A stretch of DNA of 64,000 nucleotides from a virus, in the IMG/VR virus record IMGVR_UViG_3300040807_001288, positions 12,710 through 76,709 of that record, one strand, 5' to 3'. Shown one piece after another: positions 1 to 64,000 of this stretch (positions are counted from its first letter, which is position 1; the number at the start of each line of letters is the position of its first letter). The notes under the pieces were generated by a model that made no database searches, had not been told where the DNA came from, and worked only from the letters and a program-made list of their open reading frames with translations. Made by a program: the position numbers and the translations under genes.

Positions 1-3000
1 CTTGATGTTATTGTAACTGGCGAGGGTGGAGTTCTTGACGATATTGAAGATCTTTTTCAAGCTACAGGCACTAATTATGTAAACATTACGTCGATCAACG
101 AAGCTACAGGAGTTTTAGATCCTCTAACTGGTGCAGGAATTGTAGACGCAGTTTTGGATGTTACATCCGATGTCATCGACTTGTTTGAGGCAACAGGAAA
201 TAACTTCCATGACATTACTGGTCTTAATACTGCTACAGGATTGTTAGAAGGTGATGTAACTGCTCTTTATGCAGGAACGGGAGTCATTGTTGACGCTACA
301 GGCCCGTTAGATACAATCGCAAATGCTGGTGATGTTGTTAAGTTAGAAGGTCTTGTCTCTAGATCAGATGGTCTAGCTGATATTGCTCAGGATTATGATG
401 ACGCTGGTGGAGATGGAACTCTTTTTCAGGCCCTAGATGCCACAGCCAATCAGTTAGGTCCATTAACTGGCATTACTGTTGGCACGGGGAGTTTAGTTGA
501 TATTCATGAAGATTACAACATTGCTAGGGGTGGGGGAGGTGCTACAGTTCTCAACGATATTAAGGATGGTACTGGCACCAACTTTCATAACCTAACAGGT
601 ATTGCTGAAGCTACAGGAACGCTAGAACCCCTTACGTCAGTTCTTCCTCTAACTGGTCCAGGGATTGTAGATGAGCTTTTAGATGTCACAGCCGATGTCC
701 TCACCTTGTTTGATCAAACTGGTGTTAACTATGATAATATCACGGGGATTGCTGAAGCTACAGGAACGCTAAACACCCTGACTGGAGTTTTACCTCTAAC
801 TGCTACCGATGTCATACCTTACATTCAAGACCTAACAGGTATCAAGACTGAGTTAGTTGAGATTGAAGGTGGTATTTCTTATGCGGGCGGCAGCTTGAGC
901 GTGACTGGAACTTTGAACATTGCTGATGGAAATCTAGACTTTCCATCTACTGGGGGGGACATCGACAATGTTAAGCGTATTGATGGAAGAACCAATACTG
1001 ATCTAACTATTGACAGTGCGAACAACAGAAACTTAATTATTCGCTCTGCTGGAACTGGCGAACTAAAATTGGGGCACGTCGGCAACGGAACATTCGCCAC
1101 CAATAATTTCGCACTCTCTGCGAATAATTGGACATCAACTCATGAAAGGTTAAAAGACCCTATCCTGGGATCAGCGGGTATGTTCGCAGGAACAGGCACC
1201 AACTTTAATAACATAACAGGTATTGCTGAAGCTACAGGGACATTAAACACGCTGACTGGGGTTCTTCCCCTAACAGCCACCGACGTAGTACCGTACATTC
1301 AAGACCTGACGGGTATCAAGACCGAGTTAGTTGCGATTGAATCTGATTACTCTGAGGTAGGAGGCACAACGGTTCTTCAAGATCTAGATGCTACAGCCAC
1401 TCAGCTAGGTCCACTAACTGGTATAGATCTGCTTAACCTCACTGCGATAAATGAATTACTAGACGTTACTTCTGTTCAAGGGTTAGCTGCTATACAAACT
1501 GACAGTGTAGGCTTCCTATTCCCAGGAGGGGGTGTGCTTTCTGGGGCGAATACCTTTCGACCAACGATAGGCAGTGAACTAAAAATTCTAGGCGCTGTAG
1601 ACAATAATCTACAGATTAGAAATAAATCAGGACAACAGCTAATTATAGGTCTAGATGGAGCAAACAATGGTTTTAGTTCAAACGACTTCGCTGCTTCTGC
1701 TGCTAATTGGAGTGAGGTGTACGATGCGTGTGTTGCAGGTGACATTGGTGGAGGAGGAGGGGCTACAAGTATTGCCAGTGCCATACATTACAACCCAACT
1801 ACAGACATCCCAATTGTATCCGATGGCACAGGGCTTCCTGTAAATAACGCAGTTCTTAGATATAATAATACAGTCACTGCGTTTGAGTTTAGAAAAGGAC
1901 AGAATCCGTTTGCTTTAGTCGAAGGAGATACAGTAACCCTAGACCCAACGGTGGTCAATTTATTTAATCTTGGCGATGCCAATATTGGTGGTGGTAATTC
2001 CCTAGATTTCTCAGCAAGTTTTACAACTTCAGGAAACACAAAAACCCTCCTAGAATTTGATGGCAAGAGTCGAGTCGCACTAGGAAGAAACTCAGTCCCA
2101 CTAGAGATTAGTGCTAATGGTGAGTCTGATGTAAGGCTTGAAGATGATGGAACTGATGGTGCGTTTGTACTAATTAAGGGAACTAAGGTTGGGGATTCTC
2201 CAAGTATCAGTCAGGTTCACCTGCAATCTGCGGACCTAAGTGCTGACACTTATTCTTTAGCAACTTTCGATTCCCCTATAGCCACCAATAACACAATAGA
2301 GGCTAACGGCGGTAAGGGATCTTCTCACCCCACAGCGGGAGGTCAGGTCCTTCAAAGTAGAGGATCCTCTACGGCGGTTACTTGGGGTAACAAGAAGAAG
2401 CTCAGGTGGTATGAGAGTGATTTCCACTCAGCAGATGTTAGAATTAATGGACCTTGGCTTGGGGCTGCGGTAAATGCGGGAACCACTGGTGCTGGTGTCA
2501 GTCCTACATCTCTATGGTCAGAAATGATCGGAGCGGTTCTGCTTAAATCTAGTACCACAGCAGATTCAGGGTATCGTTGGGATTCACAAGCTATGGACAG
2601 GATAGCCCCCAGAAAAAACTTATTCTTTGAGTGCATCTTCGCTGTTCCCGATGACTTCACAAATAAAACAGCTAAGTTTGGGTTTTACGATGATGCAACC
2701 AATGCCACAGCGGCGGTGGATGGAACTTATTTCCTAATCGACAATAGCGGAAATATAACACCAGAAACAGCAAATAATAGCACTCGAACAACTGGGGCTA
2801 CTTATGCCTTATCCGTGGACACTGTGTATAAAGCTCAAATTTGGTGGAGCACTAGCACCACGGCAATATTTAAATTAACAGATATGGATGAGTCTACTGT
2901 TCATCAAACCTGGACAATTTCTACTAATCTCCCCTCTGGAACTGCGCGCAGATTTGGTGCGGGTGCAGTTGCAAAAAGTTCAGGGACGGCTGTAGATGGG

Positions 3001-3063
3001 TTATTTGTTTTAGATTATATGGGTTGGGGACTCTATCCATATAGAGAGGATGACTCAATTTAG
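1..3063 (+). CDS. Large virion fibre/structural protein with internal TG-rich repeats (5' truncated)
   Basis: Frame 1 is open from base 1, so the gene begins before the window. Repeats of NxxxITGIAEATGTLxxLTxVLPLT, a G/T/D-rich composition and a beta-rich C-terminal domain suggest a fibre. Confidence 0.55.
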   Translation, partial: LDVIVTGEGGVLDDIEDLFQATGTNYVNITSINEATGVLDPLTGAGIVDAVLDVTSDVIDLFEATGNNFHDITGLNTATGLLEGDVTALYAGTGVIVDATGPLDTIANAGDVVKLEGLVSRSDGLADIAQDYDDAGGDGTLFQALDATANQLGPLTGITVGTGSLVDIHEDYNIARGGGGATVLNDIKDGTGTNFHNLTGIAEATGTLEPLTSVLPLTGPGIVDELLDVTADVLTLFDQTGVNYDNITGIAEATGTLNTLTGVLPLTATDVIPYIQDLTGIKTELVEIEGGISYAGGSLSVTGTLNIADGNLDFPSTGGDIDNVKRIDGRTNTDLTIDSANNRNLIIRSAGTGELKLGHVGNGTFATNNFALSANNWTSTHERLKDPILGSAGMFAGTGTNFNNITGIAEATGTLNTLTGVLPLTATDVVPYIQDLTGIKTELVAIESDYSEVGGTTVLQDLDATATQLGPLTGIDLLNLTAINELLDVTSVQGLAAIQTDSVGFLFPGGGVLSGANTFRPTIGSELKILGAVDNNLQIRNKSGQQLIIGLDGANNGFSSNDFAASAANWSEVYDACVAGDIGGGGGATSIASAIHYNPTTDIPIVSDGTGLPVNNAVLRYNNTVTAFEFRKGQNPFALVEGDTVTLDPTVVNLFNLGDANIGGGNSLDFSASFTTSGNTKTLLEFDGKSRVALGRNSVPLEISANGESDVRLEDDGTDGAFVLIKGTKVGDSPSISQVHLQSADLSADTYSLATFDSPIATNNTIEANGGKGSSHPTAGGQVLQSRGSSTAVTWGNKKKLRWYESDFHSADVRINGPWLGAAVNAGTTGAGVSPTSLWSEMIGAVLLKSSTTADSGYRWDSQAMDRIAPRKNLFFECIFAVPDDFTNKTAKFGFYDDATNATAAVDGTYFLIDNSGNITPETANNSTRTTGATYALSVDTVYKAQIWWSTSTTAIFKLTDMDESTVHQTWTISTNLPSGTARRFGAGAVAKSSGTAVDGLFVLDYMGWGLYPYREDDSI
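583..1340 (+). repeat. Three dispersed copies of a coding repeat (about 583-655, 724-866, 1195-1340)
   Basis: ATTGCTGAAGCTACAGG core in all three. Copies 2 and 3 encode a near-identical peptide ITGIAEATGTLNTLTGVLPLTATDVxPYIQDLTGIKTELV with many synonymous differences. Confidence 0.85.
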
Positions 3064-3089
3064 CGGGGTAATTATTGGAGACTAACGAT

Positions 3090-3320
3090 ATGGAAAGAAG
3101 AAATCTCATAAATAAAGATACCATGTTACCCTTGGGTATGGTTATATCAATTTGTGCTGGCGTTGTGTGGATCAGCACAGAGCTAAACCATATAAACTAC
3201 AAACTAGATATACTTGAAGGCAAGTTAGAAGATCAGTGGACCAAGCGAGACATGGAGAACTGGGGGCTTCGGTTACGAATGGAGAATCCAGAAATCGTCA
3301 TACCTCCAATGGACGATTAA
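3090..3320 (+). CDS. Small single-pass membrane protein (holin-like candidate)
   Basis: GGAG at 3077-3080 precedes ATG 3090. Hydrophobic segment LPLGMVISICAGVVWI is followed by a coiled-coil-like tail. Confidence 0.5.
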   Translation: MERRNLINKDTMLPLGMVISICAGVVWISTELNHINYKLDILEGKLEDQWTKRDMENWGLRLRMENPEIVIPPMDD

Positions 3321-3544
3321 TTTAGCATGTGATTCTGCTTCGCTGCTCGCAATAACCTCCATAAATGATTGTCTTTTATGGAGGTTATAGTAGTGATAGA
3401 ATTTTCCAATCTACGGATTTCATCCTCAGAAATTGTGGGAGTAGTAAGGACCTTTTTAATATCCTCTACTACCTCTAACAAGTTTCTTTTGTCAGCCTCC
3501 GATATTTGAAATATCTCTTTTTCAATTGTCTGTTTAGCTTTCAT
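3317..3544 (-). CDS. Hypothetical protein
   Basis: 75-aa ORF coupled to the upstream minus-strand gene by an ATGA overlap. Confidence 0.65.
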   Translation of the reverse strand: MKAKQTIEKEIFQISEADKRNLLEVVEDIKKVLTTPTISEDEIRRLENSITTITSIKDNHLWRLLRAAKQNHMLN

Positions 3545-4134
3545 CGCATTATCTCAATCTTCTTGTCCCAGCAGCTAATCATTAAGCTTATTCTGGATGT
3601 TCCTTGTTGCAGATGCTTTATGGGTAAAACACCGTGAGCCATATTCCCTTCGAAGATAACCAGTCTGTTAGGTTTGTATGGTATCTTGAGCCAGTCCTCG
3701 GCTTCCGATCTATCTTTTAGATCGTAAATGTTTGTCTCAAACTTGTAGCCTGGGTGATAACCGTTTGTGTCCATCACAAGCTCGCCGCCTTCCATACCAT
3801 CATCACCCCCCAAGAATATAACGGCAGTCTTTTTGGCTGTCTCTATATCTTCTGCTGCTTCATCACAATCCACATGATGGCTTAGGTGGTTCACTTCTTT
3901 GTCTAAGGAGTTAACCCATACTTCAAATCCATTGCTATTGAAGGCGGGATCAATAGTAGGCAAAGCTCTAATTATTTTGCATATATATTTTTCTGTATGA
4001 TCCTTATGTTTGTTCCCCCAAACGTACTTGCTAGTGAAAAAATCAAACTGCCAGGAGCCAGCGTAGTGAAAGAACCTATAAAGTTCTTCTAATATGTTAT
4101 CTTCGGAAAGGAAATCATCTATTATCTTAATCAC
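3541..4134 (-). CDS. 2OG-Fe(II) oxygenase (prolyl hydroxylase-like fold)
   Basis: HxD (HVD), GGEL, PNRLVIF, distal His (AHGV) and RxS (SRIS) motifs. Confidence 0.85.
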   Translation of the reverse strand: MIKIIDDFLSEDNILEELYRFFHYAGSWQFDFFTSKYVWGNKHKDHTEKYICKIIRALPTIDPAFNSNGFEVWVNSLDKEVNHLSHHVDCDEAAEDIETAKKTAVIFLGGDDGMEGGELVMDTNGYHPGYKFETNIYDLKDRSEAEDWLKIPYKPNRLVIFEGNMAHGVLPIKHLQQGTSRISLMISCWDKKIEIMR

Positions 4135-5504
4135 AGAATGTTGACCGTATGGCCCTCTCTTTCGTAGTGGCGCTTCCTATTAGAAGAATGCTCGATCAAG
4201 TATTTCTCCTTGTCTAGGAAATCATAAATATATACTACGCTTTTGCTTTCATGCCTTCTTAATGCTCGACCAAGTGCTTGTAGTGTAGCAATCTCGGACT
4301 TCATCCCCCTGGCATTAATGAAGTGAGTGATCTCTTCAATGTTCACTCCTGTTTGCAATATTTTGGTTCCAATAAGCACGCTAGATTCTTCACATCCTCG
4401 GAATCTAGAAATACAGTCATACCGCTCTGTGATGGAATTAGCCCCTTCCAGGAACTCGACGGATCCTCCAACCAGCTTTTCCAGGGATCTTCCATGATCA
4501 AGTGATTGGGTAAGAATAAGTATGCGGGCTTTTTCATTGTCTTCTCTGATAGCATCTACTACACCTTTTATAATATTGTTTCTAGATTTGTTATTTACTA
4601 TGTAATTTTCGTACACAGTTAGATATCCTTGATCCTCATCCAAGCCACTAGCATCATAAGGTCTATCAATAAGCTGAATGATTGGTTTGGTTAACTTACC
4701 CTCCTCTACCAAGGAGGCGGTGTCCACCTGCTGTATAACCCCTCCCAGAGCGCCTTCAAGGTTATATCTAGGAATGTCATCATTGGGAGGGGTAGCGGTA
4801 AATCCGAAGCGATACCGAGCCTTAGGGAAGCTTCTGATGGCAGCTAAGGTCGTCTTGCCGTTAGAAAACTCATGACACTCATCCACCATGAGGACTTCTG
4901 CTTCGTCGAGGTGTGTGTCAAGTATTCGTTCAATACTTTGAACAGTACATAACATGATATCACCCTGAACAAAACCCTCACCGTAACAAAGACCAACATT
5001 ATCAAAGCCGCAAGCTTCAGTGAGGAAATCATAAGACTGAGTTAGTAGTTGTTTGGCGTTGAATAGGATTACCATTTTCCTACCCTCTAAAGCTTTGATT
5101 AGCCCCGCCATAATCAATGTTTTTCCCGAACCCGTGGGGGACTTGATTATCCCTCTCTTATTATGTAGCCCTTGTGAGATTAGTTCCTCTTGATAGTCAT
5201 AATACTTAAAGCCATGAATTTGCTTAGTGTTTAGAGGCTTGTTCTCTACTGGAGGGAGGTTGTACACGATCTCTGGCGTACAGTTAATTTTCTTGAGGTC
5301 TTCTAGTAGCCTAGATAATAAGCCAGTCCTTAAAACTCCTCCCTTTGTAATGAAGTGAGTTTTGCCATCCCACTGCCTCCTCTTGTAAACGGCAGAGTAT
5401 GCAGCACCTGGAACCTTAAACGAGTACATGTCGTACAAGGCTTTCAAGAGTTCGGGATTGTCCGTCTCGATTCGTGAATTTATATTATCTACATGAATCT
5501 TCAT
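4131..5504 (-). CDS. uvsW: UvsW-like SF2 DNA helicase
   Basis: Walker A SPTGSGKT, DECH, TAT, QALGRALR and the WDGK N-terminal motif. Start is more likely ATG 5504 (MKIHVDN) than 5558. Confidence 0.88.
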   Translation of the reverse strand: MKIHVDNINSRIETDNPELLKALYDMYSFKVPGAAYSAVYKRRQWDGKTHFITKGGVLRTGLLSRLLEDLKKINCTPEIVYNLPPVENKPLNTKQIHGFKYYDYQEELISQGLHNKRGIIKSPTGSGKTLIMAGLIKALEGRKMVILFNAKQLLTQSYDFLTEACGFDNVGLCYGEGFVQGDIMLCTVQSIERILDTHLDEAEVLMVDECHEFSNGKTTLAAIRSFPKARYRFGFTATPPNDDIPRYNLEGALGGVIQQVDTASLVEEGKLTKPIIQLIDRPYDASGLDEDQGYLTVYENYIVNNKSRNNIIKGVVDAIREDNEKARILILTQSLDHGRSLEKLVGGSVEFLEGANSITERYDCISRFRGCEESSVLIGTKILQTGVNIEEITHFINARGMKSEIATLQALGRALRRHESKSVVYIYDFLDKEKYLIEHSSNRKRHYEREGHTVNIL

Positions 5505-5508
5505 CAAA

Positions 5509-5533
5509 CTATTATAGAGTATATAATACTCTA
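5509..5533. promoter_or_regulatory. Divergent promoter region: CTATTATAG plus palindrome TAGAGTAT-ata-ATACTCTA
   Basis: Minus-strand TATAAT lies 6 nt before the helicase ATG. Perfect 8-bp inverted repeat at 5515-5533. AGGAG RBS precedes 5548. Confidence 0.55.
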
Positions 5534-5547
5534 CTAGGAGTCTATTT

Positions 5548-6291
5548 ATGCTGAACAATCAAGTAAATGATCCTGCCAAGCAGGAGGTCATCGAAGACCT
5601 TTTAAAAGATCTTCCTTCAGATACCGCTATAGAGTTGGAGCTTCCCTCAGAAAACAGAGTGTACGCTTTGGAAGATCCAGGGGCACCTATAACCCTAAGG
5701 CCCATGACCTTCGAGGATGAAAAAGCTTTAGTGAGTGCTAAGAAGACTGAGGATCCCGTCAACATGATTTTACAGAGGTGTGCCACTAATGTAAAAATTC
5801 CAGACCTCCTCTCAATGGATAAGCTCTACATGATCATGAAGCTTAGAGAAATCTCCTACGGAGATGACTACAACACTCTGCTAGTCTGCACTCATTGCAA
5901 GGCGGAAAACCCTACAACGGTAAAGCTCTCCACGCTCAACATAAATCCAGTTCCTGACGATTTTGCAGACCCAGTAACTGTCATGTTGCCCACTTTGAAG
6001 AAGGAAGCAAAGGTGAGATTGCCTAGAGTTAGAGATGAGCGAATGATGTCGGATACCGAGACTGCTTTAGATCAGCTATGGAGATTCGTGGTCGAGATCG
6101 CTGGTCATACTGACAAGTCCATCATTGCCCCTGTAATAGACAAGCTGCCCCTAAAGGATGTCAGAACTATCCTAAACGCTATTAAGAGCGACTACGGCGT
6201 TGATACTAAGGTCAAGTTCCAGTGCAACGAATGCGGAGGGGTGTCTATTGTAGACCTACCAATAGATGCAAATTTTTTCGATGTGAACTAG
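5548..6291 (+). CDS. T4 gp26-like baseplate hub assembly protein
   Basis: LPS...LRPMTFEDEK, KLREISYGDDY, two CxxC pairs and the C-terminal ...NFF typical of the gp26 family. Confidence 0.8.
   Translation: MLNNQVNDPAKQEVIEDLLKDLPSDTAIELELPSENRVYALEDPGAPITLRPMTFEDEKALVSAKKTEDPVNMILQRCATNVKIPDLLSMDKLYMIMKLREISYGDDYNTLLVCTHCKAENPTTVKLSTLNINPVPDDFADPVTVMLPTLKKEAKVRLPRVRDERMMSDTETALDQLWRFVVEIAGHTDKSIIAPVIDKLPLKDVRTILNAIKSDYGVDTKVKFQCNECGGVSIVDLPIDANFFDVN
6270..6279 (+). other. Candidate -1 programmed ribosomal frameshift site (A AAT TTT TTC)
   Basis: Two overlapping in-frame X XXY YYZ heptamers just before the stop. The -1 frame is open to 6470. Confidence 0.7.
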
Positions 6292-6470
6292 AAGAAGTAA
6301 TTGATGTAGACAATCTTCTTCTAGAAGCCTATATACTTGTAAAACGAGCTAGGTTCACTTATGCGGATGTAAAGGGTATGACTCGCATGGAGAGGACCAT
6401 ATTCATAAAACTTCTTAAAGAGGACTTGGAGAGAGAAAGCGATGCAATTAAACGGAACTCAGGTAGTTGA
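6270..6470 (+). CDS. gp51-like baseplate hub assembly chaperone, probably expressed as a frameshift extension
   Basis: FTYADVKGMTRMERTIFIKLL resembles the gp51-family pattern. No convincing independent start codon with an RBS. Confidence 0.65.
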   Translation, partial: KFFRCELEEVIDVDNLLLEAYILVKRARFTYADVKGMTRMERTIFIKLLKEDLERESDAIKRNSGS

Positions 6471-7395
6471 TAGGCATAACAGACCCACTGTGATTCAGAA
6501 GGTCGCCCTGAGGGCGTTCTTCATCAATGATGGTCAGTATTACGACCCTTATGACATTAGTGGTGTAACTATTTTTCAAAAGGCTTCTAACTTTACGCCG
6601 AGTAGCCTTCTAGCAACTGATAACGTACTAGTTTCTAGTATACCTGGGGACATCATCCAGATGCACTTCACTCCGTCAGGGAACGATGGAGGTACTCCTG
6701 CTCAGGATCCTAGTGGCTATAACCCAGGGACTGACATTAGATCAACCAGCGGTGTCTATCGAGTACAACAAGGGGAGTATATGGTCGTTCTTGATGGGAC
6801 TCAAGACACCTCAGGAATCTATAACTTCTATGGATCCTCGCTAGTTGTGGAAAATGCGGCGAGCGCGGTAAACGATTACATCGACTGCTGGACCATCAAA
6901 TTTGCAGAAGGCTCAGACTATCAGACATTAATCAGTGATTTCCATCTGTACGATGACACGTTCTTCACGATAACTCAGCCACTACTTCTCAAGACAAGGA
7001 ACAAGTTACTGAACAAACATGTTACCCTAAGTTCTATAGAGAACATGACCGTCACCACTGAGATCACTATTCAAAACAAAGACATAGATAGCAGCGTGAA
7101 GAACATTTTTAAGGACTCCGCTATCACTAGTGCAATGATGCAAATAGAGAAGGTCAACGAGGATTCCACCACACTTCCAGCCACAGTGGTAGTTTCTAGC
7201 TTCGCTGATACTCAGTCCGTTATGGACATAACTTCAGACAATACAATATTATTTAGATTCGACACGACAACCTTGGCAACACATCCCAGAGTCGCAGACT
7301 TTGGAGGACTTACTGGAACTTACAGGGCAACCGTAAAGTATAACCTGCTCAACGAGAGCATCATATCGCCCCCTTACTATTTCACAATAAGCTAA
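6442..7395 (+). CDS. Hypothetical, probably virion-associated protein
   Basis: 317-aa ORF with GGAG upstream, beta-rich, in the baseplate context. Confidence 0.6.
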   Translation: MQLNGTQVVDRHNRPTVIQKVALRAFFINDGQYYDPYDISGVTIFQKASNFTPSSLLATDNVLVSSIPGDIIQMHFTPSGNDGGTPAQDPSGYNPGTDIRSTSGVYRVQQGEYMVVLDGTQDTSGIYNFYGSSLVVENAASAVNDYIDCWTIKFAEGSDYQTLISDFHLYDDTFFTITQPLLLKTRNKLLNKHVTLSSIENMTVTTEITIQNKDIDSSVKNIFKDSAITSAMMQIEKVNEDSTTLPATVVVSSFADTQSVMDITSDNTILFRFDTTTLATHPRVADFGGLTGTYRATVKYNLLNESIISPPYYFTIS

Positions 7396-8377
7396 CTTCG
7401 TTAAACATTTTATATTCAAAATTGTACAGTGAGCTTTCCTGATCAATCCAGTCGGGGAGGCTCACTCCCTTTATATGGCACTCGTTCCAATCCTTGTAGG
7501 GATCGGGAGGTGAGCAGACATAAAACTCATCCATAAGGCGTTCCCTTCGCAGCCTGTCAAAAGCTTCGCAGCCACGCTCCCCCGCTGCATCATTATCAAA
7601 CCCTAGAATGATCCTTCCCTGAAATGTGGATAGAATATCCGCCTGTCTTGGGCTGATGATATTCTTCATGGTAGCTGTTGCATTTACGCCCTGAAGCTGA
7701 AGAGACTTAGCATCTAGAGGTCCTTCGCAGACGACAACATAGTCAGCCTCCTCATCGTAAGGGTACAGCACATCTGATGACGGAGGCGCAATCTCGATGG
7801 ACGGGTTTAGATACTTAGGCTGCTGATCTCCAAGAGCCCTGCCCTGAAAGTAATAAACAACACCATCCTTCTCAAAAGGGATGATGATTCGATTAGCGAA
7901 CTTACCCTCAACACACAGGTAGTATTCAGCCTCTGGGTAGCCTTCATCCTCAGTCAGTAGATGCCTATCCCAAAGCTGCTTCCACGCATTCAGTAGCTTA
8001 GGGTCATCAGAGTAACCTGTCTCAATATTGATAGGAAGTAGCTTGCTGGTGTCTAGCTCAAGCTGCTGAACCTTTTTAAACTCTTGAGGCGGTTCCTGTC
8101 CAAGGAACTCAAAGTTCTTAATCATCAGGTCACGTTGGGCGCGAAAGTACGGAAGCTCCTCCACCTCTGAGTACAGGCGCGTGAAGTTACCTGTCCTTCC
8201 TGTCTTGAAGCACTGCCACAGCCCACTAACTATATTGACGCTCATGTGCTTCTTCCAATCATTCTTCACAAAGACAGACTCCATGATGAATTCTTCCCCA
8301 TTAGAAGATAAGCGGCCTTTATCTCCAAAGTTCCTGGTGATATACTCTTTAATAAATTGAGGTGCTATGATGTACAT
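7382..8377 (-). CDS. DNA primase (DnaG/TOPRIM type)
   Basis: RIIIPF, FQGR, PKYLN, VCEGPLD, FDNDAAG and KDWNE motifs. Confidence 0.92.
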   Translation of the reverse strand: MYIIAPQFIKEYITRNFGDKGRLSSNGEEFIMESVFVKNDWKKHMSVNIVSGLWQCFKTGRTGNFTRLYSEVEELPYFRAQRDLMIKNFEFLGQEPPQEFKKVQQLELDTSKLLPINIETGYSDDPKLLNAWKQLWDRHLLTEDEGYPEAEYYLCVEGKFANRIIIPFEKDGVVYYFQGRALGDQQPKYLNPSIEIAPPSSDVLYPYDEEADYVVVCEGPLDAKSLQLQGVNATATMKNIISPRQADILSTFQGRIILGFDNDAAGERGCEAFDRLRRERLMDEFYVCSPPDPYKDWNECHIKGVSLPDWIDQESSLYNFEYKMFNEVSLL

Positions 8378-9152
8378 AAAAACTATTTCCGAATCTAAAT
8401 ACCAGACGTTTAAGCAGTGTAAGCTGAAGTATCGTTATCGCTATGTTGACCGACTCCCCGAACCCGAAGAATCGAATACTGAGGCTCTACACTTCGGATC
8501 CTATATCCACAAGATCCTTGAGGACGGAGTAAACTGCACCACAGAGGGTGAGCTAGTTCAGATCGCTGAAGAGGTGAAGGGCACATACAAGATATCAGAG
8601 AAGTACAACGGCAAGGATTTAAAATGCATTCAAAATTTTCTAGACTTCAACTCCAACCTTTCAGGAACAATAGCAACAGAGCTTGTATTTGAGGTTCCCG
8701 TAAAAGACGATATCACACTAAACGGAATCATCGACCGTGTGATCAAGGGTAAGGATGGTGGATTCCTCATCATTGACTATAAGACTTCAAAAAGAGAGAA
8801 GACCAAAGTGGACCTATACCAGGACACTCAGTTGAAGGGATACGTCTACGCGATTAGTAAGCTGTACGATGTTCCTATTAAGAACATTGTGGCGGCTCAT
8901 TACTACCCTCTGACGAATAACTTTGTCCACGTTACCTACTCGGTTCCTCAGATCACGGCTCATGCGAGAAAGATTGTCGATGAGGTCTGGAAGATTCGTA
9001 AGAGCAAGAAGGACGATATGAGGCCCAGCAGAAATGATTTCTGTAACTGGTGTGCCTACAAGACTGCCTGTCCTGAGTTCTGTACCATGCATGAAGTGCA
9101 GAACAAGATAGAAGAGCTAAAGTCTAAAAAGAAACCTAGGAAGAAATCCTAG
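8367..9152 (+). CDS. PD-(D/E)XK exonuclease, Cas4/RecB-like
   Basis: GIIDR, IIDYKTS and QLxxY motifs. N-terminal Cys plus C-terminal CxxC-x5-C, the Fe-S staple pattern. Confidence 0.88.
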   Translation: MMYIKTISESKYQTFKQCKLKYRYRYVDRLPEPEESNTEALHFGSYIHKILEDGVNCTTEGELVQIAEEVKGTYKISEKYNGKDLKCIQNFLDFNSNLSGTIATELVFEVPVKDDITLNGIIDRVIKGKDGGFLIIDYKTSKREKTKVDLYQDTQLKGYVYAISKLYDVPIKNIVAAHYYPLTNNFVHVTYSVPQITAHARKIVDEVWKIRKSKKDDMRPSRNDFCNWCAYKTACPEFCTMHEVQNKIEELKSKKKPRKKS

Positions 9153-9435
9153 GATACGTTCCGTGAATGAACGGAGCATAGATATCTATTTGTATAGAGA
9201 CAAAGAAGTTATGTACCTGCTCTGGTGAGTATTTGCATTTCTTGGTTAGATAGTTAAACAGCATCTCCAGCTTAATAGGCTTCTGCTTGTTCATTGCATC
9301 CAGAACCTTGAACTGGAAATGCTTGATGAACTTTTCGCTGTACTTGTGCCGCCATTTCTCCACAAAGGAGTAACTTAAAGTATCATTTATTAAATCAAGA
9401 AAATCAATAATCTCTATATCTAGGTTATAACTCAT
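9136..9435 (-). CDS. Hypothetical protein
   Basis: 99-aa ORF filling the gap between flanking genes. Confidence 0.6.
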   Translation of the reverse strand: MSYNLDIEIIDFLDLINDTLSYSFVEKWRHKYSEKFIKHFQFKVLDAMNKQKPIKLEMLFNYLTKKCKYSPEQVHNFFVSIQIDIYAPFIHGTYPRISS

Positions 9436-9515
9436 TTAAATAGTAAATATATAATACATATTATTTAATTTAGTATATTATTTAATATATATTAGTTAAT
9501 ATATAATAAGAAGCG
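9436..9515. promoter_or_regulatory. Extremely AT-rich divergent intergenic region (promoters and/or origin-like)
   Basis: Almost entirely A/T, with a direct repeat ATATTATTTAAT and two TATAAT boxes. Confidence 0.5.
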
Positions 9516-9902
9516 ATGGGACAATTTTCAAAAGGAATTCAGAATTTTTTAGCTCAAGTCGGAGCAGACGAGAACAGAAGTGTGTCTAAGGTTCCTAAGA
9601 GCGACTCTTGTGCAAAGGTTGGTGAAGTCGTGTTCTTCAGGTACAAGTTAGGAACAGGTAAGGGCAGCAGATCATTCAGGATAGTTCTAATGACAGAGCC
9701 TATCACCAGAGACGCTAAAACGGGTAACAAATTGTTAACTGGATTCAAGGTTCCTGAGGATGGTGAATATACCCCAGATTCTTTAGAAACTCTATATAAC
9801 AATAAAGAACTTCCTGAGCCAGAGTTCAGAACATACATAATGTCTAATATTTTTGGATCTCTGTATAAGGTAGTTAAATTAGACTCCAAGGATCAAGAAT
9901 AA
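9516..9902 (+). CDS. Hypothetical protein, weak resemblance to gp2-like DNA end protector
   Basis: GEVVFFRY...FRTYIMSNI pattern only. Confidence 0.4.
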   Translation: MGQFSKGIQNFLAQVGADENRSVSKVPKSDSCAKVGEVVFFRYKLGTGKGSRSFRIVLMTEPITRDAKTGNKLLTGFKVPEDGEYTPDSLETLYNNKELPEPEFRTYIMSNIFGSLYKVVKLDSKDQE

Positions 9903-11686
9903 TGGTATTAACTGATGTTGCAATAGGTGGGCTAACCAAGGCTATGGATACGCTCACCAGCCAGCTTAGGGAGGCTATGGGCTTTGCAGAAAATGCTCAG
10001 AGAGCGTCATTAGCTCTAGGTACGACCTTTGAAAGCACCAACTCACAACTTGGTGGGACCATGGAGGGTCTTCGTGGAGATATTACGCAAAAGTTTGGAG
10101 CAGCTATTGCGGGGATGGAAGCGGGTTTACAAGGTAATACTGCTGGCGTAGCCAAGTTAATAAACCAGCAGCAACTTACTAATACTAACTCGGCTAAGAC
10201 TGCGGCTGCTTTTGCGGGCCTAGAGGCGTCTCTAGGAACCTCCAGACAACAGACCAATGAGCTTTCAGAAAGCTTAATTCAGACAGGCGCTGAGTACCAG
10301 ATAAGCACAGACAAGCTGGTAGACGCCATAGATGCCCTAAAATCTACGTTCCCAGCACAGGCGTTAGCTGGAATGGGTGATAAGGTTATGGGAGCCGTGA
10401 CGATGCTACAGGGGGAGCTAGGCCCTCAGTTGGCAGGACCTCTAAACAACGTCATGAAGATGGTTATGGATACAAGCATGGAAGGCTACGAAAGGTTGAC
10501 CAAGCTTGGAATCTCGGATGTTAGAGAAAGATTAGCCGCAGCAAAGGACGCTGCTGACGCACAACAAATACTTAAGGATGCTTTTGTCACTGCTTCGGAT
10601 AGGTTTAAAAGCGTGGCAGGTGACGCCAGCGATGGATTCTTCAAAATAGGGGTTGCATCTGAGATCTTTGGAGAGCAGACGATTCAACTAACCACCGTAG
10701 CAGACAATTTAGGGAAGAGAGTAAAGCAAGAGATAGATGATTCCGTTGATTTTGGGAATACACTAGCAAACTTAAAAAATGAGATTCTAACACCCTTAAC
10801 GGAGGCTCTAGCTAAGTTTTATCCAATTATATTGAAGTCTTTTGACGCCTTGTCTTTAGTTGCTAGACGGGTGGTAGAAAGGTTTTCAGTCTTTCTTGAA
10901 GGCACTCTACCCAAAGCGGATAAAGTGTTTCAGATGGTTACCTTAAAGCTAGTTGAATTTGCTATCACAGGACTGAACGCTTTTGATAAATTAAGAAAGC
11001 GAGTGCTGTTGGTAGTTGAAGATGTTTGGCCTAAACTTACAGAGTCCTTGATGTCTGCCAAAGAGGCTTTTCATTATGCAATAATTATTCCACTAGAACT
11101 AGTTAAGATAACTTTTACTTCTTTTGTGAATGGTTTAGATACAGCGTATGGAGCAGTCCTTCTTTTGATAAAAGGATTCTACATCGCAACAGAAAAACTG
11201 ACATTTGGAGCCCTCACTTTTACGGATGAGATGGACTTCGTTAATGATCAGTTAGAGGGGGTCGGACAAAGAATGCTCGACCGTGCAGAAGATGTGAAAA
11301 AAAGTATTTCCACCATAACGCAGGACCCTGCTGAATCGGCAAGACAATTTTCTGAAAAACTTAGAGAGATAAATGAGGATCCTAATTTACTTGGCAATAA
11401 GTATCTTTCTGATATTAAGGATAGCTTGTTAAAAGGAGAGGAGCTACAAAGAAAAACCAGTAAGAGCGTAGCTAGTGTAGATGAAAAAACTCCAGAGCCT
11501 GAGACTAAATCAGCTTTTGTCGATGAGTCCACGATAATCCTCAGCCAAGCCCTAGAGACTATGTTAGGTGTGGGTCAGAATACGACTGCTGAGGAGATGT
11601 TAGAGGAGCTTAGAGTTGCTAATATGCAGCGAGCACAACAGGAAACAGGCGGGGCACTGGCTTACCAAAGAGGAGGGTTAGACTAA
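9902..11686 (+). CDS. Probable tail tape measure protein
   Basis: 594 aa, Ala/Gly/Leu-rich and helical, located just before the hub and baseplate genes. Confidence 0.65.
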   Translation: MVLTDVAIGGLTKAMDTLTSQLREAMGFAENAQRASLALGTTFESTNSQLGGTMEGLRGDITQKFGAAIAGMEAGLQGNTAGVAKLINQQQLTNTNSAKTAAAFAGLEASLGTSRQQTNELSESLIQTGAEYQISTDKLVDAIDALKSTFPAQALAGMGDKVMGAVTMLQGELGPQLAGPLNNVMKMVMDTSMEGYERLTKLGISDVRERLAAAKDAADAQQILKDAFVTASDRFKSVAGDASDGFFKIGVASEIFGEQTIQLTTVADNLGKRVKQEIDDSVDFGNTLANLKNEILTPLTEALAKFYPIILKSFDALSLVARRVVERFSVFLEGTLPKADKVFQMVTLKLVEFAITGLNAFDKLRKRVLLVVEDVWPKLTESLMSAKEAFHYAIIIPLELVKITFTSFVNGLDTAYGAVLLLIKGFYIATEKLTFGALTFTDEMDFVNDQLEGVGQRMLDRAEDVKKSISTITQDPAESARQFSEKLREINEDPNLLGNKYLSDIKDSLLKGEELQRKTSKSVASVDEKTPEPETKSAFVDESTIILSQALETMLGVGQNTTAEEMLEELRVANMQRAQQETGGALAYQRGGLD

Positions 11687-12681
11687 TGACAAACAGACAC
11701 ATTGTAGACAGGGCGCTTCCAGAGAGGACTAATCTAAAGTTCTATTTTCCCATGCCTTCCCCAGGAGGTGACTACTATGTCGTTGAGCTACCCTTCTTTG
11801 AGAACGTAGCAATAAGTGAAAATAAGAAAGCTAGGTATCATAAGTATTCTCTAATATCCAGATCGAGTAATCTTTATAGCTACTTGGGTGCGGACTCTAG
11901 AACTCTAAATGTTCAATTTAGCTTAACTCTACCTCACCTTCTAGAGGAGCACCCAGAGATAAATCTAGATAAGTACGTTAGTTATCAGATGGACAAAGAT
12001 AACATGGATCTAGAAAGAAAAAAGTTCACTGAACCCTACAAAACACAATCAGTACCGGATGGTATGGCCTTTAAGTTGGGAACAGAATACACTAAGGAAT
12101 TAGCTCAGGACTCAGCCAACCAAGTTCTCATCAGCTTAGAGTCTACTCTGTCTGGAATGTTCAACCCTGACGAGAAGGCTTACCTAGGTGCAAGGTATGG
12201 TCTTCAAGACAAGGCTTTACAGCAGAACATAGATTCCCTGACACAGCAGAATTTTTTTACAAAGCTCGCCGCTCAAACTGTTTCCAATCAACAGTTTATA
12301 GAAAACAACGAAGCGAATCAACTGAAATATAGAATAATAGATCTGATTATTTACTGGACAAATATAATCAGGTCTAGCGTGGTGAATTATTCCAAGAATC
12401 CAATATACGGTCCTCCCGTAATTAGACTAAATCACGGCATACTGTATCAGGACATTCCGTGCATCTGCACTGACTACTCCATACAGTACGAGGAGCAAGC
12501 AGGATATGACATGGACACTTTGCTACCTAGAAAGATAAAAGTATCTCTGAAGCTTGAGGAGATGCGTACTGGAGACTTTGGTGAGTTTGAGCCAAAAGGC
12601 AATCCCATAAAAAGAGACAACCTAGCTGGATGGGAAGCGGTTGTTCTTGGAGAGACTAACAGCATGGACCCAGGATACTGA
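11686..12681 (+). CDS. Tail tube initiator / baseplate tube-like protein
   Basis: Tube-fold pattern (YSYLGADSRTLNVQFSL; GPPVIRLNHG..YQDIPCI; LPRKIKVSL) following the tape measure. Confidence 0.6.
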   Translation: MTNRHIVDRALPERTNLKFYFPMPSPGGDYYVVELPFFENVAISENKKARYHKYSLISRSSNLYSYLGADSRTLNVQFSLTLPHLLEEHPEINLDKYVSYQMDKDNMDLERKKFTEPYKTQSVPDGMAFKLGTEYTKELAQDSANQVLISLESTLSGMFNPDEKAYLGARYGLQDKALQQNIDSLTQQNFFTKLAAQTVSNQQFIENNEANQLKYRIIDLIIYWTNIIRSSVVNYSKNPIYGPPVIRLNHGILYQDIPCICTDYSIQYEEQAGYDMDTLLPRKIKVSLKLEEMRTGDFGEFEPKGNPIKRDNLAGWEAVVLGETNSMDPGY

Positions 12682-12682
12682 T

Positions 12683-12985
12683 ATGGCTAACACAGACAAA
12701 GGACCCTACAGCCTAGACGAGCTAAGGGTGGCACACAGACAGGTAACTACTAACACTATAGTAAACACCTCTCGTTTTGATTCTATGTTGGAAGATTTGG
12801 ATAATGCTTTTGATTACGAAGTGGGGTATGTTCCCGCTGGGTATGAGCACCGTCCAGACTTAATCTCTAATGTATTTTACGGAACTCCAAAAAATTGGTG
12901 GCTTTTGATGTTGGTTAATAACATTGACGATCCTTTCGAGGGCTTTAATACTCAGGATAGAATACTTATTCCCAAAATCAAATGA
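12683..12985 (+). CDS. gp53/LysM-like baseplate wedge protein
   Basis: RPDLISNVFYGTPKNWWLLMLVNNIDDPF motif. Start is ATG 12683. Confidence 0.8.
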   Translation: MANTDKGPYSLDELRVAHRQVTTNTIVNTSRFDSMLEDLDNAFDYEVGYVPAGYEHRPDLISNVFYGTPKNWWLLMLVNNIDDPFEGFNTQDRILIPKIK

Positions 12986-15480
12986 AGATCCCAACAGCAA
13001 ACGTACTGGTGGCTTTTGATAAGGCTGTCATGGAGAGGCTATTCTCAGCAGGAGCTACTTACAAAAGTTTAGTAGCCAGCCTAGCTGATGGAGAAGAGAA
13101 TGCTTTGCTGTTTGATAATGTAGCTAACCCAAATTTTATTTCTTTCGAACATACTCTTGGAGCAGGAAGCTCCATGAAGATGAAGCTATCCTTCATAGAT
13201 CCAAAGAAGGAGTTTGAGCGCCGCTTCTTTACAGCAAACCCCTCCAGACTGATCGAAGGTTTTTCTTATACCCCCACGGGAGAATCAAAGGGATTTACAA
13301 CTACTAAACCTGATGATGTGAAGCAGAGTCAGTCTGAGTACGAGAAAGAGTACATCTCCGAGTTCACCGAGCAGCTATCCAAGAACATAGGAGAGCGAGT
13401 CATTTATGTTGCGTATGGACTGGGTAATAACCTAGATTTGTGGTCGGGGCCTCATAGAACCATTTTAACCAATGCTAATGTTGATGTAAAGGGTTCTAGA
13501 AAGATTTCTTTGGATCTAGTGCCTACCGCACAAGACATTGATATGACTCAAAGAAAGGGCGCTTACAACGAACCAGCGAACATAAACCTTATGGGTTTGA
13601 CCATGCGTTTCGCGGGGGAATCGCAAGAAATAAAATACAAGGAAGTTCCTGGGTATGATCCTACTGAGTATCTTCAATTAGGTGATGGAGCTAGTGATGT
13701 TAGGTACGAAAGAAAAAAACAAAGCAGAGCACTGAGCCAGATTGGATACGAAGACCTTTCTAAGAAGATAGATAAGTACGATTTTCACTGCATTGTGGTA
13801 GACGCTTTGAGGAGTTACATACAAAAAGCTACAAACAATCCTAATGTTATTGTTCTTCTGCCAAACTTAAATATAATTTGTAGACAGGCTATCAATGACG
13901 AGGCTAGAAAGTATAAGATCTTAACAGGACAGGAAATTGTAACTTTTGCCCCTCCTGGAGGTAGGCTGTCTAGGATAAAAGATCTTTTCAATGCTACTCA
14001 AACAAACTTAGGGAGGGAGAAAAATTTCGTTGATTCAACTTTGAAATCTTTTGGCATTAGAGTTCATACGGAGAAAAAAGATATTCCTCTGAATAGAGAG
14101 GTAATACCCTCTTCTGAGATTTCTAAGTTTTCAGAAAATGAACGAGCTAACGATCCTGAACAGGCAGTTGATAAGTTCATAGATAGTAGAGTTTTTATTG
14201 GGGTCATAGATAAGACCGACAAAAAGATTCCAGACCACATGCAAGTTATTAATTCTGTTTTAGATAGAATAAAAAAAATGTGTAAGGGGTCGTATGTATT
14301 CTCTAGAGTTTCTGCGTTCACAGAAACAGACGTTAACATACTTAAAATTTGGAAAGAGTATTCTGACAAAGAATTTTCTTACACGTTTGCTGGGTATGAT
14401 ACATTTCACCCCGATAGAGAAGCCATCATAGTTGGAGATTCAGCCATGATAAAAGACTATCTATATGCTAATATAGACGTTAAGGCTGTTGATAGAAATG
14501 CTAAGTCTCTAAGAACTAAATCTAAGCAGTTTGAGAAAGGTAGTGATGAGTATAATAACTTAAGATTCTCGGCTGACATGCAGCACCCGCTTCACCCACT
14601 AGATTTGCCTATATTAACCGCGATAAATTACAGTAAGAGAGTAAAAGAGATAACTCAACCGAACATCAACGCAGACGCAGGGTTTGGAGATATTTCATAT
14701 ATCCCTGATGAGTTTTCTTACAGAGATTCGGAGTTGTCGCCTGATGCGGCCAATCTTGTAAAGGAAAAAAACATCCCTGTGTTCAGATACAATACACAGA
14801 ATCCAAATGTTTTGGACATGAAATTCAAATTCGGAGCAGTGTATTTTGCTGCACTGAAGACTGGATATCAAAAAGAAATATCTAAGCTGGCTTCCGCAGT
14901 AGCTAATGGATCCCTTCCTACAGGCGTAGGAACATTCCCGATCACTACCAGAGAAAGAGCCATCGAGTACCTACGAATGAAACAATATTCTTCTGGAATG
15001 GGAGATGACGAGCAGAAGGAGATCTTAAAAGACTTGGCTGCGAAGTTGTCGCCTACCTTGGTGGAGGATCTAAAGGAGTCCTCCCCAGATCGTGCAGCAG
15101 ATGCCTTAGCGGCTGTTATAAAAACCGCAGAGCTAGATAACAAGAAGGGATTGATTCTATTTGATCAACATCTCCCAGGAAATCCTAACGACATTATAGC
15201 CGATCTATCTGAAAGAATGTTTAGAGATGGCTTGCAGATGAGCATAACTACCCTTCCCACATTTCATTTATCTAAAATAGCTTCTATAAATACTGCTTGT
15301 ATAGTTTTCGCTCAGGATCAACCTATAACACAAACCCAAATCCCCCGCACAGACCTGCTCAATAAGTTTTTTAGCGGTTTGTATAAGATCATAGGGTTTA
15401 AGCATGTCATAGATAGCAAATCAGCTACATCGGAGTTTAGATTGGTAAAGAACGCTCCCAAGTATAAAGAGGAAAGTTAA
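12982..15480 (+). CDS. Probable baseplate hub protein (gp27-like)
   Basis: Lies between gp53- and gp5-like genes. The C-terminal SGLYKIIGFKHVI...SEFRLVK is hub-like. Confidence 0.55.
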   Translation: MKIPTANVLVAFDKAVMERLFSAGATYKSLVASLADGEENALLFDNVANPNFISFEHTLGAGSSMKMKLSFIDPKKEFERRFFTANPSRLIEGFSYTPTGESKGFTTTKPDDVKQSQSEYEKEYISEFTEQLSKNIGERVIYVAYGLGNNLDLWSGPHRTILTNANVDVKGSRKISLDLVPTAQDIDMTQRKGAYNEPANINLMGLTMRFAGESQEIKYKEVPGYDPTEYLQLGDGASDVRYERKKQSRALSQIGYEDLSKKIDKYDFHCIVVDALRSYIQKATNNPNVIVLLPNLNIICRQAINDEARKYKILTGQEIVTFAPPGGRLSRIKDLFNATQTNLGREKNFVDSTLKSFGIRVHTEKKDIPLNREVIPSSEISKFSENERANDPEQAVDKFIDSRVFIGVIDKTDKKIPDHMQVINSVLDRIKKMCKGSYVFSRVSAFTETDVNILKIWKEYSDKEFSYTFAGYDTFHPDREAIIVGDSAMIKDYLYANIDVKAVDRNAKSLRTKSKQFEKGSDEYNNLRFSADMQHPLHPLDLPILTAINYSKRVKEITQPNINADAGFGDISYIPDEFSYRDSELSPDAANLVKEKNIPVFRYNTQNPNVLDMKFKFGAVYFAALKTGYQKEISKLASAVANGSLPTGVGTFPITTRERAIEYLRMKQYSSGMGDDEQKEILKDLAAKLSPTLVEDLKESSPDRAADALAAVIKTAELDNKKGLILFDQHLPGNPNDIIADLSERMFRDGLQMSITTLPTFHLSKIASINTACIVFAQDQPITQTQIPRTDLLNKFFSGLYKIIGFKHVIDSKSATSEFRLVKNAPKYKEES

Positions 15481-15481
15481 G

Positions 15482-16594
15482 ATGCAAGAGAGCAATAATC
15501 AAGGAGCCATATCCTTAGCGGAAGTTAGAAGTAGGGTAGACCCTGGGCGGGGTGGAACTTTTCTGGCAAATGTCGCTGCTGAGGGAAATACAGAACAAGA
15601 AGTATACTATGTTAGCCCCTATGGATCTAACGATTCTGGTGCATTTGTTGCCGTACCTGAAGTGGGCACTGAGATTCTAGTTTGTCGCCCTACAGGAGGA
15701 GTTAGTTGGTATTACATGGGAACTACGTTCGCTCCAGAGCCTAGAGAGACTACAGGATTCCCTCTAAAAGATTCTGAGATCATGCCTTTAGAGCGCGTAG
15801 ACCCTGAGATATACAAGGCTAGGGGCGCTCCTTTAAAGTATCTGTTCAAGAGCCCTCAGAACGCAGGACTAACTATTTCTGATGAGTACAATCCTGGGTT
15901 CTTCAACAGATATGTTAGGCTACACTCGTCTAGAAGTAAGAAGGTAGAGCTTCATGATGCTCCTACCATTGATTCCATTATCTTAGACACAGGTAATGGA
16001 AGTAGAATAACGCTGACTGACGACCCGCAGACTCAAGGCATTCCCGCTAGAGCCATTCAGGTCGAGACTGTAGGACCTCAAAAGTATATTAACACCGAGT
16101 CTCAGACTGACATCGTGGTTCATGAGGCGGGCAGGGAGCTTCAGCTACTTAACCTAGCTAACGGAGTTCCCTTTGAGAGCGATGAAGAGATCAATGCTGG
16201 AAATGTAAATATTCAAAGCAAGTGGAAGGATGTGAACGTATTCACTCAAGCGGAGGAGGGTAGGATATTTATTGAGTGCCTGAATGAGTCGGGGAGAAAC
16301 CAGCAAATAGTTATAGAGACGAACGGTGATGGGACAGACGGCATTACAATTAAGACCACAGGCAGCGTAAATATCTCTGCGGATAGAGACATAAATATGC
16401 GAGCAGGTGGGAACATGAACCTTCAGTGCCAAAAATATAGCGTTAATTGCTCAAAAGTTGATATAGAAAGCTCTGGACAGGTAGATATAGATGGGTCGAA
16501 GATTTACCTAGCAAGTGAGACTGCCTCACCCACTGCTCCCAACATTCCGAACCCTCAGAGCACTTACGACAATACAGGAGTAACCACATACTAA
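15482..16594 (+). CDS. Baseplate central spike (gp5/gpV-like OB fold plus beta-helix)
   Basis: DP...G, AVPEVGTEILV and WYYMG OB-fold motifs, then C-terminal beta-helix repeats ending IDGSKIYL. Confidence 0.75.
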   Translation: MQESNNQGAISLAEVRSRVDPGRGGTFLANVAAEGNTEQEVYYVSPYGSNDSGAFVAVPEVGTEILVCRPTGGVSWYYMGTTFAPEPRETTGFPLKDSEIMPLERVDPEIYKARGAPLKYLFKSPQNAGLTISDEYNPGFFNRYVRLHSSRSKKVELHDAPTIDSIILDTGNGSRITLTDDPQTQGIPARAIQVETVGPQKYINTESQTDIVVHEAGRELQLLNLANGVPFESDEEINAGNVNIQSKWKDVNVFTQAEEGRIFIECLNESGRNQQIVIETNGDGTDGITIKTTGSVNISADRDINMRAGGNMNLQCQKYSVNCSKVDIESSGQVDIDGSKIYLASETASPTAPNIPNPQSTYDNTGVTTY

Positions 16595-16595
16595 G

Positions 16596-19313
16596 ATGGC
16601 GTCATTCGATTTAGATACGTTCCTAAAGGTACAGGGACAAACCGGAACAGGAGCTATTCAGGCTTTAGGCATGTCTTTTGGTATGCCTAGTTGTATGCTA
16701 AATCTAGCTAATCAAGCCTTGGGTCTATTACCTAGCTCCATACTCACAGACATTAGGTCACAAATCTCCTCAGGCAAAGCTAAGGCTAACGAGGTAACTA
16801 AGGAAGTGTTCAAGAAGATGATGCTAAACACAGGCATTATTGAATTTAACACAGAAACGGGGACGTTTAAATTTAGATCAGACTCCGCTTGGATGGGGAT
16901 CGACAACGATGACAACCAGACTAAAAATAACTTAGCAGGAGCTTTGGGCGCTTTTCAGTATGCAGCCTCTTTCGGAGCACAGCTTTATCAAAACTACAAC
17001 AACGTAATGAATGAGATAAACGCTATCACCGACTGCTTGGATAAGTTTAGCACTCTACAATCATATCAGTCAGGAAACTCCTCCACTCAAAGAGCCACGC
17101 TTTCTCAACAAGAAATAAATGAAGCTTTTGAGACGATGTACGCTGGGGATAAGGCTCGTATAGATAAAGCTTCTTCTTTTATAAAGCAAGCTGATAAAAA
17201 GATCAAGGACATAGACACAATACTTCTTGCCCGAGCCAATGACCCCTCTTTAGAGCCTAAGTTTTTAGACTCAGGAGAGTTGGATCCCTTCCTTTCTGGA
17301 ACTGATTTCGAGAGAGTCGCTCAAGATGACCCAGGGTTAGTGGATGATGATCCTGTATTCAGACTAACCTATGGACCACCGATAACGACTGAGGGTTCTT
17401 ACGTCCTAACGAACGATGGTTTATACTACGACTCTTACGACGGCGGACTCGATCCCGTATACCTAGCTATTTCGGGAATGGTTCCTGTTGGTGATGCTTG
17501 GAAATATGATTATGACCCTAACCTGGGTGGAAAGGGTCAAGCGATCTCTATAGAATCTTTAAATAAGTTTACGAATAACATCTTTGATCCGAATAGGATA
17601 GACGATAGCGCGGGACTTCAGCACTACTACAACCAAGATCACTTTCTTGCCGTAATCAAGCAGCAGAGAGATAAGCATGTATACGATTTGTCTTCAGACC
17701 TTCGAGGCTTTATTGACGAGTACGGCGACGGCACTGCAATTGTAACTAATCAGCGAAATCTTATCATGTCTGAGATTGCAAATCATAACAGCAAGATCAA
17801 CAGAAGGAAGAAGCAGATCGAGGTTGCTGTTAAGGCTGGACAAGTCTACGGAGATCTTAGTGGGCCTGAGTTCGGGCCTGGAGATATTCCTATAAATGAT
17901 TTTTCCTTCCTTGAGAAGTACAACTTGTCCGTGGACTTGGAAAAACAGAAGGCGCTCGTATTCAAACAAGCAGATGTTGATGGTATTGTCCTTCCTCTAG
18001 AAACAAAGTTCGTTCGCCCAGCAAGACCTAAGGTGGCCTCAATATCGTTCGATCAGCTTGCGGTGCCCACAGTAGGAAAGGGGAGTATTTTGTATAGCCC
18101 ATCAGGAGAGACTTCGGGAACTGTTCTGTCCCTAACTGATCAGATTGTTTATGAAGACCTGTTCGCAATTTATAACTTCTTAGACACAGGATTAGAGTTG
18201 CCTTCGTCAACTAACTTTAATGTCACAAATTGTGCGACTGATAATATGTATAACAACGCACAGTTACTAGGCACTAACAGGCAGTCGGTCTTCTTTTCTG
18301 GGATAGCCATCCCGTACCTAGAAGGTATAACTAAGAACAAGAGCACTGACCCAGAGGCAGCGTCCGCCATGGGGTCTTTTGTACGGCTCCCCGATACGGC
18401 TGAATTCCGAGATCTAACTTATTCGTCAAATGGGTTTACTATTGAGTGCTGGGCTCATGTTCCTAATATTACGGATGGGGAGATTGGGTGGCTTAGTGGT
18501 GATGGGGGTCCTGCGGCGTCCTCGTTGACCAAGGTTCTCTTTGGATCGGAGAATGTGGGACACAACCCCAATGCCTCTGCCATTGACCACACAGGGGCCT
18601 ACAGAGACCTAGACTTCCTAAGACCTGAACGTGGTGGGGAGTTTGTTCGAGGGATGCTTTGCGGCTTCACAAGAGATAGAAGAATCACCCAGGCGAGCGC
18701 AGGATATAGTAACGAGCAAACTCTGAACGACCCCGTTTCTTCTCTGAGCTTCTTCATAGCGCCCACACAAGCTAGAGACTTCTCCTCTATGTCATTTGTT
18801 AATAATGATGAGTGTCAGGACTACGAAACATTCTACAAGATGAAAGTGGACCTGTCTGCAAGCGATTTTGGTAATGTATCTTCGCAGTTTGTTCTGATAG
18901 ACATTACATGTGATCCACGAACAGATACCATTAAAATGTTCGCTGACGGTGAGGAGGTGGCTACGTCATCTATTAGTCAGGTATTTGGTGTTGACGTAAA
19001 TAAAACAGTATCCTTACCCTCATTCAAGAAAGATAATAGCTTTCAATATTCTTCCACCACGGTTGATGGCCCAACGACTATCAAGCAAGGACCCTTACTC
19101 AACCCGTTCTACACTCCTTGGCTCGTTGGGGGCGGATATACGGACGGAATGCATGAGTACGGCAACTTCATGGGAGGTGATAGAGGAGGTACAATAAGTG
19201 GTCTTCGCGGGCATGTAGGAAGTCTAAAGTTTTATTCAAGGCCCCTAGATAATCTAGAAGTTAAAAAGAACTACGATGCTCAGAGAGGCTTCTTCAAAAA
19301 CATTAAGATATAA
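16596..19313 (+). CDS. Baseplate-associated protein with C-terminal LamG/ConA-like domain
   Basis: FTIECW and GHVGSLKFYSRPL...VKKNY LamG signature. Confidence 0.6.
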   Translation: MASFDLDTFLKVQGQTGTGAIQALGMSFGMPSCMLNLANQALGLLPSSILTDIRSQISSGKAKANEVTKEVFKKMMLNTGIIEFNTETGTFKFRSDSAWMGIDNDDNQTKNNLAGALGAFQYAASFGAQLYQNYNNVMNEINAITDCLDKFSTLQSYQSGNSSTQRATLSQQEINEAFETMYAGDKARIDKASSFIKQADKKIKDIDTILLARANDPSLEPKFLDSGELDPFLSGTDFERVAQDDPGLVDDDPVFRLTYGPPITTEGSYVLTNDGLYYDSYDGGLDPVYLAISGMVPVGDAWKYDYDPNLGGKGQAISIESLNKFTNNIFDPNRIDDSAGLQHYYNQDHFLAVIKQQRDKHVYDLSSDLRGFIDEYGDGTAIVTNQRNLIMSEIANHNSKINRRKKQIEVAVKAGQVYGDLSGPEFGPGDIPINDFSFLEKYNLSVDLEKQKALVFKQADVDGIVLPLETKFVRPARPKVASISFDQLAVPTVGKGSILYSPSGETSGTVLSLTDQIVYEDLFAIYNFLDTGLELPSSTNFNVTNCATDNMYNNAQLLGTNRQSVFFSGIAIPYLEGITKNKSTDPEAASAMGSFVRLPDTAEFRDLTYSSNGFTIECWAHVPNITDGEIGWLSGDGGPAASSLTKVLFGSENVGHNPNASAIDHTGAYRDLDFLRPERGGEFVRGMLCGFTRDRRITQASAGYSNEQTLNDPVSSLSFFIAPTQARDFSSMSFVNNDECQDYETFYKMKVDLSASDFGNVSSQFVLIDITCDPRTDTIKMFADGEEVATSSISQVFGVDVNKTVSLPSFKKDNSFQYSSTTVDGPTTIKQGPLLNPFYTPWLVGGGYTDGMHEYGNFMGGDRGGTISGLRGHVGSLKFYSRPLDNLEVKKNYDAQRGFFKNIKI

Positions 19314-19777
19314 TGGCTGCTAATCTAGAAACCAACGTGTACGGATCCATTCAGGGCCGATACAATATGCAAGCTCCAAAGTCTCAAAGAAAAGAGATTT
19401 TTGGGCTGACCTTTCCGTTGGGCTCTAGAAAAGCTGGGGGATTTTTCTCTAAATCTTCTGGCATCAACATGATTAAAGATGCCGTAGAGCAGCTTCTACT
19501 AACTGAGCGCGGTGAGCGTCTGATGCTCCCTAACTACGGATGTAACCTTAGACGTTACCTATTCCAACCTCTGGACCAGACTACCTTCTCCAGCATTAAG
19601 AGAGAAATACAAACTTCGTTTAGAAATTATATAGTTGGAGCTACGATACAAAAGATAGGGGTATTTCCTACGGGAGATTCAGGACCCGCTGGAGGAAACT
19701 CTTTGAGAGTTATATTAACACTAAAGTTAGACACTGCTGACTTGGAAGTCTTTGATGTCGGAGTAACTATATCATGA
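19313..19777 (+). CDS. gp25-like baseplate wedge / sheath initiator
   Basis: LLLTERGERLMLPNYGCNLRRYLFQP motif. Confidence 0.92.
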   Translation: MAANLETNVYGSIQGRYNMQAPKSQRKEIFGLTFPLGSRKAGGFFSKSSGINMIKDAVEQLLLTERGERLMLPNYGCNLRRYLFQPLDQTTFSSIKREIQTSFRNYIVGATIQKIGVFPTGDSGPAGGNSLRVILTLKLDTADLEVFDVGVTIS

Positions 19778-21357
19778 ATTTTTCTGGAACAATATCCTCG
19801 GACTTTATGAAGCTGGCTAATATACCAGTATCTAAAAGACCTACGCTTATAAACTTCGCAGCCACGGATTTCTTAACACTGAGGCAGTCGCTCATAGATT
19901 ATGCCAAGGTGGTATATCCCGACGATTACAAGTATTTTGTGGAGTCTGATTTGGGGATGATGTTTCTGGAATTAGCAGCATACATGGGTGCAGTAATGTC
20001 CATGAAGGCTGACATGCTTGCTAATGAGAACTTCTTGGCTACGGCACAACAAAGGTCTAGTGTTAAAAAGCTACTAGAACTAATTGGAATCAGTATGAAA
20101 GGCCCCTTGTCTTCAGCGGCTGATGCTAAAATAACATTTAATTCTGCCGCAGAGAGTCATGTGATCTTTCCTGCGGATAGAGTTATTACAATTAACTCCC
20201 CAGAGGATGGGGGTAGTCTGAGCTTTACTTTGTATAAAGTAGTAAACGGTTTGGTGGATATCGTAAACTCTACTGGAAGAATATCCTTAGATCATCAAGA
20301 GTCTGATGACGATACTGGATCAGCGGGGTCTGTGTGGAGTAACTTAGTTATTCAAGAGGGTGCTCTAGTTTCTGAATCAGGCGAGTTTGCCGCGACAGAC
20401 GGAATAAAAACAATTCCATTGACTCAAGGACCTGTAGTGGAAGGTAGTATTGGTGTGTGGGTGAATTCTCCTAATGCGGACACTCAAGGAGCTTTCGTAG
20501 AAGTGCCTAACGTATATTATGCGTCGGGCTCTTCTGACAAAATCTTTGAGGTGGTTTATGATGACGATTATAACGCTACCGTAGTATTTGGTGATGGCAC
20601 TGCGGGCATATCTCCAGAGGATACGGCATCCTTCAGAGTAGAATATCGAGTTGGTGGAGGAACCCGAGGAAACATAGGGAAGGATGTTATAAACACCAAT
20701 GTAACTACCGGAAATCGTGATAGCGGCACGCTGACTAATACTAGTAAAGCAACGGGGGGCTCTAACGCAGAGACTATAGAGCACGCAAAGAAATACGCTC
20801 CGCTTAACTTTAGAAGACAGGATCGCCTTGTTACTCTTGAGGATTATACAGTCTTTGCCAACACTTTTATCAGCAATTTTGGAACTGTAGGCAAAGCAAA
20901 AGCGGCTACGAGAAAAGCCTACGCTTCGGCAAACGTGATCGACATTTATGTACTAGAGAAGGCTTCAGAGCTACAGCTACAAAGGGCTACAACCAATTTT
21001 AAGACTCAGTTACTAGCAGCCATTAATCCCAAGAGGATGGCTACTGATGATGTAGTTATTGTAGATGGGCTTATCAGGACTCTAGATCTAGGAGTCACTA
21101 TCAGAATTGATAGAGAGGAGGAAGAGAATCAAGACTCAATCAAGAATAAGGTGAGGGGTAAGCTTCTTAACTACATGAATGCAGACAATAGGGATTTTGG
21201 AGAAGACCTTAATATAGCGGAGCTAAACCGACAGATTTTTGAGGTGGAGGAGGTTAGATACTCTAGCATAGATAACCTCGATCAGGATGTGACGCTAGAC
21301 TTCAATGAGATTGCACAACTAAACAATCTTACAATTAACGTAGTTCTACTAGACTGA
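19774..21357 (+). CDS. gp6-like baseplate wedge protein
   Basis: DFLTLRQSL, ENFLATAQQRSSV, VFGDG, GGSNAET and RLVTLEDY motifs. Confidence 0.9.
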   Translation: MNFSGTISSDFMKLANIPVSKRPTLINFAATDFLTLRQSLIDYAKVVYPDDYKYFVESDLGMMFLELAAYMGAVMSMKADMLANENFLATAQQRSSVKKLLELIGISMKGPLSSAADAKITFNSAAESHVIFPADRVITINSPEDGGSLSFTLYKVVNGLVDIVNSTGRISLDHQESDDDTGSAGSVWSNLVIQEGALVSESGEFAATDGIKTIPLTQGPVVEGSIGVWVNSPNADTQGAFVEVPNVYYASGSSDKIFEVVYDDDYNATVVFGDGTAGISPEDTASFRVEYRVGGGTRGNIGKDVINTNVTTGNRDSGTLTNTSKATGGSNAETIEHAKKYAPLNFRRQDRLVTLEDYTVFANTFISNFGTVGKAKAATRKAYASANVIDIYVLEKASELQLQRATTNFKTQLLAAINPKRMATDDVVIVDGLIRTLDLGVTIRIDREEEENQDSIKNKVRGKLLNYMNADNRDFGEDLNIAELNRQIFEVEEVRYSSIDNLDQDVTLDFNEIAQLNNLTINVVLLD

Positions 21358-24300
21358 TGGGCGTCAACAAGAATACACCGAAGAAAAGAAATTATACAAA
21401 AACTAACTTCGTAGAGTTGGTTGAGTTAATTACGCCTGAGGTGTATCAACAAAAAGATCTGGAGCTTAGTGGTACAGAGTTAGATCCTATTTCTGATCTA
21501 ATAAACAGGCACGTTCAGTGCGCGGATAATGTAGCTACAACTCTATCTATTTCGGGGGTAGAGAACACTCAGACTAGCTCCTTGGAGAACATTAGTGGCA
21601 TCTCTCAATACTTTGTAAAACAAAATGAGCTTACGAAGATAAATCCGTTTACGTTCGAAACGAAGATCCTTCAGCCACTAGGTAAAAGCTTCATAGACTT
21701 CTCAACTTCTTCAGCATTTTCTTCATACTTATCTTCTGTTCTTTTACCAATACTAGTCCCTGCCACCCAGACGGAGACAGGATCCCTTGAAGAGAATATA
21801 ACAACTCTTTCTGCGCTCACAGGAAACGCTGACGCCAGTTCAGTTCACAATTATCTGGTTGATTCTCTGGGCTGGTTTTATTTCCTAAACACCTCAGCCG
21901 ATGGTGGTCTGACATACTCTCCATCTAGCTATGTACTAGACTCTATTAATTCTCTGTACGTTGGAAAGTCCTTAACTACCGTTGATGGGGTGAAAGGGTT
22001 AACTGAGTATTTGTGGAGAAATAATGAGACCTGCTCCTTCGGACAGTATCTACCCACTAGTTTTGTTTCTGGAGCGGCAGACGCTATTGTGGATTCTAGT
22101 GCTGGAGTAGTAGCCACTTATACGAGCGGGACTCAGAAGCTGGATAACCTAAAGACGCTGGTTGACATTGCTTACTCTCCTCTCTACATAGATGAGAGAG
22201 ACTATAGAGTTAAGGACGCTTTTACTAGTTATATCGACTCTCAACTAGAGTTGCAGGACTTGGTGTCAAAAGGGCCTCATAGGAAGTTTTCTAATATTCT
22301 GGGGTATCATTTTGCTGACATCTCTGATCAGATTGAAAACATATCTCTGATCTACGATATAGAAAATTGTAGAGACGAGCAGATTCAGTACATTGCGGAT
22401 CTTATTGGCTTTAAGCTAAGAGGGAACTCTCCCACCAAGTGGAGACATCAACTTAGATTAGCCATAGATCTTTACAAGAAATCAGGAACTTTGGAGGCCA
22501 TACAGTCGGCTCTAAATGCCTTAATTATTGATTCTGTCTTTGATGTTTCTGGTCAGGTTCAGGAGCTTTGGGAATCTTACTTACCAAACCTTATCTGGTA
22601 TGCTTTAGTGACCGAATCTCCCTTGTTCAAAAATCTAGAGACCTGGACGAGGGCTCTTGCTGTCGAGGGTGGAGTTTACAACTATAGCACAAGCAGTCTA
22701 GAAGAGAATCTACAGCTAGTGACAGATAGTATCCTACTGGACATGTATAAGAGGTTTCCAGAGAACTTCTTATTCCACGGCAGTCCCTTCCCTGTTCCTC
22801 AGTTCTGGGAGTTAGACTCAGAGGGTTGTGAGACTAAGAGGTACACAACAATAGGAGAGCCCTCTATGCGAGGCTTTCATATTCATAAGATCACCGACCC
22901 AGGTTTCCAGGCGTATAAGCAGGATGCTAAACTATTTGGAGAGAGTAAAGCTTGGGACGCTGCTTACGGGTTCGGACCTCTTGGTGAGGGAGTCTATATG
23001 GCTGGAGTTGAGCATCCTACAACGGGGCAGCGTCCAACCTACCTAAAGTTTAAAGGCGACTTAGAGTTCTTGTTTAATTATAGGGGAAGAAGAAACTTCC
23101 CACTGCCTCCCTTTGAGGAGGTAAAATACTATAGAGATTGTTCTGTGACAAAGCCTATGGTAGAGTTTCTAGTGGAGAGACTTAAGTGCTTCAAGGTCAC
23201 AGAGAGCTTTGCGGAAGAGACAGGTAATTTTATAGTCAGTAGCGCAGTAACTGATGAGTCTGATCTCGGAGCTTTGAATGAGTTCTTAATGTTCTTTAGT
23301 TCAACGCAAACACCTTCCAACTTTGATAGCGTGATGTTGAGCATTTCTGACTATGAGAAGAATGCTCTGAGCCTTTGGAATGGTAAATCTTCCCACCTGT
23401 TTGTTAACTTCGATGAGACAGATTTTGATTTCTCAAAATCTACTTTGGAGGGGGATGGCAAGTATGCACTATACGAAGCTGCTCGCGTATCTAGGGAGTT
23501 CTCTCCCGCACATGCCATCACCCGAGTTAATCTGACTGCAAGTGCTCAAGATGATTTTGAAATGTCTTCCACAGCTTTCGAGTATCTTGGTCTAGATCAC
23601 GATGATAATCGGGTGGGGTACACCTCAGGCTCCGTACTAGGAAACTTTGAGTATAGTGGAGTCGCCATGTCCTTTGCTACAGGAGGAGGTGACTCCAACT
23701 TAGACTCTGACTCAGGAAGAGGCGGATTAAATACATTCAAAAGAGCCGCAGTAGATGACGTTACTGATCCTCTGCTTTCAGGAACGGCAGTTATCACACC
23801 GCTCGATAGTGTTCCTAGACGAGCTATTAGGAGAAGAAATCTTAAGTACCTACTGCCTTTAGAGGGGTACTACGATAGGACTGGCTTTAATGGACCTGTG
23901 AGCTACGACCCCTCCACATTGGAGCACTCCTTAGCATCCTCATTAGGTGAGCTTACGCTTGGGTACGTTGCTTCTGCTGGCAAGTTTCACCCAGTGGTTG
24001 ACCCCATTAATCCTTCTGGGATCTGGGACGAATGTGAGGGCCTAATGTCAACCAGAACATTCTCAGGTATAGATACTAGCACCACTTTCCCGTATAGAGG
24101 TTTGTCTGCACTAGGATCAAACGCCAAGATGCCAGAGAAATTAGCGGCTACAGCTAGGTACGTTGATCGAGGGCAGTTACCTGAGCTATACAACACGATG
24201 CATGAGCTTTTCGAATCGAAGGCGCTCGACAATGGGAAGCAAATTCTACTCTCTACAAGCGCATATGACTCAGATGCTTATTGGAAAAACAATGCTCAGA

Positions 24301-25766
24301 GTCTAGCAAACGAGGCTATCGCTAGTGGTTATGTCCTCAACTCTTTTGCTGATTACGAGAACTTTGCGTTCGGTAAAGGGCTGCATGTACTGCACCGTGA
24401 ATATTCTAAGTATTTTGCCAAGCACGCATTGGGCGGAAACTCCCTAGAAGAGTCTGGAGGTAATATATTCGGTCAAGTATTTGGTCTCGGACTTTTCAAT
24501 TGTGATTTAGAGCTTGATGGTGAGTTTGTTGGAGACTTTGTGGCATCAAGTGTTAGATCCGCAGAGCCGATAAACACCGTATCCGTGTGGAACGAGTCTG
24601 CTGATGGAACATTTGTTGCTGATACCACTGGGCAGAGTGTAATCCCCTTGTCTGGAACTTTTGTCTCTGGCAATGTTTATAATGCGGAGTTTAGGAATGC
24701 TAAAATTCTTAGCGGTATTGAGTTTTGTGATATCTCTGGGGCTCCCTCAGCTAATCAATTCTCTATCTTTGATATAGATAACTCTTTCGCAGTTCCTGGA
24801 GAGGAGAATGATCTCATAGCCAATCGCGTTATAAAGTGTAAGTCTCTTGGGGGTCTTCCTAGAATGAGGTTTGACCTATCCTCCTATGGAGATAGGAGAA
24901 ACTACTTCATCAAGGATCACACATTCAACCTAAAGATAAAATCTCTAGTAGCTGAGGAGTTTTCCGAGATACTGGGTGGCGGTCAGCTTGGTGTGTGGGT
25001 TCATACTGAGCCCGTAGATGGTCTGATGTGGGTATGGACGCCATTAAATAAGTGGCAACCAGTCAATGAGAGTAGGATCTCCAAAGAGTTAGTTCTAAAT
25101 ACTCTTTCTCATAAGTATAACTTTGATATAAAGCTTCCTGATCCGTCAGAGCGTGTCAACTGCCTTGCAAATGTGTCGCAAACGGATTCTGTCATTAACA
25201 ATGTTTCTCTTAACAATATTAAGGATTCTTACTTCGAAACTTTCTCGATAGACTTCGACACCAGGAACTTTACCATACATAATAACTACGAGTATCTTGA
25301 TATTATTCCTATTGAAGAAGAGCAGTATAAGATTACTGAACAAGTAAATAGAGATGACACCAACTATATTGTAGAAATATTCTTTGTTCCTACCTTAAAT
25401 GATAAAAAGTATTGGTTGTTAGACTCGATTGAGCTTCAAGATAAGACCCTTAGGGATAGAGCTTCTATTGGCACAGGGCATGGGGTAGAGACTAAGGGTA
25501 TTCCATTCACTCCGTTCGTAAAAGAGGATCGTTTGGAGCTATCAAAAGATCAGCTTCGTGATGTATTAAAGTTCTATAATGGATTGATGGGACAAGGTAT
25601 AGGACAGTACGCAACCAACCTAGCGTCTAGAGATGCGGCTATTACTGAGGATTATCTAGAGCTTAGTGGAGGCAGCAGACTCAACTATAAAGTCCAACCG
25701 GATTGGGTGCAACACACTAAAAACGGAACCTATCAAAATTATACACTAGTGGAGTTCGACAACTGA
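21357..25766 (+). CDS. Large baseplate wedge protein (gp7 / P2 gpI-like domain)
   Basis: IQYIADLIG...LYKKSGTLEAI and PAHAI motifs, immediately after gp6. Confidence 0.65.
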   Translation: MGVNKNTPKKRNYTKTNFVELVELITPEVYQQKDLELSGTELDPISDLINRHVQCADNVATTLSISGVENTQTSSLENISGISQYFVKQNELTKINPFTFETKILQPLGKSFIDFSTSSAFSSYLSSVLLPILVPATQTETGSLEENITTLSALTGNADASSVHNYLVDSLGWFYFLNTSADGGLTYSPSSYVLDSINSLYVGKSLTTVDGVKGLTEYLWRNNETCSFGQYLPTSFVSGAADAIVDSSAGVVATYTSGTQKLDNLKTLVDIAYSPLYIDERDYRVKDAFTSYIDSQLELQDLVSKGPHRKFSNILGYHFADISDQIENISLIYDIENCRDEQIQYIADLIGFKLRGNSPTKWRHQLRLAIDLYKKSGTLEAIQSALNALIIDSVFDVSGQVQELWESYLPNLIWYALVTESPLFKNLETWTRALAVEGGVYNYSTSSLEENLQLVTDSILLDMYKRFPENFLFHGSPFPVPQFWELDSEGCETKRYTTIGEPSMRGFHIHKITDPGFQAYKQDAKLFGESKAWDAAYGFGPLGEGVYMAGVEHPTTGQRPTYLKFKGDLEFLFNYRGRRNFPLPPFEEVKYYRDCSVTKPMVEFLVERLKCFKVTESFAEETGNFIVSSAVTDESDLGALNEFLMFFSSTQTPSNFDSVMLSISDYEKNALSLWNGKSSHLFVNFDETDFDFSKSTLEGDGKYALYEAARVSREFSPAHAITRVNLTASAQDDFEMSSTAFEYLGLDHDDNRVGYTSGSVLGNFEYSGVAMSFATGGGDSNLDSDSGRGGLNTFKRAAVDDVTDPLLSGTAVITPLDSVPRRAIRRRNLKYLLPLEGYYDRTGFNGPVSYDPSTLEHSLASSLGELTLGYVASAGKFHPVVDPINPSGIWDECEGLMSTRTFSGIDTSTTFPYRGLSALGSNAKMPEKLAATARYVDRGQLPELYNTMHELFESKALDNGKQILLSTSAYDSDAYWKNNAQSLANEAIASGYVLNSFADYENFAFGKGLHVLHREYSKYFAKHALGGNSLEESGGNIFGQVFGLGLFNCDLELDGEFVGDFVASSVRSAEPINTVSVWNESADGTFVADTTGQSVIPLSGTFVSGNVYNAEFRNAKILSGIEFCDISGAPSANQFSIFDIDNSFAVPGEENDLIANRVIKCKSLGGLPRMRFDLSSYGDRRNYFIKDHTFNLKIKSLVAEEFSEILGGGQLGVWVHTEPVDGLMWVWTPLNKWQPVNESRISKELVLNTLSHKYNFDIKLPDPSERVNCLANVSQTDSVINNVSLNNIKDSYFETFSIDFDTRNFTIHNNYEYLDIIPIEEEQYKITEQVNRDDTNYIVEIFFVPTLNDKKYWLLDSIELQDKTLRDRASIGTGHGVETKGIPFTPFVKEDRLELSKDQLRDVLKFYNGLMGQGIGQYATNLASRDAAITEDYLELSGGSRLNYKVQPDWVQHTKNGTYQNYTLVEFDN

Positions 25767-26839
25767 TGAGAGGCGAAGTAGAAGTTTGGAGTGGAGATAA
25801 GTTAGTTCTTCAAGAACCCAACATGTTAGTTGATGGGGCTGGAGAGTTATTAGCTGATATTATGACGGTATCCCCCTCTCTATCGGGTGTGGAGGATTTT
25901 GCCACTTCCTCAATTGTTGATGCATCGAACTATACGATTCAGGCCATTTCTTTCGGAACAGGATCAGAAGCCTTTAGAAGAATGGGCAGGACAATGGACT
26001 CTGGGATACTTACTCAGATGACGGCAAATATTGTTTTAGTACAGCGGGCCAATGATGTCAACTCTCTTGCAATAACTAGCGGAGTTGATGCAACCACTCC
26101 ATTACTAGGAGGGTTTACTGTAGAAGCTCCTAATCCCGCAGGTAGGGTGTTGTCAGAAAACTCTGATGTATCCTCTGCTATAGAAATTGATAGTAGGGAT
26201 ACGGATATAAGTGGATTTTTCCCAGGCAACGGGCAACATGTCAACTTTATGCCGTCTGCTATTAGAAATCATATTACGCAAGGAACGGACTTCGATACCT
26301 CTGCTGAATTCGTAGGAAACTTGATGGGTAGCTATCCCGCTGGATTCAATGAGCGGGGGACAAACTCTACGGGAAGGATCCTGTACAGATACCCAGGAGC
26401 TACTACGGTTGAGGATTTGCTTGTGGGTAGTTATCCTAATCAAGCAAGCTCAATGGATATTAGTGGATTCATGACCATGATAATGAGTTCCGTTCCTAAT
26501 CCTGGTTATCCCTTTGCTGACACTCAAAACGGGCTTTGCATATCAGCTAATTCAGAGTTTGCCACTAACGGAACTGTTGAGTATTCTACTAAATTATCTA
26601 AGGATGATGTTAAATCACTTCAGGCTTTTGGTGGTATTTACCAGATGGGTTTGTGGACAATAGATATGAAGCAATCTCTTCTAAATGGAAATACACCACC
26701 TTTTGAGTTTAGGGTACTAGATAATCCTAGAAAGTATAAACTGTTCTGTAGAAAAACTGTGTCAAAAGATTTGACATTTATTACTGATTACACTCAGTAC
26801 GCCGACTTAACAATCAAGTGGAGGCTCCACTTCCTATGA
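25766..26839 (+). CDS. Baseplate / fibre-attachment structural protein
   Basis: NMLVDGAGELLA...ISFGTG...IKWRLHF pattern, paralogous to the next gene. Confidence 0.55.
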   Translation: MRGEVEVWSGDKLVLQEPNMLVDGAGELLADIMTVSPSLSGVEDFATSSIVDASNYTIQAISFGTGSEAFRRMGRTMDSGILTQMTANIVLVQRANDVNSLAITSGVDATTPLLGGFTVEAPNPAGRVLSENSDVSSAIEIDSRDTDISGFFPGNGQHVNFMPSAIRNHITQGTDFDTSAEFVGNLMGSYPAGFNERGTNSTGRILYRYPGATTVEDLLVGSYPNQASSMDISGFMTMIMSSVPNPGYPFADTQNGLCISANSEFATNGTVEYSTKLSKDDVKSLQAFGGIYQMGLWTIDMKQSLLNGNTPPFEFRVLDNPRKYKLFCRKTVSKDLTFITDYTQYADLTIKWRLHFL

Positions 26840-27444
26840 AAAACTTTACTGACGAATTAGGCATTAACGGACACCTGACCATCATCAAAAGATACTCTGA
26901 TGGTCAGGAGGAAGTGGTTTTAGATGACAGCAACGTCATCGTATCGGGAATGGGCGTGGGCCTTTCCTACCTTTTCACTGGGTCTGGCTCGAATGAGATC
27001 TTAGATTATCAGATTGAAAGATTCCAAGTTGGGGTATCTGGGCCTCATGAAGCCTATTCAACTGTCCCTAGCTCTATTTTTGCATTGTCAGGAGACCTAA
27101 CTAAGGCCGAGTATGGTGGTGGAAGCAACCTATTCATCAAAGAGGCAACTCAAATAGAGAACGGTGTTGACATCCTTAATCAAGCATTTCCCTTGATTCC
27201 CAAAAACAAAATCACAAGGATATCCGATTCCTCCGTGAGGTACACCTTGGTTCTAGATGAGGAAGCGTGTAATGGACTTGAACGAGATAGCTCGCCAGCT
27301 AACATAAATGAAGTGGGTATGTTCATGAAAAACCCAACGGGAGCTACCGACGACAAATCCTTGTTAGTTTGCTACAGAACCTTTAGTAATATAAGAAAGA
27401 CTAGCGATTTTAGTCTCATCTTCAGATGGACCTTGAACTTCTAA
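26836..27444 (+). CDS. Baseplate / fibre-attachment structural protein
   Basis: NVIVSG...INEVGMF...FSNIRKTSDFSLIFRWTLNF. Start is ATG 26836 (ATGA overlap). Confidence 0.6.
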   Translation: MKNFTDELGINGHLTIIKRYSDGQEEVVLDDSNVIVSGMGVGLSYLFTGSGSNEILDYQIERFQVGVSGPHEAYSTVPSSIFALSGDLTKAEYGGGSNLFIKEATQIENGVDILNQAFPLIPKNKITRISDSSVRYTLVLDEEACNGLERDSSPANINEVGMFMKNPTGATDDKSLLVCYRTFSNIRKTSDFSLIFRWTLNF

Positions 27445-27445
27445 A

Positions 27446-30400
27446 ATGCCATTTAATCAAAACGACATCTACACCAGTAGCGGCACAGTCCAGCTATTTA
27501 ATGCGTGGACGCCTTATGTGTCGAAGTTCGACACTAGCTCTTTCTACAACTGGGAGCAGGATAACCTTCCTCTCTACGATCTAGAGGAGAGGACATACGC
27601 TCTTTGGGAACAGCAAGGGTTCGCAACCTCCGCAGGAGTTCCTGGGTTCGCATTATCTGTTTCCGCCAACGCCGACCCAGCAGTCTTAGCAGCGGATAGA
27701 ACAGTATTCACTGAACTTAGCTCCTGTATCGCAGCTATTCCCAAAGTAGTTAGATTTCCTGTTCTGGTTGAGGTTGGGACAATTGGAGACTTAGGTGATT
27801 TAGAACTACATAACTTCCGAATTGAGGAGGGGGGTTCTATAGAGATCATCAACCGAGCTTTTGGTAGAGCTTATGATGCTTCTTCCGAGTGCGATGGTCT
27901 AAATCTACCAACACAAAACTCATCTCACAGAATGTGCTTCCGACTTAGTTCTATAGATCTGAGTAATGCAATTTCTGATGCTTCGTGCCTTTCTCTTAGC
28001 ACGCCTGTCTTGGATGGTGTTTCGAATACTGATGTTAATAATAACACTCACAGAGTAATTTATCCTAGACACACCCTAAGGAAAGCACCGCTTGCAGTGG
28101 CTGTAGATAGAAATTTATTTCAAAATGGCAACGCTGATTTGTTTGATTTGGGTCCTTACGAAAACACGGTAAACACTAGCTTTGACAATACCTTACAGTC
28201 ACTAGATATTAGTGCTCAAAATCAAAGAACTTCCGCAAACATATACCGAGACACCATTGCTGATGGTGATGTTGGGGTTGGTGGCAACACTTACCTTAAT
28301 AAGTTAGGAAAAATTACCGTTAAGAATTGTGATGGACCCATCTACATTAGAAACTTTTTTGTAGATGCGGCCAAGAATACAGCAGCCGTTAATGATTATG
28401 CTATTGAGATCGTAAACTCCAAGGTCGTTCTAGAGAATTGTGCGGGTATGAGGGCTAAAAACTCTGGTTGGAAATTCCTTAACTCAGGAGTCACTCTCTC
28501 CAGGTCTGCGTTTGCGTATAGAAACTATCACTTAGACAGCACCACTACCCGAGTAGCTGAAAAAGGCTACGGGTTCCATGCGGTTAATAGTGAGGTTCTT
28601 GTAAGCTCACTTCCTCTTGGTTTGGACTTCGAATCCGTTGGTGACAACGGTGCCTCTGGCTCTGACTGCAAGGTAATTTCCTCTAGAAATTATGCAGGGT
28701 TTGTATTAGATAACTCTAAGCTTTTTGGAGGAGTCCAACGGTCAATAGCGACTGACCCCTTACGGGGGAGTATTTTAGGATTGGAACTCAACACGGGTTA
28801 TGGAATGATTATCAATAACTCTGAGGTGAATGTAAAGGGCCTAATTGATTTTTATGGAAATGATCAAGGAGTGCAAGCGGATTCTTCTAAATTCGTTTAC
28901 GAAAACCTTTGCCTTGACGCTCATAGCAGCCAAGCTATTAGATCTAGAAACTCGGAGTTTATTTTTGATTCCCTGACCACTCCAACCGATGCGGGGCAGG
29001 CTGATAGACATCAGCTAGATATGTCGGCAAATGGACAGCATATTGACCTTAGAGGCAATAGTGTATTTTCTTTCAGAAGAAAGAACAACATGCCTACGAC
29101 CTACGGTAACTCAAAGTTCTTAGAAGAGCATGGTGCTATTCTTTGGGACGGTAATGTGAATGCCCCGCTACCAGCCATCTCAGTAAATGATGGTTCTATG
29201 CTAGATCTAATTCACCCCAACATACAAGTTAGTGGTGTTGCTTCTAGACCAAATTACGGAAGTGCTATTAAAGCTGTAAACTCCTCAAAAGTATCCCTCT
29301 TCGGTAGTAATACTGGGTGCAACTTCGTTTATGGTCCAGCGGGAATTTCATATCAACAGCGTATGGCTGGAATTTACGCGGGAAATAATTCTACTATTAA
29401 TCTTCATGGACCCACTGCTATGGGACAGTTTGGTGTAGATGTTCTAGTTGAGGATAACTCGGTCTTGAACATCGAACCAGCCAGAGCGCGAGACGAGTTT
29501 GGGCTTGAGGTTAGCGGTTTTGATCTTAGTTCTAAGCTAAACCATACCTCTGTGGAGCTTCATGCTACCAGGGCGTGCTTGGTTGCTAATAGGAATTCCA
29601 CCATAAACTTAAAAGACATGGGCTCTTTCCCAGCGAATTGGGGAAGAACCGCACTGGGAGAGGGGCTTCTAGAGGCTGGCTCAGATTATCTGATAGGTGA
29701 TTTTGAAACAAGTGCATATACTTCCTCAGGCTCCTTGCAGTTTTACGCCAACCCTCAAGACTCTTCGGCTATAAACTTCTACAACTTAGATAACTTGGCT
29801 GCGGGGCTTGGGTTTACCATACCTTCCTTCCCTAGGTTTATTGATACGGGAGCGACAAACGGTTTCTTTGTTACGGACTCTCCTATTCTAGGCTCACCTA
29901 GCTGGCCTGATCGCGCTAAAATAACTCAAGGTGGGGTAGCGTTGCGAGCCACAGAGGACAGTGTGGTAAATGTTAAAAATGTTCACTTCCCACTAGGCAC
30001 TAATGATAGTCCTTTGGACGGATTTTATTATACTACTAGTGGAACAGATTGTGATAAGTTCATGATCTGGAACATAGCGGACACCTCCAGGCTTAACGCT
30101 TCTTACTTATCTGTAAGTGGTATGCACCCTGCAAGCACTCAGTATCATGGTCCTAGTGCTATTTGGGCTTCTTCCGTGGACGGAAACAATGCTGGGAGTA
30201 ATTATGACATTCCTGCCTATGGAGCACCTTCGGGGACCCCAGGAACGGGACCGCTTAGTGTGTTTGATGTGTTCGGAGCAGGAAGCTCTGTTTGGGTTCC
30301 CGCTTCAGGAACAGATTTAAATTCTACTTTCCATAGATTCTTCCCGATAGAAGATAATACCACCCATGATGCAAAAGAGAAGTTGGGTGGCGCTGGAGTA

Positions 30401-30991
30401 ATTGTTAGTGGCTCTGTAGACAATTACATGATTGGCGCAGGTCCACACGCTAGTAAAAACCAAGGTCCCTTTAGAATCTATTGGACACCCAAATCAAGTG
30501 CGCGAGTATTGCAAACAGATCTTAGTGGTTATTACAGGGGAGGATATCCTCACGCTGGAGCCTTTAGTGGAACAGTCGGCCCCGCTTATCAATTGTTTGC
30601 TCAAGGGTACAATTGCTCCGCTCCGCTATCAGCTATTTTTATTGATGATGGTGTGGGTAATAATATAACAAGTGGAACATTCCCAGACTTACTTAGGATG
30701 TCTAGAGACACCAACGGCGATGGTATCCCTGATCAATTATATACTTCTGGATTTTACTACTGCTCCGAGATGTTGGAGGAAAATCCAACTCAATGTATAC
30801 TAGACGAATCGGCTGCTAGAACTTTTGCCAATGCACAGAATGCTAGTGTAAATATTGGAGGCACTCCAATAAAAGTAACGCTCGTAAGAGCTAGAGAAAA
30901 TGACCGAGGGTCCGAAGCCTATGTTGGAGATGCATCAGGCTCATTAGGATTTAAATCCGCTGCAATCTTCGATCTTTCGAGGGATAACTGA
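27446..30991 (+). CDS. Tailspike/fibre-like protein with parallel beta-helix
   Basis: Recurrent xxNSx turns. N-terminal YNWEQDNLPLYDLEER anchor motif resembles that of the next gene. Confidence 0.6.
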   Translation: MPFNQNDIYTSSGTVQLFNAWTPYVSKFDTSSFYNWEQDNLPLYDLEERTYALWEQQGFATSAGVPGFALSVSANADPAVLAADRTVFTELSSCIAAIPKVVRFPVLVEVGTIGDLGDLELHNFRIEEGGSIEIINRAFGRAYDASSECDGLNLPTQNSSHRMCFRLSSIDLSNAISDASCLSLSTPVLDGVSNTDVNNNTHRVIYPRHTLRKAPLAVAVDRNLFQNGNADLFDLGPYENTVNTSFDNTLQSLDISAQNQRTSANIYRDTIADGDVGVGGNTYLNKLGKITVKNCDGPIYIRNFFVDAAKNTAAVNDYAIEIVNSKVVLENCAGMRAKNSGWKFLNSGVTLSRSAFAYRNYHLDSTTTRVAEKGYGFHAVNSEVLVSSLPLGLDFESVGDNGASGSDCKVISSRNYAGFVLDNSKLFGGVQRSIATDPLRGSILGLELNTGYGMIINNSEVNVKGLIDFYGNDQGVQADSSKFVYENLCLDAHSSQAIRSRNSEFIFDSLTTPTDAGQADRHQLDMSANGQHIDLRGNSVFSFRRKNNMPTTYGNSKFLEEHGAILWDGNVNAPLPAISVNDGSMLDLIHPNIQVSGVASRPNYGSAIKAVNSSKVSLFGSNTGCNFVYGPAGISYQQRMAGIYAGNNSTINLHGPTAMGQFGVDVLVEDNSVLNIEPARARDEFGLEVSGFDLSSKLNHTSVELHATRACLVANRNSTINLKDMGSFPANWGRTALGEGLLEAGSDYLIGDFETSAYTSSGSLQFYANPQDSSAINFYNLDNLAAGLGFTIPSFPRFIDTGATNGFFVTDSPILGSPSWPDRAKITQGGVALRATEDSVVNVKNVHFPLGTNDSPLDGFYYTTSGTDCDKFMIWNIADTSRLNASYLSVSGMHPASTQYHGPSAIWASSVDGNNAGSNYDIPAYGAPSGTPGTGPLSVFDVFGAGSSVWVPASGTDLNSTFHRFFPIEDNTTHDAKEKLGGAGVIVSGSVDNYMIGAGPHASKNQGPFRIYWTPKSSARVLQTDLSGYYRGGYPHAGAFSGTVGPAYQLFAQGYNCSAPLSAIFIDDGVGNNITSGTFPDLLRMSRDTNGDGIPDQLYTSGFYYCSEMLEENPTQCILDESAARTFANAQNASVNIGGTPIKVTLVRARENDRGSEAYVGDASGSLGFKSAAIFDLSRDN

Positions 30992-33486
30992 TGGCTGAAC
31001 AACAATATCAAGAAAGTAATTACAGGTTCTCTGACCCTATTCGTCTATTCAAGGCTAATGATCCTTACTACTATGAGGTCGATAATATCCCTCTCAAGCA
31101 GTTGCAGGAGAATTGCTTGTGGCTAAAGGATCAAGTTAGGAAGAACGCAAACAAACTCCTAGGTGTAAAACGGTCTGATATTGACGAGCTTCGTCCTTAC
31201 GCAACGGGAGCCGACAGGCTGATTAGAGTTAAGCCAGGAAGGTATACAGCCAGGATTAATGACGCCTCTAATCGAACACCTTTGGCTTACTTGAGAAAGG
31301 TCATGGGTGAGGCTCTAGGAGATGTTGATGCTTGGTCAGCATTAGCACCTAACCAAGGCAGCGATCCAAAGAATGTTGTCTTAGAGGAAGCTCTTAACAC
31401 CTTTAAAGAAGCTGTTTCCGAAACTGCTTTGGGAATGAATGGTTTGGTAGAGAGAGCTTTCACTAGACCAATCGTGGACATTGATCGGGTAATTGATGTC
31501 GATGGTGCGGATTTAGCTCCTGGCACTTCGTGGCTATCTTACGGAGGCTATGATGAGAACATTCCAGGTGGTGGAGCAGCACTCTCTCCCTTCATTGTTA
31601 CTGAAGCCATTGTCTGGGCAAGGTCTCAAGGCTCAGAGCTAGGTAGTTTTACTCTTCCTACTTACGAAATAACAAACCCTAACAACGGTTTTGCCAAGCT
31701 CCCACTCACAGAGAGTTACTTTGTGAAAGCCTGGAGAGGGGTATCCCGTCTAGCCGTGGTGGATATTGATGACGAGCTTACCATAGAAGTTCCTCAGTTC
31801 GACGCAGAGGATTTTTATTATACAAATGAGCGAGGAGATCGCACTGAGGTTGATAACGTACAACAAAGAGTGGATCTAGTATTCATTTATAGTAAGCCGA
31901 TTGACACCAGCGCCACTACAATTATTAGAGGAGGGACCACAGAAACCATCACCAAGCCCGCTCTTGGTATTGTTAAGGGGGCAGGTATTAGAGCAACCTT
32001 CTTTGAGAAAAACACTGAGTTGGCTGCGGGTAATAAAGTAGACAGTAGAGACTCCATCCTTGCATCTCCTAGCGATCAGCTAAACGATAGCATGGGTTTC
32101 ACCAGCACCTCGGCTAACGACATTGCTACGTCGGTTAGGGGCAGTTTCCCCGCCCCAGACGACCTAATGAACCTAGCTCCTCTGATCTCTGAGAAGCTAG
32201 AGGATAACGCCTACGAGCTTTTAGGTCAGTCCATTCTTCCTGTAGCCTATGTTTTTGTTCAAGGCGGATCTCAGGTGGTTCTGAGCACTGACGTTATTGA
32301 CATCAGACCGCTATTCAGAACAGCAGAGCTTGCATACAACGAACGGGCAGGAATCGGAGCAGCGTTCCCACAATTGTCTCTAGCTAATCCCGCTGTAGGA
32401 AAAGGCCAGCTAGACTTTGAGATCAAGCGTCTTTATGATAGTTTAGACAACAGGATAAACGTAGTCGCTGGGCAAAGTGACGCTGGGAGTCAGATGAATG
32501 TTCTGGCTGTTGGCTATGTTTTTGGCGGCTGGAACTTCGGGCCAGAGGGAGCTTTGTACGATTACTACAAAAGCACTTTCGCTGAAAATCAAAATGCAAA
32601 TGATGATAGCGAAGCATATATTAAACAATATATCATAGGAAAGTATGGCATCGGTGACACGGGCACAGCTATAAAGGTCCCTTCGTACCCCGATTGGGAC
32701 CTAGCTCAGTGGTGTGTTGAGCAGTCCATAGAAGATAAGGGGCTGTATCCTAACGATTACATTAACACATTCTTCTCGCTAACCTCCGCAGAAGGGTCTG
32801 ATGCTACTATTGATGCGGGCAGCTTCGCTGACGGCATCAGACCTGACGGAACCTCAATAGCGGGTAACGATCCTCCCGAAAGGCTTAAAAACTTTAGTAA
32901 CACGCAAACCAGACCAGGGGATGGCGAGTCTTTAATTAACTTCCATTACATTTCTAAAAAGATAAAGTTTCAAAGACCCGCTTGGCTTGCAGACTACTCC
33001 ATAGACACTACTCTTATTAATTCTTTAGCTCAGAATAATACTGGCACTGGGCCTGACTCCAACTTTGCTGGATCTTACTTTGGTTGCTGGGTGGAGAAAG
33101 GTTTTGACGAGTTCACTATCTATGTTGCTTTCTCGGCAGACACTAACAATAACTATGGAAACAGCGAAGCGCCTAGATTCCCCGCTCCTCACTCGTTAGT
33201 ATACACTTCGGGAGGAAAAAAGAAAAAGACTACCAGCACGCTTAACATATCTCAAAGAGATGGAGACAGATTTAGTGGCTTCGTAGTTCCTGTAAGTGAT
33301 ATTCTGTACTCTAACACAGAGCCCGTGTCCACATCAAATGGGTTTGGTTATGTAGGTAACCCCCGTATAGGTAAGTGTACTTATCCCACAGTCATGTGGA
33401 AATTCACTGGAGTTCCCAACGGAGATGCAGGGTTCTTGTATGGGAACTTGAACGGAACTAACCCGACAATAGCTCTTAAGAACTAA
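30991..33486 (+). CDS. Virion structural protein (tail fibre region)
   Basis: N-terminal YYYEVDNIPLKQLQEN..WLK anchor-like motif. Coupled into the structural operon. Confidence 0.55.
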   Translation: MAEQQYQESNYRFSDPIRLFKANDPYYYEVDNIPLKQLQENCLWLKDQVRKNANKLLGVKRSDIDELRPYATGADRLIRVKPGRYTARINDASNRTPLAYLRKVMGEALGDVDAWSALAPNQGSDPKNVVLEEALNTFKEAVSETALGMNGLVERAFTRPIVDIDRVIDVDGADLAPGTSWLSYGGYDENIPGGGAALSPFIVTEAIVWARSQGSELGSFTLPTYEITNPNNGFAKLPLTESYFVKAWRGVSRLAVVDIDDELTIEVPQFDAEDFYYTNERGDRTEVDNVQQRVDLVFIYSKPIDTSATTIIRGGTTETITKPALGIVKGAGIRATFFEKNTELAAGNKVDSRDSILASPSDQLNDSMGFTSTSANDIATSVRGSFPAPDDLMNLAPLISEKLEDNAYELLGQSILPVAYVFVQGGSQVVLSTDVIDIRPLFRTAELAYNERAGIGAAFPQLSLANPAVGKGQLDFEIKRLYDSLDNRINVVAGQSDAGSQMNVLAVGYVFGGWNFGPEGALYDYYKSTFAENQNANDDSEAYIKQYIIGKYGIGDTGTAIKVPSYPDWDLAQWCVEQSIEDKGLYPNDYINTFFSLTSAEGSDATIDAGSFADGIRPDGTSIAGNDPPERLKNFSNTQTRPGDGESLINFHYISKKIKFQRPAWLADYSIDTTLINSLAQNNTGTGPDSNFAGSYFGCWVEKGFDEFTIYVAFSADTNNNYGNSEAPRFPAPHSLVYTSGGKKKKTTSTLNISQRDGDRFSGFVVPVSDILYSNTEPVSTSNGFGYVGNPRIGKCTYPTVMWKFTGVPNGDAGFLYGNLNGTNPTIALKN

Positions 33487-36400
33487 TGCCAGATAATGGC
33501 GCAACATTTGGTTGCGGGACACTTCTTCCTGGAGTTGGTCCTGGAAATCTTCCTGGCTTCGATGGCGGTGGTGTTATCGAAGGTGGGGGCGGTGGAAATG
33601 GTGGTAATAATAATAATGGTGGTGGAACAAGAATTGATACTGTTCCTCCTATAGGTCCCGATCCGTACGAAGGGGGTCCTCCCGCTCCAGGTCCACCTGA
33701 CATTGGCCCCCCTGTTTCAGCGGGGCCTACTGGTCCTGGAATTCCTGATAGAGGAACTCCCGTTCCAGGTCCGACCTCTCCAGGGCCTCCTCCTCCTCAG
33801 CCGCCTGTGGCACCTAGGCTTTCTTTCTGTAAGATTAGTGGTCCATTCACTGGTGCTCCACAAAGTGGCGGTCCTCCTCCTCCTGGAGTCTATGTTAGGG
33901 TTTACACTGCGCCACAAACATGCAGTCCCGATGATTTTAGCGTTACTGATGCTCACAATCAATCTGCTGCTGCGACTAGAATTAATCAGCTACAAACACT
34001 CCTTACTAGCCCTCCCTATCCAACTGGAACAACTGTTACTTTTACTACTGGAGGGTTTACATTTCCTTGCGACTTAGCTGCGGGTGCTGGATGTGGCACA
34101 GCAACAATTACTGCTACTATAACTATTCCAGACACGGAGGGTACTGCGATCCCTCCAGGGCCACCACCGCCTCCACCAACTGCTGACCCTGATCTTGTTC
34201 CTGAAGGACCTCCACCGCCACCTCCAGTAGAGCCTGATGGCCCCTTCGTATTGCCCGACGATGATCCCGACCCTCCACCACCTACGGTTGATCCTGATCC
34301 AGTAGGAAATGAAGATCCCGACCCTCCACCACCTACGGTTGATCCTGATCCAGTAGGAAATGAAGATCCTGATGATCCACCACCTACGGTTGATCCTGAT
34401 CCAGTAGGAAACGAAGAACCTCCTTGGACTCCTATTGGAAATCAGGAGCCTATAGGGGGCGTGTTAGTAGACCCAGGCGAAGATCCTAGGCCAAATGTCA
34501 CTAGGATAAATGATGTCGCTCTTTCAGATCCTCCAACCGCAGGAAATAATATAGTAAGTAATTATTCTTTCGATAGAGGTGCTTTACTTAATCAAGCTAT
34601 ACAGTCTAGAGAAATTGACCTCAATGACCCAGCGATAAAGGATGCTATCCTTAGAAAGAAACCCTTTGGTATTCAAGATAGCTCAATATCTTTTGATACT
34701 GTTCCACTACCATCTGAGATGGTCAAAAACGATACTGGATTCCTTGAGTTATTTGCCGAAACAATAGACAGTAACCTTCATTACGTCCTGTCAAATCAAA
34801 GAAACTCAGGGAACTGGGACAGTAGACGAGCCGCAGGGGTCACTAATGAAGTTATCTTCAATAGCCTTAACGACCTTACTAAGAAGGTTGTTGGTAGGAT
34901 CAAAAATTACGATGGAACAAGATTATCTCTAGGACAGATTTTTAATTTGATCGGATCCAGAGTGCTTGATGGAACGATTTCTAAAGTAACCCTCAGGTTC
35001 TTACAGAGCATGGCTGAGGACAGCGCAAAGAGGGATCCTGTTACTATTGTACGAAGCACCAATCCAAAGGTAAACGAAGTTGCTGCTCTCGCTCTGATTG
35101 ATCAAAACAAAGTTGCTTTAGATCCTGCTCGCAGAGACGATAAAGAAAAGAATCTTTTCAAGAATTGGAAGGTTCTATCCTCTGACATCGACAAATACCT
35201 TCCCGTAACTATTAATGGAGAGTCTAGAAGATACTACATTAATGATGACGACACTTTCATAAATAGAAACACCTTATCCATACAAGACGGAGATTACTTC
35301 GATGTAACCATAGGAGGAAGAACTCAGAGGCTGTTCGCTGATTCAGAAAAAGATCATGCGTATCTTGTACCAGAAAAGATTAGACAGAGGGCTGTCAGTC
35401 TCCTTGGTGGAACTCCTGGGAGAACTCTTGACGTTAGTGCTGAGGCGGCAACAGCAGCTTCAATAGAGTTTGATTCATCCCTAACATCTGACAGGCAACC
35501 CTTCTACGTTCTGAGTTGTGTGCTAGACACCTTGAACACTCGACCATCGGAGGCTGAATCCTTTTTGCTAAAGGATACCACAGCAAAGTATCAACTTATG
35601 GACACAACCACACCAGAAGGGCTGGCTGAGGTTAACGAGTTTATAAAATACAAAGCAAACAAAAGAATATTTATACTGGATGATGAGGATCTAATTTTAG
35701 ATTACGTAGAACAAACTTCACATTTACATCTTACTCAGACAGATATTCTTTTTGATTCGCCAAAGACCAATAAAACACTACCCCTTCTGGTCAGGCAGTT
35801 ACCGTTCTACATTATGTTGTACCCTACTAACAGACCAGACTACAACATATTTAATGATAAATCTCAGATAACAGAGATCAGTAGAGATGGCGGCGTCAGT
35901 AGGAGGCTGGTATGTGCGCCTGTACTAAACCCTGAGTTCACCAAGCCTCAGACTAATAAGTTTATTCGCTACACTACTGCGGGAAGAAGCGCGACTGATA
36001 TCCTGGGTAACCCAGACACACAAGCTAGGCAAAGCATTATTGATCCTAATGATGAAGTTTTCCGAACAGCGTATCGGAGGGAGGGCCAATACGTTTCAGC
36101 TAGTCAGTACCCCACCAACAGACAAAAGACAGGATTCAGACTAGTAAAGGAAATTGTCAGCGAGTTAGATACGAACTATGAACTGTCTATAAATGGTGTG
36201 GGAAAAACTTTGACTGAGTTTGATGTGTTTAGTCGTCTCAACCTCAAGCAGTTTAGTATCCTCTCTGTCTTAGAAAACTTTAACGAAATCAGTAAATCTG
36301 TGCGTAATGGTTTAATTAACGATGTAAAACTAATACCTCCAGTCAGCAGAGCCGACAATAGATTAGTTATAAATAAAACACAATTAGTGCAGAGAAAGAC

Positions 36401-36509
36401 CACCGCTGGGGCGGATACTTTTAAGCAAGTAAAGGCCACCAACGATGGTCAGAACATCATTAGCCCCAATGAAGAGGGGAAAGGTGGTCTCGCTCCTGCG
36501 GGAGGCTAG
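33486..36509 (+). CDS. Proline-rich 1007-aa protein
   Basis: The N-terminal ~340 aa are Pro/Gly/Asp-rich, followed by a globular remainder. Confidence 0.7.
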   Translation: MPDNGATFGCGTLLPGVGPGNLPGFDGGGVIEGGGGGNGGNNNNGGGTRIDTVPPIGPDPYEGGPPAPGPPDIGPPVSAGPTGPGIPDRGTPVPGPTSPGPPPPQPPVAPRLSFCKISGPFTGAPQSGGPPPPGVYVRVYTAPQTCSPDDFSVTDAHNQSAAATRINQLQTLLTSPPYPTGTTVTFTTGGFTFPCDLAAGAGCGTATITATITIPDTEGTAIPPGPPPPPPTADPDLVPEGPPPPPPVEPDGPFVLPDDDPDPPPPTVDPDPVGNEDPDPPPPTVDPDPVGNEDPDDPPPTVDPDPVGNEEPPWTPIGNQEPIGGVLVDPGEDPRPNVTRINDVALSDPPTAGNNIVSNYSFDRGALLNQAIQSREIDLNDPAIKDAILRKKPFGIQDSSISFDTVPLPSEMVKNDTGFLELFAETIDSNLHYVLSNQRNSGNWDSRRAAGVTNEVIFNSLNDLTKKVVGRIKNYDGTRLSLGQIFNLIGSRVLDGTISKVTLRFLQSMAEDSAKRDPVTIVRSTNPKVNEVAALALIDQNKVALDPARRDDKEKNLFKNWKVLSSDIDKYLPVTINGESRRYYINDDDTFINRNTLSIQDGDYFDVTIGGRTQRLFADSEKDHAYLVPEKIRQRAVSLLGGTPGRTLDVSAEAATAASIEFDSSLTSDRQPFYVLSCVLDTLNTRPSEAESFLLKDTTAKYQLMDTTTPEGLAEVNEFIKYKANKRIFILDDEDLILDYVEQTSHLHLTQTDILFDSPKTNKTLPLLVRQLPFYIMLYPTNRPDYNIFNDKSQITEISRDGGVSRRLVCAPVLNPEFTKPQTNKFIRYTTAGRSATDILGNPDTQARQSIIDPNDEVFRTAYRREGQYVSASQYPTNRQKTGFRLVKEIVSELDTNYELSINGVGKTLTEFDVFSRLNLKQFSILSVLENFNEISKSVRNGLINDVKLIPPVSRADNRLVINKTQLVQRKTTAGADTFKQVKATNDGQNIISPNEEGKGGLAPAGG
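34263..34415 (+). repeat. 3 x 51-bp tandem repeat (DPDPPPPTVDPDPVGNE)
   Basis: Units at 34263, 34314 and 34365. The first two are identical. Confidence 0.95.
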
Positions 36510-36604
36510 TTCACAAAAAATAAAATAAATTGCACAATCCAGCGAATCTTCGCTAGATATGTTTAGAGATGAAAATCTTAACCTTTCGTTTTATGAGATA
36601 AAAA

Positions 36605-37015
36605 ATGGATCATTACAGACTAAGCGACGAACTTCGTCAGCAACTACTAGAGAACGCCGCCTGGGGTAAGGCGGATATCACACCTCGCCTCGATGAGGAG
36701 TCTTCCTGCGATTCTAAGGGCGCAGACAAGAAGAAGAAGAAGGCCGAGAAGCCTGAGAAGGACATGGATTACGCTCACTCTGAGTATGAGGACGGCGAAG
36801 AGGCTGAAGAGCTTGCGGAAGACGTTCACGTTTGCCCACTTTGCACTTCACAACTTGCTGAGGCCATCGACGAGGAGTCTCTTCTTGAGCACCTTGACAT
36901 GGTAACTGCTCTTATTGATCGCCTTTCCCAGCTTAACGAGGGTGATGAGGATATCGAGGACATTATCGACCAGACCATCACTGCCGTAGCTACGCAAGAT
37001 TTAGAGGAAGAGTGA
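36605..37015 (+). CDS. Acidic prohead-core-like protein with CPLC motif
   Basis: First gene of the head cluster, with many L/I-x-E sites and HVCPLC...EH. Confidence 0.6.
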   Translation: MDHYRLSDELRQQLLENAAWGKADITPRLDEESSCDSKGADKKKKKAEKPEKDMDYAHSEYEDGEEAEELAEDVHVCPLCTSQLAEAIDEESLLEHLDMVTALIDRLSQLNEGDEDIEDIIDQTITAVATQDLEEE

Positions 37016-37034
37016 GGCTCTAGGGGAACCACAG

Positions 37035-37529
37035 ATGAAAAGCATCGGAGACTTCGCAGAAAACCTAATTCTAAACCAAACTCAAAACATCAAAGAGGGG
37101 AAAGAGAGTTCCCCTCAGATGAGGGCTAATGGTTTAGCTCCTGCGGGTAAAGATATTTCTAATGTTGAAGTCCCTGACACCTTCATGCAACAGGTTCTGG
37201 GTGAAAGTTTTCACCCGCAAGAAACTCCCGCTGCTGAAACTATTCCTGAGATCGTTTGGAATGAAGAGGAGCCAAAGCAGTCTGTACAGTCTCTCACAGA
37301 AGAGACCGCGCAGCACCTTGTCCCTCTTTTAGAGGAGGTTCGAGATCTTCTTAAAGAGATGTGTTGTGGAACCTCTTCGGGCCAGCTTGGTATAAATCTG
37401 GCTGGGCCTCAGAGGGATATGCCTACAGACGCTATTGAGAAGAAGTACGGCTACATTTCTGCTAGACCAGTAAAATCAAAAAAAGATATTCTTAGAAAAT
37501 CTATACAAGGGCGACTGAAGAGAAGATGA
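37035..37529 (+). CDS. Hypothetical head-cluster protein
   Basis: 164 aa, GGGG RBS-like sequence, L/I-x-E sites. Confidence 0.6.
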   Translation: MKSIGDFAENLILNQTQNIKEGKESSPQMRANGLAPAGKDISNVEVPDTFMQQVLGESFHPQETPAAETIPEIVWNEEEPKQSVQSLTEETAQHLVPLLEEVRDLLKEMCCGTSSGQLGINLAGPQRDMPTDAIEKKYGYISARPVKSKKDILRKSIQGRLKRR

Positions 37530-37945
37530 AACTAACTGAAGCTATTGACGGTATTGAAGAAGCGAAGGGTTCTAAGGAGGGTCGAAAGACATATACCTCC
37601 AAGAAAGGGACCACTCGCGATGTCAAAAAATCTGTCAAGAGTCGAGTTAGAGTTTTCCCTAGCATCAAAGCTGCGCTTGCTAACGCGAACTATGGACAAA
37701 TCTTCAGCACGAAAGCTGCCGGAAGATTGTATGTAGTTTCTAAGGGTAAGTGGGGAGCCAAGAGTGGTCGAGGAAAGATCGCGAAAGGCTTCACCAAGGG
37801 TAGCGCAACTCCATCCGCAGAGTGGGGTAGCGTCAAAAAACATGCTGCGCGTACCATGCTTCGGCATGGCAAGGCTTCTGATAAACTGGCTCAAAAGTAT
37901 GGCAGTCGATCTATCAAGAAAGAAAGAGGATTAAAGTACAAATGA
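37526..37945 (+). CDS. Highly basic protein, possible internal head DNA-binding protein
   Basis: K/R-rich after a short acidic leader MKLTEAIDGIEE. Confidence 0.6.
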   Translation: MKLTEAIDGIEEAKGSKEGRKTYTSKKGTTRDVKKSVKSRVRVFPSIKAALANANYGQIFSTKAAGRLYVVSKGKWGAKSGRGKIAKGFTKGSATPSAEWGSVKKHAARTMLRHGKASDKLAQKYGSRSIKKERGLKYK

Positions 37946-39711
37946 CACAACTACTCCAAGACGTATTTATTGTAGAGAACCTTCAAGTTCTTACTGAAGG
38001 AAAAAATAATGACACCATGAAAATTAAGGGTGTCTTTGGCCGTTGCAATGAAAAGAACAATAATGGTCGCATCTATCCTACAGCGGTTCTAGAAGGTCAG
38101 TTGAATAAAGTTCAGCCTCTTATCTTAGAGCGTCGGCTTTGTGGGGAGCTAGATCACCCTCAGAACGATACTGTTAAGTTATCAAACGCCTCACACCTAA
38201 TCACTAAACTTGAAATGAAAGGTAACGAGCTTATTGGTGAGGCCGAAATTCTTAAGACTCCTGCTGGACTAACTGCTAAAGCATTGGTTGAGGGTGGAGT
38301 AAAGATTGGTATCTCTTCTAGAGGTATGGGTACGCTATCGGAGGATGATAAAGGAGACAAGATTGTTAATGAGGACTTCCGCCTAGTAACTTTCGACCTT
38401 GTAGCTGACCCCTCTACTCGTGGAGCTTTCCCTGGACTTTCAGAGTCTACAGAGTCTCAGTTTGTTCGTGAGAGCCAGACAAAGTTAGAGAAAGAGCAAA
38501 ACTTTGTAACACTTCTTCAATCTAAGCTTAGAGAGTCCTACGATCCTTGGATTGAAGAGGCTAAGACAAAGAAGAAGAAGAAGAGTGCCTTGGATCCTGT
38601 AGGTCAGGAAGATGGTGATGTTGATAACGACGGTGATACAGATTCCAGCGATGCCTATCTTGCAAAGCGTAGAAAAGCTATTGGTAAGGCTATGAAAGCT
38701 GAGGGTACTTATTATCGCTTGGGTAACCTAATTGCTGAAGCTTTTGCTGATGAGTTAGAGAGAACTAGGGTTTCTAAAGCTGACGCAGAAGGAGATACTA
38801 AAGGCCCATCCTTTATGGACAGACGGCGCGTAGCTGCTGGTAAAAAATCTGCTGCGCGGGCTGATGTAAAGGCTGCTAAAATTAGACAAAGTGGTGAAAT
38901 TAGTCTAGCTCGTAGAATGGAAAAAGCTAAAGAGCGGGCCGCTGCTGGTAAGCCAGTAACAGGTGGTGAAAGGGCTGCTGATCTAGCAAAGAAGGCGTGG
39001 GGCACGGCGAAGAAACTCGGAGGAGCAGCTAAAGATTATGTTACAGATAAGGAGAGCGAAGCAGCAAAGGCCGCAAAAAGTAGACTAGCCGATAGAAGGA
39101 AAAAGAGGATTTCGGATCGCCTATCAGGTGCTTCTTCAACCAAGCCAACCCCTGAGCAGGGCAAAGGCGAAACCCCAAAGAAAAAATCAATTTCTCCTGA
39201 GGAGAAAGCTGCTAAAGAAAAAGCAGGTAGGGCGAAAATGGCTGCTGACACTGCCGATGTTAAGCGTAGAGCGGGTAACAAATCTGCAACCTCAGCAAGC
39301 ATGGGTAGAGAAGGTTCTTTCGGTGCTGGTGTAGGTGCTAAATCTTCGGAAGATGAAGCTTCTCGCGAAGCCACTAGGAGGGCTATCGCGCGACGAGAGC
39401 GCAAGACTGGCAAAAAGGTCAAGCTTACTCCGCAACAAGCAGCGCAATTAGAAAGAAAGCTTTATCGTCAGATTGGTTTCCATCTAGCTGAAGCTATGGG
39501 TCTTACTGAGATGCAGGTCGGACATACTGATGTCTCCAATGCTGAAAAAAAAGCCCGAAAGACAGCCAATAACAATAAACAAGAGGGCAAGCCAGCAAAA
39601 ACTCCCATGCAGATTACCAAACAAGCTGGTAGAGTTCACGATAAAGTTACCGCAAGACAGAAGGAGGGTAAAACACCTCCAGGGATTAACAGTCACAGAC
39701 AGCCTAAGTGA
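37942..39711 (+). CDS. Prohead core protease (gp21-like) with long basic C-terminal extension
   Basis: NNNGRIYP, GELDHP, GISSRGMG and FDLVADPS motifs. Confidence 0.93.
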   Translation: MTQLLQDVFIVENLQVLTEGKNNDTMKIKGVFGRCNEKNNNGRIYPTAVLEGQLNKVQPLILERRLCGELDHPQNDTVKLSNASHLITKLEMKGNELIGEAEILKTPAGLTAKALVEGGVKIGISSRGMGTLSEDDKGDKIVNEDFRLVTFDLVADPSTRGAFPGLSESTESQFVRESQTKLEKEQNFVTLLQSKLRESYDPWIEEAKTKKKKKSALDPVGQEDGDVDNDGDTDSSDAYLAKRRKAIGKAMKAEGTYYRLGNLIAEAFADELERTRVSKADAEGDTKGPSFMDRRRVAAGKKSAARADVKAAKIRQSGEISLARRMEKAKERAAAGKPVTGGERAADLAKKAWGTAKKLGGAAKDYVTDKESEAAKAAKSRLADRRKKRISDRLSGASSTKPTPEQGKGETPKKKSISPEEKAAKEKAGRAKMAADTADVKRRAGNKSATSASMGREGSFGAGVGAKSSEDEASREATRRAIARRERKTGKKVKLTPQQAAQLERKLYRQIGFHLAEAMGLTEMQVGHTDVSNAEKKARKTANNNKQEGKPAKTPMQITKQAGRVHDKVTARQKEGKTPPGINSHRQPK

Positions 39712-39719
39712 TCGCATAC

Positions 39720-39750
39720 ATTTTCTAAAAAAAATCACATTTTAGAAAAT
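39720..39750. promoter_or_regulatory. 11-bp AT-rich inverted repeat upstream of scaffold/capsid genes
   Basis: ATTTTCTAAAA-9 nt-TTTTAGAAAAT. Confidence 0.4.
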
Positions 39751-39787
39751 GAGATAATACATAACATAGAATCCAGGAGATCTATTC

Positions 39788-40432
39788 ATGAGTAATTTAA
39801 AGAATATTGCCGATATTCTTCCCGAAGGACTTGACGAATCCACCGTTCATGCTGTTTTTGAACTGGTGGATTCTACTATCAACGAGCAAGTCGCTGAGAA
39901 GGTTGGTTTACTTGAGGCCAAAGTAAACGCCTATCTCAGAACAAAGGTTGATCGGCTAAAAGAACAAGCTCTCGCTGAACTTAGCGAAGAGAACGAGGTT
40001 TTCCGTAACGCTCGCCTCTTTGAATCAGTGAGAACTCTAATGGCTCTAGAGCTAAACGGCTCTGATGAAGACAACGCTCTTTCTGAAATGACATCCCATC
40101 ATGGTGAGCTTCAGGAAGAGTTCGACGTTCTAAGTGAGCAGGTTAATAGCCTTGCCATTGAGAATGAAAAGCTTCAGGGCACCATCAAGGTCCTTAACGA
40201 CAAGGTTTCTCTACAGGAGAGCGAAGTTGAAGAGCTTGAAGGTCACAAATCACAGCTTCTCGAAGAGGTCGAGAATCTGGTCGCTGCGCGGGATGAGGCA
40301 TTTGCATCCTCTGAACAGGCAGTTGTTGTTTCTCAAGCGGATATTGAGATCAACGAATCGAAAACTCAAACTGGTAATGAGTTTTTAACTGATGAGGTCA
40401 TGAAGTTCATGCCCTTCTCTCCCCAAAACTAA
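39788..40432 (+). CDS. Prohead scaffold protein (gp22-like)
   Basis: Acidic coiled coil (LPEGLDES...) between protease and capsid, with AGGAG RBS. Confidence 0.8.
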   Translation: MSNLKNIADILPEGLDESTVHAVFELVDSTINEQVAEKVGLLEAKVNAYLRTKVDRLKEQALAELSEENEVFRNARLFESVRTLMALELNGSDEDNALSEMTSHHGELQEEFDVLSEQVNSLAIENEKLQGTIKVLNDKVSLQESEVEELEGHKSQLLEEVENLVAARDEAFASSEQAVVVSQADIEINESKTQTGNEFLTDEVMKFMPFSPQN

Positions 40433-40446
40433 TAGGATTTATTAAA

Positions 40447-42099
40447 ATGGAAATGATGCATCAAACTGATGATACTCTGGTCCAGAAGTGGGAGCCTGTC
40501 CTTGAGGGCATCGACACAGACTACACTCGTCGCGTCACCGCTCAACTTCTTGAGAACCAAGCTAAGTCCATCGTCGAGGAGCGCCTTTCGGAAGATATTA
40601 CCGCTGGCGCTACCACTACGGGACAGCTTGGCACCTTCCAGAAGTTCGCCTTCCCTCTCGTTCGTCGGGTTTATCCCCAACTAATTGCCAACAGCCTTGT
40701 TGGTGTTCAGCCCATGCAGGGTCCCGTCTCTCAGGTCTTCTACCTTGGTAACGACCGCGTTAAGAGAGGTGGTGAGACCCCTGCTACCGACATTCAAACG
40801 GTCTACAGCAAGTTCAACATGACCTACAGAGGTCTTACGCCACAGCGTATTGGTTCTACTGCTTCTGGTAATATCGTTGGTGGCGGTACGTTCCTCAACG
40901 CCGATGGCACTAGACAGAACGCTGCTGGCATTGGTCTTGATGGTGATAATGCTCAGAGTGGCTTCGACGCTTCCAACGTCCTTGCTGGCTCTGGTACTCA
41001 AATCGACGGCGCTGGTGCTGCCTCAGGCAGCATGGGTGGTCAGATCGCTGCTTGGCCGAACCAAAACGCCGTCATGGGCTTCACCCTTTCTGCTGGTGAG
41101 CGTCTAACTGGTACGGGCATCCCTGAGATGACCTTCCACATCGAGCAGGAGGCGGTCGTCGCCAACACTCGTAAGATGCGTGCGCTTTGGACTCTTGAGG
41201 CTTCTCAGGACCTTAAGGCTTACCACAACCTTGACCTTGAGCGGGAGCTTACTGACCTTCTCTCGAAGGAGCTTCAGCTTGAGATCGACCGTGAGCTTGT
41301 CGAGGATCTTCGCATGATCGCTTATGGTTTCACTGACCTTGCTGGCAAGGGCGGTGTTAACCAGAACCTCATGGACGCCAGCTACATCAACCTAGGTGGT
41401 GATGGTAAGTTCCCAGGCATTAAGGATGATGCCACTGTTGAGAACTTTGTTCCTGCTCAGTTCACCTACGACTTCAGTGGGGGTACTGGGGGTACTGCGC
41501 TTGGCTCTAGAGACCCGCTCTCTAACATCTTCGTGATTGATTTCAGTCAGGAGACCCTTAACCTTTACCCACGCCACGTTGGCGAGGTCTACGCGAACCT
41601 TCTCGCGCTAATCAACCTCGCTTCTCAGGACATCTACCGCACCACGATGCGCGGTCCTGGCAACTGGCTTCTTACCTCTCCGCTCGTCGCCTCTCTTCTT
41701 GAGAGTGCCGCCAAGCTTGAGGGTGGTGTTCAACCTGCTGATGGCCCGACCAACATTGGTGCCAACAGCATTGAGTACAAGGGTAAGTTCATGGGCCGCT
41801 ACGACCTCTATGTCGATCCCATGTACCCCACCGATGAGATCCTTGTTGGCTACAAGGGCGCGAACGCTATGGACGCTGGTTATATCTACGCTCCGTACAT
41901 TCCGCTCCAGCAGCTTCCGACTATCACGGATCCCGAGTCCTTCCAGCCCAGGAAGGGCATCCTTACCCGCTACGGTAAGGTCCACATTGAGCCTTACAAC
42001 AGGTTCTACCGCGTGATTCGTATCATCGGCCCGACTGAGAACTATCTCTTCAGCCCATTCTCCAGAAACACCGCTCTTAACGGTACTCCGGTAAGCTGA
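40447..42099 (+). CDS. Major capsid protein (T4 gp23-like)
   Basis: KWEPVLEG, LLENQ, GVQPMQGP, TRKMRALWTLEASQDL, EIDRE, YAPYIPL and FQPRKGILTRYG motifs. Confidence 0.97.
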   Translation: MEMMHQTDDTLVQKWEPVLEGIDTDYTRRVTAQLLENQAKSIVEERLSEDITAGATTTGQLGTFQKFAFPLVRRVYPQLIANSLVGVQPMQGPVSQVFYLGNDRVKRGGETPATDIQTVYSKFNMTYRGLTPQRIGSTASGNIVGGGTFLNADGTRQNAAGIGLDGDNAQSGFDASNVLAGSGTQIDGAGAASGSMGGQIAAWPNQNAVMGFTLSAGERLTGTGIPEMTFHIEQEAVVANTRKMRALWTLEASQDLKAYHNLDLERELTDLLSKELQLEIDRELVEDLRMIAYGFTDLAGKGGVNQNLMDASYINLGGDGKFPGIKDDATVENFVPAQFTYDFSGGTGGTALGSRDPLSNIFVIDFSQETLNLYPRHVGEVYANLLALINLASQDIYRTTMRGPGNWLLTSPLVASLLESAAKLEGGVQPADGPTNIGANSIEYKGKFMGRYDLYVDPMYPTDEILVGYKGANAMDAGYIYAPYIPLQQLPTITDPESFQPRKGILTRYGKVHIEPYNRFYRVIRIIGPTENYLFSPFSRNTALNGTPVS

Positions 42100-42121
42100 T
42101 CTGAATAGATAACAAACTATT

Positions 42122-42161
42122 GAGGGCCAGAGGTTTTTTGTGCCTCTGGCCCTCTTTCTTT
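42122..42161 (+). terminator. Rho-independent terminator after the capsid gene
   Basis: 12-bp stem GAGGGCCAGAGG/CCTCTGGCCCTC followed by TTTCTTT. Confidence 0.85.
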
Positions 42162-42180
42162 CCTATATATTCTAGAAGTT

Positions 42181-42390
42181 ATGTACAAGTACAGAAGTAA
42201 ATGCAGGTGGAATATGCTTCTTCACATCGACGGTAAAGTTGTTGAGATCAGGCCCTCCGAACTATTCGAGTCTAGATCAGAAGTAAGTTCTAGATACCTT
42301 GAGTTGGTCAAAGCACCAATCAAACAAGAGCAAAAGCCAAGAAGAAAGAAAACCTTCAAATTAGATGTCAGCAGCAGCCCCGAAAGTTGA
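42181..42390 (+). CDS. Hypothetical protein
   Basis: 69-aa ORF after the terminator, overlapping the neck gene. Confidence 0.55.
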   Translation: MYKYRSKCRWNMLLHIDGKVVEIRPSELFESRSEVSSRYLELVKAPIKQEQKPRRKKTFKLDVSSSPES

Positions 42391-43246
42391 TCCTAGGTTA
42401 CTAGGTTATGGAGACACCTTTGGTACTTACGCAGGTAGGAACCTTGGTGATACTGATATCTACTCAACGGCTGTAGACACCTCGAAGTTGAACACAGGCG
42501 TCCTGGCAGAGGGTGTTGAACTAAATCAATTCGAGCAAACAATCAAGGATTTCATCCTCGCTAGACTGGGCTACCCAGTCGTTCGCGTAGAGCTTACAGA
42601 CTTCCAAATCAAGTCGGCTATTGATGAGTCCATCACACACTTAGACTACCACGCACCTTTCTGGTGTACTCAAATGGCAGCGTTTGAGACCTCGGCTGGC
42701 GTCAATGCCTACATGCTACCTCTGCATATTGCTCATGGTCTCTCTTACTGCGCCTACAAAAAATCTCTGCTAAGTATTCAAAACATGGCAGGGTCTTTGG
42801 AGTTTGATTTCTTTATTAAATACTTCCAAGACAACTTCTTATTCAGTAACTTCTCTGTATCAGACTTCTACCTTCTTCAGACTCATCTGGAGATGGTTAG
42901 AAAGATACTGAGTCAGGAAGGGTCCTGGGATATTATCAACGGCAATATCCTTCAACTGTACCCAACACCTACTTATACAGGAGAAACTGTTATTCTGGTC
43001 TTTAGGGGCTTGGATACTGCTACCATGCATCCATACTACAAGAACTGGATACAACGATACGCTCTTGCCGTGTCCAAGGGAATCCTTGGTGAGGTTAGAG
43101 GTAAGTATTCTTCTCTCCCTTCGCCAGGGGGTGGAGCTAGTTTAAATGGCGCTGCTCTGAGCCAGCAAAGCGAGCAGGAAAAAGAAAAGCTCAAAGAAGA
43201 GCTTCTATCTGAAATTGAAGAACCACCGACGTTCACATTATTCTAA
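42365..43246 (+). CDS. Neck / head-tail adaptor (gp13-like)
   Basis: LARLGYPVVRVEL, WIQRYALA..K..LGEVRGKY and PGGGASLNG motifs. Confidence 0.9.
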   Translation: MSAAAPKVDPRLLGYGDTFGTYAGRNLGDTDIYSTAVDTSKLNTGVLAEGVELNQFEQTIKDFILARLGYPVVRVELTDFQIKSAIDESITHLDYHAPFWCTQMAAFETSAGVNAYMLPLHIAHGLSYCAYKKSLLSIQNMAGSLEFDFFIKYFQDNFLFSNFSVSDFYLLQTHLEMVRKILSQEGSWDIINGNILQLYPTPTYTGETVILVFRGLDTATMHPYYKNWIQRYALAVSKGILGEVRGKYSSLPSPGGGASLNGAALSQQSEQEKEKLKEELLSEIEEPPTFTLF

Positions 43247-43659
43247 TGAAATATATCAAAAAACTATTATCTGAGCAGACGCGCACCACTGAGCGCGGAG
43301 AGAAGACCAAAGGAATGCCTCGCCCTGCCCAGCAGCCTAACTCTACTAGGACTAAGCCTGACATCAAAAAAAAGGTTGAAATGGCTAGAGAAGTCGGCCC
43401 TAAGAAAGGACAACTTCCTGGTTCCAAGCCAGAGCGGGAAGATTCTCACACAGTCTACAAGCAAATGGGTATGCTTATGGCTGAAGCTCTTGGCCTTGTC
43501 TCAGAGGAAGTAAAGCAAATGCCCCCAGTGGGCAAGTGGAAAAAGCCTGGGGACCTTAGCAAAGAGGCAGAGGAAGCTAGAGCAGCAGGAAAGAAACCAG
43601 CAAAATCTGTGCGGCGTAATCCGAATTCCATTGATTACCCGAAAGGTGGCCGTCCCTGA
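43246..43659 (+). CDS. Basic low-complexity protein, possible internal head protein
   Basis: K/R/P-rich. Shares a YxxxGxxxAEA motif with the protease extension. Confidence 0.6.
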   Translation: MKYIKKLLSEQTRTTERGEKTKGMPRPAQQPNSTRTKPDIKKKVEMAREVGPKKGQLPGSKPEREDSHTVYKQMGMLMAEALGLVSEEVKQMPPVGKWKKPGDLSKEAEEARAAGKKPAKSVRRNPNSIDYPKGGRP

Positions 43660-44237
43660 TGAGCAACAAGAACTACAAGGTAACAACGAAGCTTCCCGAA
43701 CTCCCTGATCTGGATGAGGGTGAGGGGCTTCTGAACCTATTTGATCAGGATAACCCCGACATCAATCTGTTCAACCTTGTAGATGATGAGATGATTCGTC
43801 TTGCTGGCTCAAAGTTTCACTTTTATAAATACTATCAAACTGATGAGTACGATGAGGTTTATATGGAGTCTAGGAATAAGCCTGTATCGAAAACTCCCAT
43901 CATGGTTCACGGTCATTATGATCCTGTGGCTATGAGTGAGGAGCTTACTCAGTTTGGTATTGAATTAAACAACGATCAACTCTTTACTTTTAATAAGAGC
44001 TATATAGAGAGGAAGCTAGGTAGATCTGTCATCCCTGGAGATGTCATCAAGCCTGTCTTCCAAAATCAAAAATACGAGATCTTTGAGGTGGTAGAGGATA
44101 GCTTTGAATCTTATGGAGTTTATCACTTAGTATGCTCTGCCAAGCTCCTCAGAGATTCCGATGACGTTCAAGACACCCCACTTACAAAGGTCAGCGATGA
44201 CCTTGGCGGCTACGGGGGCGACATAGTAGAAATATAA
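43659..44237 (+). CDS. Neck / head closure protein (gp14-like)
   Basis: DEMIRLAG, DEVYME, LTQFGIE, PGDVI and YEIFEV pattern. Follows gp13. Confidence 0.8.
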   Translation: MSNKNYKVTTKLPELPDLDEGEGLLNLFDQDNPDINLFNLVDDEMIRLAGSKFHFYKYYQTDEYDEVYMESRNKPVSKTPIMVHGHYDPVAMSEELTQFGIELNNDQLFTFNKSYIERKLGRSVIPGDVIKPVFQNQKYEIFEVVEDSFESYGVYHLVCSAKLLRDSDDVQDTPLTKVSDDLGGYGGDIVEI

Positions 44238-44247
44238 GGAGATAGTT

Positions 44248-44625
44248 ATGGCAGTTTTACTTGTAGTTTGTAGACCAGATACTCTGGTAAGTTATGATGA
44301 CAACGATATCATTCAGGCACTTGATGCAGAGCAAAGCCCAGGAACAGTTGTGGAGCAGAACGCCCCCACTAGGTTCGAGTTTTGTTACATCACGGATAGA
44401 GAGGTGATTGACTCAGAGATCATGAACTTGATGGTTCCCCTTGAGGAGGAGGATCCTTTGGATCCTTCTGGGCTACCTATCATGGTTGAGAAGCGTAGGT
44501 ACGGTGTGGATCTGTCGTATGATCCAGCGTTCCTAACTTATGCACCTTATGCTACAGCACCAGAAGACATCAAATTTACTTGGGCTGAGTTTGAGCCAAA
44601 AATCATAGACAAAGCGCCAGAGTAG
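44248..44625 (+). CDS. Hypothetical acidic protein
   Basis: AGGAG RBS, 125 aa, directly upstream of the giant gene. Confidence 0.7.
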   Translation: MAVLLVVCRPDTLVSYDDNDIIQALDAEQSPGTVVEQNAPTRFEFCYITDREVIDSEIMNLMVPLEEEDPLDPSGLPIMVEKRRYGVDLSYDPAFLTYAPYATAPEDIKFTWAEFEPKIIDKAPE

Positions 44626-44635
44626 TATATAAGGT

Positions 44636-47600
44636 ATGGCGTTTGTTTATACAAAAACTATAGGTGTAGGTAAAGACTACACTACGTTTACCCTGGCTGA
44701 AGGAGATATAGTAAATATTCCTACATCTCCTGATTTAGTTGCCGAAGACGAGGCTATAGTTTTTGAAGTAGACGCGGGAACCTACAGTGAGTCCACAGTA
44801 TTTTTTGATGCTGCGGTCAGTGGAGACGCTGATCACCAAGTAACTTTCAAGCCCGCTCCAGGCAGTGAGCATAATGGTGAGTTCGGCACAGGTGTAATTA
44901 GAGAGTTTACTGGTGGAGGCACTTACTCATTCGTCACTCAAATGAGTGATCTAGTATTTTCTGGTTTAACCTTCTCTCTGCCTGACAATACTACCTATCT
45001 TCGCAGCTTGCTGATAGGTGAAGGTTCGGGTGTCTTTATTGATTCTTGTTTGTTTGATAATAAAAATAATAGAAACAGCTCAGAAACAGTTACTAATGCG
45101 AATTGGGGAGTAACCTTTAGGAACTGTGTATTCAAGAAGCTGGAAAAGTATTCAGATGTTATAACTTTTACCGCAGGGGCAACTTACGAAGGAAACGCTA
45201 AAGTTATAAACTGTTCTTTCTTGGGAGAGTACATAGGAGAGAGGGCTTTTGCTGTAAACTTTGCTGGCGACCTTACGCTGGAGGTCACCAACTGTATAGG
45301 TGCGATTGATCACGCATGGTATCAGACCGGAACCGGGACGCTTTCACTAACTGGAGGATTTAATTACTTCGGTCATAGTCAAGAAATTCCTGAGGCTATT
45401 CGAGGTCCTCTGCGTAGAATTTTTGCTACTCCTGCGATAACTTGTGAAGATTTCAACGCGATGATTCACAATGTTAGCTCTATGCAGTTATTCGATGTTA
45501 GTGGGCAAAAGATTACTGAGACTTCAGGCGCAGGTCCCTCTGTATCTTCTCTTTCTGTTCCAACCACTGACCTCGTAGGCAATCCGAGATCTGGTGCCAC
45601 CACCCTTCCTGGAGCCTGGGCTACGCTAACTTCTTCTTTAGGTGAGTACAACAATCCTACGGAGGTAATAAAATCCATAGGAACAAATAGTAGAGACTAT
45701 GCTACCATAGAACTTGCTGTTGCTGACATAACAAACGTCGCTGTGGCAGAGTTTGGTGGGCATAGTTTTGCTGGTTACAACGGAAAACTAATTTTTGAAC
45801 TATACAATGACTCTGTTTTTCAGTTAGCTTCGAATATTACTGTGTTTAATAGCACTAGACCTTTTCAGTGTGATCAGACAAGAAATATAACTTTTAGGCC
45901 AGCCGTAGGAGATCAGCACACAGGTATTGGTGGTACAGGTGTGCGGATAATTAATCCTAATTCCCAAAATTCGACGGGCATAACTGCGGGAGAAAACTTT
46001 ATGATTTTCTCTGGGTTGTCATTTGATTCTAATGACAACGGCTTCTCTTTTAATGCGCTTCCTTCTTATTTAAGTCTGATTCATAATTTCCGCTATAATG
46101 TTCACTTACCAATAGCCACCCAAGGAGTTACTTTTGTTAACTGTTTCTTTAATCTTCCTGAGTCTATTGCATCAACTCAATCTAATCTTAATGCACTTCA
46201 ACTAGGGTCTATAGGAAACTTAAGTGATGAGTACCGTAAATATGCTAAGGTAGGCACTGAAACGTACCCAATCATAATAAAAAATAATGTATTTCATAGG
46301 TGTGCTTGTGGATTAAACTCACCTAATTATGACACCGGACCCGATGTTCAGGCGCACTACCATTTAGTTAATAATACGTTAATTAATGATGGAAACATTT
46401 CGACTCAATCTCCGTTAAGAATCGGTGCTGGAGCGTTAGGCAACACTTACGCTCTTACTGCTGTAAATAATTTTATTCTTGTTGGAGAATCGGAGCGGCC
46501 CATAGGTGGATATGGTCCGTCAGCTATTTGCACTTTTGTAGGTTCAAACAATTACGCTTCTAATCCAACCAATAGACCTGCTCTTCCATTACCCCCCTTC
46601 AACGGCACTTATACATGGCCCACTTCACTTCAAGGTAGTCCAAACCCAATACAAAAAACTACTCTCTACGATCCCTCCTCTGTTTCTGGCGCGGGTGACT
46701 ACGGGATCTATGTCAAGAGCCGTGGTATTCTATTAGACAGCCCCCAGAACTCCCTTGTAAGCGGTGGAGTGGGTCCTGACGTAAGTTCTATAGTTCCCAC
46801 GACGGATATCCTAGGCAACCCAAGAACAGGCTCCTCCGTGAACCCAGGGGCGTATGCGAACACTAGTGAGACTGTTAGAGTTGTTAGAAGTTTAGGGCAC
46901 GAAAAAAATTACAGCACATGGAACCTGGGCATAGCTGATATTAGTGACATTTTATTATCTGACACAGAAACTTCAGCTTATGGAACGGACAGCTTACTAG
47001 AAGCTAACTGTGAGTTAGTTTTTGAGGCTTTTAGTTCTACGCCCAGTCAATACGGGGCATACACAAGATTAGATTTACCTTTTTACGACACAGATAAAAC
47101 ACGTCGGCTTCAGCTAAGTGCCACAGCTTCGCAAAGGCATCGAGGTAGGTTTAATACTGGAGTGAGTTTTTATGTAACAAGTAGTCCAGCCATTAGATGC
47201 CGAGGATCAAACTGGACTGTTGATGGTATTTTTATAAATAATGGCACTCCTATTGGAGATGGTTCTGTAGAGCCTACTGCTTTTGCTCCTGGAGATAAAT
47301 GGTTTGAAACATACCCTTACGATAGCGTTGCTTCTGGCGGTCTTTTTGGGATACATTTAAAAAATATATTTGTTAGCAATCCTTATCAAGTCTATTTTAA
47401 CACTGACAATAGGACCGGGGCAAAACGAGCAACTTTTGTTAACTTAAATAATTTAGGTTCAAGAAGCAATCCCATAGTTGTAGAAAATTGTGATTTTTTA
47501 GGAAATTCTCAGGCTGTTGATATTGTTAACAGTCCCACAGGATCAGGCAAAGAAACTCACGTTAGGATTGTTAATTGTAATTTTAATTCTCAGTGGAGAG

Positions 47601-50600
47601 GAGGTCCACACGGACAAACTTTAAGATTCATTGGACGTAATAATATCTATCCTTGTGTTACTTATGCTGATATAGTAAACTGCACTCATACAACAAATAC
47701 AACAAATTCCGTTCCTAGGCCCGACGGATATAATGAAGGGAACGGCACGACACAGGTTCTGGGTGGAGGGGGCGCGGACATATACTACGTCATGAACTCT
47801 GCTACCGAAGAAGAACTTCAAATAACTGGTGGAGGAAACTTGGGGCGATACCTAAGTCCCTCTTCTACCTTACTTAGAAGTTTTGGTGATTACGGTATTG
47901 GAGAAGCGATTCAGCCATCGAATGAATTCGATGGATCTAGTGCGGTATATAGACAACTTCAAGAAAACAACTGGCTTCGTTACTCTCCAAGTTTATATGA
48001 GCCATCAGCAGGGCAGTATCTCGCTGCGGAACGTGCTGAGGAATTATACGATACTGGGGGAGGATTGCTAATAAGCAATACAATGACACTGTTGTCGGGG
48101 ACAGGCAGATCGTTAGCCTCACCACACAATAATGCTGTAGGGAAAGGGCTATCTCATGAGGTTTGCTCTATTGTTCCCACCACAGATATGCTGGGCAACC
48201 CAAGAGATGCGTCTAGTATTTTAGTTGGGCCTTATTCCGTAGGCGAAGAAACGGTAGAAATTGTCCGCACAGTTGGCCCAGGACAGCAATACTCTACGAT
48301 GCCACTAGCAACAGGGGATATTGTAAACATCTGTACCAGTGCCGTTGAGCTATCCGCACAACCAGAACGGTTGGGAACTAATCTTTTCATGACAAACAAA
48401 AGATTAGTCTTTGCTCTTTCAGGAGAGCTTGGACATCTTGACAGTGCAGTCAACACCTATAAAGGTACAGTAGTCACTGATCCAACTAGAAATATAGTTT
48501 TCAGTGGAGTTGATAATCATAACGGTTATCGAGATCAAGGGTCTGTCCTGGCTGGAAGCGGATTCATAGTAAACAACAATATTGAACATACACTCTTTAA
48601 AAATATCCAATTTAAAGACTTAAGGGGCACAGGTGGTGGCTATCAGCTTTTCACCTCCAATCAATTTGAAGAAGAGGGAACGATAGGAACAACATTAGAT
48701 GGTTGTTTGTTTGTTCTTTCTGGAACTTCTAACCCTAGAATTATATCTCAAGGGTACAGGACAAAAGACTGCGGAACATACAGATATCCTTTCACCATTA
48801 AAAATTGTGTCCTAAGGACTGACCCCACACAAAATGTTCAGGGGGGTGTTTTGTATGGGAGCAATGCGGCTAGTGGTCACTTCTTTCATATAGAGCTTAT
48901 TAACAACACGTTTGATATAAAATCTAACGCTTATGCTGTTGGAACTACTTCATTTACAAACTATGATAAAGCCTTAATACGAACAATAAATAATTATAGT
49001 TTTGGTCATGGTAACAGTAACTCTCCAAACTCAAATACCTCTAATGTTTACTATCCAACAACGTCTGGAAACTGGATTAACGGCTATCTACCTGATAGGA
49101 CTTTTGGTGCTGGGACCACAGTTTATGGAGAATCTAGTAATGATAGATGGTCCCTCTCTGCGCTAGAGCCAAGTGCTACAGATAATCCTTACTACTCAGT
49201 GAGGACATCAAACTTTGTAGATTATAAAAACAATCTAATTAATGAAACAAAAGGCGTTGGTCCTGCTTCTAGCACATACATGGGAGTTCTAGTTCCCTCG
49301 GAAGATATTTTAGGTAATCCAAGAACAGGCACCACAACTCTTCCTGGAGCTTATTCCGTTCCCGAATTAAATACTATCAGCAGGAGAATATCAAAAACGG
49401 ACACAGGGCCTGACGTTTATAGTACATTCACGTTGGCTGAGGCCGATATTGTAAACATAGCTACAAGTGCTGTAATAAACGATGAGGTAGTTAATAAAGA
49501 TCTCATTTATCATAACGCTGAAATTGTTTTTGATGTTGATGCTGGCGAGTATGTAGAAGATTTCCGAATAGATCACAGCACCGATATACCACAAAAAGAC
49601 TATGCTCGTAGGATAACCTATACAGCAGCCAGCGATAGCGGACATCAGGGGTACGACAACAGTGGTGTTAGGATTGTGTCTGTTGCTGGTGCGGTTGGAA
49701 ATCACGTTGAAATAAAGGACAGTTATACTACGTTTGATAATTTTGTTATCCATAACATAAATGAATCTCTCACTCAAACAAAAGTTAACTTTACTGTTAA
49801 GTCAGGTCCTGTAGGTGTTATAGTAAAAAATAACATTATAGAAACATTTAATAACAGGCAAGCAGTTAGATTAGGGCAAGACTTTGCGGGCTCTGAGTAT
49901 GAGCCTATAGAAGTTTTTAATAACGTAATCCGAGCAGACAGAAGTAATAATCAATACGCCATATACATATACAATAATAGCAGCGGAGATCTATACACTA
50001 GGTTGTTAAACAACACTGTACTTGGTAACGTAAATATCCCTGCAATAGGCACTGCCGCAGCAACTATAGGAACTTCAGTTGCTCATGAAATGAGTAACAA
50101 CCTCGTTCTAAGTGATCGAGCGACTGCCTTCAACGTCATCCCTACAGGAGAAAACAACTTTGGACCCTCTGTTCAAGCATGGCCCGTTGCCATTCAAGGA
50201 TCTCCCTATCCAATAACACCAACCTTCTCAATCACCGACCCCTCATCCAGCCCATCAACGGACTTTGCGGTGTACATGGGGGTAACTAAAGCTTTAATAG
50301 ATATGTCAGGCAACGCTGTGTGGCAGAAAGGTATGGGACCAGCTTCCAGTACCCTCGTACCTACTACTGACATCTTAGGCAACCCTAGGAGTGGCCTTAC
50401 TGCAAACCCAGGAGCGTTTGAACTAGACGGAAACTTCCCTGTTATAGAGGTTCTAAGAACAATTGGACCGAGTAGAGATTATTCTACGTTTAGTTTGGCT
50501 GAGTCGGATGTTGTAGATATTGCTACTAGCGCCATTGGTGGCGAGGATCTAAGATACTACAACGGAAAAATAAAATTTGAGGCGGACGCGGGGACGTATG

Positions 50601-53600
50601 CGGAGAGCGTGAGCTTCAACAGCTCGTTGACGACGGACGCGACTCGCAACGTCACCTATCGTCCAGCAAGCGGCAGCGAGCACGGGGGGAGCCTTAGCTC
50701 GGGCGTGATTGTGAGTGGCTCCAGTGGAAACACGGCAGGGCTCTACGACGACTTTATCCACTTCGAGGGCATCGTCCTCAAGAGTTCCGCGTCCTACGCC
50801 CTCGCAATCGGCGCGGATGGAGTCACCGTGGACGGTCTAGTTCTGGCAAACACGAACTCGGACGTCGCGATCTTTCAGAATGGCACGGCTCTGAACCCCG
50901 TGCGCTGTCTGAATTGCGTCGCGCACGCGACCAACGGATACGGGTTCTATATCTTCGGGACGAGCACAGCGGCTCACGTTCATCTGGTCAACAGCACGGC
51001 GATCGTCTCCTCCGGCAGCTATGCAATTCGCAACTATGGCAGCGCCGCGAACCTGACGCTAATCAATCACCTCGGGCTCGTGACAAGCGGCGCGGCTTAT
51101 CAAGCAGTCGCAAGCCCGACGATCACGGGGAGCAATTGCTTCTCAACGGGAACTGGCCCTTTCCCCGCCGCCATCCAAGGCTCCCCTTATCCAGTTACTA
51201 CTACGACCAGACTTGATCCTTCTTCTGTTTCTGGTGCTGATGATTATGCAATCTTCCTACCAAGAACAGGTCAGTTGGCTGACGCTGAACAGAACGTGGT
51301 TCTCAGTGGTGGTGTTGGTCCTGCATCTAGCACACTTGTTCCTACTACGGACATTCAAGGCAACCCAAGATCAGGAGCCACAGCTAACCCAGGAGCTTTC
51401 GAGGTCGCTCTACCTCTCACAGAAACCATAAGGACCATTGGAGCTAGTGGACAAGACTACACTACTATATCTCTAGCTCTTGGTGATATGCCTGACATTG
51501 CGCTGAGTGCTTTCGGTAGCACAGACATCGCATCAAAAAACGCTAGGATTACTTTCCATATTGTTCCTGGATCTTATGCTAGAGCTACAAACATCTCTAA
51601 TACAGTTTCGGGTGATTCAGATAGATTTATTACTCTTAGTTCTACTGAGCCTTTAGGTGCTGTAGTAAACAAAGGTTCGATAGCATTTAATGCCTTTACA
51701 TTCGCAGAACCAGCGGAGTATTTTAAATTCAAAGGTATTTATGCTGCTGGAACAGTTGGTGGTTTCGCTGTTGCAAATACCCCCTTCAGAGGGATTACCG
51801 TCGAAAGCTGCTTTCTGGAGACCGAATCGACTCCACAATATGCGGGGTGGCGGGGGCAAGGAGCGGTGGCCTATGCAGGAACTGAAGATGATCCTCTGGT
51901 GCTTATTAACAACATAGGAGCAACTCCTAACCTTGTTCAACTAGAGCATTCTGGCGCAGCTTGCAACGTTAGCGCCGTAAACAACACACTTGTAAAGAAT
52001 TTTGAAGGAAACTATACCAAGGGAATGTTCCATACAGAGCAAGCCGTATCAAATAAGTTCCGCCTGTACAATAACATCAACCTAAATGAGGGAACTGCGG
52101 ACAATCAAGGTTTTGTAAGAATTCAAAACGGAACTATTGATGTGTCGGGTGCGGGGAACGTATCCAAAGTAAACCCCACTCAAGGTGCTGAGGCTCTTGG
52201 AATAGGTGTTGATCTTCCAATCACTAGATCATTATCTCCAGACACCTCTAGTGCTATCTTTGTTGGAACTTCAGGTATCTTGTTCGACAATGCGAACAAC
52301 GAAGCTATTGGACGAGGAGCAAGTTCGTTTGCTCCTACAACTGACATCCTGGGAAACACTAGAGTAGGTAATAACCCAGGTGCTTGGGGCACAACTGTCT
52401 CCTCTGTAGATACATCTACCTTTAGTATAGGTACAAGTGGTAGAGACTTTACCACATTCACACTAGCTAATGCAACTATCGCAGATATGGTGGGATCTAG
52501 TCTTGTTGTAGACAATACTAAAGTAAACTTCGATGTTCATAATGATGATGTTTTCCGTGAGTCGGTTAACTTTGGAACAAACCTAGAGGCTGATGAAGAT
52601 AGATTCATTACATATCAGGCTGCTTCTGGCGATCAACACAACGGCCTTATAGGAACTGGATCCCGCCTAGAGACCAGTGTTGGAGGTCACACGCTTCAAG
52701 ATGATTATACTATTTTTGACGGGTTAGCCTTCGGTTTAGTAGGAGTGCAAAACTCCAAATCGCTTTTCGATCTTACCCAGGACACCAACACTAAAGAAGG
52801 AACTATTTTCCAAAACTGTATATTCTATGATGAAACAGGCAATTCCAACATAGGCATTGATGGAAGAACTAAATATAACCTAGGTTCTCAGACGGACCCC
52901 ATTGAGATAGACAATGGAGTATTCTATAACTTTGCTTTCCCAGTCAGTTATGGATACAATGGAGGCGATAATTTTGAACACAGATTTGAGCTAATTAACT
53001 GCTCTTTCTTAGGCAACGATAGGGCTATTAGAGTTGACCTCAGATCAACTAATAGCACCGTGTATAGTAAGCTTGTAAACCTTCTTGCTTACAACTCTAC
53101 AGTAGCGGATCTGGAAGAAATTTCTGGCGCAGCTACACACTCCACTTTAGGAAGTAGACAAAACTACGGACTCAGAGGAGACTTTCCTGGATTAGGTAGT
53201 AGGAACCCTGTGTCGGGAACGACTGATCTCGATCCACAAACTTCAGGATTCCATGCTATTCATGTTGCGTCGGGTGATCCAACTCCTGCAATTGATAGCG
53301 ACAATGATATACTAAGCCAGGGCATTGGCCCTCTTGTTGTGTCTGATGTTCCTCAGTTTGATATACTAGGAGTAGAGAGGCCACAGACTCAATGTGAGCC
53401 TGGAGCTTTCCAAGTGAGTGGTGGAGGAGTTATAATTCCAGAAAAACCTACCAATCCCTCACCAGCATATGAGGCTACAGATGTTGAGGCTAACCCCACA
53501 ATATCTTGGGTGGACGACCCTGTGACTGCGCCTACTGGTTGGAAGGTTTACTTCTCAACTTCACCCATTTTCACTGAGGCTGATGTTGTACACAGAGGCC

Positions 53601-54481
53601 CCGCTGGATTTAAGCTTGAAGAAGCGTTAGAAGAAAGCACTAATTACTTCTGGAAAGTGGTAAGCACTAAAGATTATGGAGATGCTACCGCTGTCACTAA
53701 TGGCCCCACCTGGGAATTCTTAACATCAAACAGCTTCGTCCCTCCTTCTCCAGATACTCCAGGCAAAAATGAGTCTGTATCTACTGATTGGAGTGCGTCC
53801 TCAGTATTTAGTCGAAGCCGTAGTTGGGGTACTAGGGAGGGGGATGTTCGAGCTAAGATATTCAAGATGACCCAGGCTAAGTCTAACATATCGTTCGTAT
53901 ACAGAGAGTCCTTAAGATCCATGATAGCCTCTTTCAACGATATCGGATACTTTAACTCTGAAGATGCTTTTGTGGATGTTCAATGTGTGCATGGCAACGC
54001 AGAAAGAACCATAGCCAAACTTAAACAAGAAAACAATATCATTCTTCCAATTATATCTGTTTCTCAGACTGTATCGGACAACGATGATGATCGGCGTAGG
54101 TATGAGAGCGTCCTGATTCACGAAAAATATTGGGACGAAGAAATGAATAGAGCCATTAGAATCGTTAGCCTAGCGCCTAGACCTGTAAATATTAAGTATC
54201 AGGTTAATGTTTGGTGCAAGTACATGGCTGATATGGATCAAATCCTTGAACAAATAAGATTGAAATTCAACCCTGAAATGGATATTTACACCACCTACTC
54301 AACGCTTGCAAAGGCTTCTGTAGACAGTGAGGAGGCTGTGGGTAGCATGTCTGCTAAAGATAAAGAAGATAGAGTTATTAAGAAAACACTAAACGTAACT
54401 CTAAAGACGTACATTCCCAGCCCCAAGTTCCTAATAACTTCTACGGGTCAAATCGAAGAGTTTAAAATAAAGACGGACTAA
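44636..54481 (+). CDS. 3281-aa protein: eight beta-helix-like modules, an Ig/FN3-like domain and a C-terminal gp15-like tail terminator
   Basis: Eight TIG..xDY..F.LA starts and eight PTTDILGNPR...PGA ends. The C-terminus has LPIIS and PVNIKYQVNVWCKYMADMDQILEQIRLKFNP (gp15-like). It sits between gp14 and the sheath gene. Confidence 0.78.
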   Translation: MAFVYTKTIGVGKDYTTFTLAEGDIVNIPTSPDLVAEDEAIVFEVDAGTYSESTVFFDAAVSGDADHQVTFKPAPGSEHNGEFGTGVIREFTGGGTYSFVTQMSDLVFSGLTFSLPDNTTYLRSLLIGEGSGVFIDSCLFDNKNNRNSSETVTNANWGVTFRNCVFKKLEKYSDVITFTAGATYEGNAKVINCSFLGEYIGERAFAVNFAGDLTLEVTNCIGAIDHAWYQTGTGTLSLTGGFNYFGHSQEIPEAIRGPLRRIFATPAITCEDFNAMIHNVSSMQLFDVSGQKITETSGAGPSVSSLSVPTTDLVGNPRSGATTLPGAWATLTSSLGEYNNPTEVIKSIGTNSRDYATIELAVADITNVAVAEFGGHSFAGYNGKLIFELYNDSVFQLASNITVFNSTRPFQCDQTRNITFRPAVGDQHTGIGGTGVRIINPNSQNSTGITAGENFMIFSGLSFDSNDNGFSFNALPSYLSLIHNFRYNVHLPIATQGVTFVNCFFNLPESIASTQSNLNALQLGSIGNLSDEYRKYAKVGTETYPIIIKNNVFHRCACGLNSPNYDTGPDVQAHYHLVNNTLINDGNISTQSPLRIGAGALGNTYALTAVNNFILVGESERPIGGYGPSAICTFVGSNNYASNPTNRPALPLPPFNGTYTWPTSLQGSPNPIQKTTLYDPSSVSGAGDYGIYVKSRGILLDSPQNSLVSGGVGPDVSSIVPTTDILGNPRTGSSVNPGAYANTSETVRVVRSLGHEKNYSTWNLGIADISDILLSDTETSAYGTDSLLEANCELVFEAFSSTPSQYGAYTRLDLPFYDTDKTRRLQLSATASQRHRGRFNTGVSFYVTSSPAIRCRGSNWTVDGIFINNGTPIGDGSVEPTAFAPGDKWFETYPYDSVASGGLFGIHLKNIFVSNPYQVYFNTDNRTGAKRATFVNLNNLGSRSNPIVVENCDFLGNSQAVDIVNSPTGSGKETHVRIVNCNFNSQWRGGPHGQTLRFIGRNNIYPCVTYADIVNCTHTTNTTNSVPRPDGYNEGNGTTQVLGGGGADIYYVMNSATEEELQITGGGNLGRYLSPSSTLLRSFGDYGIGEAIQPSNEFDGSSAVYRQLQENNWLRYSPSLYEPSAGQYLAAERAEELYDTGGGLLISNTMTLLSGTGRSLASPHNNAVGKGLSHEVCSIVPTTDMLGNPRDASSILVGPYSVGEETVEIVRTVGPGQQYSTMPLATGDIVNICTSAVELSAQPERLGTNLFMTNKRLVFALSGELGHLDSAVNTYKGTVVTDPTRNIVFSGVDNHNGYRDQGSVLAGSGFIVNNNIEHTLFKNIQFKDLRGTGGGYQLFTSNQFEEEGTIGTTLDGCLFVLSGTSNPRIISQGYRTKDCGTYRYPFTIKNCVLRTDPTQNVQGGVLYGSNAASGHFFHIELINNTFDIKSNAYAVGTTSFTNYDKALIRTINNYSFGHGNSNSPNSNTSNVYYPTTSGNWINGYLPDRTFGAGTTVYGESSNDRWSLSALEPSATDNPYYSVRTSNFVDYKNNLINETKGVGPASSTYMGVLVPSEDILGNPRTGTTTLPGAYSVPELNTISRRISKTDTGPDVYSTFTLAEADIVNIATSAVINDEVVNKDLIYHNAEIVFDVDAGEYVEDFRIDHSTDIPQKDYARRITYTAASDSGHQGYDNSGVRIVSVAGAVGNHVEIKDSYTTFDNFVIHNINESLTQTKVNFTVKSGPVGVIVKNNIIETFNNRQAVRLGQDFAGSEYEPIEVFNNVIRADRSNNQYAIYIYNNSSGDLYTRLLNNTVLGNVNIPAIGTAAATIGTSVAHEMSNNLVLSDRATAFNVIPTGENNFGPSVQAWPVAIQGSPYPITPTFSITDPSSSPSTDFAVYMGVTKALIDMSGNAVWQKGMGPASSTLVPTTDILGNPRSGLTANPGAFELDGNFPVIEVLRTIGPSRDYSTFSLAESDVVDIATSAIGGEDLRYYNGKIKFEADAGTYAESVSFNSSLTTDATRNVTYRPASGSEHGGSLSSGVIVSGSSGNTAGLYDDFIHFEGIVLKSSASYALAIGADGVTVDGLVLANTNSDVAIFQNGTALNPVRCLNCVAHATNGYGFYIFGTSTAAHVHLVNSTAIVSSGSYAIRNYGSAANLTLINHLGLVTSGAAYQAVASPTITGSNCFSTGTGPFPAAIQGSPYPVTTTTRLDPSSVSGADDYAIFLPRTGQLADAEQNVVLSGGVGPASSTLVPTTDIQGNPRSGATANPGAFEVALPLTETIRTIGASGQDYTTISLALGDMPDIALSAFGSTDIASKNARITFHIVPGSYARATNISNTVSGDSDRFITLSSTEPLGAVVNKGSIAFNAFTFAEPAEYFKFKGIYAAGTVGGFAVANTPFRGITVESCFLETESTPQYAGWRGQGAVAYAGTEDDPLVLINNIGATPNLVQLEHSGAACNVSAVNNTLVKNFEGNYTKGMFHTEQAVSNKFRLYNNINLNEGTADNQGFVRIQNGTIDVSGAGNVSKVNPTQGAEALGIGVDLPITRSLSPDTSSAIFVGTSGILFDNANNEAIGRGASSFAPTTDILGNTRVGNNPGAWGTTVSSVDTSTFSIGTSGRDFTTFTLANATIADMVGSSLVVDNTKVNFDVHNDDVFRESVNFGTNLEADEDRFITYQAASGDQHNGLIGTGSRLETSVGGHTLQDDYTIFDGLAFGLVGVQNSKSLFDLTQDTNTKEGTIFQNCIFYDETGNSNIGIDGRTKYNLGSQTDPIEIDNGVFYNFAFPVSYGYNGGDNFEHRFELINCSFLGNDRAIRVDLRSTNSTVYSKLVNLLAYNSTVADLEEISGAATHSTLGSRQNYGLRGDFPGLGSRNPVSGTTDLDPQTSGFHAIHVASGDPTPAIDSDNDILSQGIGPLVVSDVPQFDILGVERPQTQCEPGAFQVSGGGVIIPEKPTNPSPAYEATDVEANPTISWVDDPVTAPTGWKVYFSTSPIFTEADVVHRGPAGFKLEEALEESTNYFWKVVSTKDYGDATAVTNGPTWEFLTSNSFVPPSPDTPGKNESVSTDWSASSVFSRSRSWGTREGDVRAKIFKMTQAKSNISFVYRESLRSMIASFNDIGYFNSEDAFVDVQCVHGNAERTIAKLKQENNIILPIISVSQTVSDNDDDRRRYESVLIHEKYWDEEMNRAIRIVSLAPRPVNIKYQVNVWCKYMADMDQILEQIRLKFNPEMDIYTTYSTLAKASVDSEEAVGSMSAKDKEDRVIKKTLNVTLKTYIPSPKFLITSTGQIEEFKIKTD

Positions 54482-54744
54482 TGCCACTTATCTCAGACGA
54501 AGGAACAGCCGCAACCTGCGGACACCCACAGACGGGCAGCAGTAAGGTATTTGTTGTCGGAAAGGGAGCTTGTCGCGTAGGGGTGGATACTGCTGGAGGA
54601 GTTATACTAGGTCCTGGGGCTCCTAAAGTATTTGTAGAGAATAGCGTTGTTTCCCTGGTCGCAGATAATATCGCTGGACATGGGTTCCTTCCGCACTCAT
54701 CGCCAGTGACTCAGGTAACACAAGATAAAGTGTTTGCTCAGTAA
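54481..54744 (+). CDS. PAAR-like spike tip protein
   Basis: CGH...GSSKVFV, G..KVFVEN and H...PH...KVFA repeats. Confidence 0.8.
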   Translation: MPLISDEGTAATCGHPQTGSSKVFVVGKGACRVGVDTAGGVILGPGAPKVFVENSVVSLVADNIAGHGFLPHSSPVTQVTQDKVFAQ

Positions 54745-54798
54745 AAAAGTTTCACAAAAACCAGCAAGAAAGGGTACATACTAAAGAGAGGATTAGTC

Positions 54799-54975
54799 AT
54801 GAAGGTTGTAAAAAACGATTGTATGCAAACAATTACAGTATACTTCAACACAGAAACGGGGTGTCTTGAAAAGTACATGAAGCCTGGGGAGTCCATTGTG
54901 GTTCCTGAGGCGTACATAACAGAACAGATCAAAACTCTGCACCGTCGCAGAATTTTTAAAATTTCTAACGCTTGA
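54799..54975 (+). CDS. 58-aa hypothetical protein preceding the sheath gene (absent from the ORF track)
   Basis: GAGAGGA RBS, then MKVVKNDCMQTITVYFNTETGCLEKYMKPGESIVVPEAYITEQIKTLHRRRIFKISNA, ending 10 nt before the sheath ATG. Confidence 0.7.
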   Translation: MKVVKNDCMQTITVYFNTETGCLEKYMKPGESIVVPEAYITEQIKTLHRRRIFKISNA

Positions 54976-54985
54976 GGACTAAGTT

Positions 54986-57190
54986 ATGCCTAATTATGTG
55001 AGCCCTGGTGTTTACACCATTGAGAAAGACATTTCCGATTACGCACCTTCGATTAACACATCAATCGTAGGTATTGTTGGTTTCGCCTCTAAAGGACCTA
55101 CCAACAAAGCTACCCTGATTACCGATCAGAACAAGTTGATCAGAACCTTTGGTGAGCCTAGTGAGGATATCGTAGGTCAGGCTCTTGAGGGCGGTCTTGA
55201 AATTCTAGAGACAACGAACTCTCTCTACTTTGTTCGAGCCGCTAACGAGTCTGCTGCTGATGCCTCCGCTACAATGCCTTTAGGAAGCTGCCCTGCGCTA
55301 ATCGTCTCTGGTCCTGATGCGGGCGTTGATGTAGCAAACTGCTTCGGAGGAACAGGCACTGGAGCTAGTGCTCTTACTCTTAGAATTCAAGTCACCGACA
55401 ACGAAGGTGCGGCTCAGTTCACAGACAATGGTGGAGCAGGTAAGGATTTTGTTGTTCCCGTAGGAACTGCTCCATCACAGGCCGCTGCCCTAAGGAGCAT
55501 TATTGGTGGCGCTCTGGATGCTGACAAGGTTGGCGTCTTCGACGATGATGCCGTAGGAACGAGCAACCTGGGTCTGTCTGGAGCAATCGTAGGCAGCTTC
55601 GCTGGATCAGGCGCTACTCTTTCAGTAAGTTCTTGTTCTGGAACAACTTTTGATCCCGCTAAAGGTGCTGATGCACTCAGGCAAGTATATTCGCCTAGTG
55701 CTGGAAGCGCGGGCTTCGGAGCTTCTGGTGATTTAGTATCCGCCATCAAGGTTTTTGGATCTACGTTCATGACCTCGGAGGAAACTGCTGCTACTGGGTG
55801 CTCCTATGACATTGAAAGTCTTTTTCCTGGTACTGGGTACAACGGCGGTGTTAAAACGAACGGAGATACTAGTGGCAACACTATAACTATCAACGGCCTA
55901 GGCTCTCAAAACTTTAGTGTTGTCGTCAACCAAGACGGTGTTGCTGAAGAAACCTTTAAGGGCAGTTTTGTAGGCTCTGGTGTATTCCTTGAGGACGTAA
56001 TTAATACTGGTCAGGATAACCCAACTTCTGAACTAATCAAAGGTAACTTAACAAAAGGTGGGTCCGATGCCACTGCTGCTAGACTTGTTCGTTTTATAGA
56101 CACCGCCGAAACTCTTTTTGGAAGTGGATTGTTCAAAGTTAGGACTAAGGCTATTGTTGGTGGAGGCATCACGGGAGAAGTGGAGTATGCCCCTCTGACC
56201 GATGCTGGAGGTAGATTCGTAAAGCTCGTACAGTCTGCGGCAACTAACCTTGCTGGAGGAACTAACGGAGACGACTCCGATCAAACAACCTCTCTCATAG
56301 GTGATGCCACAGAGGATCCCAAGACGGGTATGCAAGCTCTTGACGATCCGATTCTTAACATCGGTATAGCTTTAGTTCCTGGAGTGTACACGCAAGCTGT
56401 ACAGAATGCTTTAATTACTCTCGCTGAGACCACACAAAACTTCTTGGCGCTGGTTGCACCTCCTCTTGCTATCGGCACAGTTCAAAATGCTATCGACTGG
56501 AGTAACGGAAAGTCCTCTAGCACGGCAGGTTCCAGAACTGCTGCGATCAACAGTTCCTATGCTGCCATCTACTGGCCTCATGTCAAGATTTTCTCTACCT
56601 TCGACGGTAAGGATCGTTTCCTAGATCCTACTATCTTTGCGGCTCGTCAGATGGCCTACACCGATGCGGTTGCCGATAGCTGGTTTGCTCCTGCTGGTTT
56701 CCGTAGAGGTCGCCTCACTAAGCCCTCAGAGACTGAGGTTAAGCTCAACCAAGGCGATAGAGACAGCCTGTACAGCGGAGGTAACGTAATCAACCCCATC
56801 GTTAACTTCCCGCAGCAGGGTATCACTATCTTTGGTCAAAGAACTACTCAAAGAAACCCAACGGCACTCGACCGTATCAATGTCCGCAGACTCATGATCT
56901 ACATTCGTAAGATCATCCTTCTCTCTACGCAGAGATTTGTCTTCGAGCCTAACGACGAGTTTACTTGGGCGCAGATTGAGGGAGTTCTCAACCCCTTCCT
57001 TGATGACATCCGCAGAAGGCGGGGCATCACTGAGTTCCGTGTCGTATGTGACGAGACAGTGAACACTCCAATCAGAGTTGATCGTAACGAACTCTGGACT
57101 AAGGTTCTTGTTAAGCCTACCAAGACTGCTGAGATCCTCATCTTTGAAATTAACCTGACGAACCAGTCGGCTCAGTTAGGAAACCTATAA
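54986..57190 (+). CDS. Tail sheath protein (gp18-like)
   Basis: YVSPGVYTIEKD, WFAPAGFRRG, INPIV, FGQRT, DRINVRRL and FVFEPND motifs. Confidence 0.97.
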   Translation: MPNYVSPGVYTIEKDISDYAPSINTSIVGIVGFASKGPTNKATLITDQNKLIRTFGEPSEDIVGQALEGGLEILETTNSLYFVRAANESAADASATMPLGSCPALIVSGPDAGVDVANCFGGTGTGASALTLRIQVTDNEGAAQFTDNGGAGKDFVVPVGTAPSQAAALRSIIGGALDADKVGVFDDDAVGTSNLGLSGAIVGSFAGSGATLSVSSCSGTTFDPAKGADALRQVYSPSAGSAGFGASGDLVSAIKVFGSTFMTSEETAATGCSYDIESLFPGTGYNGGVKTNGDTSGNTITINGLGSQNFSVVVNQDGVAEETFKGSFVGSGVFLEDVINTGQDNPTSELIKGNLTKGGSDATAARLVRFIDTAETLFGSGLFKVRTKAIVGGGITGEVEYAPLTDAGGRFVKLVQSAATNLAGGTNGDDSDQTTSLIGDATEDPKTGMQALDDPILNIGIALVPGVYTQAVQNALITLAETTQNFLALVAPPLAIGTVQNAIDWSNGKSSSTAGSRTAAINSSYAAIYWPHVKIFSTFDGKDRFLDPTIFAARQMAYTDAVADSWFAPAGFRRGRLTKPSETEVKLNQGDRDSLYSGGNVINPIVNFPQQGITIFGQRTTQRNPTALDRINVRRLMIYIRKIILLSTQRFVFEPNDEFTWAQIEGVLNPFLDDIRRRRGITEFRVVCDETVNTPIRVDRNELWTKVLVKPTKTAEILIFEINLTNQSAQLGNL

Positions 57191-57201
57191 GGAGATAACT
57201 A

Positions 57202-57795
57202 ATGGCAACATCTTACTATAAGGAAAAGTACGGAAGAAATTTCACCCCAGGTCAGGGTCTTCCTACCGTGTCCACTGATCTAGATTCCGTCAGGACATAT
57301 CAGTTCGAGATTCACTTCTTCGGACTGCCTGAGGACATCACAAACTCAACAGATCTTACCCTCGCTGCGAAGCAGGTTGGTGGTCTTTCCATGAAGAACG
57401 AAGCTATCACGATTGATCGTGTCAATGATAAGCTTCACTACCCAGGCAAGACCACTCCAGGGGACCTTACGGTTACCTTCGATAACCTTTATCTTAGAGA
57501 GACCGCTTCTGATCTGTTCCGCTTCTTCAAGCACACCTATGATCCTGTCACTGGTGAGATGACGAAGAGTGCCCAGCCTGGAGGTCAAGCAGGAGTTACG
57601 TTCAAGGCAGACAAAGTTGAAGTTGTGATGCTGGACAACACTTTAACTCCTCACTCAACCATCGAGCTTTACGGAGTGTATCCATCTTCTTGGGAAGCTT
57701 CTGAGTTTAACTACGCTCAGAGCCAGTTTCACACGCTTACGGTTACCTTCAAGTACGACTTCATGAACGTCTACAACTACTCAAACCCCTCCTGA
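57202..57795 (+). CDS. Tail tube protein (gp19-like)
   Basis: Follows the sheath gene. YPGK...LTVTFD, LYGVYPS and TVTFKYD motifs. Confidence 0.9.
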   Translation: MATSYYKEKYGRNFTPGQGLPTVSTDLDSVRTYQFEIHFFGLPEDITNSTDLTLAAKQVGGLSMKNEAITIDRVNDKLHYPGKTTPGDLTVTFDNLYLRETASDLFRFFKHTYDPVTGEMTKSAQPGGQAGVTFKADKVEVVMLDNTLTPHSTIELYGVYPSSWEASEFNYAQSQFHTLTVTFKYDFMNVYNYSNPS

Positions 57796-57817
57796 TCAAG
57801 GAAAATTAGTAGGTTTT

Positions 57818-57857
57818 TAGCCCCGTCCTTTACCTGTGTGGGCGGGGCTATTTTTTT
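57818..57857 (+). terminator. Rho-independent terminator after the tube gene
   Basis: TAGCCCCGTCC/GGGCGGGGCTA stem followed by T7. Confidence 0.85.
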
Positions 57858-57872
57858 CATCTATTATAAGGT

Positions 57873-60296
57873 ATGGATTATTTCTCAGAACTACTGGAGA
57901 GCTATGGTAAGCTCAAGAAGAGGACCTATAAGCTTACATATATCACTGAGCAGGTAGGCAATCCTGAAGCGGAACTTATTAACATACTTAAAAATGCTCC
58001 CGAAGGAGATGAAGCTCCCATAACAGGCACCCCTTATCCCGCACTAGAAAAGTTTAAGTATAACAAATCTAAAGGTGGGGATGACGGTGTTAATGTTAAT
58101 GGAAGTATCGGAGGTAGACCATTTACTGTTCAGATCTTAAAAGATGGTAGCTTTAACGACGAAGGTTCCGCTCCTGAGATGAAAGATGCCTTGCTAAAGG
58201 CAATGGCGGGAGAGGCTCCAGACCCTACACCAGCAGATCAAGCGGCTCAAACCATGGCTGATCAAGCCGCCGCGAGAGAGCAATTTTTAGCTACAAGGAC
58301 GGGGCAGTTTGTAGACCAAGGGTACTCCATAAATCCAGATGATGAAGTTAACATCAATGCTGGTATGATTTCACTACAGAAAACTCAGGAAGCACTAGAG
58401 GGTTACTGTCAGAAATGGGATCCCAATCGACTAGGCACCAGCATCAAGTGGTGTAAAAGCCAAAAGACCTTTATCACAGGATCCTCAAAATCTTCCATGA
58501 CCTGGAAAATTGCTAACGGAACTAGTATAAGTGACCCTCCTGATGAGAGGGAACAACCCCTTCCCGCAGGTCTAATTAACGATGCTCTTAAAAGTAATGA
58601 CATTCTGCTATCCTTCATTACAGATCCCCCTAATGATGACAACAAAGAAGAGCGTTGTGCTGAGTTAAAAAACAGAGTTGGATCTAGAGGAAAGGGTAGA
58701 CTTGTTCTTTTTGGAGAAGATATAGATGAAGCAACGGGAAGACCTTCTGATGGTATCGTGGTAAACGTCACAAACAGTGCTTATCTGTATCAAGACGCCT
58801 TCGGTGCTGCCGAAAAAAGCTGTGGAGAATCTTTCAAGCCTACTGCTTTAGGCTCCGCTTCCACCAACAACAAAGCACTAAACACCATCCGAGGAACGGT
58901 TAATGAGAAGGCTCTTCAGTTAGCAGTTCGATTAAACAGAAAAGATATAACTCCAGAAGAGAGACGAGAAGCGTTCAAAGATATTGCTTCTTACATCTTG
59001 GAGAAGCAGACAGCATTAAGAGAGTTCGCTCAACAGACGCTTTCTGAAGGAGCGGATCCTCCTGCCAAGGATCTAGGAATGGCTGATGAAGAGGAGATTT
59101 TAATGGAACAGTTTGAGATGTCTAAGAGTGATGAGCTTATTAGATATACATTGGAGGTTGTAAGAAAGCACCAAGAGTTTGTTAAGTTCATGGGCGCTGA
59201 TGATTCTTACGATTACGCGAAAGGTGGTGGTACGGGTGCCAGAGCGGATAGTGTTCTTTTATATAACTCTGAGGAGGACGCTCTCGCTGCCGCTGAACGT
59301 GCTGGGTTGAACCCAAAGAAGGCCGTTACCTTAAATAAAGAGAAGGGTATGTTTGAAATAGGTATCGGTCAGAAGGATAAGAAGGACGGTATTGGATCTG
59401 TAAAAATGGGTGAGTTCAACTCTACTGATAGACGTAGAGGCGTAGTCAGGGGAGAGCTTGCAGACGACAAGATTGGAAAAGACTTCTATAAGTGGGCCGA
59501 CGACCTTCAGTTCGGAGGAGGTGCTGCGGGTCAAGAAAGAAGACAGGCAATGCTGGACTTTGAGGATGAGCTAGAGTCCGAAGTGGCTGGCCTTGGATCT
59601 AAGATTAGAAATGGAATAATCTACAATGGAGACGAAGGAACTACTAGAGTATCTCCAAGAGAAATTCTTTCCATGATGTCGAAGGTTGTTGTAAAGTCTC
59701 TAGGGTTTAAAGGAAAAACATCTGAGGACACTAGAGAGATGGGCAATGCCTTCGTAGGCAAAATTGATTTCAACGATAAGTCTGAAATTAATAAGAGAGC
59801 GGAGCTAATGGAGAGGAAGGCCAGAGTAAAAAAGGTTTCCGACGCTCTCAAAGACCCTGAAAGACAACAAGCCGCTAAAGATTGGGTGATTAGAAACGCC
59901 ATGATGACTGGTGGAAACCAGCGGGACATTCTACAGCTAGTAACTTCTTACAATGAAAACAGATCTGTGGCTGTTAATCACAACAAGTTTTTTGATATGC
60001 TTAATGATTCAAGCAGTGATGTAAGCATAGAGCCTAGCAGATCAGGAAGCTCCTTCGTTATTACTGTCGATGGTCTAGAGGCTACTCTAGGGTTTGAAGG
60101 AACTAGTACGACTAATGGCAGAGAGACTAGAACTGCATTCAACCTGTCTAAGGGAGCGGTTCTTAGTCCTAAGATGGGTCAAGGGTTTACTACCCCACCT
60201 GCTAAGAAATCTAGTAACAAAGAGGAGAGCACCTTGTATAACTTCATTGAGAAGCAGGTTAAGCTCCTAGAAGGTTTGATCAATCAAGCCAAATGA
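57873..60296 (+). CDS. Hypothetical 807-aa protein
   Basis: Long ORF with N-terminal LLE/ITE sites and a possible degenerate PD-(D/E)XK-like motif. Confidence 0.7.
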   Translation: MDYFSELLESYGKLKKRTYKLTYITEQVGNPEAELINILKNAPEGDEAPITGTPYPALEKFKYNKSKGGDDGVNVNGSIGGRPFTVQILKDGSFNDEGSAPEMKDALLKAMAGEAPDPTPADQAAQTMADQAAAREQFLATRTGQFVDQGYSINPDDEVNINAGMISLQKTQEALEGYCQKWDPNRLGTSIKWCKSQKTFITGSSKSSMTWKIANGTSISDPPDEREQPLPAGLINDALKSNDILLSFITDPPNDDNKEERCAELKNRVGSRGKGRLVLFGEDIDEATGRPSDGIVVNVTNSAYLYQDAFGAAEKSCGESFKPTALGSASTNNKALNTIRGTVNEKALQLAVRLNRKDITPEERREAFKDIASYILEKQTALREFAQQTLSEGADPPAKDLGMADEEEILMEQFEMSKSDELIRYTLEVVRKHQEFVKFMGADDSYDYAKGGGTGARADSVLLYNSEEDALAAAERAGLNPKKAVTLNKEKGMFEIGIGQKDKKDGIGSVKMGEFNSTDRRRGVVRGELADDKIGKDFYKWADDLQFGGGAAGQERRQAMLDFEDELESEVAGLGSKIRNGIIYNGDEGTTRVSPREILSMMSKVVVKSLGFKGKTSEDTREMGNAFVGKIDFNDKSEINKRAELMERKARVKKVSDALKDPERQQAAKDWVIRNAMMTGGNQRDILQLVTSYNENRSVAVNHNKFFDMLNDSSSDVSIEPSRSGSSFVITVDGLEATLGFEGTSTTNGRETRTAFNLSKGAVLSPKMGQGFTTPPAKKSSNKEESTLYNFIEKQVKLLEGLINQAK

Positions 60297-60798
60297 TATC
60301 TTCTTCCTTCAATAGGTCATCGAATAGATATATTTTATAATATATATTATCTTTATGTATTTCTATATACTTATTAGTATTTAATATACTTATATTAGAG
60401 GGGATGACGGCGAGGGTTTTTTGTCGATCTTGTTTAAATATCAACATCGGGAACTTTCCACACTTATCAGCATCCTTTTGGCACTGATCTATAAATCCCC
60501 AGAAGTTTGAACTATAATTGTACAGGCTGTAGATGCTTTCGTCATTGTAGCCTTTCTTACATTCTATACAGAACTTGAAGTTTTGAGGGGTGATCAGGTC
60601 TCCATATATCTTGAGATGATCTGGGAGGCTGTGTGTAGTGGCAAATGCTCCTGACCCAGGGGTCCTAGAAAACTCGCTAGTGTTGAAGCGTTCGTTAAGT
60701 ATTTTAGCTATCTGCCTTTCAAAGGTGGAGCCTTTGGCTCTACTGTTAACTTTCTTCTTCTTCTTGTTCAACTTAGAAATATCGTAATTATCTTTCAT
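60280..60798 (-). CDS. Holliday junction resolvase (Hjc-like PD-(D/E)XK)
   Basis: SRAKGSTFER, RTPGSGA, GDLI, IECK and PMLIFKQDR motifs. Confidence 0.88.
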   Translation of the reverse strand: MKDNYDISKLNKKKKKVNSRAKGSTFERQIAKILNERFNTSEFSRTPGSGAFATTHSLPDHLKIYGDLITPQNFKFCIECKKGYNDESIYSLYNYSSNFWGFIDQCQKDADKCGKFPMLIFKQDRQKTLAVIPSNISILNTNKYIEIHKDNIYYKIYLFDDLLKEEDIIWLD

Positions 60799-60813
60799 AA
60801 CCCCTTGCTCAGA

Positions 60814-60822
60814 CTATAATAG
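60814..60822. promoter_or_regulatory. CTATAATAG element at a divergent junction
   Basis: TATAAT lies 6 nt before ATG 60827, with no RBS. Confidence 0.55.
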
Positions 60823-60826
60823 TGCA

Positions 60827-61171
60827 ATGGACACCAAGCCTGAAAATATCAAACTTAACGTAGAAAACTGGAAGATCCGCGTAGATGAGCGGAGCAGGAA
60901 CAGAATGAAAATTCAACTCAAACTATCAAAAGATGAGGCCCTCGGCTACAAGCATTTCGCTGAGGTCTGCAAGCCTGGAGAAGTCTCGGACGCAGACTTC
61001 ATGAAGATTGTATTCTTCACGGGCATGGAAGCACTGAACCAGCAGATCGTGCAGCAGGTTCAAGAGTATGCTCTGAACAATAAAGAAGAGCTTGCCGCAT
61101 CAGGCATCACAGTAATCGAAGGCGAGGACGGGGTATCCCTATCCGATTCAAATGCTGTGGAAGCTGACTGA
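60827..61171 (+). CDS. Hypothetical protein
   Basis: 114-aa ORF coupled to the next gene by TGATG. Confidence 0.7.
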   Translation: MDTKPENIKLNVENWKIRVDERSRNRMKIQLKLSKDEALGYKHFAEVCKPGEVSDADFMKIVFFTGMEALNQQIVQQVQEYALNNKEELAASGITVIEGEDGVSLSDSNAVEAD

Positions 61172-61512
61172 TGTACAAACTAAAATTTTTATCTAAAGAG
61201 AATGATCTAAACAAGATCATCAAATCTCACAAGAAAGAGCGCGATAGCCTAAGTATTTTGTTCATCTCTTTGTGGGATGAGTGGTGTCAAAACTTAGTCG
61301 ATGATCTTAAAAAACGCTACGACGGCGTAGAGAAGGGCCAGCCACTCTATATTGTCGATAGCTTTTATATGCCTCACAGCTTTGTGATCTACAATACCAC
61401 TAAGCTACCACACCTTGTGCATCTGAACAATAGGGGAGTTCATTCGGAGGATTACCTACCGATGATCTACAACACCCTTCTTCCAGACAAGAAGAAAAAG
61501 AAGACTAAATGA
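61171..61512 (+). CDS. Thioredoxin-fold protein lacking CxxC
   Basis: ILFISLWDEWC at the WCxxC position and TKLPHL at the cis-Pro position. Confidence 0.55.
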   Translation: MYKLKFLSKENDLNKIIKSHKKERDSLSILFISLWDEWCQNLVDDLKKRYDGVEKGQPLYIVDSFYMPHSFVIYNTTKLPHLVHLNNRGVHSEDYLPMIYNTLLPDKKKKKTK

Positions 61513-61846
61513 GTCTGTCCTTATTTCTTTCTATGTAGTTATCTATTTTCTGATTGTACTTCTTTTCTTTTGTGTAAAGCAGTTTCAGATTGTTTACGAT
61601 AACTGTTGTAAAGTAATTGAAAGCCGTGCCCTTGCGCGGCTTAAAGTTTTTTACGGTCCTCAATACCAGCGTGAAGCATTCTTGTTTGGCATCATCCGAG
61701 TCCACGTTAAACTTGAAGGTAGCCAGGATGTTGTTTATGAGAACGTCGAATAAACATACTAGCTCTTCTTCGTGATTTTCTGGGTCATTCTGGTATGATA
61801 GTATGATTCTTTCGAACTCCTCGTTATCTATGTAATGCTTCTTCAT
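61505..61846 (-). CDS. Late-transcription sigma factor (T4 gp55-like), very short
   Basis: HYIDNEEF, DDAKQE and NFKP..GTAFNYFTT match the gp55 pattern (YVNN..., NPFAYFTQ). Confidence 0.75.
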   Translation of the reverse strand: MKKHYIDNEEFERIILSYQNDPENHEEELVCLFDVLINNILATFKFNVDSDDAKQECFTLVLRTVKNFKPRKGTAFNYFTTVIVNNLKLLYTKEKKYNQKIDNYIERNKDRLI

Positions 61847-61849
61847 ACA

Positions 61850-61858
61850 CTATAATAG
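61850..61858. promoter_or_regulatory. CTATAATAG element in a 14-bp divergent gap
   Basis: The gap ACACTATAATAGCC lies between two outward-facing ATGs. Confidence 0.55.
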
Positions 61859-61860
61859 CC

Positions 61861-62883
61861 ATGTTTAATCTAGATGACCTGTATCAGGGGCATAAACCCT
61901 TGGGTGACAATCCCTTGTGCGCGGGATGCACTATCCTTGAGCAGTCCAAGCCATGCCACTCAGTCATGGATTACGAGAGTTTGGAGGAGTGCAACGTACT
62001 CTTTCTTTCTGATTCTGTGCGCCCTCATACCAGACACTCACCCTTCCCCGTAACATCTTTCGGCAAGGCAGAGTTGCGCCTACTCAAGGAGAGTTACCCT
62101 GAGAAGTTTGTCACGGCGGCTTCCGTCAAGTGCCCTTCAGTTAAGGAGGGTGACATGACACCAAACAACATGAACCTGTGTCGCCAGCACCTTGAGGCTA
62201 CGATTGATAAGGTTAAGCCTAAGCTAATCTTTACCTGTGGCAACCTGCCTATGAAGATGCTTCTTAAGAAGAGTGGCATCACGACTAAGCGTGGTAAATC
62301 CTTTGAGTATAGTACCGAGGCGGGCCATCAATGCATTGTGGTTCCTATCTTTCACCCGTGGGCGTGCATCAAGGAGCCTCGACACCTAGCTCTATTTAAG
62401 AAGGACATTCAGAATGCATACGAGAAGTACATCCTGTGTAAGGACTCTTCTGGGGACTTCAAGTACAAGGTTCTTATGAGCTTTGATGAGGTTGAAGCTC
62501 TACATAAACAACTCAAAGAATCAGAAGATACACTGGCTGTTGACACAGAGACTACTGGGCTAAACTTCTTGGAGGATGAGATCATGACGATCTCTATTAC
62601 CAGCAAGGAGAACACTTGGGTCATTCCCTTGGATCATAAAGACTCACCATTCAAGGACCAGCCGAAGGTCTGGATTCTTCTTCGTGATATCCTACAGAAC
62701 CCCAAGAATAAGAAAGTATTTCACAACGCTAAGTTCGACTTGAAGTTCTTGATCAACTATGGTATCTACACTAAGAATGTGTGGGACACCAAGATCATGC
62801 ATCACCTTCTAGATGAGAACATGCCTAAGGGTCTGATGGATCTTACCAAACTGTACTTCGCCAACGAACTGGAGAACCTGTAA
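61861..62883 (+). CDS. Split DNA polymerase A, part 1: UDG family 4-like domain plus most of the 3'-5' exonuclease
   Basis: CxxC, VKCP, LC and FHP UDG features. ExoI DTETTG, ExoII HNAKFD, and DTKIMHHLLDEN. Confidence 0.85.
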   Translation: MFNLDDLYQGHKPLGDNPLCAGCTILEQSKPCHSVMDYESLEECNVLFLSDSVRPHTRHSPFPVTSFGKAELRLLKESYPEKFVTAASVKCPSVKEGDMTPNNMNLCRQHLEATIDKVKPKLIFTCGNLPMKMLLKKSGITTKRGKSFEYSTEAGHQCIVVPIFHPWACIKEPRHLALFKKDIQNAYEKYILCKDSSGDFKYKVLMSFDEVEALHKQLKESEDTLAVDTETTGLNFLEDEIMTISITSKENTWVIPLDHKDSPFKDQPKVWILLRDILQNPKNKKVFHNAKFDLKFLINYGIYTKNVWDTKIMHHLLDENMPKGLMDLTKLYFANELENL

Positions 62884-63362
62884 TGCTTACGATTGACAAC
62901 CCCAGCAAGTTTGACTGGGCCAACATGGAGCTATCGGATTGCTGTGAAGGCAACGCGATGGACACCTACTTCACACTCAAGCTCTTCGACCTGATCATGG
63001 AGAAGCTTGATGGTCAGCCCGTCATGAAGCTGATTGAAAATGTAGTCATGCCCTCACTAGAAACCTTCTCCGAGATGGAGTATAATGGACTACTGGTGGA
63101 TACCAGCCGTCTAGATGCAGTAGGCCGTCAACTTAAGTCCAAGAACATGGAAGACGAGGATAGTCTATACTCAATCAAGGGCGTTCAGAATACGGACAAC
63201 TTGTCTTCCAATAATGACCTGATTGAGATTTTGTATACCCGCGAAGATGGCATGGAGCTTTATCCTCCTGACAAGACCGCCAAGGGAAAGCCCTCGGTCT
63301 CTGCACCTACATTAAAATTACTACTAGAACACATCGAAGAGGAGTTGGCTACCCGTGAGTAA
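62883..63362 (+). CDS. Split DNA polymerase A, part 2: ExoIII helix and start of thumb
   Basis: GNAMDTYFTLKLF, MEYNGLLVD, NLSS...L and TAKGKPS motifs. Confidence 0.85.
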   Translation: MLTIDNPSKFDWANMELSDCCEGNAMDTYFTLKLFDLIMEKLDGQPVMKLIENVVMPSLETFSEMEYNGLLVDTSRLDAVGRQLKSKNMEDEDSLYSIKGVQNTDNLSSNNDLIEILYTREDGMELYPPDKTAKGKPSVSAPTLKLLLEHIEEELATRE

Positions 63363-64000
63363 GTGGAAGCACAGAGAAGAAGGCAAGAAGATTAGTAAGT
63401 CCGTGGTAGCTAGTAAAAGCACTGAGGACCTGAAGAACGCTCAAGGATTCCTCAAGGGCCTACTTAATCTTCGCAAGTCCGAGAAGCTTACGAAGACATA
63501 CATTGATGGGACTAAGAAGGCTATCGACTACAACGGTAAGAACAAGGTATTCGTAGACTTCAGGTTTGACGGCACAGCGACGGGCCGTCTGTCTTGCGCT
63601 GCATACAACGCTCAGAAGGCTATGGGCGTGTCGTTCCACACTCTCCCCAGAGAGACTGAGAACAACATTAGAAGCCTGTTCACGGCCCCTCCTGGCTGGT
63701 CATTTATTGCTGCTGACTACGCAGCGATGGAACTTCGTGTCCTGTCACACATTGCCAAAGAGGGCAACATGCAGCTTGCCTTCAACCAGGGCGCGGACCT
63801 ACATACATACACGGCCAAGCTTCTGTTCAATAAGGAGAACATCAAGAAAGAGGAGCGCCAGATCGCAAAGGCGGTATCCTTCCTGATTGTGTATGGCGGT
63901 GGTGCTTTCAACCTTAGCGAGACTATGGGTATCCCGATGAAGCGGGCTGAGAGAATCATTAAAGATTACGAGAATGTTTATCCAGGAATCTTTGAGTACA
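63355..64000 (+). CDS. Split DNA polymerase A, part 3: polymerase domain (3' truncated, absent from the ORF track)
   Basis: GTG start with GAGGAG RBS. My translation gives KLTKTY, TATGRLS, IRSLF, motif A ADYAAMELR, DLH and motif B RQIAKAVSFLIVYG. The frame is open to the window end. Confidence 0.9.
   Translation, partial: MSKWKHREEGKKISKSVVASKSTEDLKNAQGFLKGLLNLRKSEKLTKTYIDGTKKAIDYNGKNKVFVDFRFDGTATGRLSCAAYNAQKAMGVSFHTLPRETENNIRSLFTAPPGWSFIAADYAAMELRVLSHIAKEGNMQLAFNQGADLHTYTAKLLFNKENIKKEERQIAKAVSFLIVYGGGAFNLSETMGIPMKRAERIIKDYENVYPGIFEY

What the first reader, a model, noticed from the sequence alone, without database searches (positions are those of the whole stretch)
44636..54481. Tail terminator (gp15-like) fused to a ~3000-aa array of eight beta-helix-like modules
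Seen: one uninterrupted ORF with modules at about 44636, 45660, 46870, 48250, 49370, 50445, 51420 and 52410. Each is bounded by TIG..DY..F.LA and PTTDILGNPR...PGA. An Ig/FN3-like unit (about 53440-53730) and a gp15-like domain (about 53770-54481) follow, with no clear internal RBS plus start. Known: T4 gp15 is a small hexameric ring at the tail top. Inference: six giant multi-specificity glycan-binding or depolymerase arms built covalently into the neck, an architecture I do not recognise.
Basis: partly seen in the sequence, partly recalled or inferred. Interest (0 to 1): 0.85.

Follow-up and report, generated by a model that had tools for sequence, protein, structure and literature searches.

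The report
Tail terminator fused to beta-helix array
An uncultured aquatic T4-like phage makes its tail-capping ring protein (gp15) as one 3,281-residue chain carrying eight different sugar-enzyme-like beta-helix modules, so its neck probably bears six long polysaccharide-recognising arms; this build is not described in the papers I could search, and the arm part is swapped between near-identical phages.

Summary
Window 44636-54481 (+) is one open 3,281-aa frame. It holds eight paralogous modules (21-38% identical), an FN3-like unit, a Pro-rich linker and a C-terminal gp15 domain.

- **Folds:** module 6 folds with high confidence as a right-handed beta-helix, like polysaccharide lyases, esterases and phage tailspikes. 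The C-terminus matches T4 gp15 by Pfam, by fold and by gene order.
- **Not an artefact:** contigs from independent metagenome studies bridge the junction. A diverged strain carries only frame-preserving indels. Two related phages carry closed fused genes with 5 and 1 modules.
- **No internal start:** none was found at the point where stand-alone gp15 begins.
- **Swapped cassette:** a phage 97-99% identical in the upstream flank shares no DNA across 44215-53830.
- **Partner gene:** the small upstream gene (o125) precedes such arrays in 19 other viral loci. There the arrays end in other tail anchors, such as a podovirus nozzle.
- **Wider pattern:** about 46% of cluster representatives in this gp15 clade carry N- or C-terminal extensions.

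Best reading: gp15 is a covalent neck anchor for six polysaccharide-recognising arms. Stoichiometry, activity and host are inferred, not shown. I rate it a new variant of a known kind. Elsewhere this scan noted only a triple-gp15 fusion, not this architecture.

The parts
44248..44625 (+). o125: a small acidic 125-aa protein of no known family, the conserved upstream partner of beta-helix arrays
   Evidence: No Pfam, PHROG or NCBIfam hit. Homologues at 33-41% identity sit directly upstream of module arrays in L002, L007 and L082-L098, and are absent where gp15 stands alone. The complex model supports binding to the module N-cap.
44636..54481 (+). Giant gene: eight beta-helix modules + FN3-like unit + linker + gp15 tail terminator (3,281 aa)
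44636..45640 (+). beta-helix module 1 (aa 1-335), the presumed far tip of the arm
45641..46876 (+). beta-helix module 2 (aa 336-747)
46877..48256 (+). beta-helix module 3 (aa 748-1207), the longest and most diverged
48257..49375 (+). beta-helix module 4 (aa 1208-1580)
49376..50440 (+). beta-helix module 5 (aa 1581-1935)
50441..51421 (+). beta-helix module 6 (aa 1936-2262), the module that was folded
   Evidence: AF2 pLDDT 94, pTM 0.93. VIA Z 17-21.5 to polysaccharide lyases, esterases and tailspikes. Foldseek E 1e-5 to 1xg2.
50600..51150 (+). GC-rich (about 60%) core of module 6, an exchanged sub-cassette
   Evidence: Composition. In run X15 a contig replaces 50593-51179 with 600 other letters, and other contigs cover this core at much higher depth.
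51422..52411 (+). beta-helix module 7 (aa 2263-2592)
52412..53431 (+). beta-helix module 8 (aa 2593-2932)
53432..53767 (+). FN3/Ig-like unit followed by a Pro-rich linker (aa 2933-3044)
   Evidence: Homologous units in L007, L008, L097, P0005 and P0008. Only weak FN3 hits. Low AF2 confidence.
53768..54478 (+). gp15 tail terminator / sheath stabiliser domain (aa 3045-3281)
   Evidence: PF16724 51 bits. AF2 pLDDT about 90 over aa 3063-3281. Foldseek top hits are T4 gp15. Gene order matches relatives.
44215..53830 (.). Variable cassette (o125 + whole N-terminal extension) between conserved flanks
   Evidence: Against L002 the window is 99.3% identical over 41498-43506 and 97.5% over 43660-44214. 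No similarity follows until 53830, then 87.7%.

Best explanation
The gene encodes this phage's only detected tail terminator (gp15), with its N-terminus extended by about 3,045 residues.

Shown:
- The frame is open and maintained.
- The C-terminal 220-240 aa is a bona fide gp15 domain sitting in the gp15 position: gp23 - gp13 - o192 - [o125] - gp15 - PAAR-like - gp18 - gp19.
- The extension is eight diverged right-handed beta-helix modules plus an FN3-like unit and a Pro-rich linker.
- The extension, together with the small gene o125, is a cassette that differs completely between otherwise near-identical phages.

Inferred:
- gp15 forms the hexameric ring on top of the tail, as in T4. Six chains would then each project a beads-on-a-string arm from the neck. 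I estimate roughly 40-50 nm from about 8 x 5-6 nm per helix; this was not measured.
- The arms bind, and some modules may cut, surface or extracellular polysaccharides. That would give multivalent, multi-specific first contact with host capsule/EPS or with polysaccharide-rich particles.
- The conserved N- and C-terminal motifs of each module are structural caps, and the variable helix faces carry specificity.
- o125 is predicted to dock on the conserved N-cap of a module. It would then act as a tip cap or folding helper at the free, far end of the arm.
For: ORF and modules.

gp15 identity:
- Pfam 44-51 bits against a cut-off of 25.
- Solved-structure profile hits 4huh and 3j2m at E about 7e-10.
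- Fold hits 9mkb_AB E 3e-10, then 4huh and 4hud.
- Only one gp15 match in this 76.7-kb record, and one in each of four related records.
- Gene order is conserved in 13 related loci.

beta-helix fold: AF2 pLDDT 94. VIA Z 21.5 (rmsd 3.9, 252 aligned) to 5mqp. Z 18-20 to alginate and rhamnogalacturonan lyases, pectin methylesterases, Pel9A, PL6, Acinetobacter phage Fri1 depolymerase 6c72 and cyanophage Pam1 tailspike 7eea. BFVD rank 2 is a lactococcal neck passage structure.

The fusion is genuine:
- Independent contigs bridge the junction: X4 51177-53938 with 2 differences, X5 52543-54076 with 0, X9 51872-53914 with 69.
- All indels in the diverged X9 strain keep the frame.
- The stretch occurs in 15 runs of 10 studies besides the possible source samples.
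- Closed fused ORFs exist in L002 (1,982 aa, 5 modules) and L007 (716 aa, 1 module).

No internal start.

The termini tolerate cargo: of 106 cluster representatives with a near-complete domain, 22 carry N-terminal and 27 carry C-terminal extensions. These include PKD arrays, penicillin-amidase-like and DUF4832 domains.

Cassette swap.

The array is portable cargo and its C-terminal domain looks like the anchor: 17 other loci carry o125 plus 1-6 modules. Those characterised end in a Phage_nozzle C-terminus (PF25675, E 2e-38 to 2e-40), a minor-tail-protein region or unassigned tails.

o125-module complex model: ipSAE 0.73 (runs 0.73, 0.78, 0.00), best of 3 controls 0.01. That mark was reached by 58 of 80 solved complexes and 2 of 110 mismatched pairs. 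The runs agree in at least 0% of contacts, and the partner's pLDDT is at least 31. The interface is module residues 7-27 with o125 residues 22-35.
Against: - No virion, proteome or expression data exist. The phage is uncultured and its host is unknown.
- The position of the gp15 N-terminus in the ring was not examined. Outward projection is inferred only from the tolerance of extensions.
- No catalytic constellation is conserved across modules. The invariant residues are Asn-ladder and cap positions, so enzymatic activity is unsupported.
- Binding is inferred from fold alone. The modules match no Pfam or NCBIfam family above cut-off.
- Only module 6 was folded.
- The record is about 67% complete, so a second, short gp15 elsewhere cannot be formally excluded.
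- One of the three complex runs failed.
Confidence: 0.65

Rival explanations
1. The modules are active depolymerases or esterases. The neck would carry an eight-enzyme battery that digests capsule, EPS or gel matrix, rather than acting mainly as an adhesin.
For: The nearest folds are nearly all enzymes: GH, PL6, PL9, CE8 and phage capsule depolymerases, at Z 17-21. Other gp15 fusions carry enzyme-like domains, penicillin amidase at E 2e-45 and DUF4832.
Against: No acidic or basic catalytic set is conserved among 36 aligned modules; only ladder and cap residues are invariant. Identity to any enzyme is 9-16%. CE8 motifs other than the common G-x-Y-x-E first rung were not seen by eye. Fold alone does not show activity.
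Confidence: 0.3
2. The arms do not target the host. They tether the virion to polysaccharide-rich particles, gels or mucus, as proposed for Ig-like Hoc decorations, and so raise the rate of encounters with hosts.
For: Other members of the clade carry PKD, Ig and TIG arrays on gp15. This domain class is linked from general knowledge to weak carbohydrate adherence. The habitats are estuary, marsh and freshwater, which are rich in particles.
Against: The complete swap of the cassette between 97-99% identical phages looks like host-range-type diversifying exchange. The same modules are fused to nozzle and minor tail proteins at the host-contact end of other phages.
Confidence: 0.2
3. Mixed rings: a short gp15 is also made from an internal start such as M3078, so only some of the six positions carry an arm.
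For: An in-frame ATG at 53867 lies 9 aa before the point where the Pfam gp15 model begins. A purine-rich run lies 24-32 nt upstream of it.
Against: That Met and the purine-rich codons (T-R-E-G-D) are conserved in stand-alone gp15 too, so they are explained by protein conservation. The spacing is too long for a Shine-Dalgarno site. The conserved 30 aa upstream would be lost. The TATAAGG motif that precedes five gene starts in this window, including o125, this gene and the tube gene, does not occur on the + strand inside the ORF.
Confidence: 0.1
4. The chain is cleaved after assembly or folding, in the Pro-rich linker. That would free the array, or leave it attached non-covalently, with gp15 serving only as a co-translational partner.
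For: A disordered Pro/Ser-rich linker lies between the FN3-like unit and gp15. The phage encodes a gp21-type protease.
Against: gp21-type proteases act inside proheads, not on tails (general knowledge). No cleavage motif was identified. The linkers differ completely among relatives, e.g. Glu-Gly repeats in L006 and L008.
Confidence: 0.07
5. Artefact: an assembly chimera, a missed stop or a decaying pseudogene.
For: Metagenome-derived record. Long repetitive genes are prone to misassembly.
Against: Independent assemblies from other studies bridge the junction and most of the gene. Indels in a diverged strain preserve the frame. DNA repeats are short and only 60-80% identical. Fused relatives exist in other samples.
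Confidence: 0.02

Closest known systems
Bacteriophage T4 gp15 tail terminator / sheath stabiliser (Pfam PF16724; PDB 4HUD, 4HUH, 9MKB)
   Same: Same family by Pfam, by profile search and by fold. Same gene position between the neck genes and the sheath gene. The C-terminus ends in beta-strands, as expected for sheath capping (PMC12929629 for the T4 role).
   Different: T4 gp15 is 272 aa and has no appendage. Here about 3,045 residues of unrelated domains precede the domain.
Neck fibres, collars and whiskers of myophages (T4 fibritin; Bas63/Sf14 and XM1 collar-whisker; Anabaena phage A-1(L) neck fibres)
   Same: Fibrous appendages radiating from the head-tail junction (PMC12609058, PMC10966104).
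   Different: Those are separate proteins docked non-covalently on adaptor or collar rings, built from coiled coils or Ig-like beads. Here the fibre is the terminator's own chain and is built from beta-helices.
Lactococcal 936-group neck passage structure and other virion carbohydrate-binding modules
   Same: Saccharide-recognising domains placed at the neck of a tailed phage (PMC6669499). A neck passage structure model is the second-best BFVD fold match of module 6.
   Different: That is a siphophage accessory protein with one or a few modules, not fused to the terminator.
Phage tailspike depolymerases (Fri1 gp49 6C72, Pam1 tailspike 7EEA, Klebsiella K1 lyase 7W1C)
   Same: Right-handed parallel beta-helix, Z 17-19.
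   Different: Tailspikes are trimers with one helix per chain, mounted on the baseplate or tail tip. Here eight different helices are strung in one chain and anchored at the opposite end of the tail. No sequence-level relation was found.
Ig-like, PKD and FN3 decorations appended to phage structural proteins (Hoc, major tail protein extensions)
   Same: Accessory domains added to an essential structural protein, and variable among close relatives (general knowledge; PMC13370021 for modular phage adhesins). gp15 relatives with PKD arrays fit this class.
   Different: Scale (3 kDa-class domains versus a ~330-kDa extension), domain type (enzyme-like beta-helix) and carrier (tail terminator).
Bacterial choice-of-anchor Q / beta-helix surface proteins (NCBIfam NF041518)
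   Same: The C-terminal cap motif D-[IL]-x-G-x-x-R...G-A-[FYW]-E gives weak hits in modules 6-8 (E 0.02-0.07, 13-15 bits).
   Different: Below the 25-bit cut-off, so not members. No relatives were found in 185,579 species genomes with the pattern scan.

Membership tests
T4-gp15_tss (PF16724), tail terminator | Sequence match above Pfam's gathering score | tested here: met
   44.2 bits on the whole protein and 51.2 bits on the domain alone, against a cut-off of 25. PHROG 227 tail sheath stabilizer, E 3.7e-8.
T4-gp15_tss (PF16724), tail terminator | gp15 / tube-like fold | tested here: met
   AF2 pLDDT about 90 over aa 3063-3281. Foldseek 9mkb_AB E 3.1e-10 (TM by target 0.49), 4huh and 4hud E about 1e-8 (TM 0.53-0.56), followed by other myophage and CIS terminators.
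T4-gp15_tss (PF16724), tail terminator | Gene position between neck proteins and sheath/tube genes; single copy | tested here: met
   The order gp13 - o192 - gp15 - o87 - gp18 - gp19 is conserved in 13 loci. One match in this record and one in each of four related records. The record is only about 67% complete.
T4-gp15_tss (PF16724), tail terminator | Hexameric ring capping the sheath and binding the gp14-like neck protein | not testable with these tools
   A six-copy model exceeds the size limit of the complex tool. Inferred from homology (PMC12929629).
Right-handed parallel beta-helix (pectin-lyase-like fold) | Three-faced parallel helix with an Asn ladder and capped ends | tested here: met
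   Module 6 model pLDDT 94, with short strands in regular periods. Z 17-21.5 to more than 50 beta-helix entries. Asn positions are invariant across 36 modules. The other seven modules are assigned by homology only.
Pectin methylesterase CE8 / polysaccharide lyase PL6, PL9 (enzyme families) | Family sequence signature and catalytic residues | tested here: not met
   No Pfam or NCBIfam family reaches its cut-off (best is Beta_helix, 13 bits against 25.9). Identity is 9-16%. No conserved catalytic set appears among the modules. The modules work like these enzymes only at fold level.
Fibronectin type III / Ig-like domain | Significant match to an FN3 or Ig family, or a confident beta-sandwich model | tested here: inconclusive
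   The profile of four homologues gives FN3con E 0.072 and neogenin FN3 E 0.11-0.3. Pfam gives Ig_Rha78A_N at E 0.23. AF2 pLDDT is 33-57 in this part.
Trimeric phage tailspike | One beta-helix per chain, N-terminal particle-binding domain, trimerisation | tested here: not met
   There are eight helices per chain and the anchor is C-terminal. Oligomeric state was not tested.

The most novel reading that the evidence does not exclude
gp15 in a large uncultured aquatic T4-like clade is a general display platform, and 'o125 + beta-helix array' is a mobile plug-in cassette. The cassette can be grafted onto different six-fold tail ring proteins: the terminator in myophages, a nozzle C-terminus in podophages, and minor tail proteins. 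It is exchanged wholesale, or one module core at a time, between near-identical phages. This would be a modular host-range or adhesion system located at the neck rather than the baseplate, with o125 capping the free tip of each arm.
Probability: 0.45. Interest if true: 0.8.

Novelty: new variant of a known kind. Interest (0 to 1): 0.72.

Why it matters
Tail terminators are treated as small, invariant assembly parts, and receptor-binding diversity is sought at the baseplate.

- A terminator carrying a ~330-kDa, eight-specificity extension would move part of the adsorption machinery to the neck. So would the finding that nearly half of the cluster representatives in this clade are extended at one end or the other.
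- It would also give a ready marker for hypervariable host-interaction cassettes in uncultured aquatic phages.
- The conserved caps with variable cores, and the portable o125 partner, suggest a natural scaffold for swapping glycan specificities.
- The modules form a large beta-helix family with no family assignment in Pfam, NCBIfam or PHROGs.

Tried and rejected
**No close relative in named collections**
- GenBank phages: no DNA match. Only one weak gp15 protein match, to an uncultured 595-kb phage. No match for module 5. The sheath is at most 37% identical to any cultured phage.
- Pattern scan of species genomes with module 6: no relatives, so no host clue.

**No family assignment**
- Pfam, NCBIfam and PHROGs give nothing above cut-off for the modules or for o125.
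- The ESM Atlas gives nothing usable for o125 (best score 0.75; the Atlas's own model has pLDDT 0.33).
- The FN3 assignment stayed sub-significant.

- One frame error in a reference was corrected.
- The complex model's third run scored 0.00 with partner pLDDT 31.

**Read laying**
- No single listed contig spans the whole gene.
- Some bins have no cover in X4 or X15. I draw nothing from those holes.
- A joint 44214 -> 50603 in X15 has only a 30-letter side, and I do not interpret it.

**Literature**
- Six full-text searches found no description of an extended or fused gp15.
- Fokine et al. 2013 on the T4 neck did not turn up in my full-text search, so I did not establish where the gp15 N-terminus lies.

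**Internal start**
- Considered and judged unlikely.
Full report
**What is there**

Window 44636-54481 (+) is one ATG-initiated frame of 3,281 codons with no stop.
- A motif scan finds eight copies of the C-terminal motif P-T-T-D-I-L-G-N-P-R...P-G-A. A strict pattern finds six copies of the N-terminal motif I-G..D-Y.T..L-A. The other two are visible in the alignment.
- The eight modules (aa 1-335, 336-747, 748-1207, 1208-1580, 1581-1935, 1936-2262, 2263-2592, 2593-2932) align end to end. They are 22-31% identical to module 1 and share invariant Asn positions.
- At DNA level only the two border motifs recur, at 60-80% identity. The array is therefore not a recent duplication and is not prone to repeat misassembly.
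- After the modules come a conserved unit of about 100 aa, a Pro-rich linker and a gp15 domain (PF16724, 44-51 bits against a cut-off of 25).

**Context**

The window is part of a 76.7-kb IMG/VR virus record judged about 67% complete. By my arithmetic that implies a genome near 115 kb.
- The neighbours are T4-type: gp21 protease, gp23 capsid protein, a gp13-like adaptor, two small conserved proteins, o125, the giant gene, an 87-aa PAAR-like protein, gp18 sheath and gp19 tube.
- A gp6-like baseplate wedge and several large unassigned ORFs lie upstream. The phage therefore probably also has conventional distal fibres.
- No cultured phage is close.

**Folds**

With 36 homologous modules as the alignment, module 6 folds at pLDDT 94 and pTM 0.93 into a regular right-handed beta-helix with a helical N-cap.
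- Foldseek ranks pectin methylesterases, Pel9A and PL6 lyases first.
- VIA-align gives Z 21.5 (rmsd 3.9 A, 252 aligned) to glycoside hydrolase 5mqp. It gives Z 18-20 to alginate and rhamnogalacturonan lyases, methylesterases, Acinetobacter phage depolymerase 6c72 and the cyanophage Pam1 tailspike.
- Among predicted viral structures, the second hit is a lactococcal neck passage structure.
- The C-terminal 220 aa fold at about pLDDT 90. Their best matches are T4 gp15 in the 2025 neck complex (9mkb_AB, E 3e-10) and the gp15 crystal structures, followed by other myophage and injection-system terminators. A profile search of solved structures agrees.
- The unit before the linker is FN3-like only weakly.

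**Is the fusion real?**

The junction stretch is near-identical in 18 runs of 13 studies from estuary, freshwater, marsh and salt-marsh samples (2017-2024). Three of those samples may be the source of this record.

Contigs from four other studies were laid on 43600-55200.
- X4 has one contig over 51177-53938 with 2 differences.
- X5 has one over 52543-54076 with none.
- X9, a strain a few percent diverged, has one over 51872-53914.
- All three bridge module 8, the FN3-like unit and the start of gp15.
- Within the gene, the indels seen in X9 are a 3-nt loss and two compensating +1/-1 pairs. This is the pattern expected for a coding frame under selection.

Among 80 IMG/VR loci whose gp15 is 48-81% identical:
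- L002, the closest, has a closed 1,982-aa gene with five modules.
- L007 has a closed 716-aa gene with one module.

The fused forms have exactly one gp15 match per record.

**Internal start**

Stand-alone relatives begin (M-A-E-F...) at a point equal to about aa 3036 here.
- This gene has no ATG, GTG or TTG in frame between aa 3008 and 3078.
- M3078 is a conserved internal residue in stand-alone proteins as well. It is preceded by the conserved T-R-E-G-D-V-R-A-K-I-F-K segment.
- The TATAAGG motif lies within 16 nt of five gene starts in this window, including o125, this gene and the tube gene. It does not occur on the + strand inside the ORF.

A dedicated short gp15 is therefore unlikely, though not excluded.

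**A swapped cassette with a partner gene**

Most close relatives (about 60 of 80) have a 245-aa stand-alone gp15 directly after o192.
- The window and L002 are 99.3% identical over 41498-43506 and 97.5% over 43660-44214. They share nothing from 44215 to 53830, then resume at 87.7% inside the gp15 domain.
- The exchanged block is o125 plus the whole extension.
- The window's modules are no closer to each other (21-38%) than to modules of other phages, and none is orthologous to an L002 module.
- Module 6 has a 60% GC core (50600-51150) within 36-51% GC flanks. In run X15 a contig replaces 50593-51179 with 600 other letters, and other contigs cover that core at far higher depth. Exchange therefore also happens at the level of single module cores.

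Searching IMG/VR with a single-module protein gave 17 more loci that share no other gene with this phage.
- Each carries an array of up to six modules directly preceded by an o125 homologue.
- Among the eight array proteins whose C-terminal ends I examined, the ends differ: three are a Phage_nozzle C-terminus (PF25675), one is a minor-tail-protein region, and the others are unassigned. None of the 17 loci carries gp15.
- This fits a portable cargo with a C-terminal, phage-specific virion anchor.

A complex model of o125 with module 1 supports binding.
- ipSAE was 0.73 (runs 0.73, 0.78, 0.00), with the best of 3 controls at 0.01.
- That mark was reached by 58 of 80 solved complexes and 2 of 110 mismatched pairs.
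- The runs agree in at least 0% of contacts, and the partner's pLDDT is at least 31.
- The interface is the conserved module N-cap (residues 7-27) against the conserved P-G region of o125.
- This is a model's confidence, not a measurement.

**gp15 as a platform**

Scoring the gp15 domain against 1.84 billion cluster representatives gave 186 relatives. Of the 106 with a near-complete domain:
- 56 stand alone.
- 22 have N-terminal extensions of 114-2,878 aa.
- 27 have C-terminal extensions of 174-2,438 aa.
- One is a triple gp15.

The extensions include PKD arrays, Ig-like and TIG domains, a penicillin-amidase-like domain and DUF4832. Representatives may be biased toward long sequences, and some are fragments, so the fraction is rough.

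**Mechanism**

In T4, six gp15 subunits cap the tail. Their C-terminal strands extend the sheath's C-terminal sheet, and the ring docks to gp14 (PMC12929629).
- By homology, six chains here would each carry an arm attached through a disordered Pro-rich linker.
- With about 5-6 nm per helix, an arm of eight modules would be about 40-50 nm long. That is an estimate.
- The diverged helix faces, the CAZyme and tailspike fold neighbours and the wholesale cassette exchange point to polysaccharide recognition for adsorption.
- Whether any module is catalytic is open, because only structural residues are conserved.

**Novelty**

Neck fibres, collars, whiskers and neck-borne carbohydrate-binding modules are known as separate proteins (PMC12609058, PMC10966104, PMC6669499).
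- I found no description of a terminator extended in this way.
- This scan previously noted only a triple-gp15 fusion on other DNA.
- I class it as a new variant of a known kind.

Noticed in passing
P0002 (760 aa): A relative encodes three complete gp15 domains in tandem in one chain (aa 31-249, 278-509, 539-758).
   Followed up: partly
window 50600-51150: The core of module 6 is about 60% GC, against 36-51% around it. A contig of run X15 replaces 50593-51179 with 600 other letters. Other contigs cover this core at 31x (X4) and 174x (X5), against about 5-10x for the rest of the gene.
   Followed up: partly
window 54481-54744 (+): An 87-aa PAAR-like protein (PHROG 281, E 6e-5; weak T6SS_PAAR) is encoded between gp15 and the sheath gene. 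Its start overlaps the gp15 stop, and it is conserved in most relatives.
   Followed up: partly
P0038, P0014, P0020, P0035, P0083: Other gp15 relatives are fused to a penicillin-amidase-like domain (E 2e-45), to DUF4832, to 11 PKD repeats or to HYDIN-type Ig arrays. The extension is N-terminal in some and C-terminal in others.
   Followed up: partly
L091:2587-5310, L092:3237-5852, L093:2574-5303: Two beta-helix modules are fused to only the last ~200 residues of a podovirus nozzle protein (PF25675 positions 586-790 of 794). Each is preceded by an o125 homologue.
   Followed up: partly
window 40447-42099 and 37942-39711 (+): The gp23 capsid protein is 550 aa, with the Pfam match split in two stretches (an insertion). 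The gp21-type protease is 589 aa, with a C-terminal extension of about 390 aa.
   Followed up: no
window 44233, 44628, 57186, 57865, 9864 (+): TATAAGG lies a few bases before the start codons of several structural genes. It may be a combined late-promoter and ribosome-site element. Its total count is not above chance (7 found, about 10 expected).
   Followed up: partly
window 43246-43659 and 54986-57190 versus L002: Between two phages with 99-100% identical gp23 and gp13, the 137-aa protein is only 78% identical and the sheath N-terminus 87%. Variability therefore extends beyond the cassette.
   Followed up: no

What the first reader, a model, noticed from the sequence alone, without database searches (positions are those of the whole stretch)
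61861..64000. Family A DNA polymerase split into three translationally coupled genes in a T4-like phage
Seen: UDG+ExoI/II, ExoIII+thumb and palm/fingers lie in three ORFs in frames 1, 3 and 1. The junctions are a TAATG overlap with GGAG upstream and an 8-nt GTGAGTAA overlap with GAGGAG upstream. Both breaks fall inside domains, and the second has extra terminal peptides of opposite charge (acidic EHIEEELATRE, basic SKWKHREEGKKISK). No intron or intein sequence intervenes. Known: PolA is normally one chain, and classical T4-like phages use PolB. Inference: a naturally heterotrimeric PolA.
Basis: partly seen in the sequence, partly recalled or inferred. Interest (0 to 1): 0.85.

Follow-up and report, generated by a model that had tools for sequence, protein, structure and literature searches.

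The report
Three-gene split phage DNA polymerase
This uncultured estuarine/marine tailed phage, like hundreds of related contigs, encodes its only recognisable DNA polymerase as three separate conserved genes, cut in the proofreading domain and in the thumb, so the enzyme most likely works as a three-protein complex and is not a sequencing error.

Summary
ORF1 (61861-62883) carries the UDG-like domain plus ExoI/II. ORF2 (62883-63362) carries ExoIII plus the first thumb helices. ORF3 (63355 to the contig end) carries the rest of the thumb, the palm and the fingers. They meet at a TAATG overlap and a GTGAGTAA overlap.

The split is not an artefact. All 80 related IMG/VR loci examined keep the same breakpoints, and none is fused. 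Independent DNA contigs and RNA-library contigs are colinear across both junctions without indels. All three pieces are under strong purifying selection (dN/dS 0.03-0.12).

In about half of the relatives, ordinary accessory genes sit at junction 1, many on the opposite strand. One relative has a gene at junction 2. This excludes frameshifting, introns and inteins.

New here is a natural series: single-chain UDG-PolA, then a two-gene form with break 1 only, then the three-gene form. Break 2 falls inside a thumb insertion that is continuous in a two-gene relative. The ExoIII tyrosine is glycine in all split forms examined. Two near-complete relatives (111 and 118 kb) have no other family A or B polymerase.

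Assembly into a heterotrimer is inferred, not shown. Two-gene PolA splits are published. I found no description of this three-gene form, although this scan has met it on other genomes.

The parts
61850..61858 (.). CTATAATAG motif 2 nt upstream of the ORF1 start, shared with the divergent sigma-like gene 61505-61846(-); candidate bidirectional promoter
   Evidence: The same motif lies upstream of starts at 60827(+), 60798(-) and 5504(-). A related CTATTATATATAG lies just upstream of ORF2 in relatives with an insert at junction 1. Function is inferred only.
61861..62883 (+). ORF1, 340 aa: family-4 UDG-like domain (about aa 1-190) plus the N-terminal two thirds of the 3'-5' exonuclease domain (ExoI D228-x-E230, ExoII N289..F292-D293)
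   Evidence: Pfam UDG 29.6 bits and DNA_pol_A_exo1 78.8 bits. PDB hits are S. tokodaii UDG 4zbx (E 1.8e-8) and Klenow chain 22-128. Invariant columns are in alignment A2. dN/dS is 0.04-0.12.
62871..62885 (+). Junction 1: GGAG (62871-62874) and the TAATG stop/start overlap (62881-62885)
   Evidence: The same TAATG overlap occurs in 36 related contigs. In 38 others it is replaced by inserts of 173-2403 nt.
62883..63362 (+). ORF2, 159 aa, the bridging piece: ExoIII helix (G23-N-A-x-D27) plus the start of the polymerase domain and the first thumb helices (Klenow/Pol I 520-616)
   Evidence: PDB alignment. 528 clusters at 90% identity, nearly all 158-159 aa. Both termini are highly conserved (A1). 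dN/dS is about 0.03.
63339..63362 (+). Junction 2: GAGGAG (63339-63344) and GTGAGTAA, the 8-nt overlap of the ORF3 start with the ORF2 stop (63355-63362)
   Evidence: An 8-nt overlap occurs in most of the 80 loci, with variants of -26, -5, -4, -1 and +2 nt, so the frame relation is not constant. The ORF3 start is GTG in most loci and ATG in others, always just before a conserved K-W. L009 has a 208-aa gene inserted here.
63355..64000 (+). ORF3, first 215 of 361 codons (cut by the contig end): basic N-terminal tail, thumb helix I, palm and fingers with motif A (D121, E126) and motif B (R168, K172, F176, Y180). Motif C (H295-D296) lies beyond the window.
   Evidence: Pfam DNA_pol_A 163.6 bits. 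Bst and Klenow alignments. Invariant columns are in A3. The full length is read from L002:5473-6555.

Best explanation
The phage's replicative family A DNA polymerase, of the UDG-PolA type, has undergone two gene fissions and is made as three separately translated proteins that most likely reassemble into one enzyme. ORF1 supplies the UDG-like domain and the ExoI/ExoII part of the proofreading fold. ORF2 is a 159-residue bridge: its first ~45 residues supply the ExoIII helix that completes ORF1's exonuclease fold, and the rest supplies the start of the polymerase domain and the first thumb helices, which pack against ORF3. ORF3 supplies thumb helix I, the palm and the fingers with catalytic motifs A, B and C. 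Both cuts map to inter-helix surface loops. Break 1 lies in a variable loop between the ExoII region and the ExoIII helix. Break 2 lies inside a 35-45-residue thumb insertion specific to this lineage. Break 1 arose first and is shared with two-gene relatives. Break 2 arose once later. Shown here: the genes are separate, conserved, selected and colinear in DNA and in RNA-library contigs. Inferred: 1:1:1 assembly, catalytic activity, and translational coupling through the overlapping stop/start codons.
For: Same breakpoints, and no fused form, in all 80 related IMG/VR loci at 61-100% ORF2 identity. 528 ORF2 clusters at 90% identity, nearly all 158-159 aa. About 80 full-length stand-alone ORF2 representatives rank above any longer protein in an exhaustive search of 1.84 billion representatives. 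Synonymous sites are saturated while pN is 0.04-0.29, and dN/dS is 0.03-0.12 for each piece. The catalytic carboxylates ExoI D/E, ExoII D and ExoIII D, and polymerase motifs A, B and C, are invariant. An independent DNA contig spans both junctions with 0 gaps, and RNA-library contigs span junction 1 (62832-63274) and junction 2 (63052-63699) with 0 differences. Unrelated genes lie at junction 1 in 38 contigs and at junction 2 in L009. Two-gene relatives have the same break 1 and the same gene neighbourhood. Split forms make one clade (SH-aLRT 100) and three-gene forms a sub-clade (99). The breaks align to coil 337-353 and turn 484-487 in the AF2 model of the single-chain relative P0243, and to the end of helix 149-168 or the start of loop 169-182 in the model of the two-gene relative P0217. 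Two near-complete relatives (110.9 kb, 99% complete; 118.2 kb, 100% complete) have one PolA locus and no PolB match.
Against: There is no direct evidence of a complex or of activity. The ExoIII tyrosine is replaced by an invariant glycine in the split forms examined, so proofreading chemistry may be weakened or altered. UDG motif A (GEAPG in the single-chain relatives P0257 and P0266) reads LSDS here, so glycosylase activity is doubtful. Coupling at junction 1 is lost in about half of the relatives, so it is not essential. The window's own contig is only 67% complete, so 'only polymerase' rests on relatives, and polymerase families other than A and B were not searched. RNA-library contigs may derive from contaminating DNA.
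Confidence: 0.8

Rival explanations
1. The pieces are real separate genes but do not rebuild one enzyme. For example, ORF2+ORF3 or ORF3 alone could be the polymerase, and ORF1 could be an independent or degenerate UDG/exonuclease-like accessory protein.
For: The ExoIII Tyr is lost and UDG motif A has diverged. Junction 1 is often interrupted, and ORF2 then has its own promoter-like motif, so ORF1 and ORF2-ORF3 can be expressed separately.
Against: The ExoIII Asp sits on ORF2 while ExoI and ExoII sit on ORF1, and all are invariant. ORF1 lies directly upstream in every contig that reaches far enough, and it is under the same strong purifying selection. PolAs are reported to need the exonuclease domain for stability (Czernecki et al. 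2023, PMC10201439).
Confidence: 0.12
2. Programmed recoding (a -1 shift at junction 1 and a +1 shift at junction 2, or translational bypass) yields a single-chain polymerase.
For: The two frame changes compensate each other (frames 1, 3, 1), and the junctions are short overlaps.
Against: 38 of 74 contigs have 173-2403 nt at junction 1, many carrying opposite-strand genes, and L009 has a gene at junction 2. The ORF2/ORF3 frame relation differs among relatives, with overlaps of -8, -26, -5, -4, -1 and +2. Each downstream ORF keeps its own start codon at a fixed position: ATG for ORF2, GTG or ATG for ORF3.
Confidence: 0.03
3. Sequencing or assembly indels, or a decaying pseudogene.
For: The record is a single metagenomic contig, and two compensating frame changes are what paired indel errors would give.
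Against: Identical architecture appears in contigs from many independent samples and studies, with heavy synonymous divergence. No gaps appear in laid contigs. dN/dS is at most 0.12. It is the only PolA/PolB locus in complete relatives.
Confidence: 0.01
4. The pieces are joined after transcription or translation by a group I intron, a split intein or RNA editing.
For: Phage polymerase genes often carry introns and inteins (literature cited in PMC10580990).
Against: The ORFs overlap, so nothing can be excised. No Rfam family is found in the window region or in L004, L007 and L009. The inserted genes are a glycosyltransferase, a 2OG-Fe(II) oxygenase, DUF6445 and unknowns, not homing endonucleases. 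The junction peptides are a continuous thumb insertion in P0217 and are too short for intein halves. RNA-library contigs are colinear with the DNA.
Confidence: 0.01

Closest known systems
Two-gene exo|pol split PolA of S-SBP1-like T7-like cyanophages (Czernecki et al. 2023, NAR, PMC10201439); also split PolA of an uncultured cyanophage lineage (bioRxiv 10.1101/325100) and of OM43 phages MEP401/MEP402 (PMC10580990)
   Same: A phage family A polymerase divided by gene fission into separately translated proteins that are expected to reassociate, with no intron or intein. In MEP401 a small unrelated ORF lies between the halves.
   Different: Those have two pieces. The S-SBP1 type is cut at the exonuclease/polymerase domain boundary. 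Here there are three pieces, both cuts lie inside domains (one across the exonuclease active site, one in the thumb), the enzyme carries a UDG-like head, and the phage is a distant T4-like myovirus.
Single-chain UDG-PolA polymerases (N4-like cluster 17; SPO1/SP-10 type; SP15-like YerA41/phiLo; PMC10201439 and bioRxiv 10.1101/2025.03.26.645540)
   Same: The order is the same: family-4 UDG-like domain, 3'-5' exonuclease, polymerase. Single-chain relatives of 755-1208 aa are found with the ORF2 profile. As reported for N4-like enzymes, UDG motif A is not canonical here.
   Different: Those are one polypeptide, and their ExoIII motif keeps YxxxD. Membership of any of their clusters was not tested.
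Genes in pieces in T4-related phages (split gp43 PolB, and nrdA split by the mobE homing endonuclease in Aeromonas phage Aeh1; recalled from Petrov/Karam and Friedrich et al., not re-read here)
   Same: An essential replication enzyme of a T4-type phage is encoded in separately translated pieces with foreign DNA at the junction.
   Different: The polymerase family differs (A, not B). No homing endonuclease was found at the junctions that were Pfam-scanned or inspected. The inserts look like ordinary accessory genes.

Membership tests
Family A DNA polymerase (Pfam DNA_pol_A) | Profile match above the curated cut-off | tested here: met
   ORF3 (partial) scores 163.6 bits against a cut-off of 34.3. 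Full ORF3 matches Bst Pol I at E 4e-44.
Family A DNA polymerase (Pfam DNA_pol_A) | Motif A (D..E), motif B (R..K..F/Y..YG), motif C (HD) | tested here: met
   D121, E126, R168, K172, F176, Y180, G181, H295 and D296 are invariant in 23 ORF3 sequences.
Family A DNA polymerase (Pfam DNA_pol_A) | Templated DNA synthesis | not testable with these tools
   Needs expression and primer-extension assays.
DEDD(y) 3'-5' proofreading exonuclease (DNA_pol_A_exo1) | ExoI DxE and ExoII NxxxFD | tested here: met
   D228, E230, N289, F292 and D293 are invariant in ORF1. Pfam scores 78.8 bits.
DEDD(y) 3'-5' proofreading exonuclease (DNA_pol_A_exo1) | ExoIII YxxxD | tested here: not met
   The Asp (ORF2 D27) is invariant, but the Tyr position is an invariant Gly (G23-N-A-x-D). 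Single-chain relatives have YxxxD.
Family 4 uracil-DNA glycosylase | Profile match, Fe-S cysteines, motif B His-Pro | tested here: met
   Pfam UDG scores 29.6 bits against a cut-off of 24.3. 4zbx matches at E 1.8e-8, aligning VKC and the LC..L cysteines. C20, C23, C91, C107, H165 and P166 are at least 90% conserved.
Family 4 uracil-DNA glycosylase | Motif A GE(A/G)PG | tested here: not met
   It reads F-L-S-D-S here and is not covered by the Pfam match. The single-chain relatives P0257 and P0266 keep GEAPG and GEYPG.
S-SBP1-like split PolA (T7-like cluster 5) | A single fission at the exonuclease/polymerase domain boundary | tested here: not met
   There are two fissions. One lies between ExoII and ExoIII and one lies in the thumb.
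Intron- or intein-interrupted polymerase gene | An intervening ribozyme or intein sequence | tested here: not met
   The ORFs overlap. There is no Rfam hit. No homing endonuclease was found among the inserts.
T4-like phages (classical Tevenvirinae) | gp23-type capsid and T4-type tail genes | tested here: met
   The MCP is about 30% identical to T4-like cyanophage head proteins. PHROG hits cover head protease, major head protein, tail sheath and baseplate wedge. A gp15-like domain is present.
T4-like phages (classical Tevenvirinae) | gp43 family B replicative polymerase | tested here: not met
   There is no PF00136 match in the contig or in two near-complete relatives.

The most novel reading that the evidence does not exclude
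This clade preserves a stepwise natural fission series of a replicative polymerase, one chain to two to three. The 159-residue middle protein acts as a detachable strap that joins a UDG/exonuclease module to the polymerase core, so proofreading/UDG and synthesis can be coupled, uncoupled or expressed separately. Loss of the ExoIII tyrosine came with the first cut. The first cut has since become a hot spot for accessory genes inside an essential enzyme.
Probability: 0.25. Interest if true: 0.75.

Novelty: new variant of a known kind. Interest (0 to 1): 0.6.

Why it matters
Family A polymerases are the textbook single-chain polymerases. The only published natural fissions I found are two-piece, and the best-analysed one is cut at the exonuclease/polymerase domain boundary. 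A widespread phage lineage that runs replication on a three-piece enzyme would be a natural fragment-complementation experiment. Its proofreading site would be assembled from two chains, and its thumb would be cut at the tip. That bears on how multi-subunit polymerases can arise from single-chain ones, and on where engineered split polymerases can be cut. The single-chain, two-gene and three-gene relatives give ready-made comparators. There is also a practical side. Annotation pipelines and polA marker-gene surveys of marine viruses will call these genes fragments or pseudogenes, or miss the 159-aa piece, which has no Pfam match.

Tried and rejected
Complex prediction of ORF1+ORF2+ORF3 with ORF2 as partner returned 'no answer', because a control in which chain 3 was replaced scored the same as the true complex.

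I fetched the context of the two-gene relatives with the search for related loci instead.

blastn of the region against GenBank phages found nothing. tblastn of ORF3 found only matches below 40% identity, so there is no cultured close relative in that collection.

A word-indexed search for longer, fused ORF2 homologues found none. This is weak evidence. The exhaustive HMMER search then found the two-gene and single-chain relatives.

The homing-endonuclease origin of the breaks was rejected for lack of any such gene among the scanned inserts. Group I introns were rejected because Rfam found none.

Literature searches for a three-piece PolA gave nothing relevant. One search call failed on term length.

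In RNA libraries X15 and X16, parts of the region had no contig cover. That is not evidence of anything.
Full report
WHAT IS IN THE WINDOW

The window is the last 64 kb of a 76.7-kb linear IMG/VR viral contig estimated 67% complete. The window end is the contig end.

ORF listing and sequence show ORF1 at 61861-62883 (340 aa, frame 1), ORF2 at 62883-63362 (159 aa, frame 3) and ORF3 from 63355 (GTG start, frame 1), which runs off the contig after 215 codons. Junction 1 is TAATG (62881-62885) with GGAG 9 nt upstream. Junction 2 is GTGAGTAA (63355-63362) with GAGGAG 10 nt upstream.

Pfam finds UDG (aa 80-175) and DNA_pol_A_exo1 (aa 209-334) in ORF1, nothing in ORF2, and DNA_pol_A profile positions 51-254 in the partial ORF3.

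Sequence comparison with solved structures gives the following mapping.
- ORF1 217-319 aligns to Klenow chain 22-128 (ExoI, ExoII).
- ORF2 45-146 aligns to Klenow chain 197-293 (Pol I 520-616) and Bst chain 176-267.
- ORF3 27-345 aligns to Bst chain 269-575.

Break 1 therefore lies between ExoII and ExoIII. Break 2 lies in the thumb, just before helix I. By my recollection of the Bst numbering (thumb 496-595) this is about residue 564. That numbering is from memory.

The observation as written is correct.

IT IS NOT AN ARTEFACT

A scan of IMG/VR with ORF2 gave 8 loci. A scan with an ORF2 alignment found 127, of which the best 80 were kept. A scripted tblastn/ORF survey of the 80 found the following.
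- Junction 2 is split in 80 of 80. The overlap is usually 8 nt, but -26, -5, -4, -1 and +2 nt also occur, so the frame relation between ORF2 and ORF3 is not constant.
- Junction 1 is split in 74 of 74 informative loci: 36 with the TAATG overlap and 38 with inserts of 173-2403 nt.
- No locus has a fused reading frame.
- Some loci are near-duplicates, so these are contig counts and not independent lineages.

The ends of the proteins are fixed. ORF1 ends ...ELE(N/D/S)L, ORF2 starts MLT(I/V) and ends ...EEELxxR(E/G), and ORF3 starts (M/V)xKW.HR(D/E). The ORF3 start is GTG in most loci and ATG in others.

Nei-Gojobori comparison of six relatives shows synonymous sites near saturation (pS 0.62-0.97), pN of 0.04-0.29, and dN/dS of 0.03-0.12 where it can be computed, for all three pieces.

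Twenty public runs from 19 studies hold all or part of the stretch, 16 of them at least half of its sampled words. They are estuary, salt-marsh and other aquatic metagenomes. When laid on the window, an independent salt-marsh DNA contig covers 62533-64000 with 9 substitutions and no gaps. RNA-library contigs cover 62832-63274 and 63052-63699 with no differences. No indel or joint is reported anywhere. RNA-library contigs may contain DNA, so the RNA result is a weak argument against RNA-level repair.

SEPARATE TRANSLATION

The inserts at junction 1 carry ordinary genes, many on the opposite strand.
- A lipoprotein-like family.
- A family with a Y(E/D)RIGESIW(N/D)TY N-terminus.
- A 91-aa membrane-like protein.
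- A family-2 glycosyltransferase.
- A 2OG-Fe(II) oxygenase.

L009 also has a 208-aa DUF6445-like gene between ORF2 and ORF3. No homing endonuclease was detected and no Rfam family was found. With opposite-strand genes between the pieces, ribosomal frameshifting, bypass, splicing and inteins cannot join them. The junctions behave like normal intergenic sites.

WHERE IT COMES FROM

I searched 1.84 billion representative proteins with a profile of 16 ORF2 sequences, using HMMER with no length filter. The results fall into three tiers.
- About 80 full-length stand-alone representatives of 147-181 aa match end to end (E 4e-66 to 5e-19).
- Next come proteins of 515-563 aa that start with the same MLT... 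N-terminus (P0217, P0227, P0229, P0238, P0247, P0249, P0250).
- Last come single-chain proteins of 755-1208 aa in which the ORF2-like region starts near residue 310-370 (P0243, P0266, P0257 and others).

The 515-563-aa proteins are ORF2+ORF3 in one chain. Their loci show an ORF1 homologue directly upstream, ending at the same place, in the same gene neighbourhood. These loci are L090, and L091 on a 118-kb contig rated complete.

An alignment of the three classes shows three things.
- Break 1 lies in a loop of variable length between the ExoII-region helix and the ExoIII helix.
- The split forms in that alignment, and all 16 ORF2 sequences of A1, read GNAxD where the single-chain forms read YxxxD.
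- The three-gene forms and P0217 share a 35-45-residue insertion in the thumb. Break 2 lies inside it.

The acidic C-tail of ORF2 and the basic N-tail of ORF3 are therefore the two halves of an older insertion.

AF2 models of natural unsplit relatives place the breaks in loops.
- In P0243 (pLDDT 84), break 1 maps to coil 337-353 between helices 328-336 and 354-381. Break 2 maps to turn 484-487 between helices 474-483 and 488-514.
- In P0217 (pLDDT 86, Foldseek TM about 0.68 to Bst, Klenow and Taq large fragments), break 2 maps to the end of helix 149-168 or the start of loop 169-182, where pLDDT is 67-72.

A quick maximum-likelihood tree of the ORF2+ORF3 region puts all split forms in one clade (SH-aLRT 100) and the three-gene forms in one sub-clade (99). 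The two-gene forms are unresolved at its base. Caveats: the root on single-chain forms is assumed, the junction columns were not removed, and only three-gene forms with at least 61% ORF2 identity were sampled.

The simplest history is one early fission at break 1 and one later fission at break 2.

WHAT IT DOES

The phage is a myovirus with a distant T4-type virion. The evidence is PHROG hits for head protease, major head protein, tail sheath and baseplate wedge, an MCP about 30% identical to T4-like cyanophage head proteins, and a gp15-like domain.

No family B polymerase is found in the contig. In two near-complete relatives, G001 (110.9 kb, three-gene) and G002 (118.2 kb, two-gene), there is exactly one PolA locus and no PolB. 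The split enzyme is thus the only A- or B-family polymerase these phages encode, which fits a replicative role.

All polymerase motifs and the four DEDD carboxylates are invariant. The carboxylates are shared between ORF1 (ExoI, ExoII) and ORF2 (ExoIII), so an active proofreading site needs both chains.

I therefore read ORF2 as a bridge. Its N-terminal helix completes ORF1's exonuclease fold, and its C-terminal two thirds complete ORF3's thumb and polymerase-domain base. This assembly, and translational coupling through the overlaps, are inferences.

Two features argue for caution about accessory activities. The ExoIII tyrosine is glycine. UDG motif A reads LSDS in place of GE(A/G)PG, although the Fe-S cysteines and the motif B His-Pro are conserved.

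COMPARISON WITH WHAT IS KNOWN

Czernecki et al. 2023 (PMC10201439) describe an exonuclease|polymerase fission into two genes in S-SBP1-like T7-like cyanophages as the first such case in PolAs. They also describe UDG-PolA fusions (N4-like, SPO1-type). SP15-like UDG-PolAs have cryo-EM structures (bioRxiv 10.1101/2025.03.26.645540). Two-piece PolAs are also reported in an uncultured cyanophage lineage, in OM43 phages with a small ORF between the halves and in P-SSP7 (cited in PMC5434244).

I found no paper describing a three-gene PolA or cuts inside the exonuclease site and the thumb. The library is not exhaustive.

This scan has met the same architecture on several other genomes. My results agree with those notes. 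They add the two-gene intermediates, the origin of the junction peptides, the junction-1 insertion hot spot, the ExoIII Tyr-to-Gly change and the contig evidence.

VERDICT

This is a real, conserved, selected three-gene UDG-PolA and a new variant of a known kind (split PolA). Confidence that the genes are separate and functional is about 0.97. Confidence that they form one three-subunit enzyme is about 0.8.

Noticed in passing
window 44636-54481 (+): A 3281-aa ORF whose only Pfam match is a T4 gp15 tail-sheath-stabiliser domain at residues 3091-3279. It looks like a roughly 3000-residue N-terminal extension on a tail-completion protein.
   Followed up: no
window 61850-61858; also upstream of starts at 60827(+), 60798(-), 5504(-); L004/L005/L007 just upstream of ORF2: The near-palindromic motif CTATAATAG / CTATTATAG lies within about 20 nt upstream of start codons, only 2-5 nt upstream at three of the four window sites. 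In the window these sites lie between divergently transcribed genes. A related motif sits in front of ORF2 wherever a reverse-strand gene is inserted at junction 1. It is a candidate bidirectional promoter giving near-leaderless mRNAs.
   Followed up: partly
L014-L089, between the ORF1 and ORF2 homologues: Junction 1 is an insertion hot spot, with 38 of 74 contigs carrying 173-2403 nt. Recurrent families of small genes, mostly on the reverse strand, occur there: lipoprotein-like LSSCSTIKHAVGG, Y(E/D)RIGESIW(N/D)TY proteins, a 91-aa membrane-like protein, plus a GT2 glycosyltransferase and a 2OG-Fe(II) oxygenase.
   Followed up: partly
window 62949-62963 (ORF2 residues 23-27): The ExoIII motif reads G-N-A-x-D in every split form examined, where single-chain relatives read Y-x-x-x-D. 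Loss of the tyrosine goes with break 1.
   Followed up: partly
window 57873-60296 (+): An 807-aa ORF between the tail genes and a PDDEXK endonuclease gene has no Pfam or PHROG match.
   Followed up: no
window 61505-61846 (-): A 113-aa protein with a weak Sigma70 region 2 match (22.7 bits, just under the cut-off) is transcribed divergently from ORF1. The same gene sits in the same place in the two-gene relatives L090 and L091. It may be a small phage sigma-like factor.
   Followed up: no
L041, L042 (ORF2 homologue 4001-4495): In these relatives ORF2 is 165 aa and overlaps ORF3 by 26 nt instead of 8. This shows that the exact stop position at junction 2 drifts while the ORF3 start stays put.
   Followed up: no
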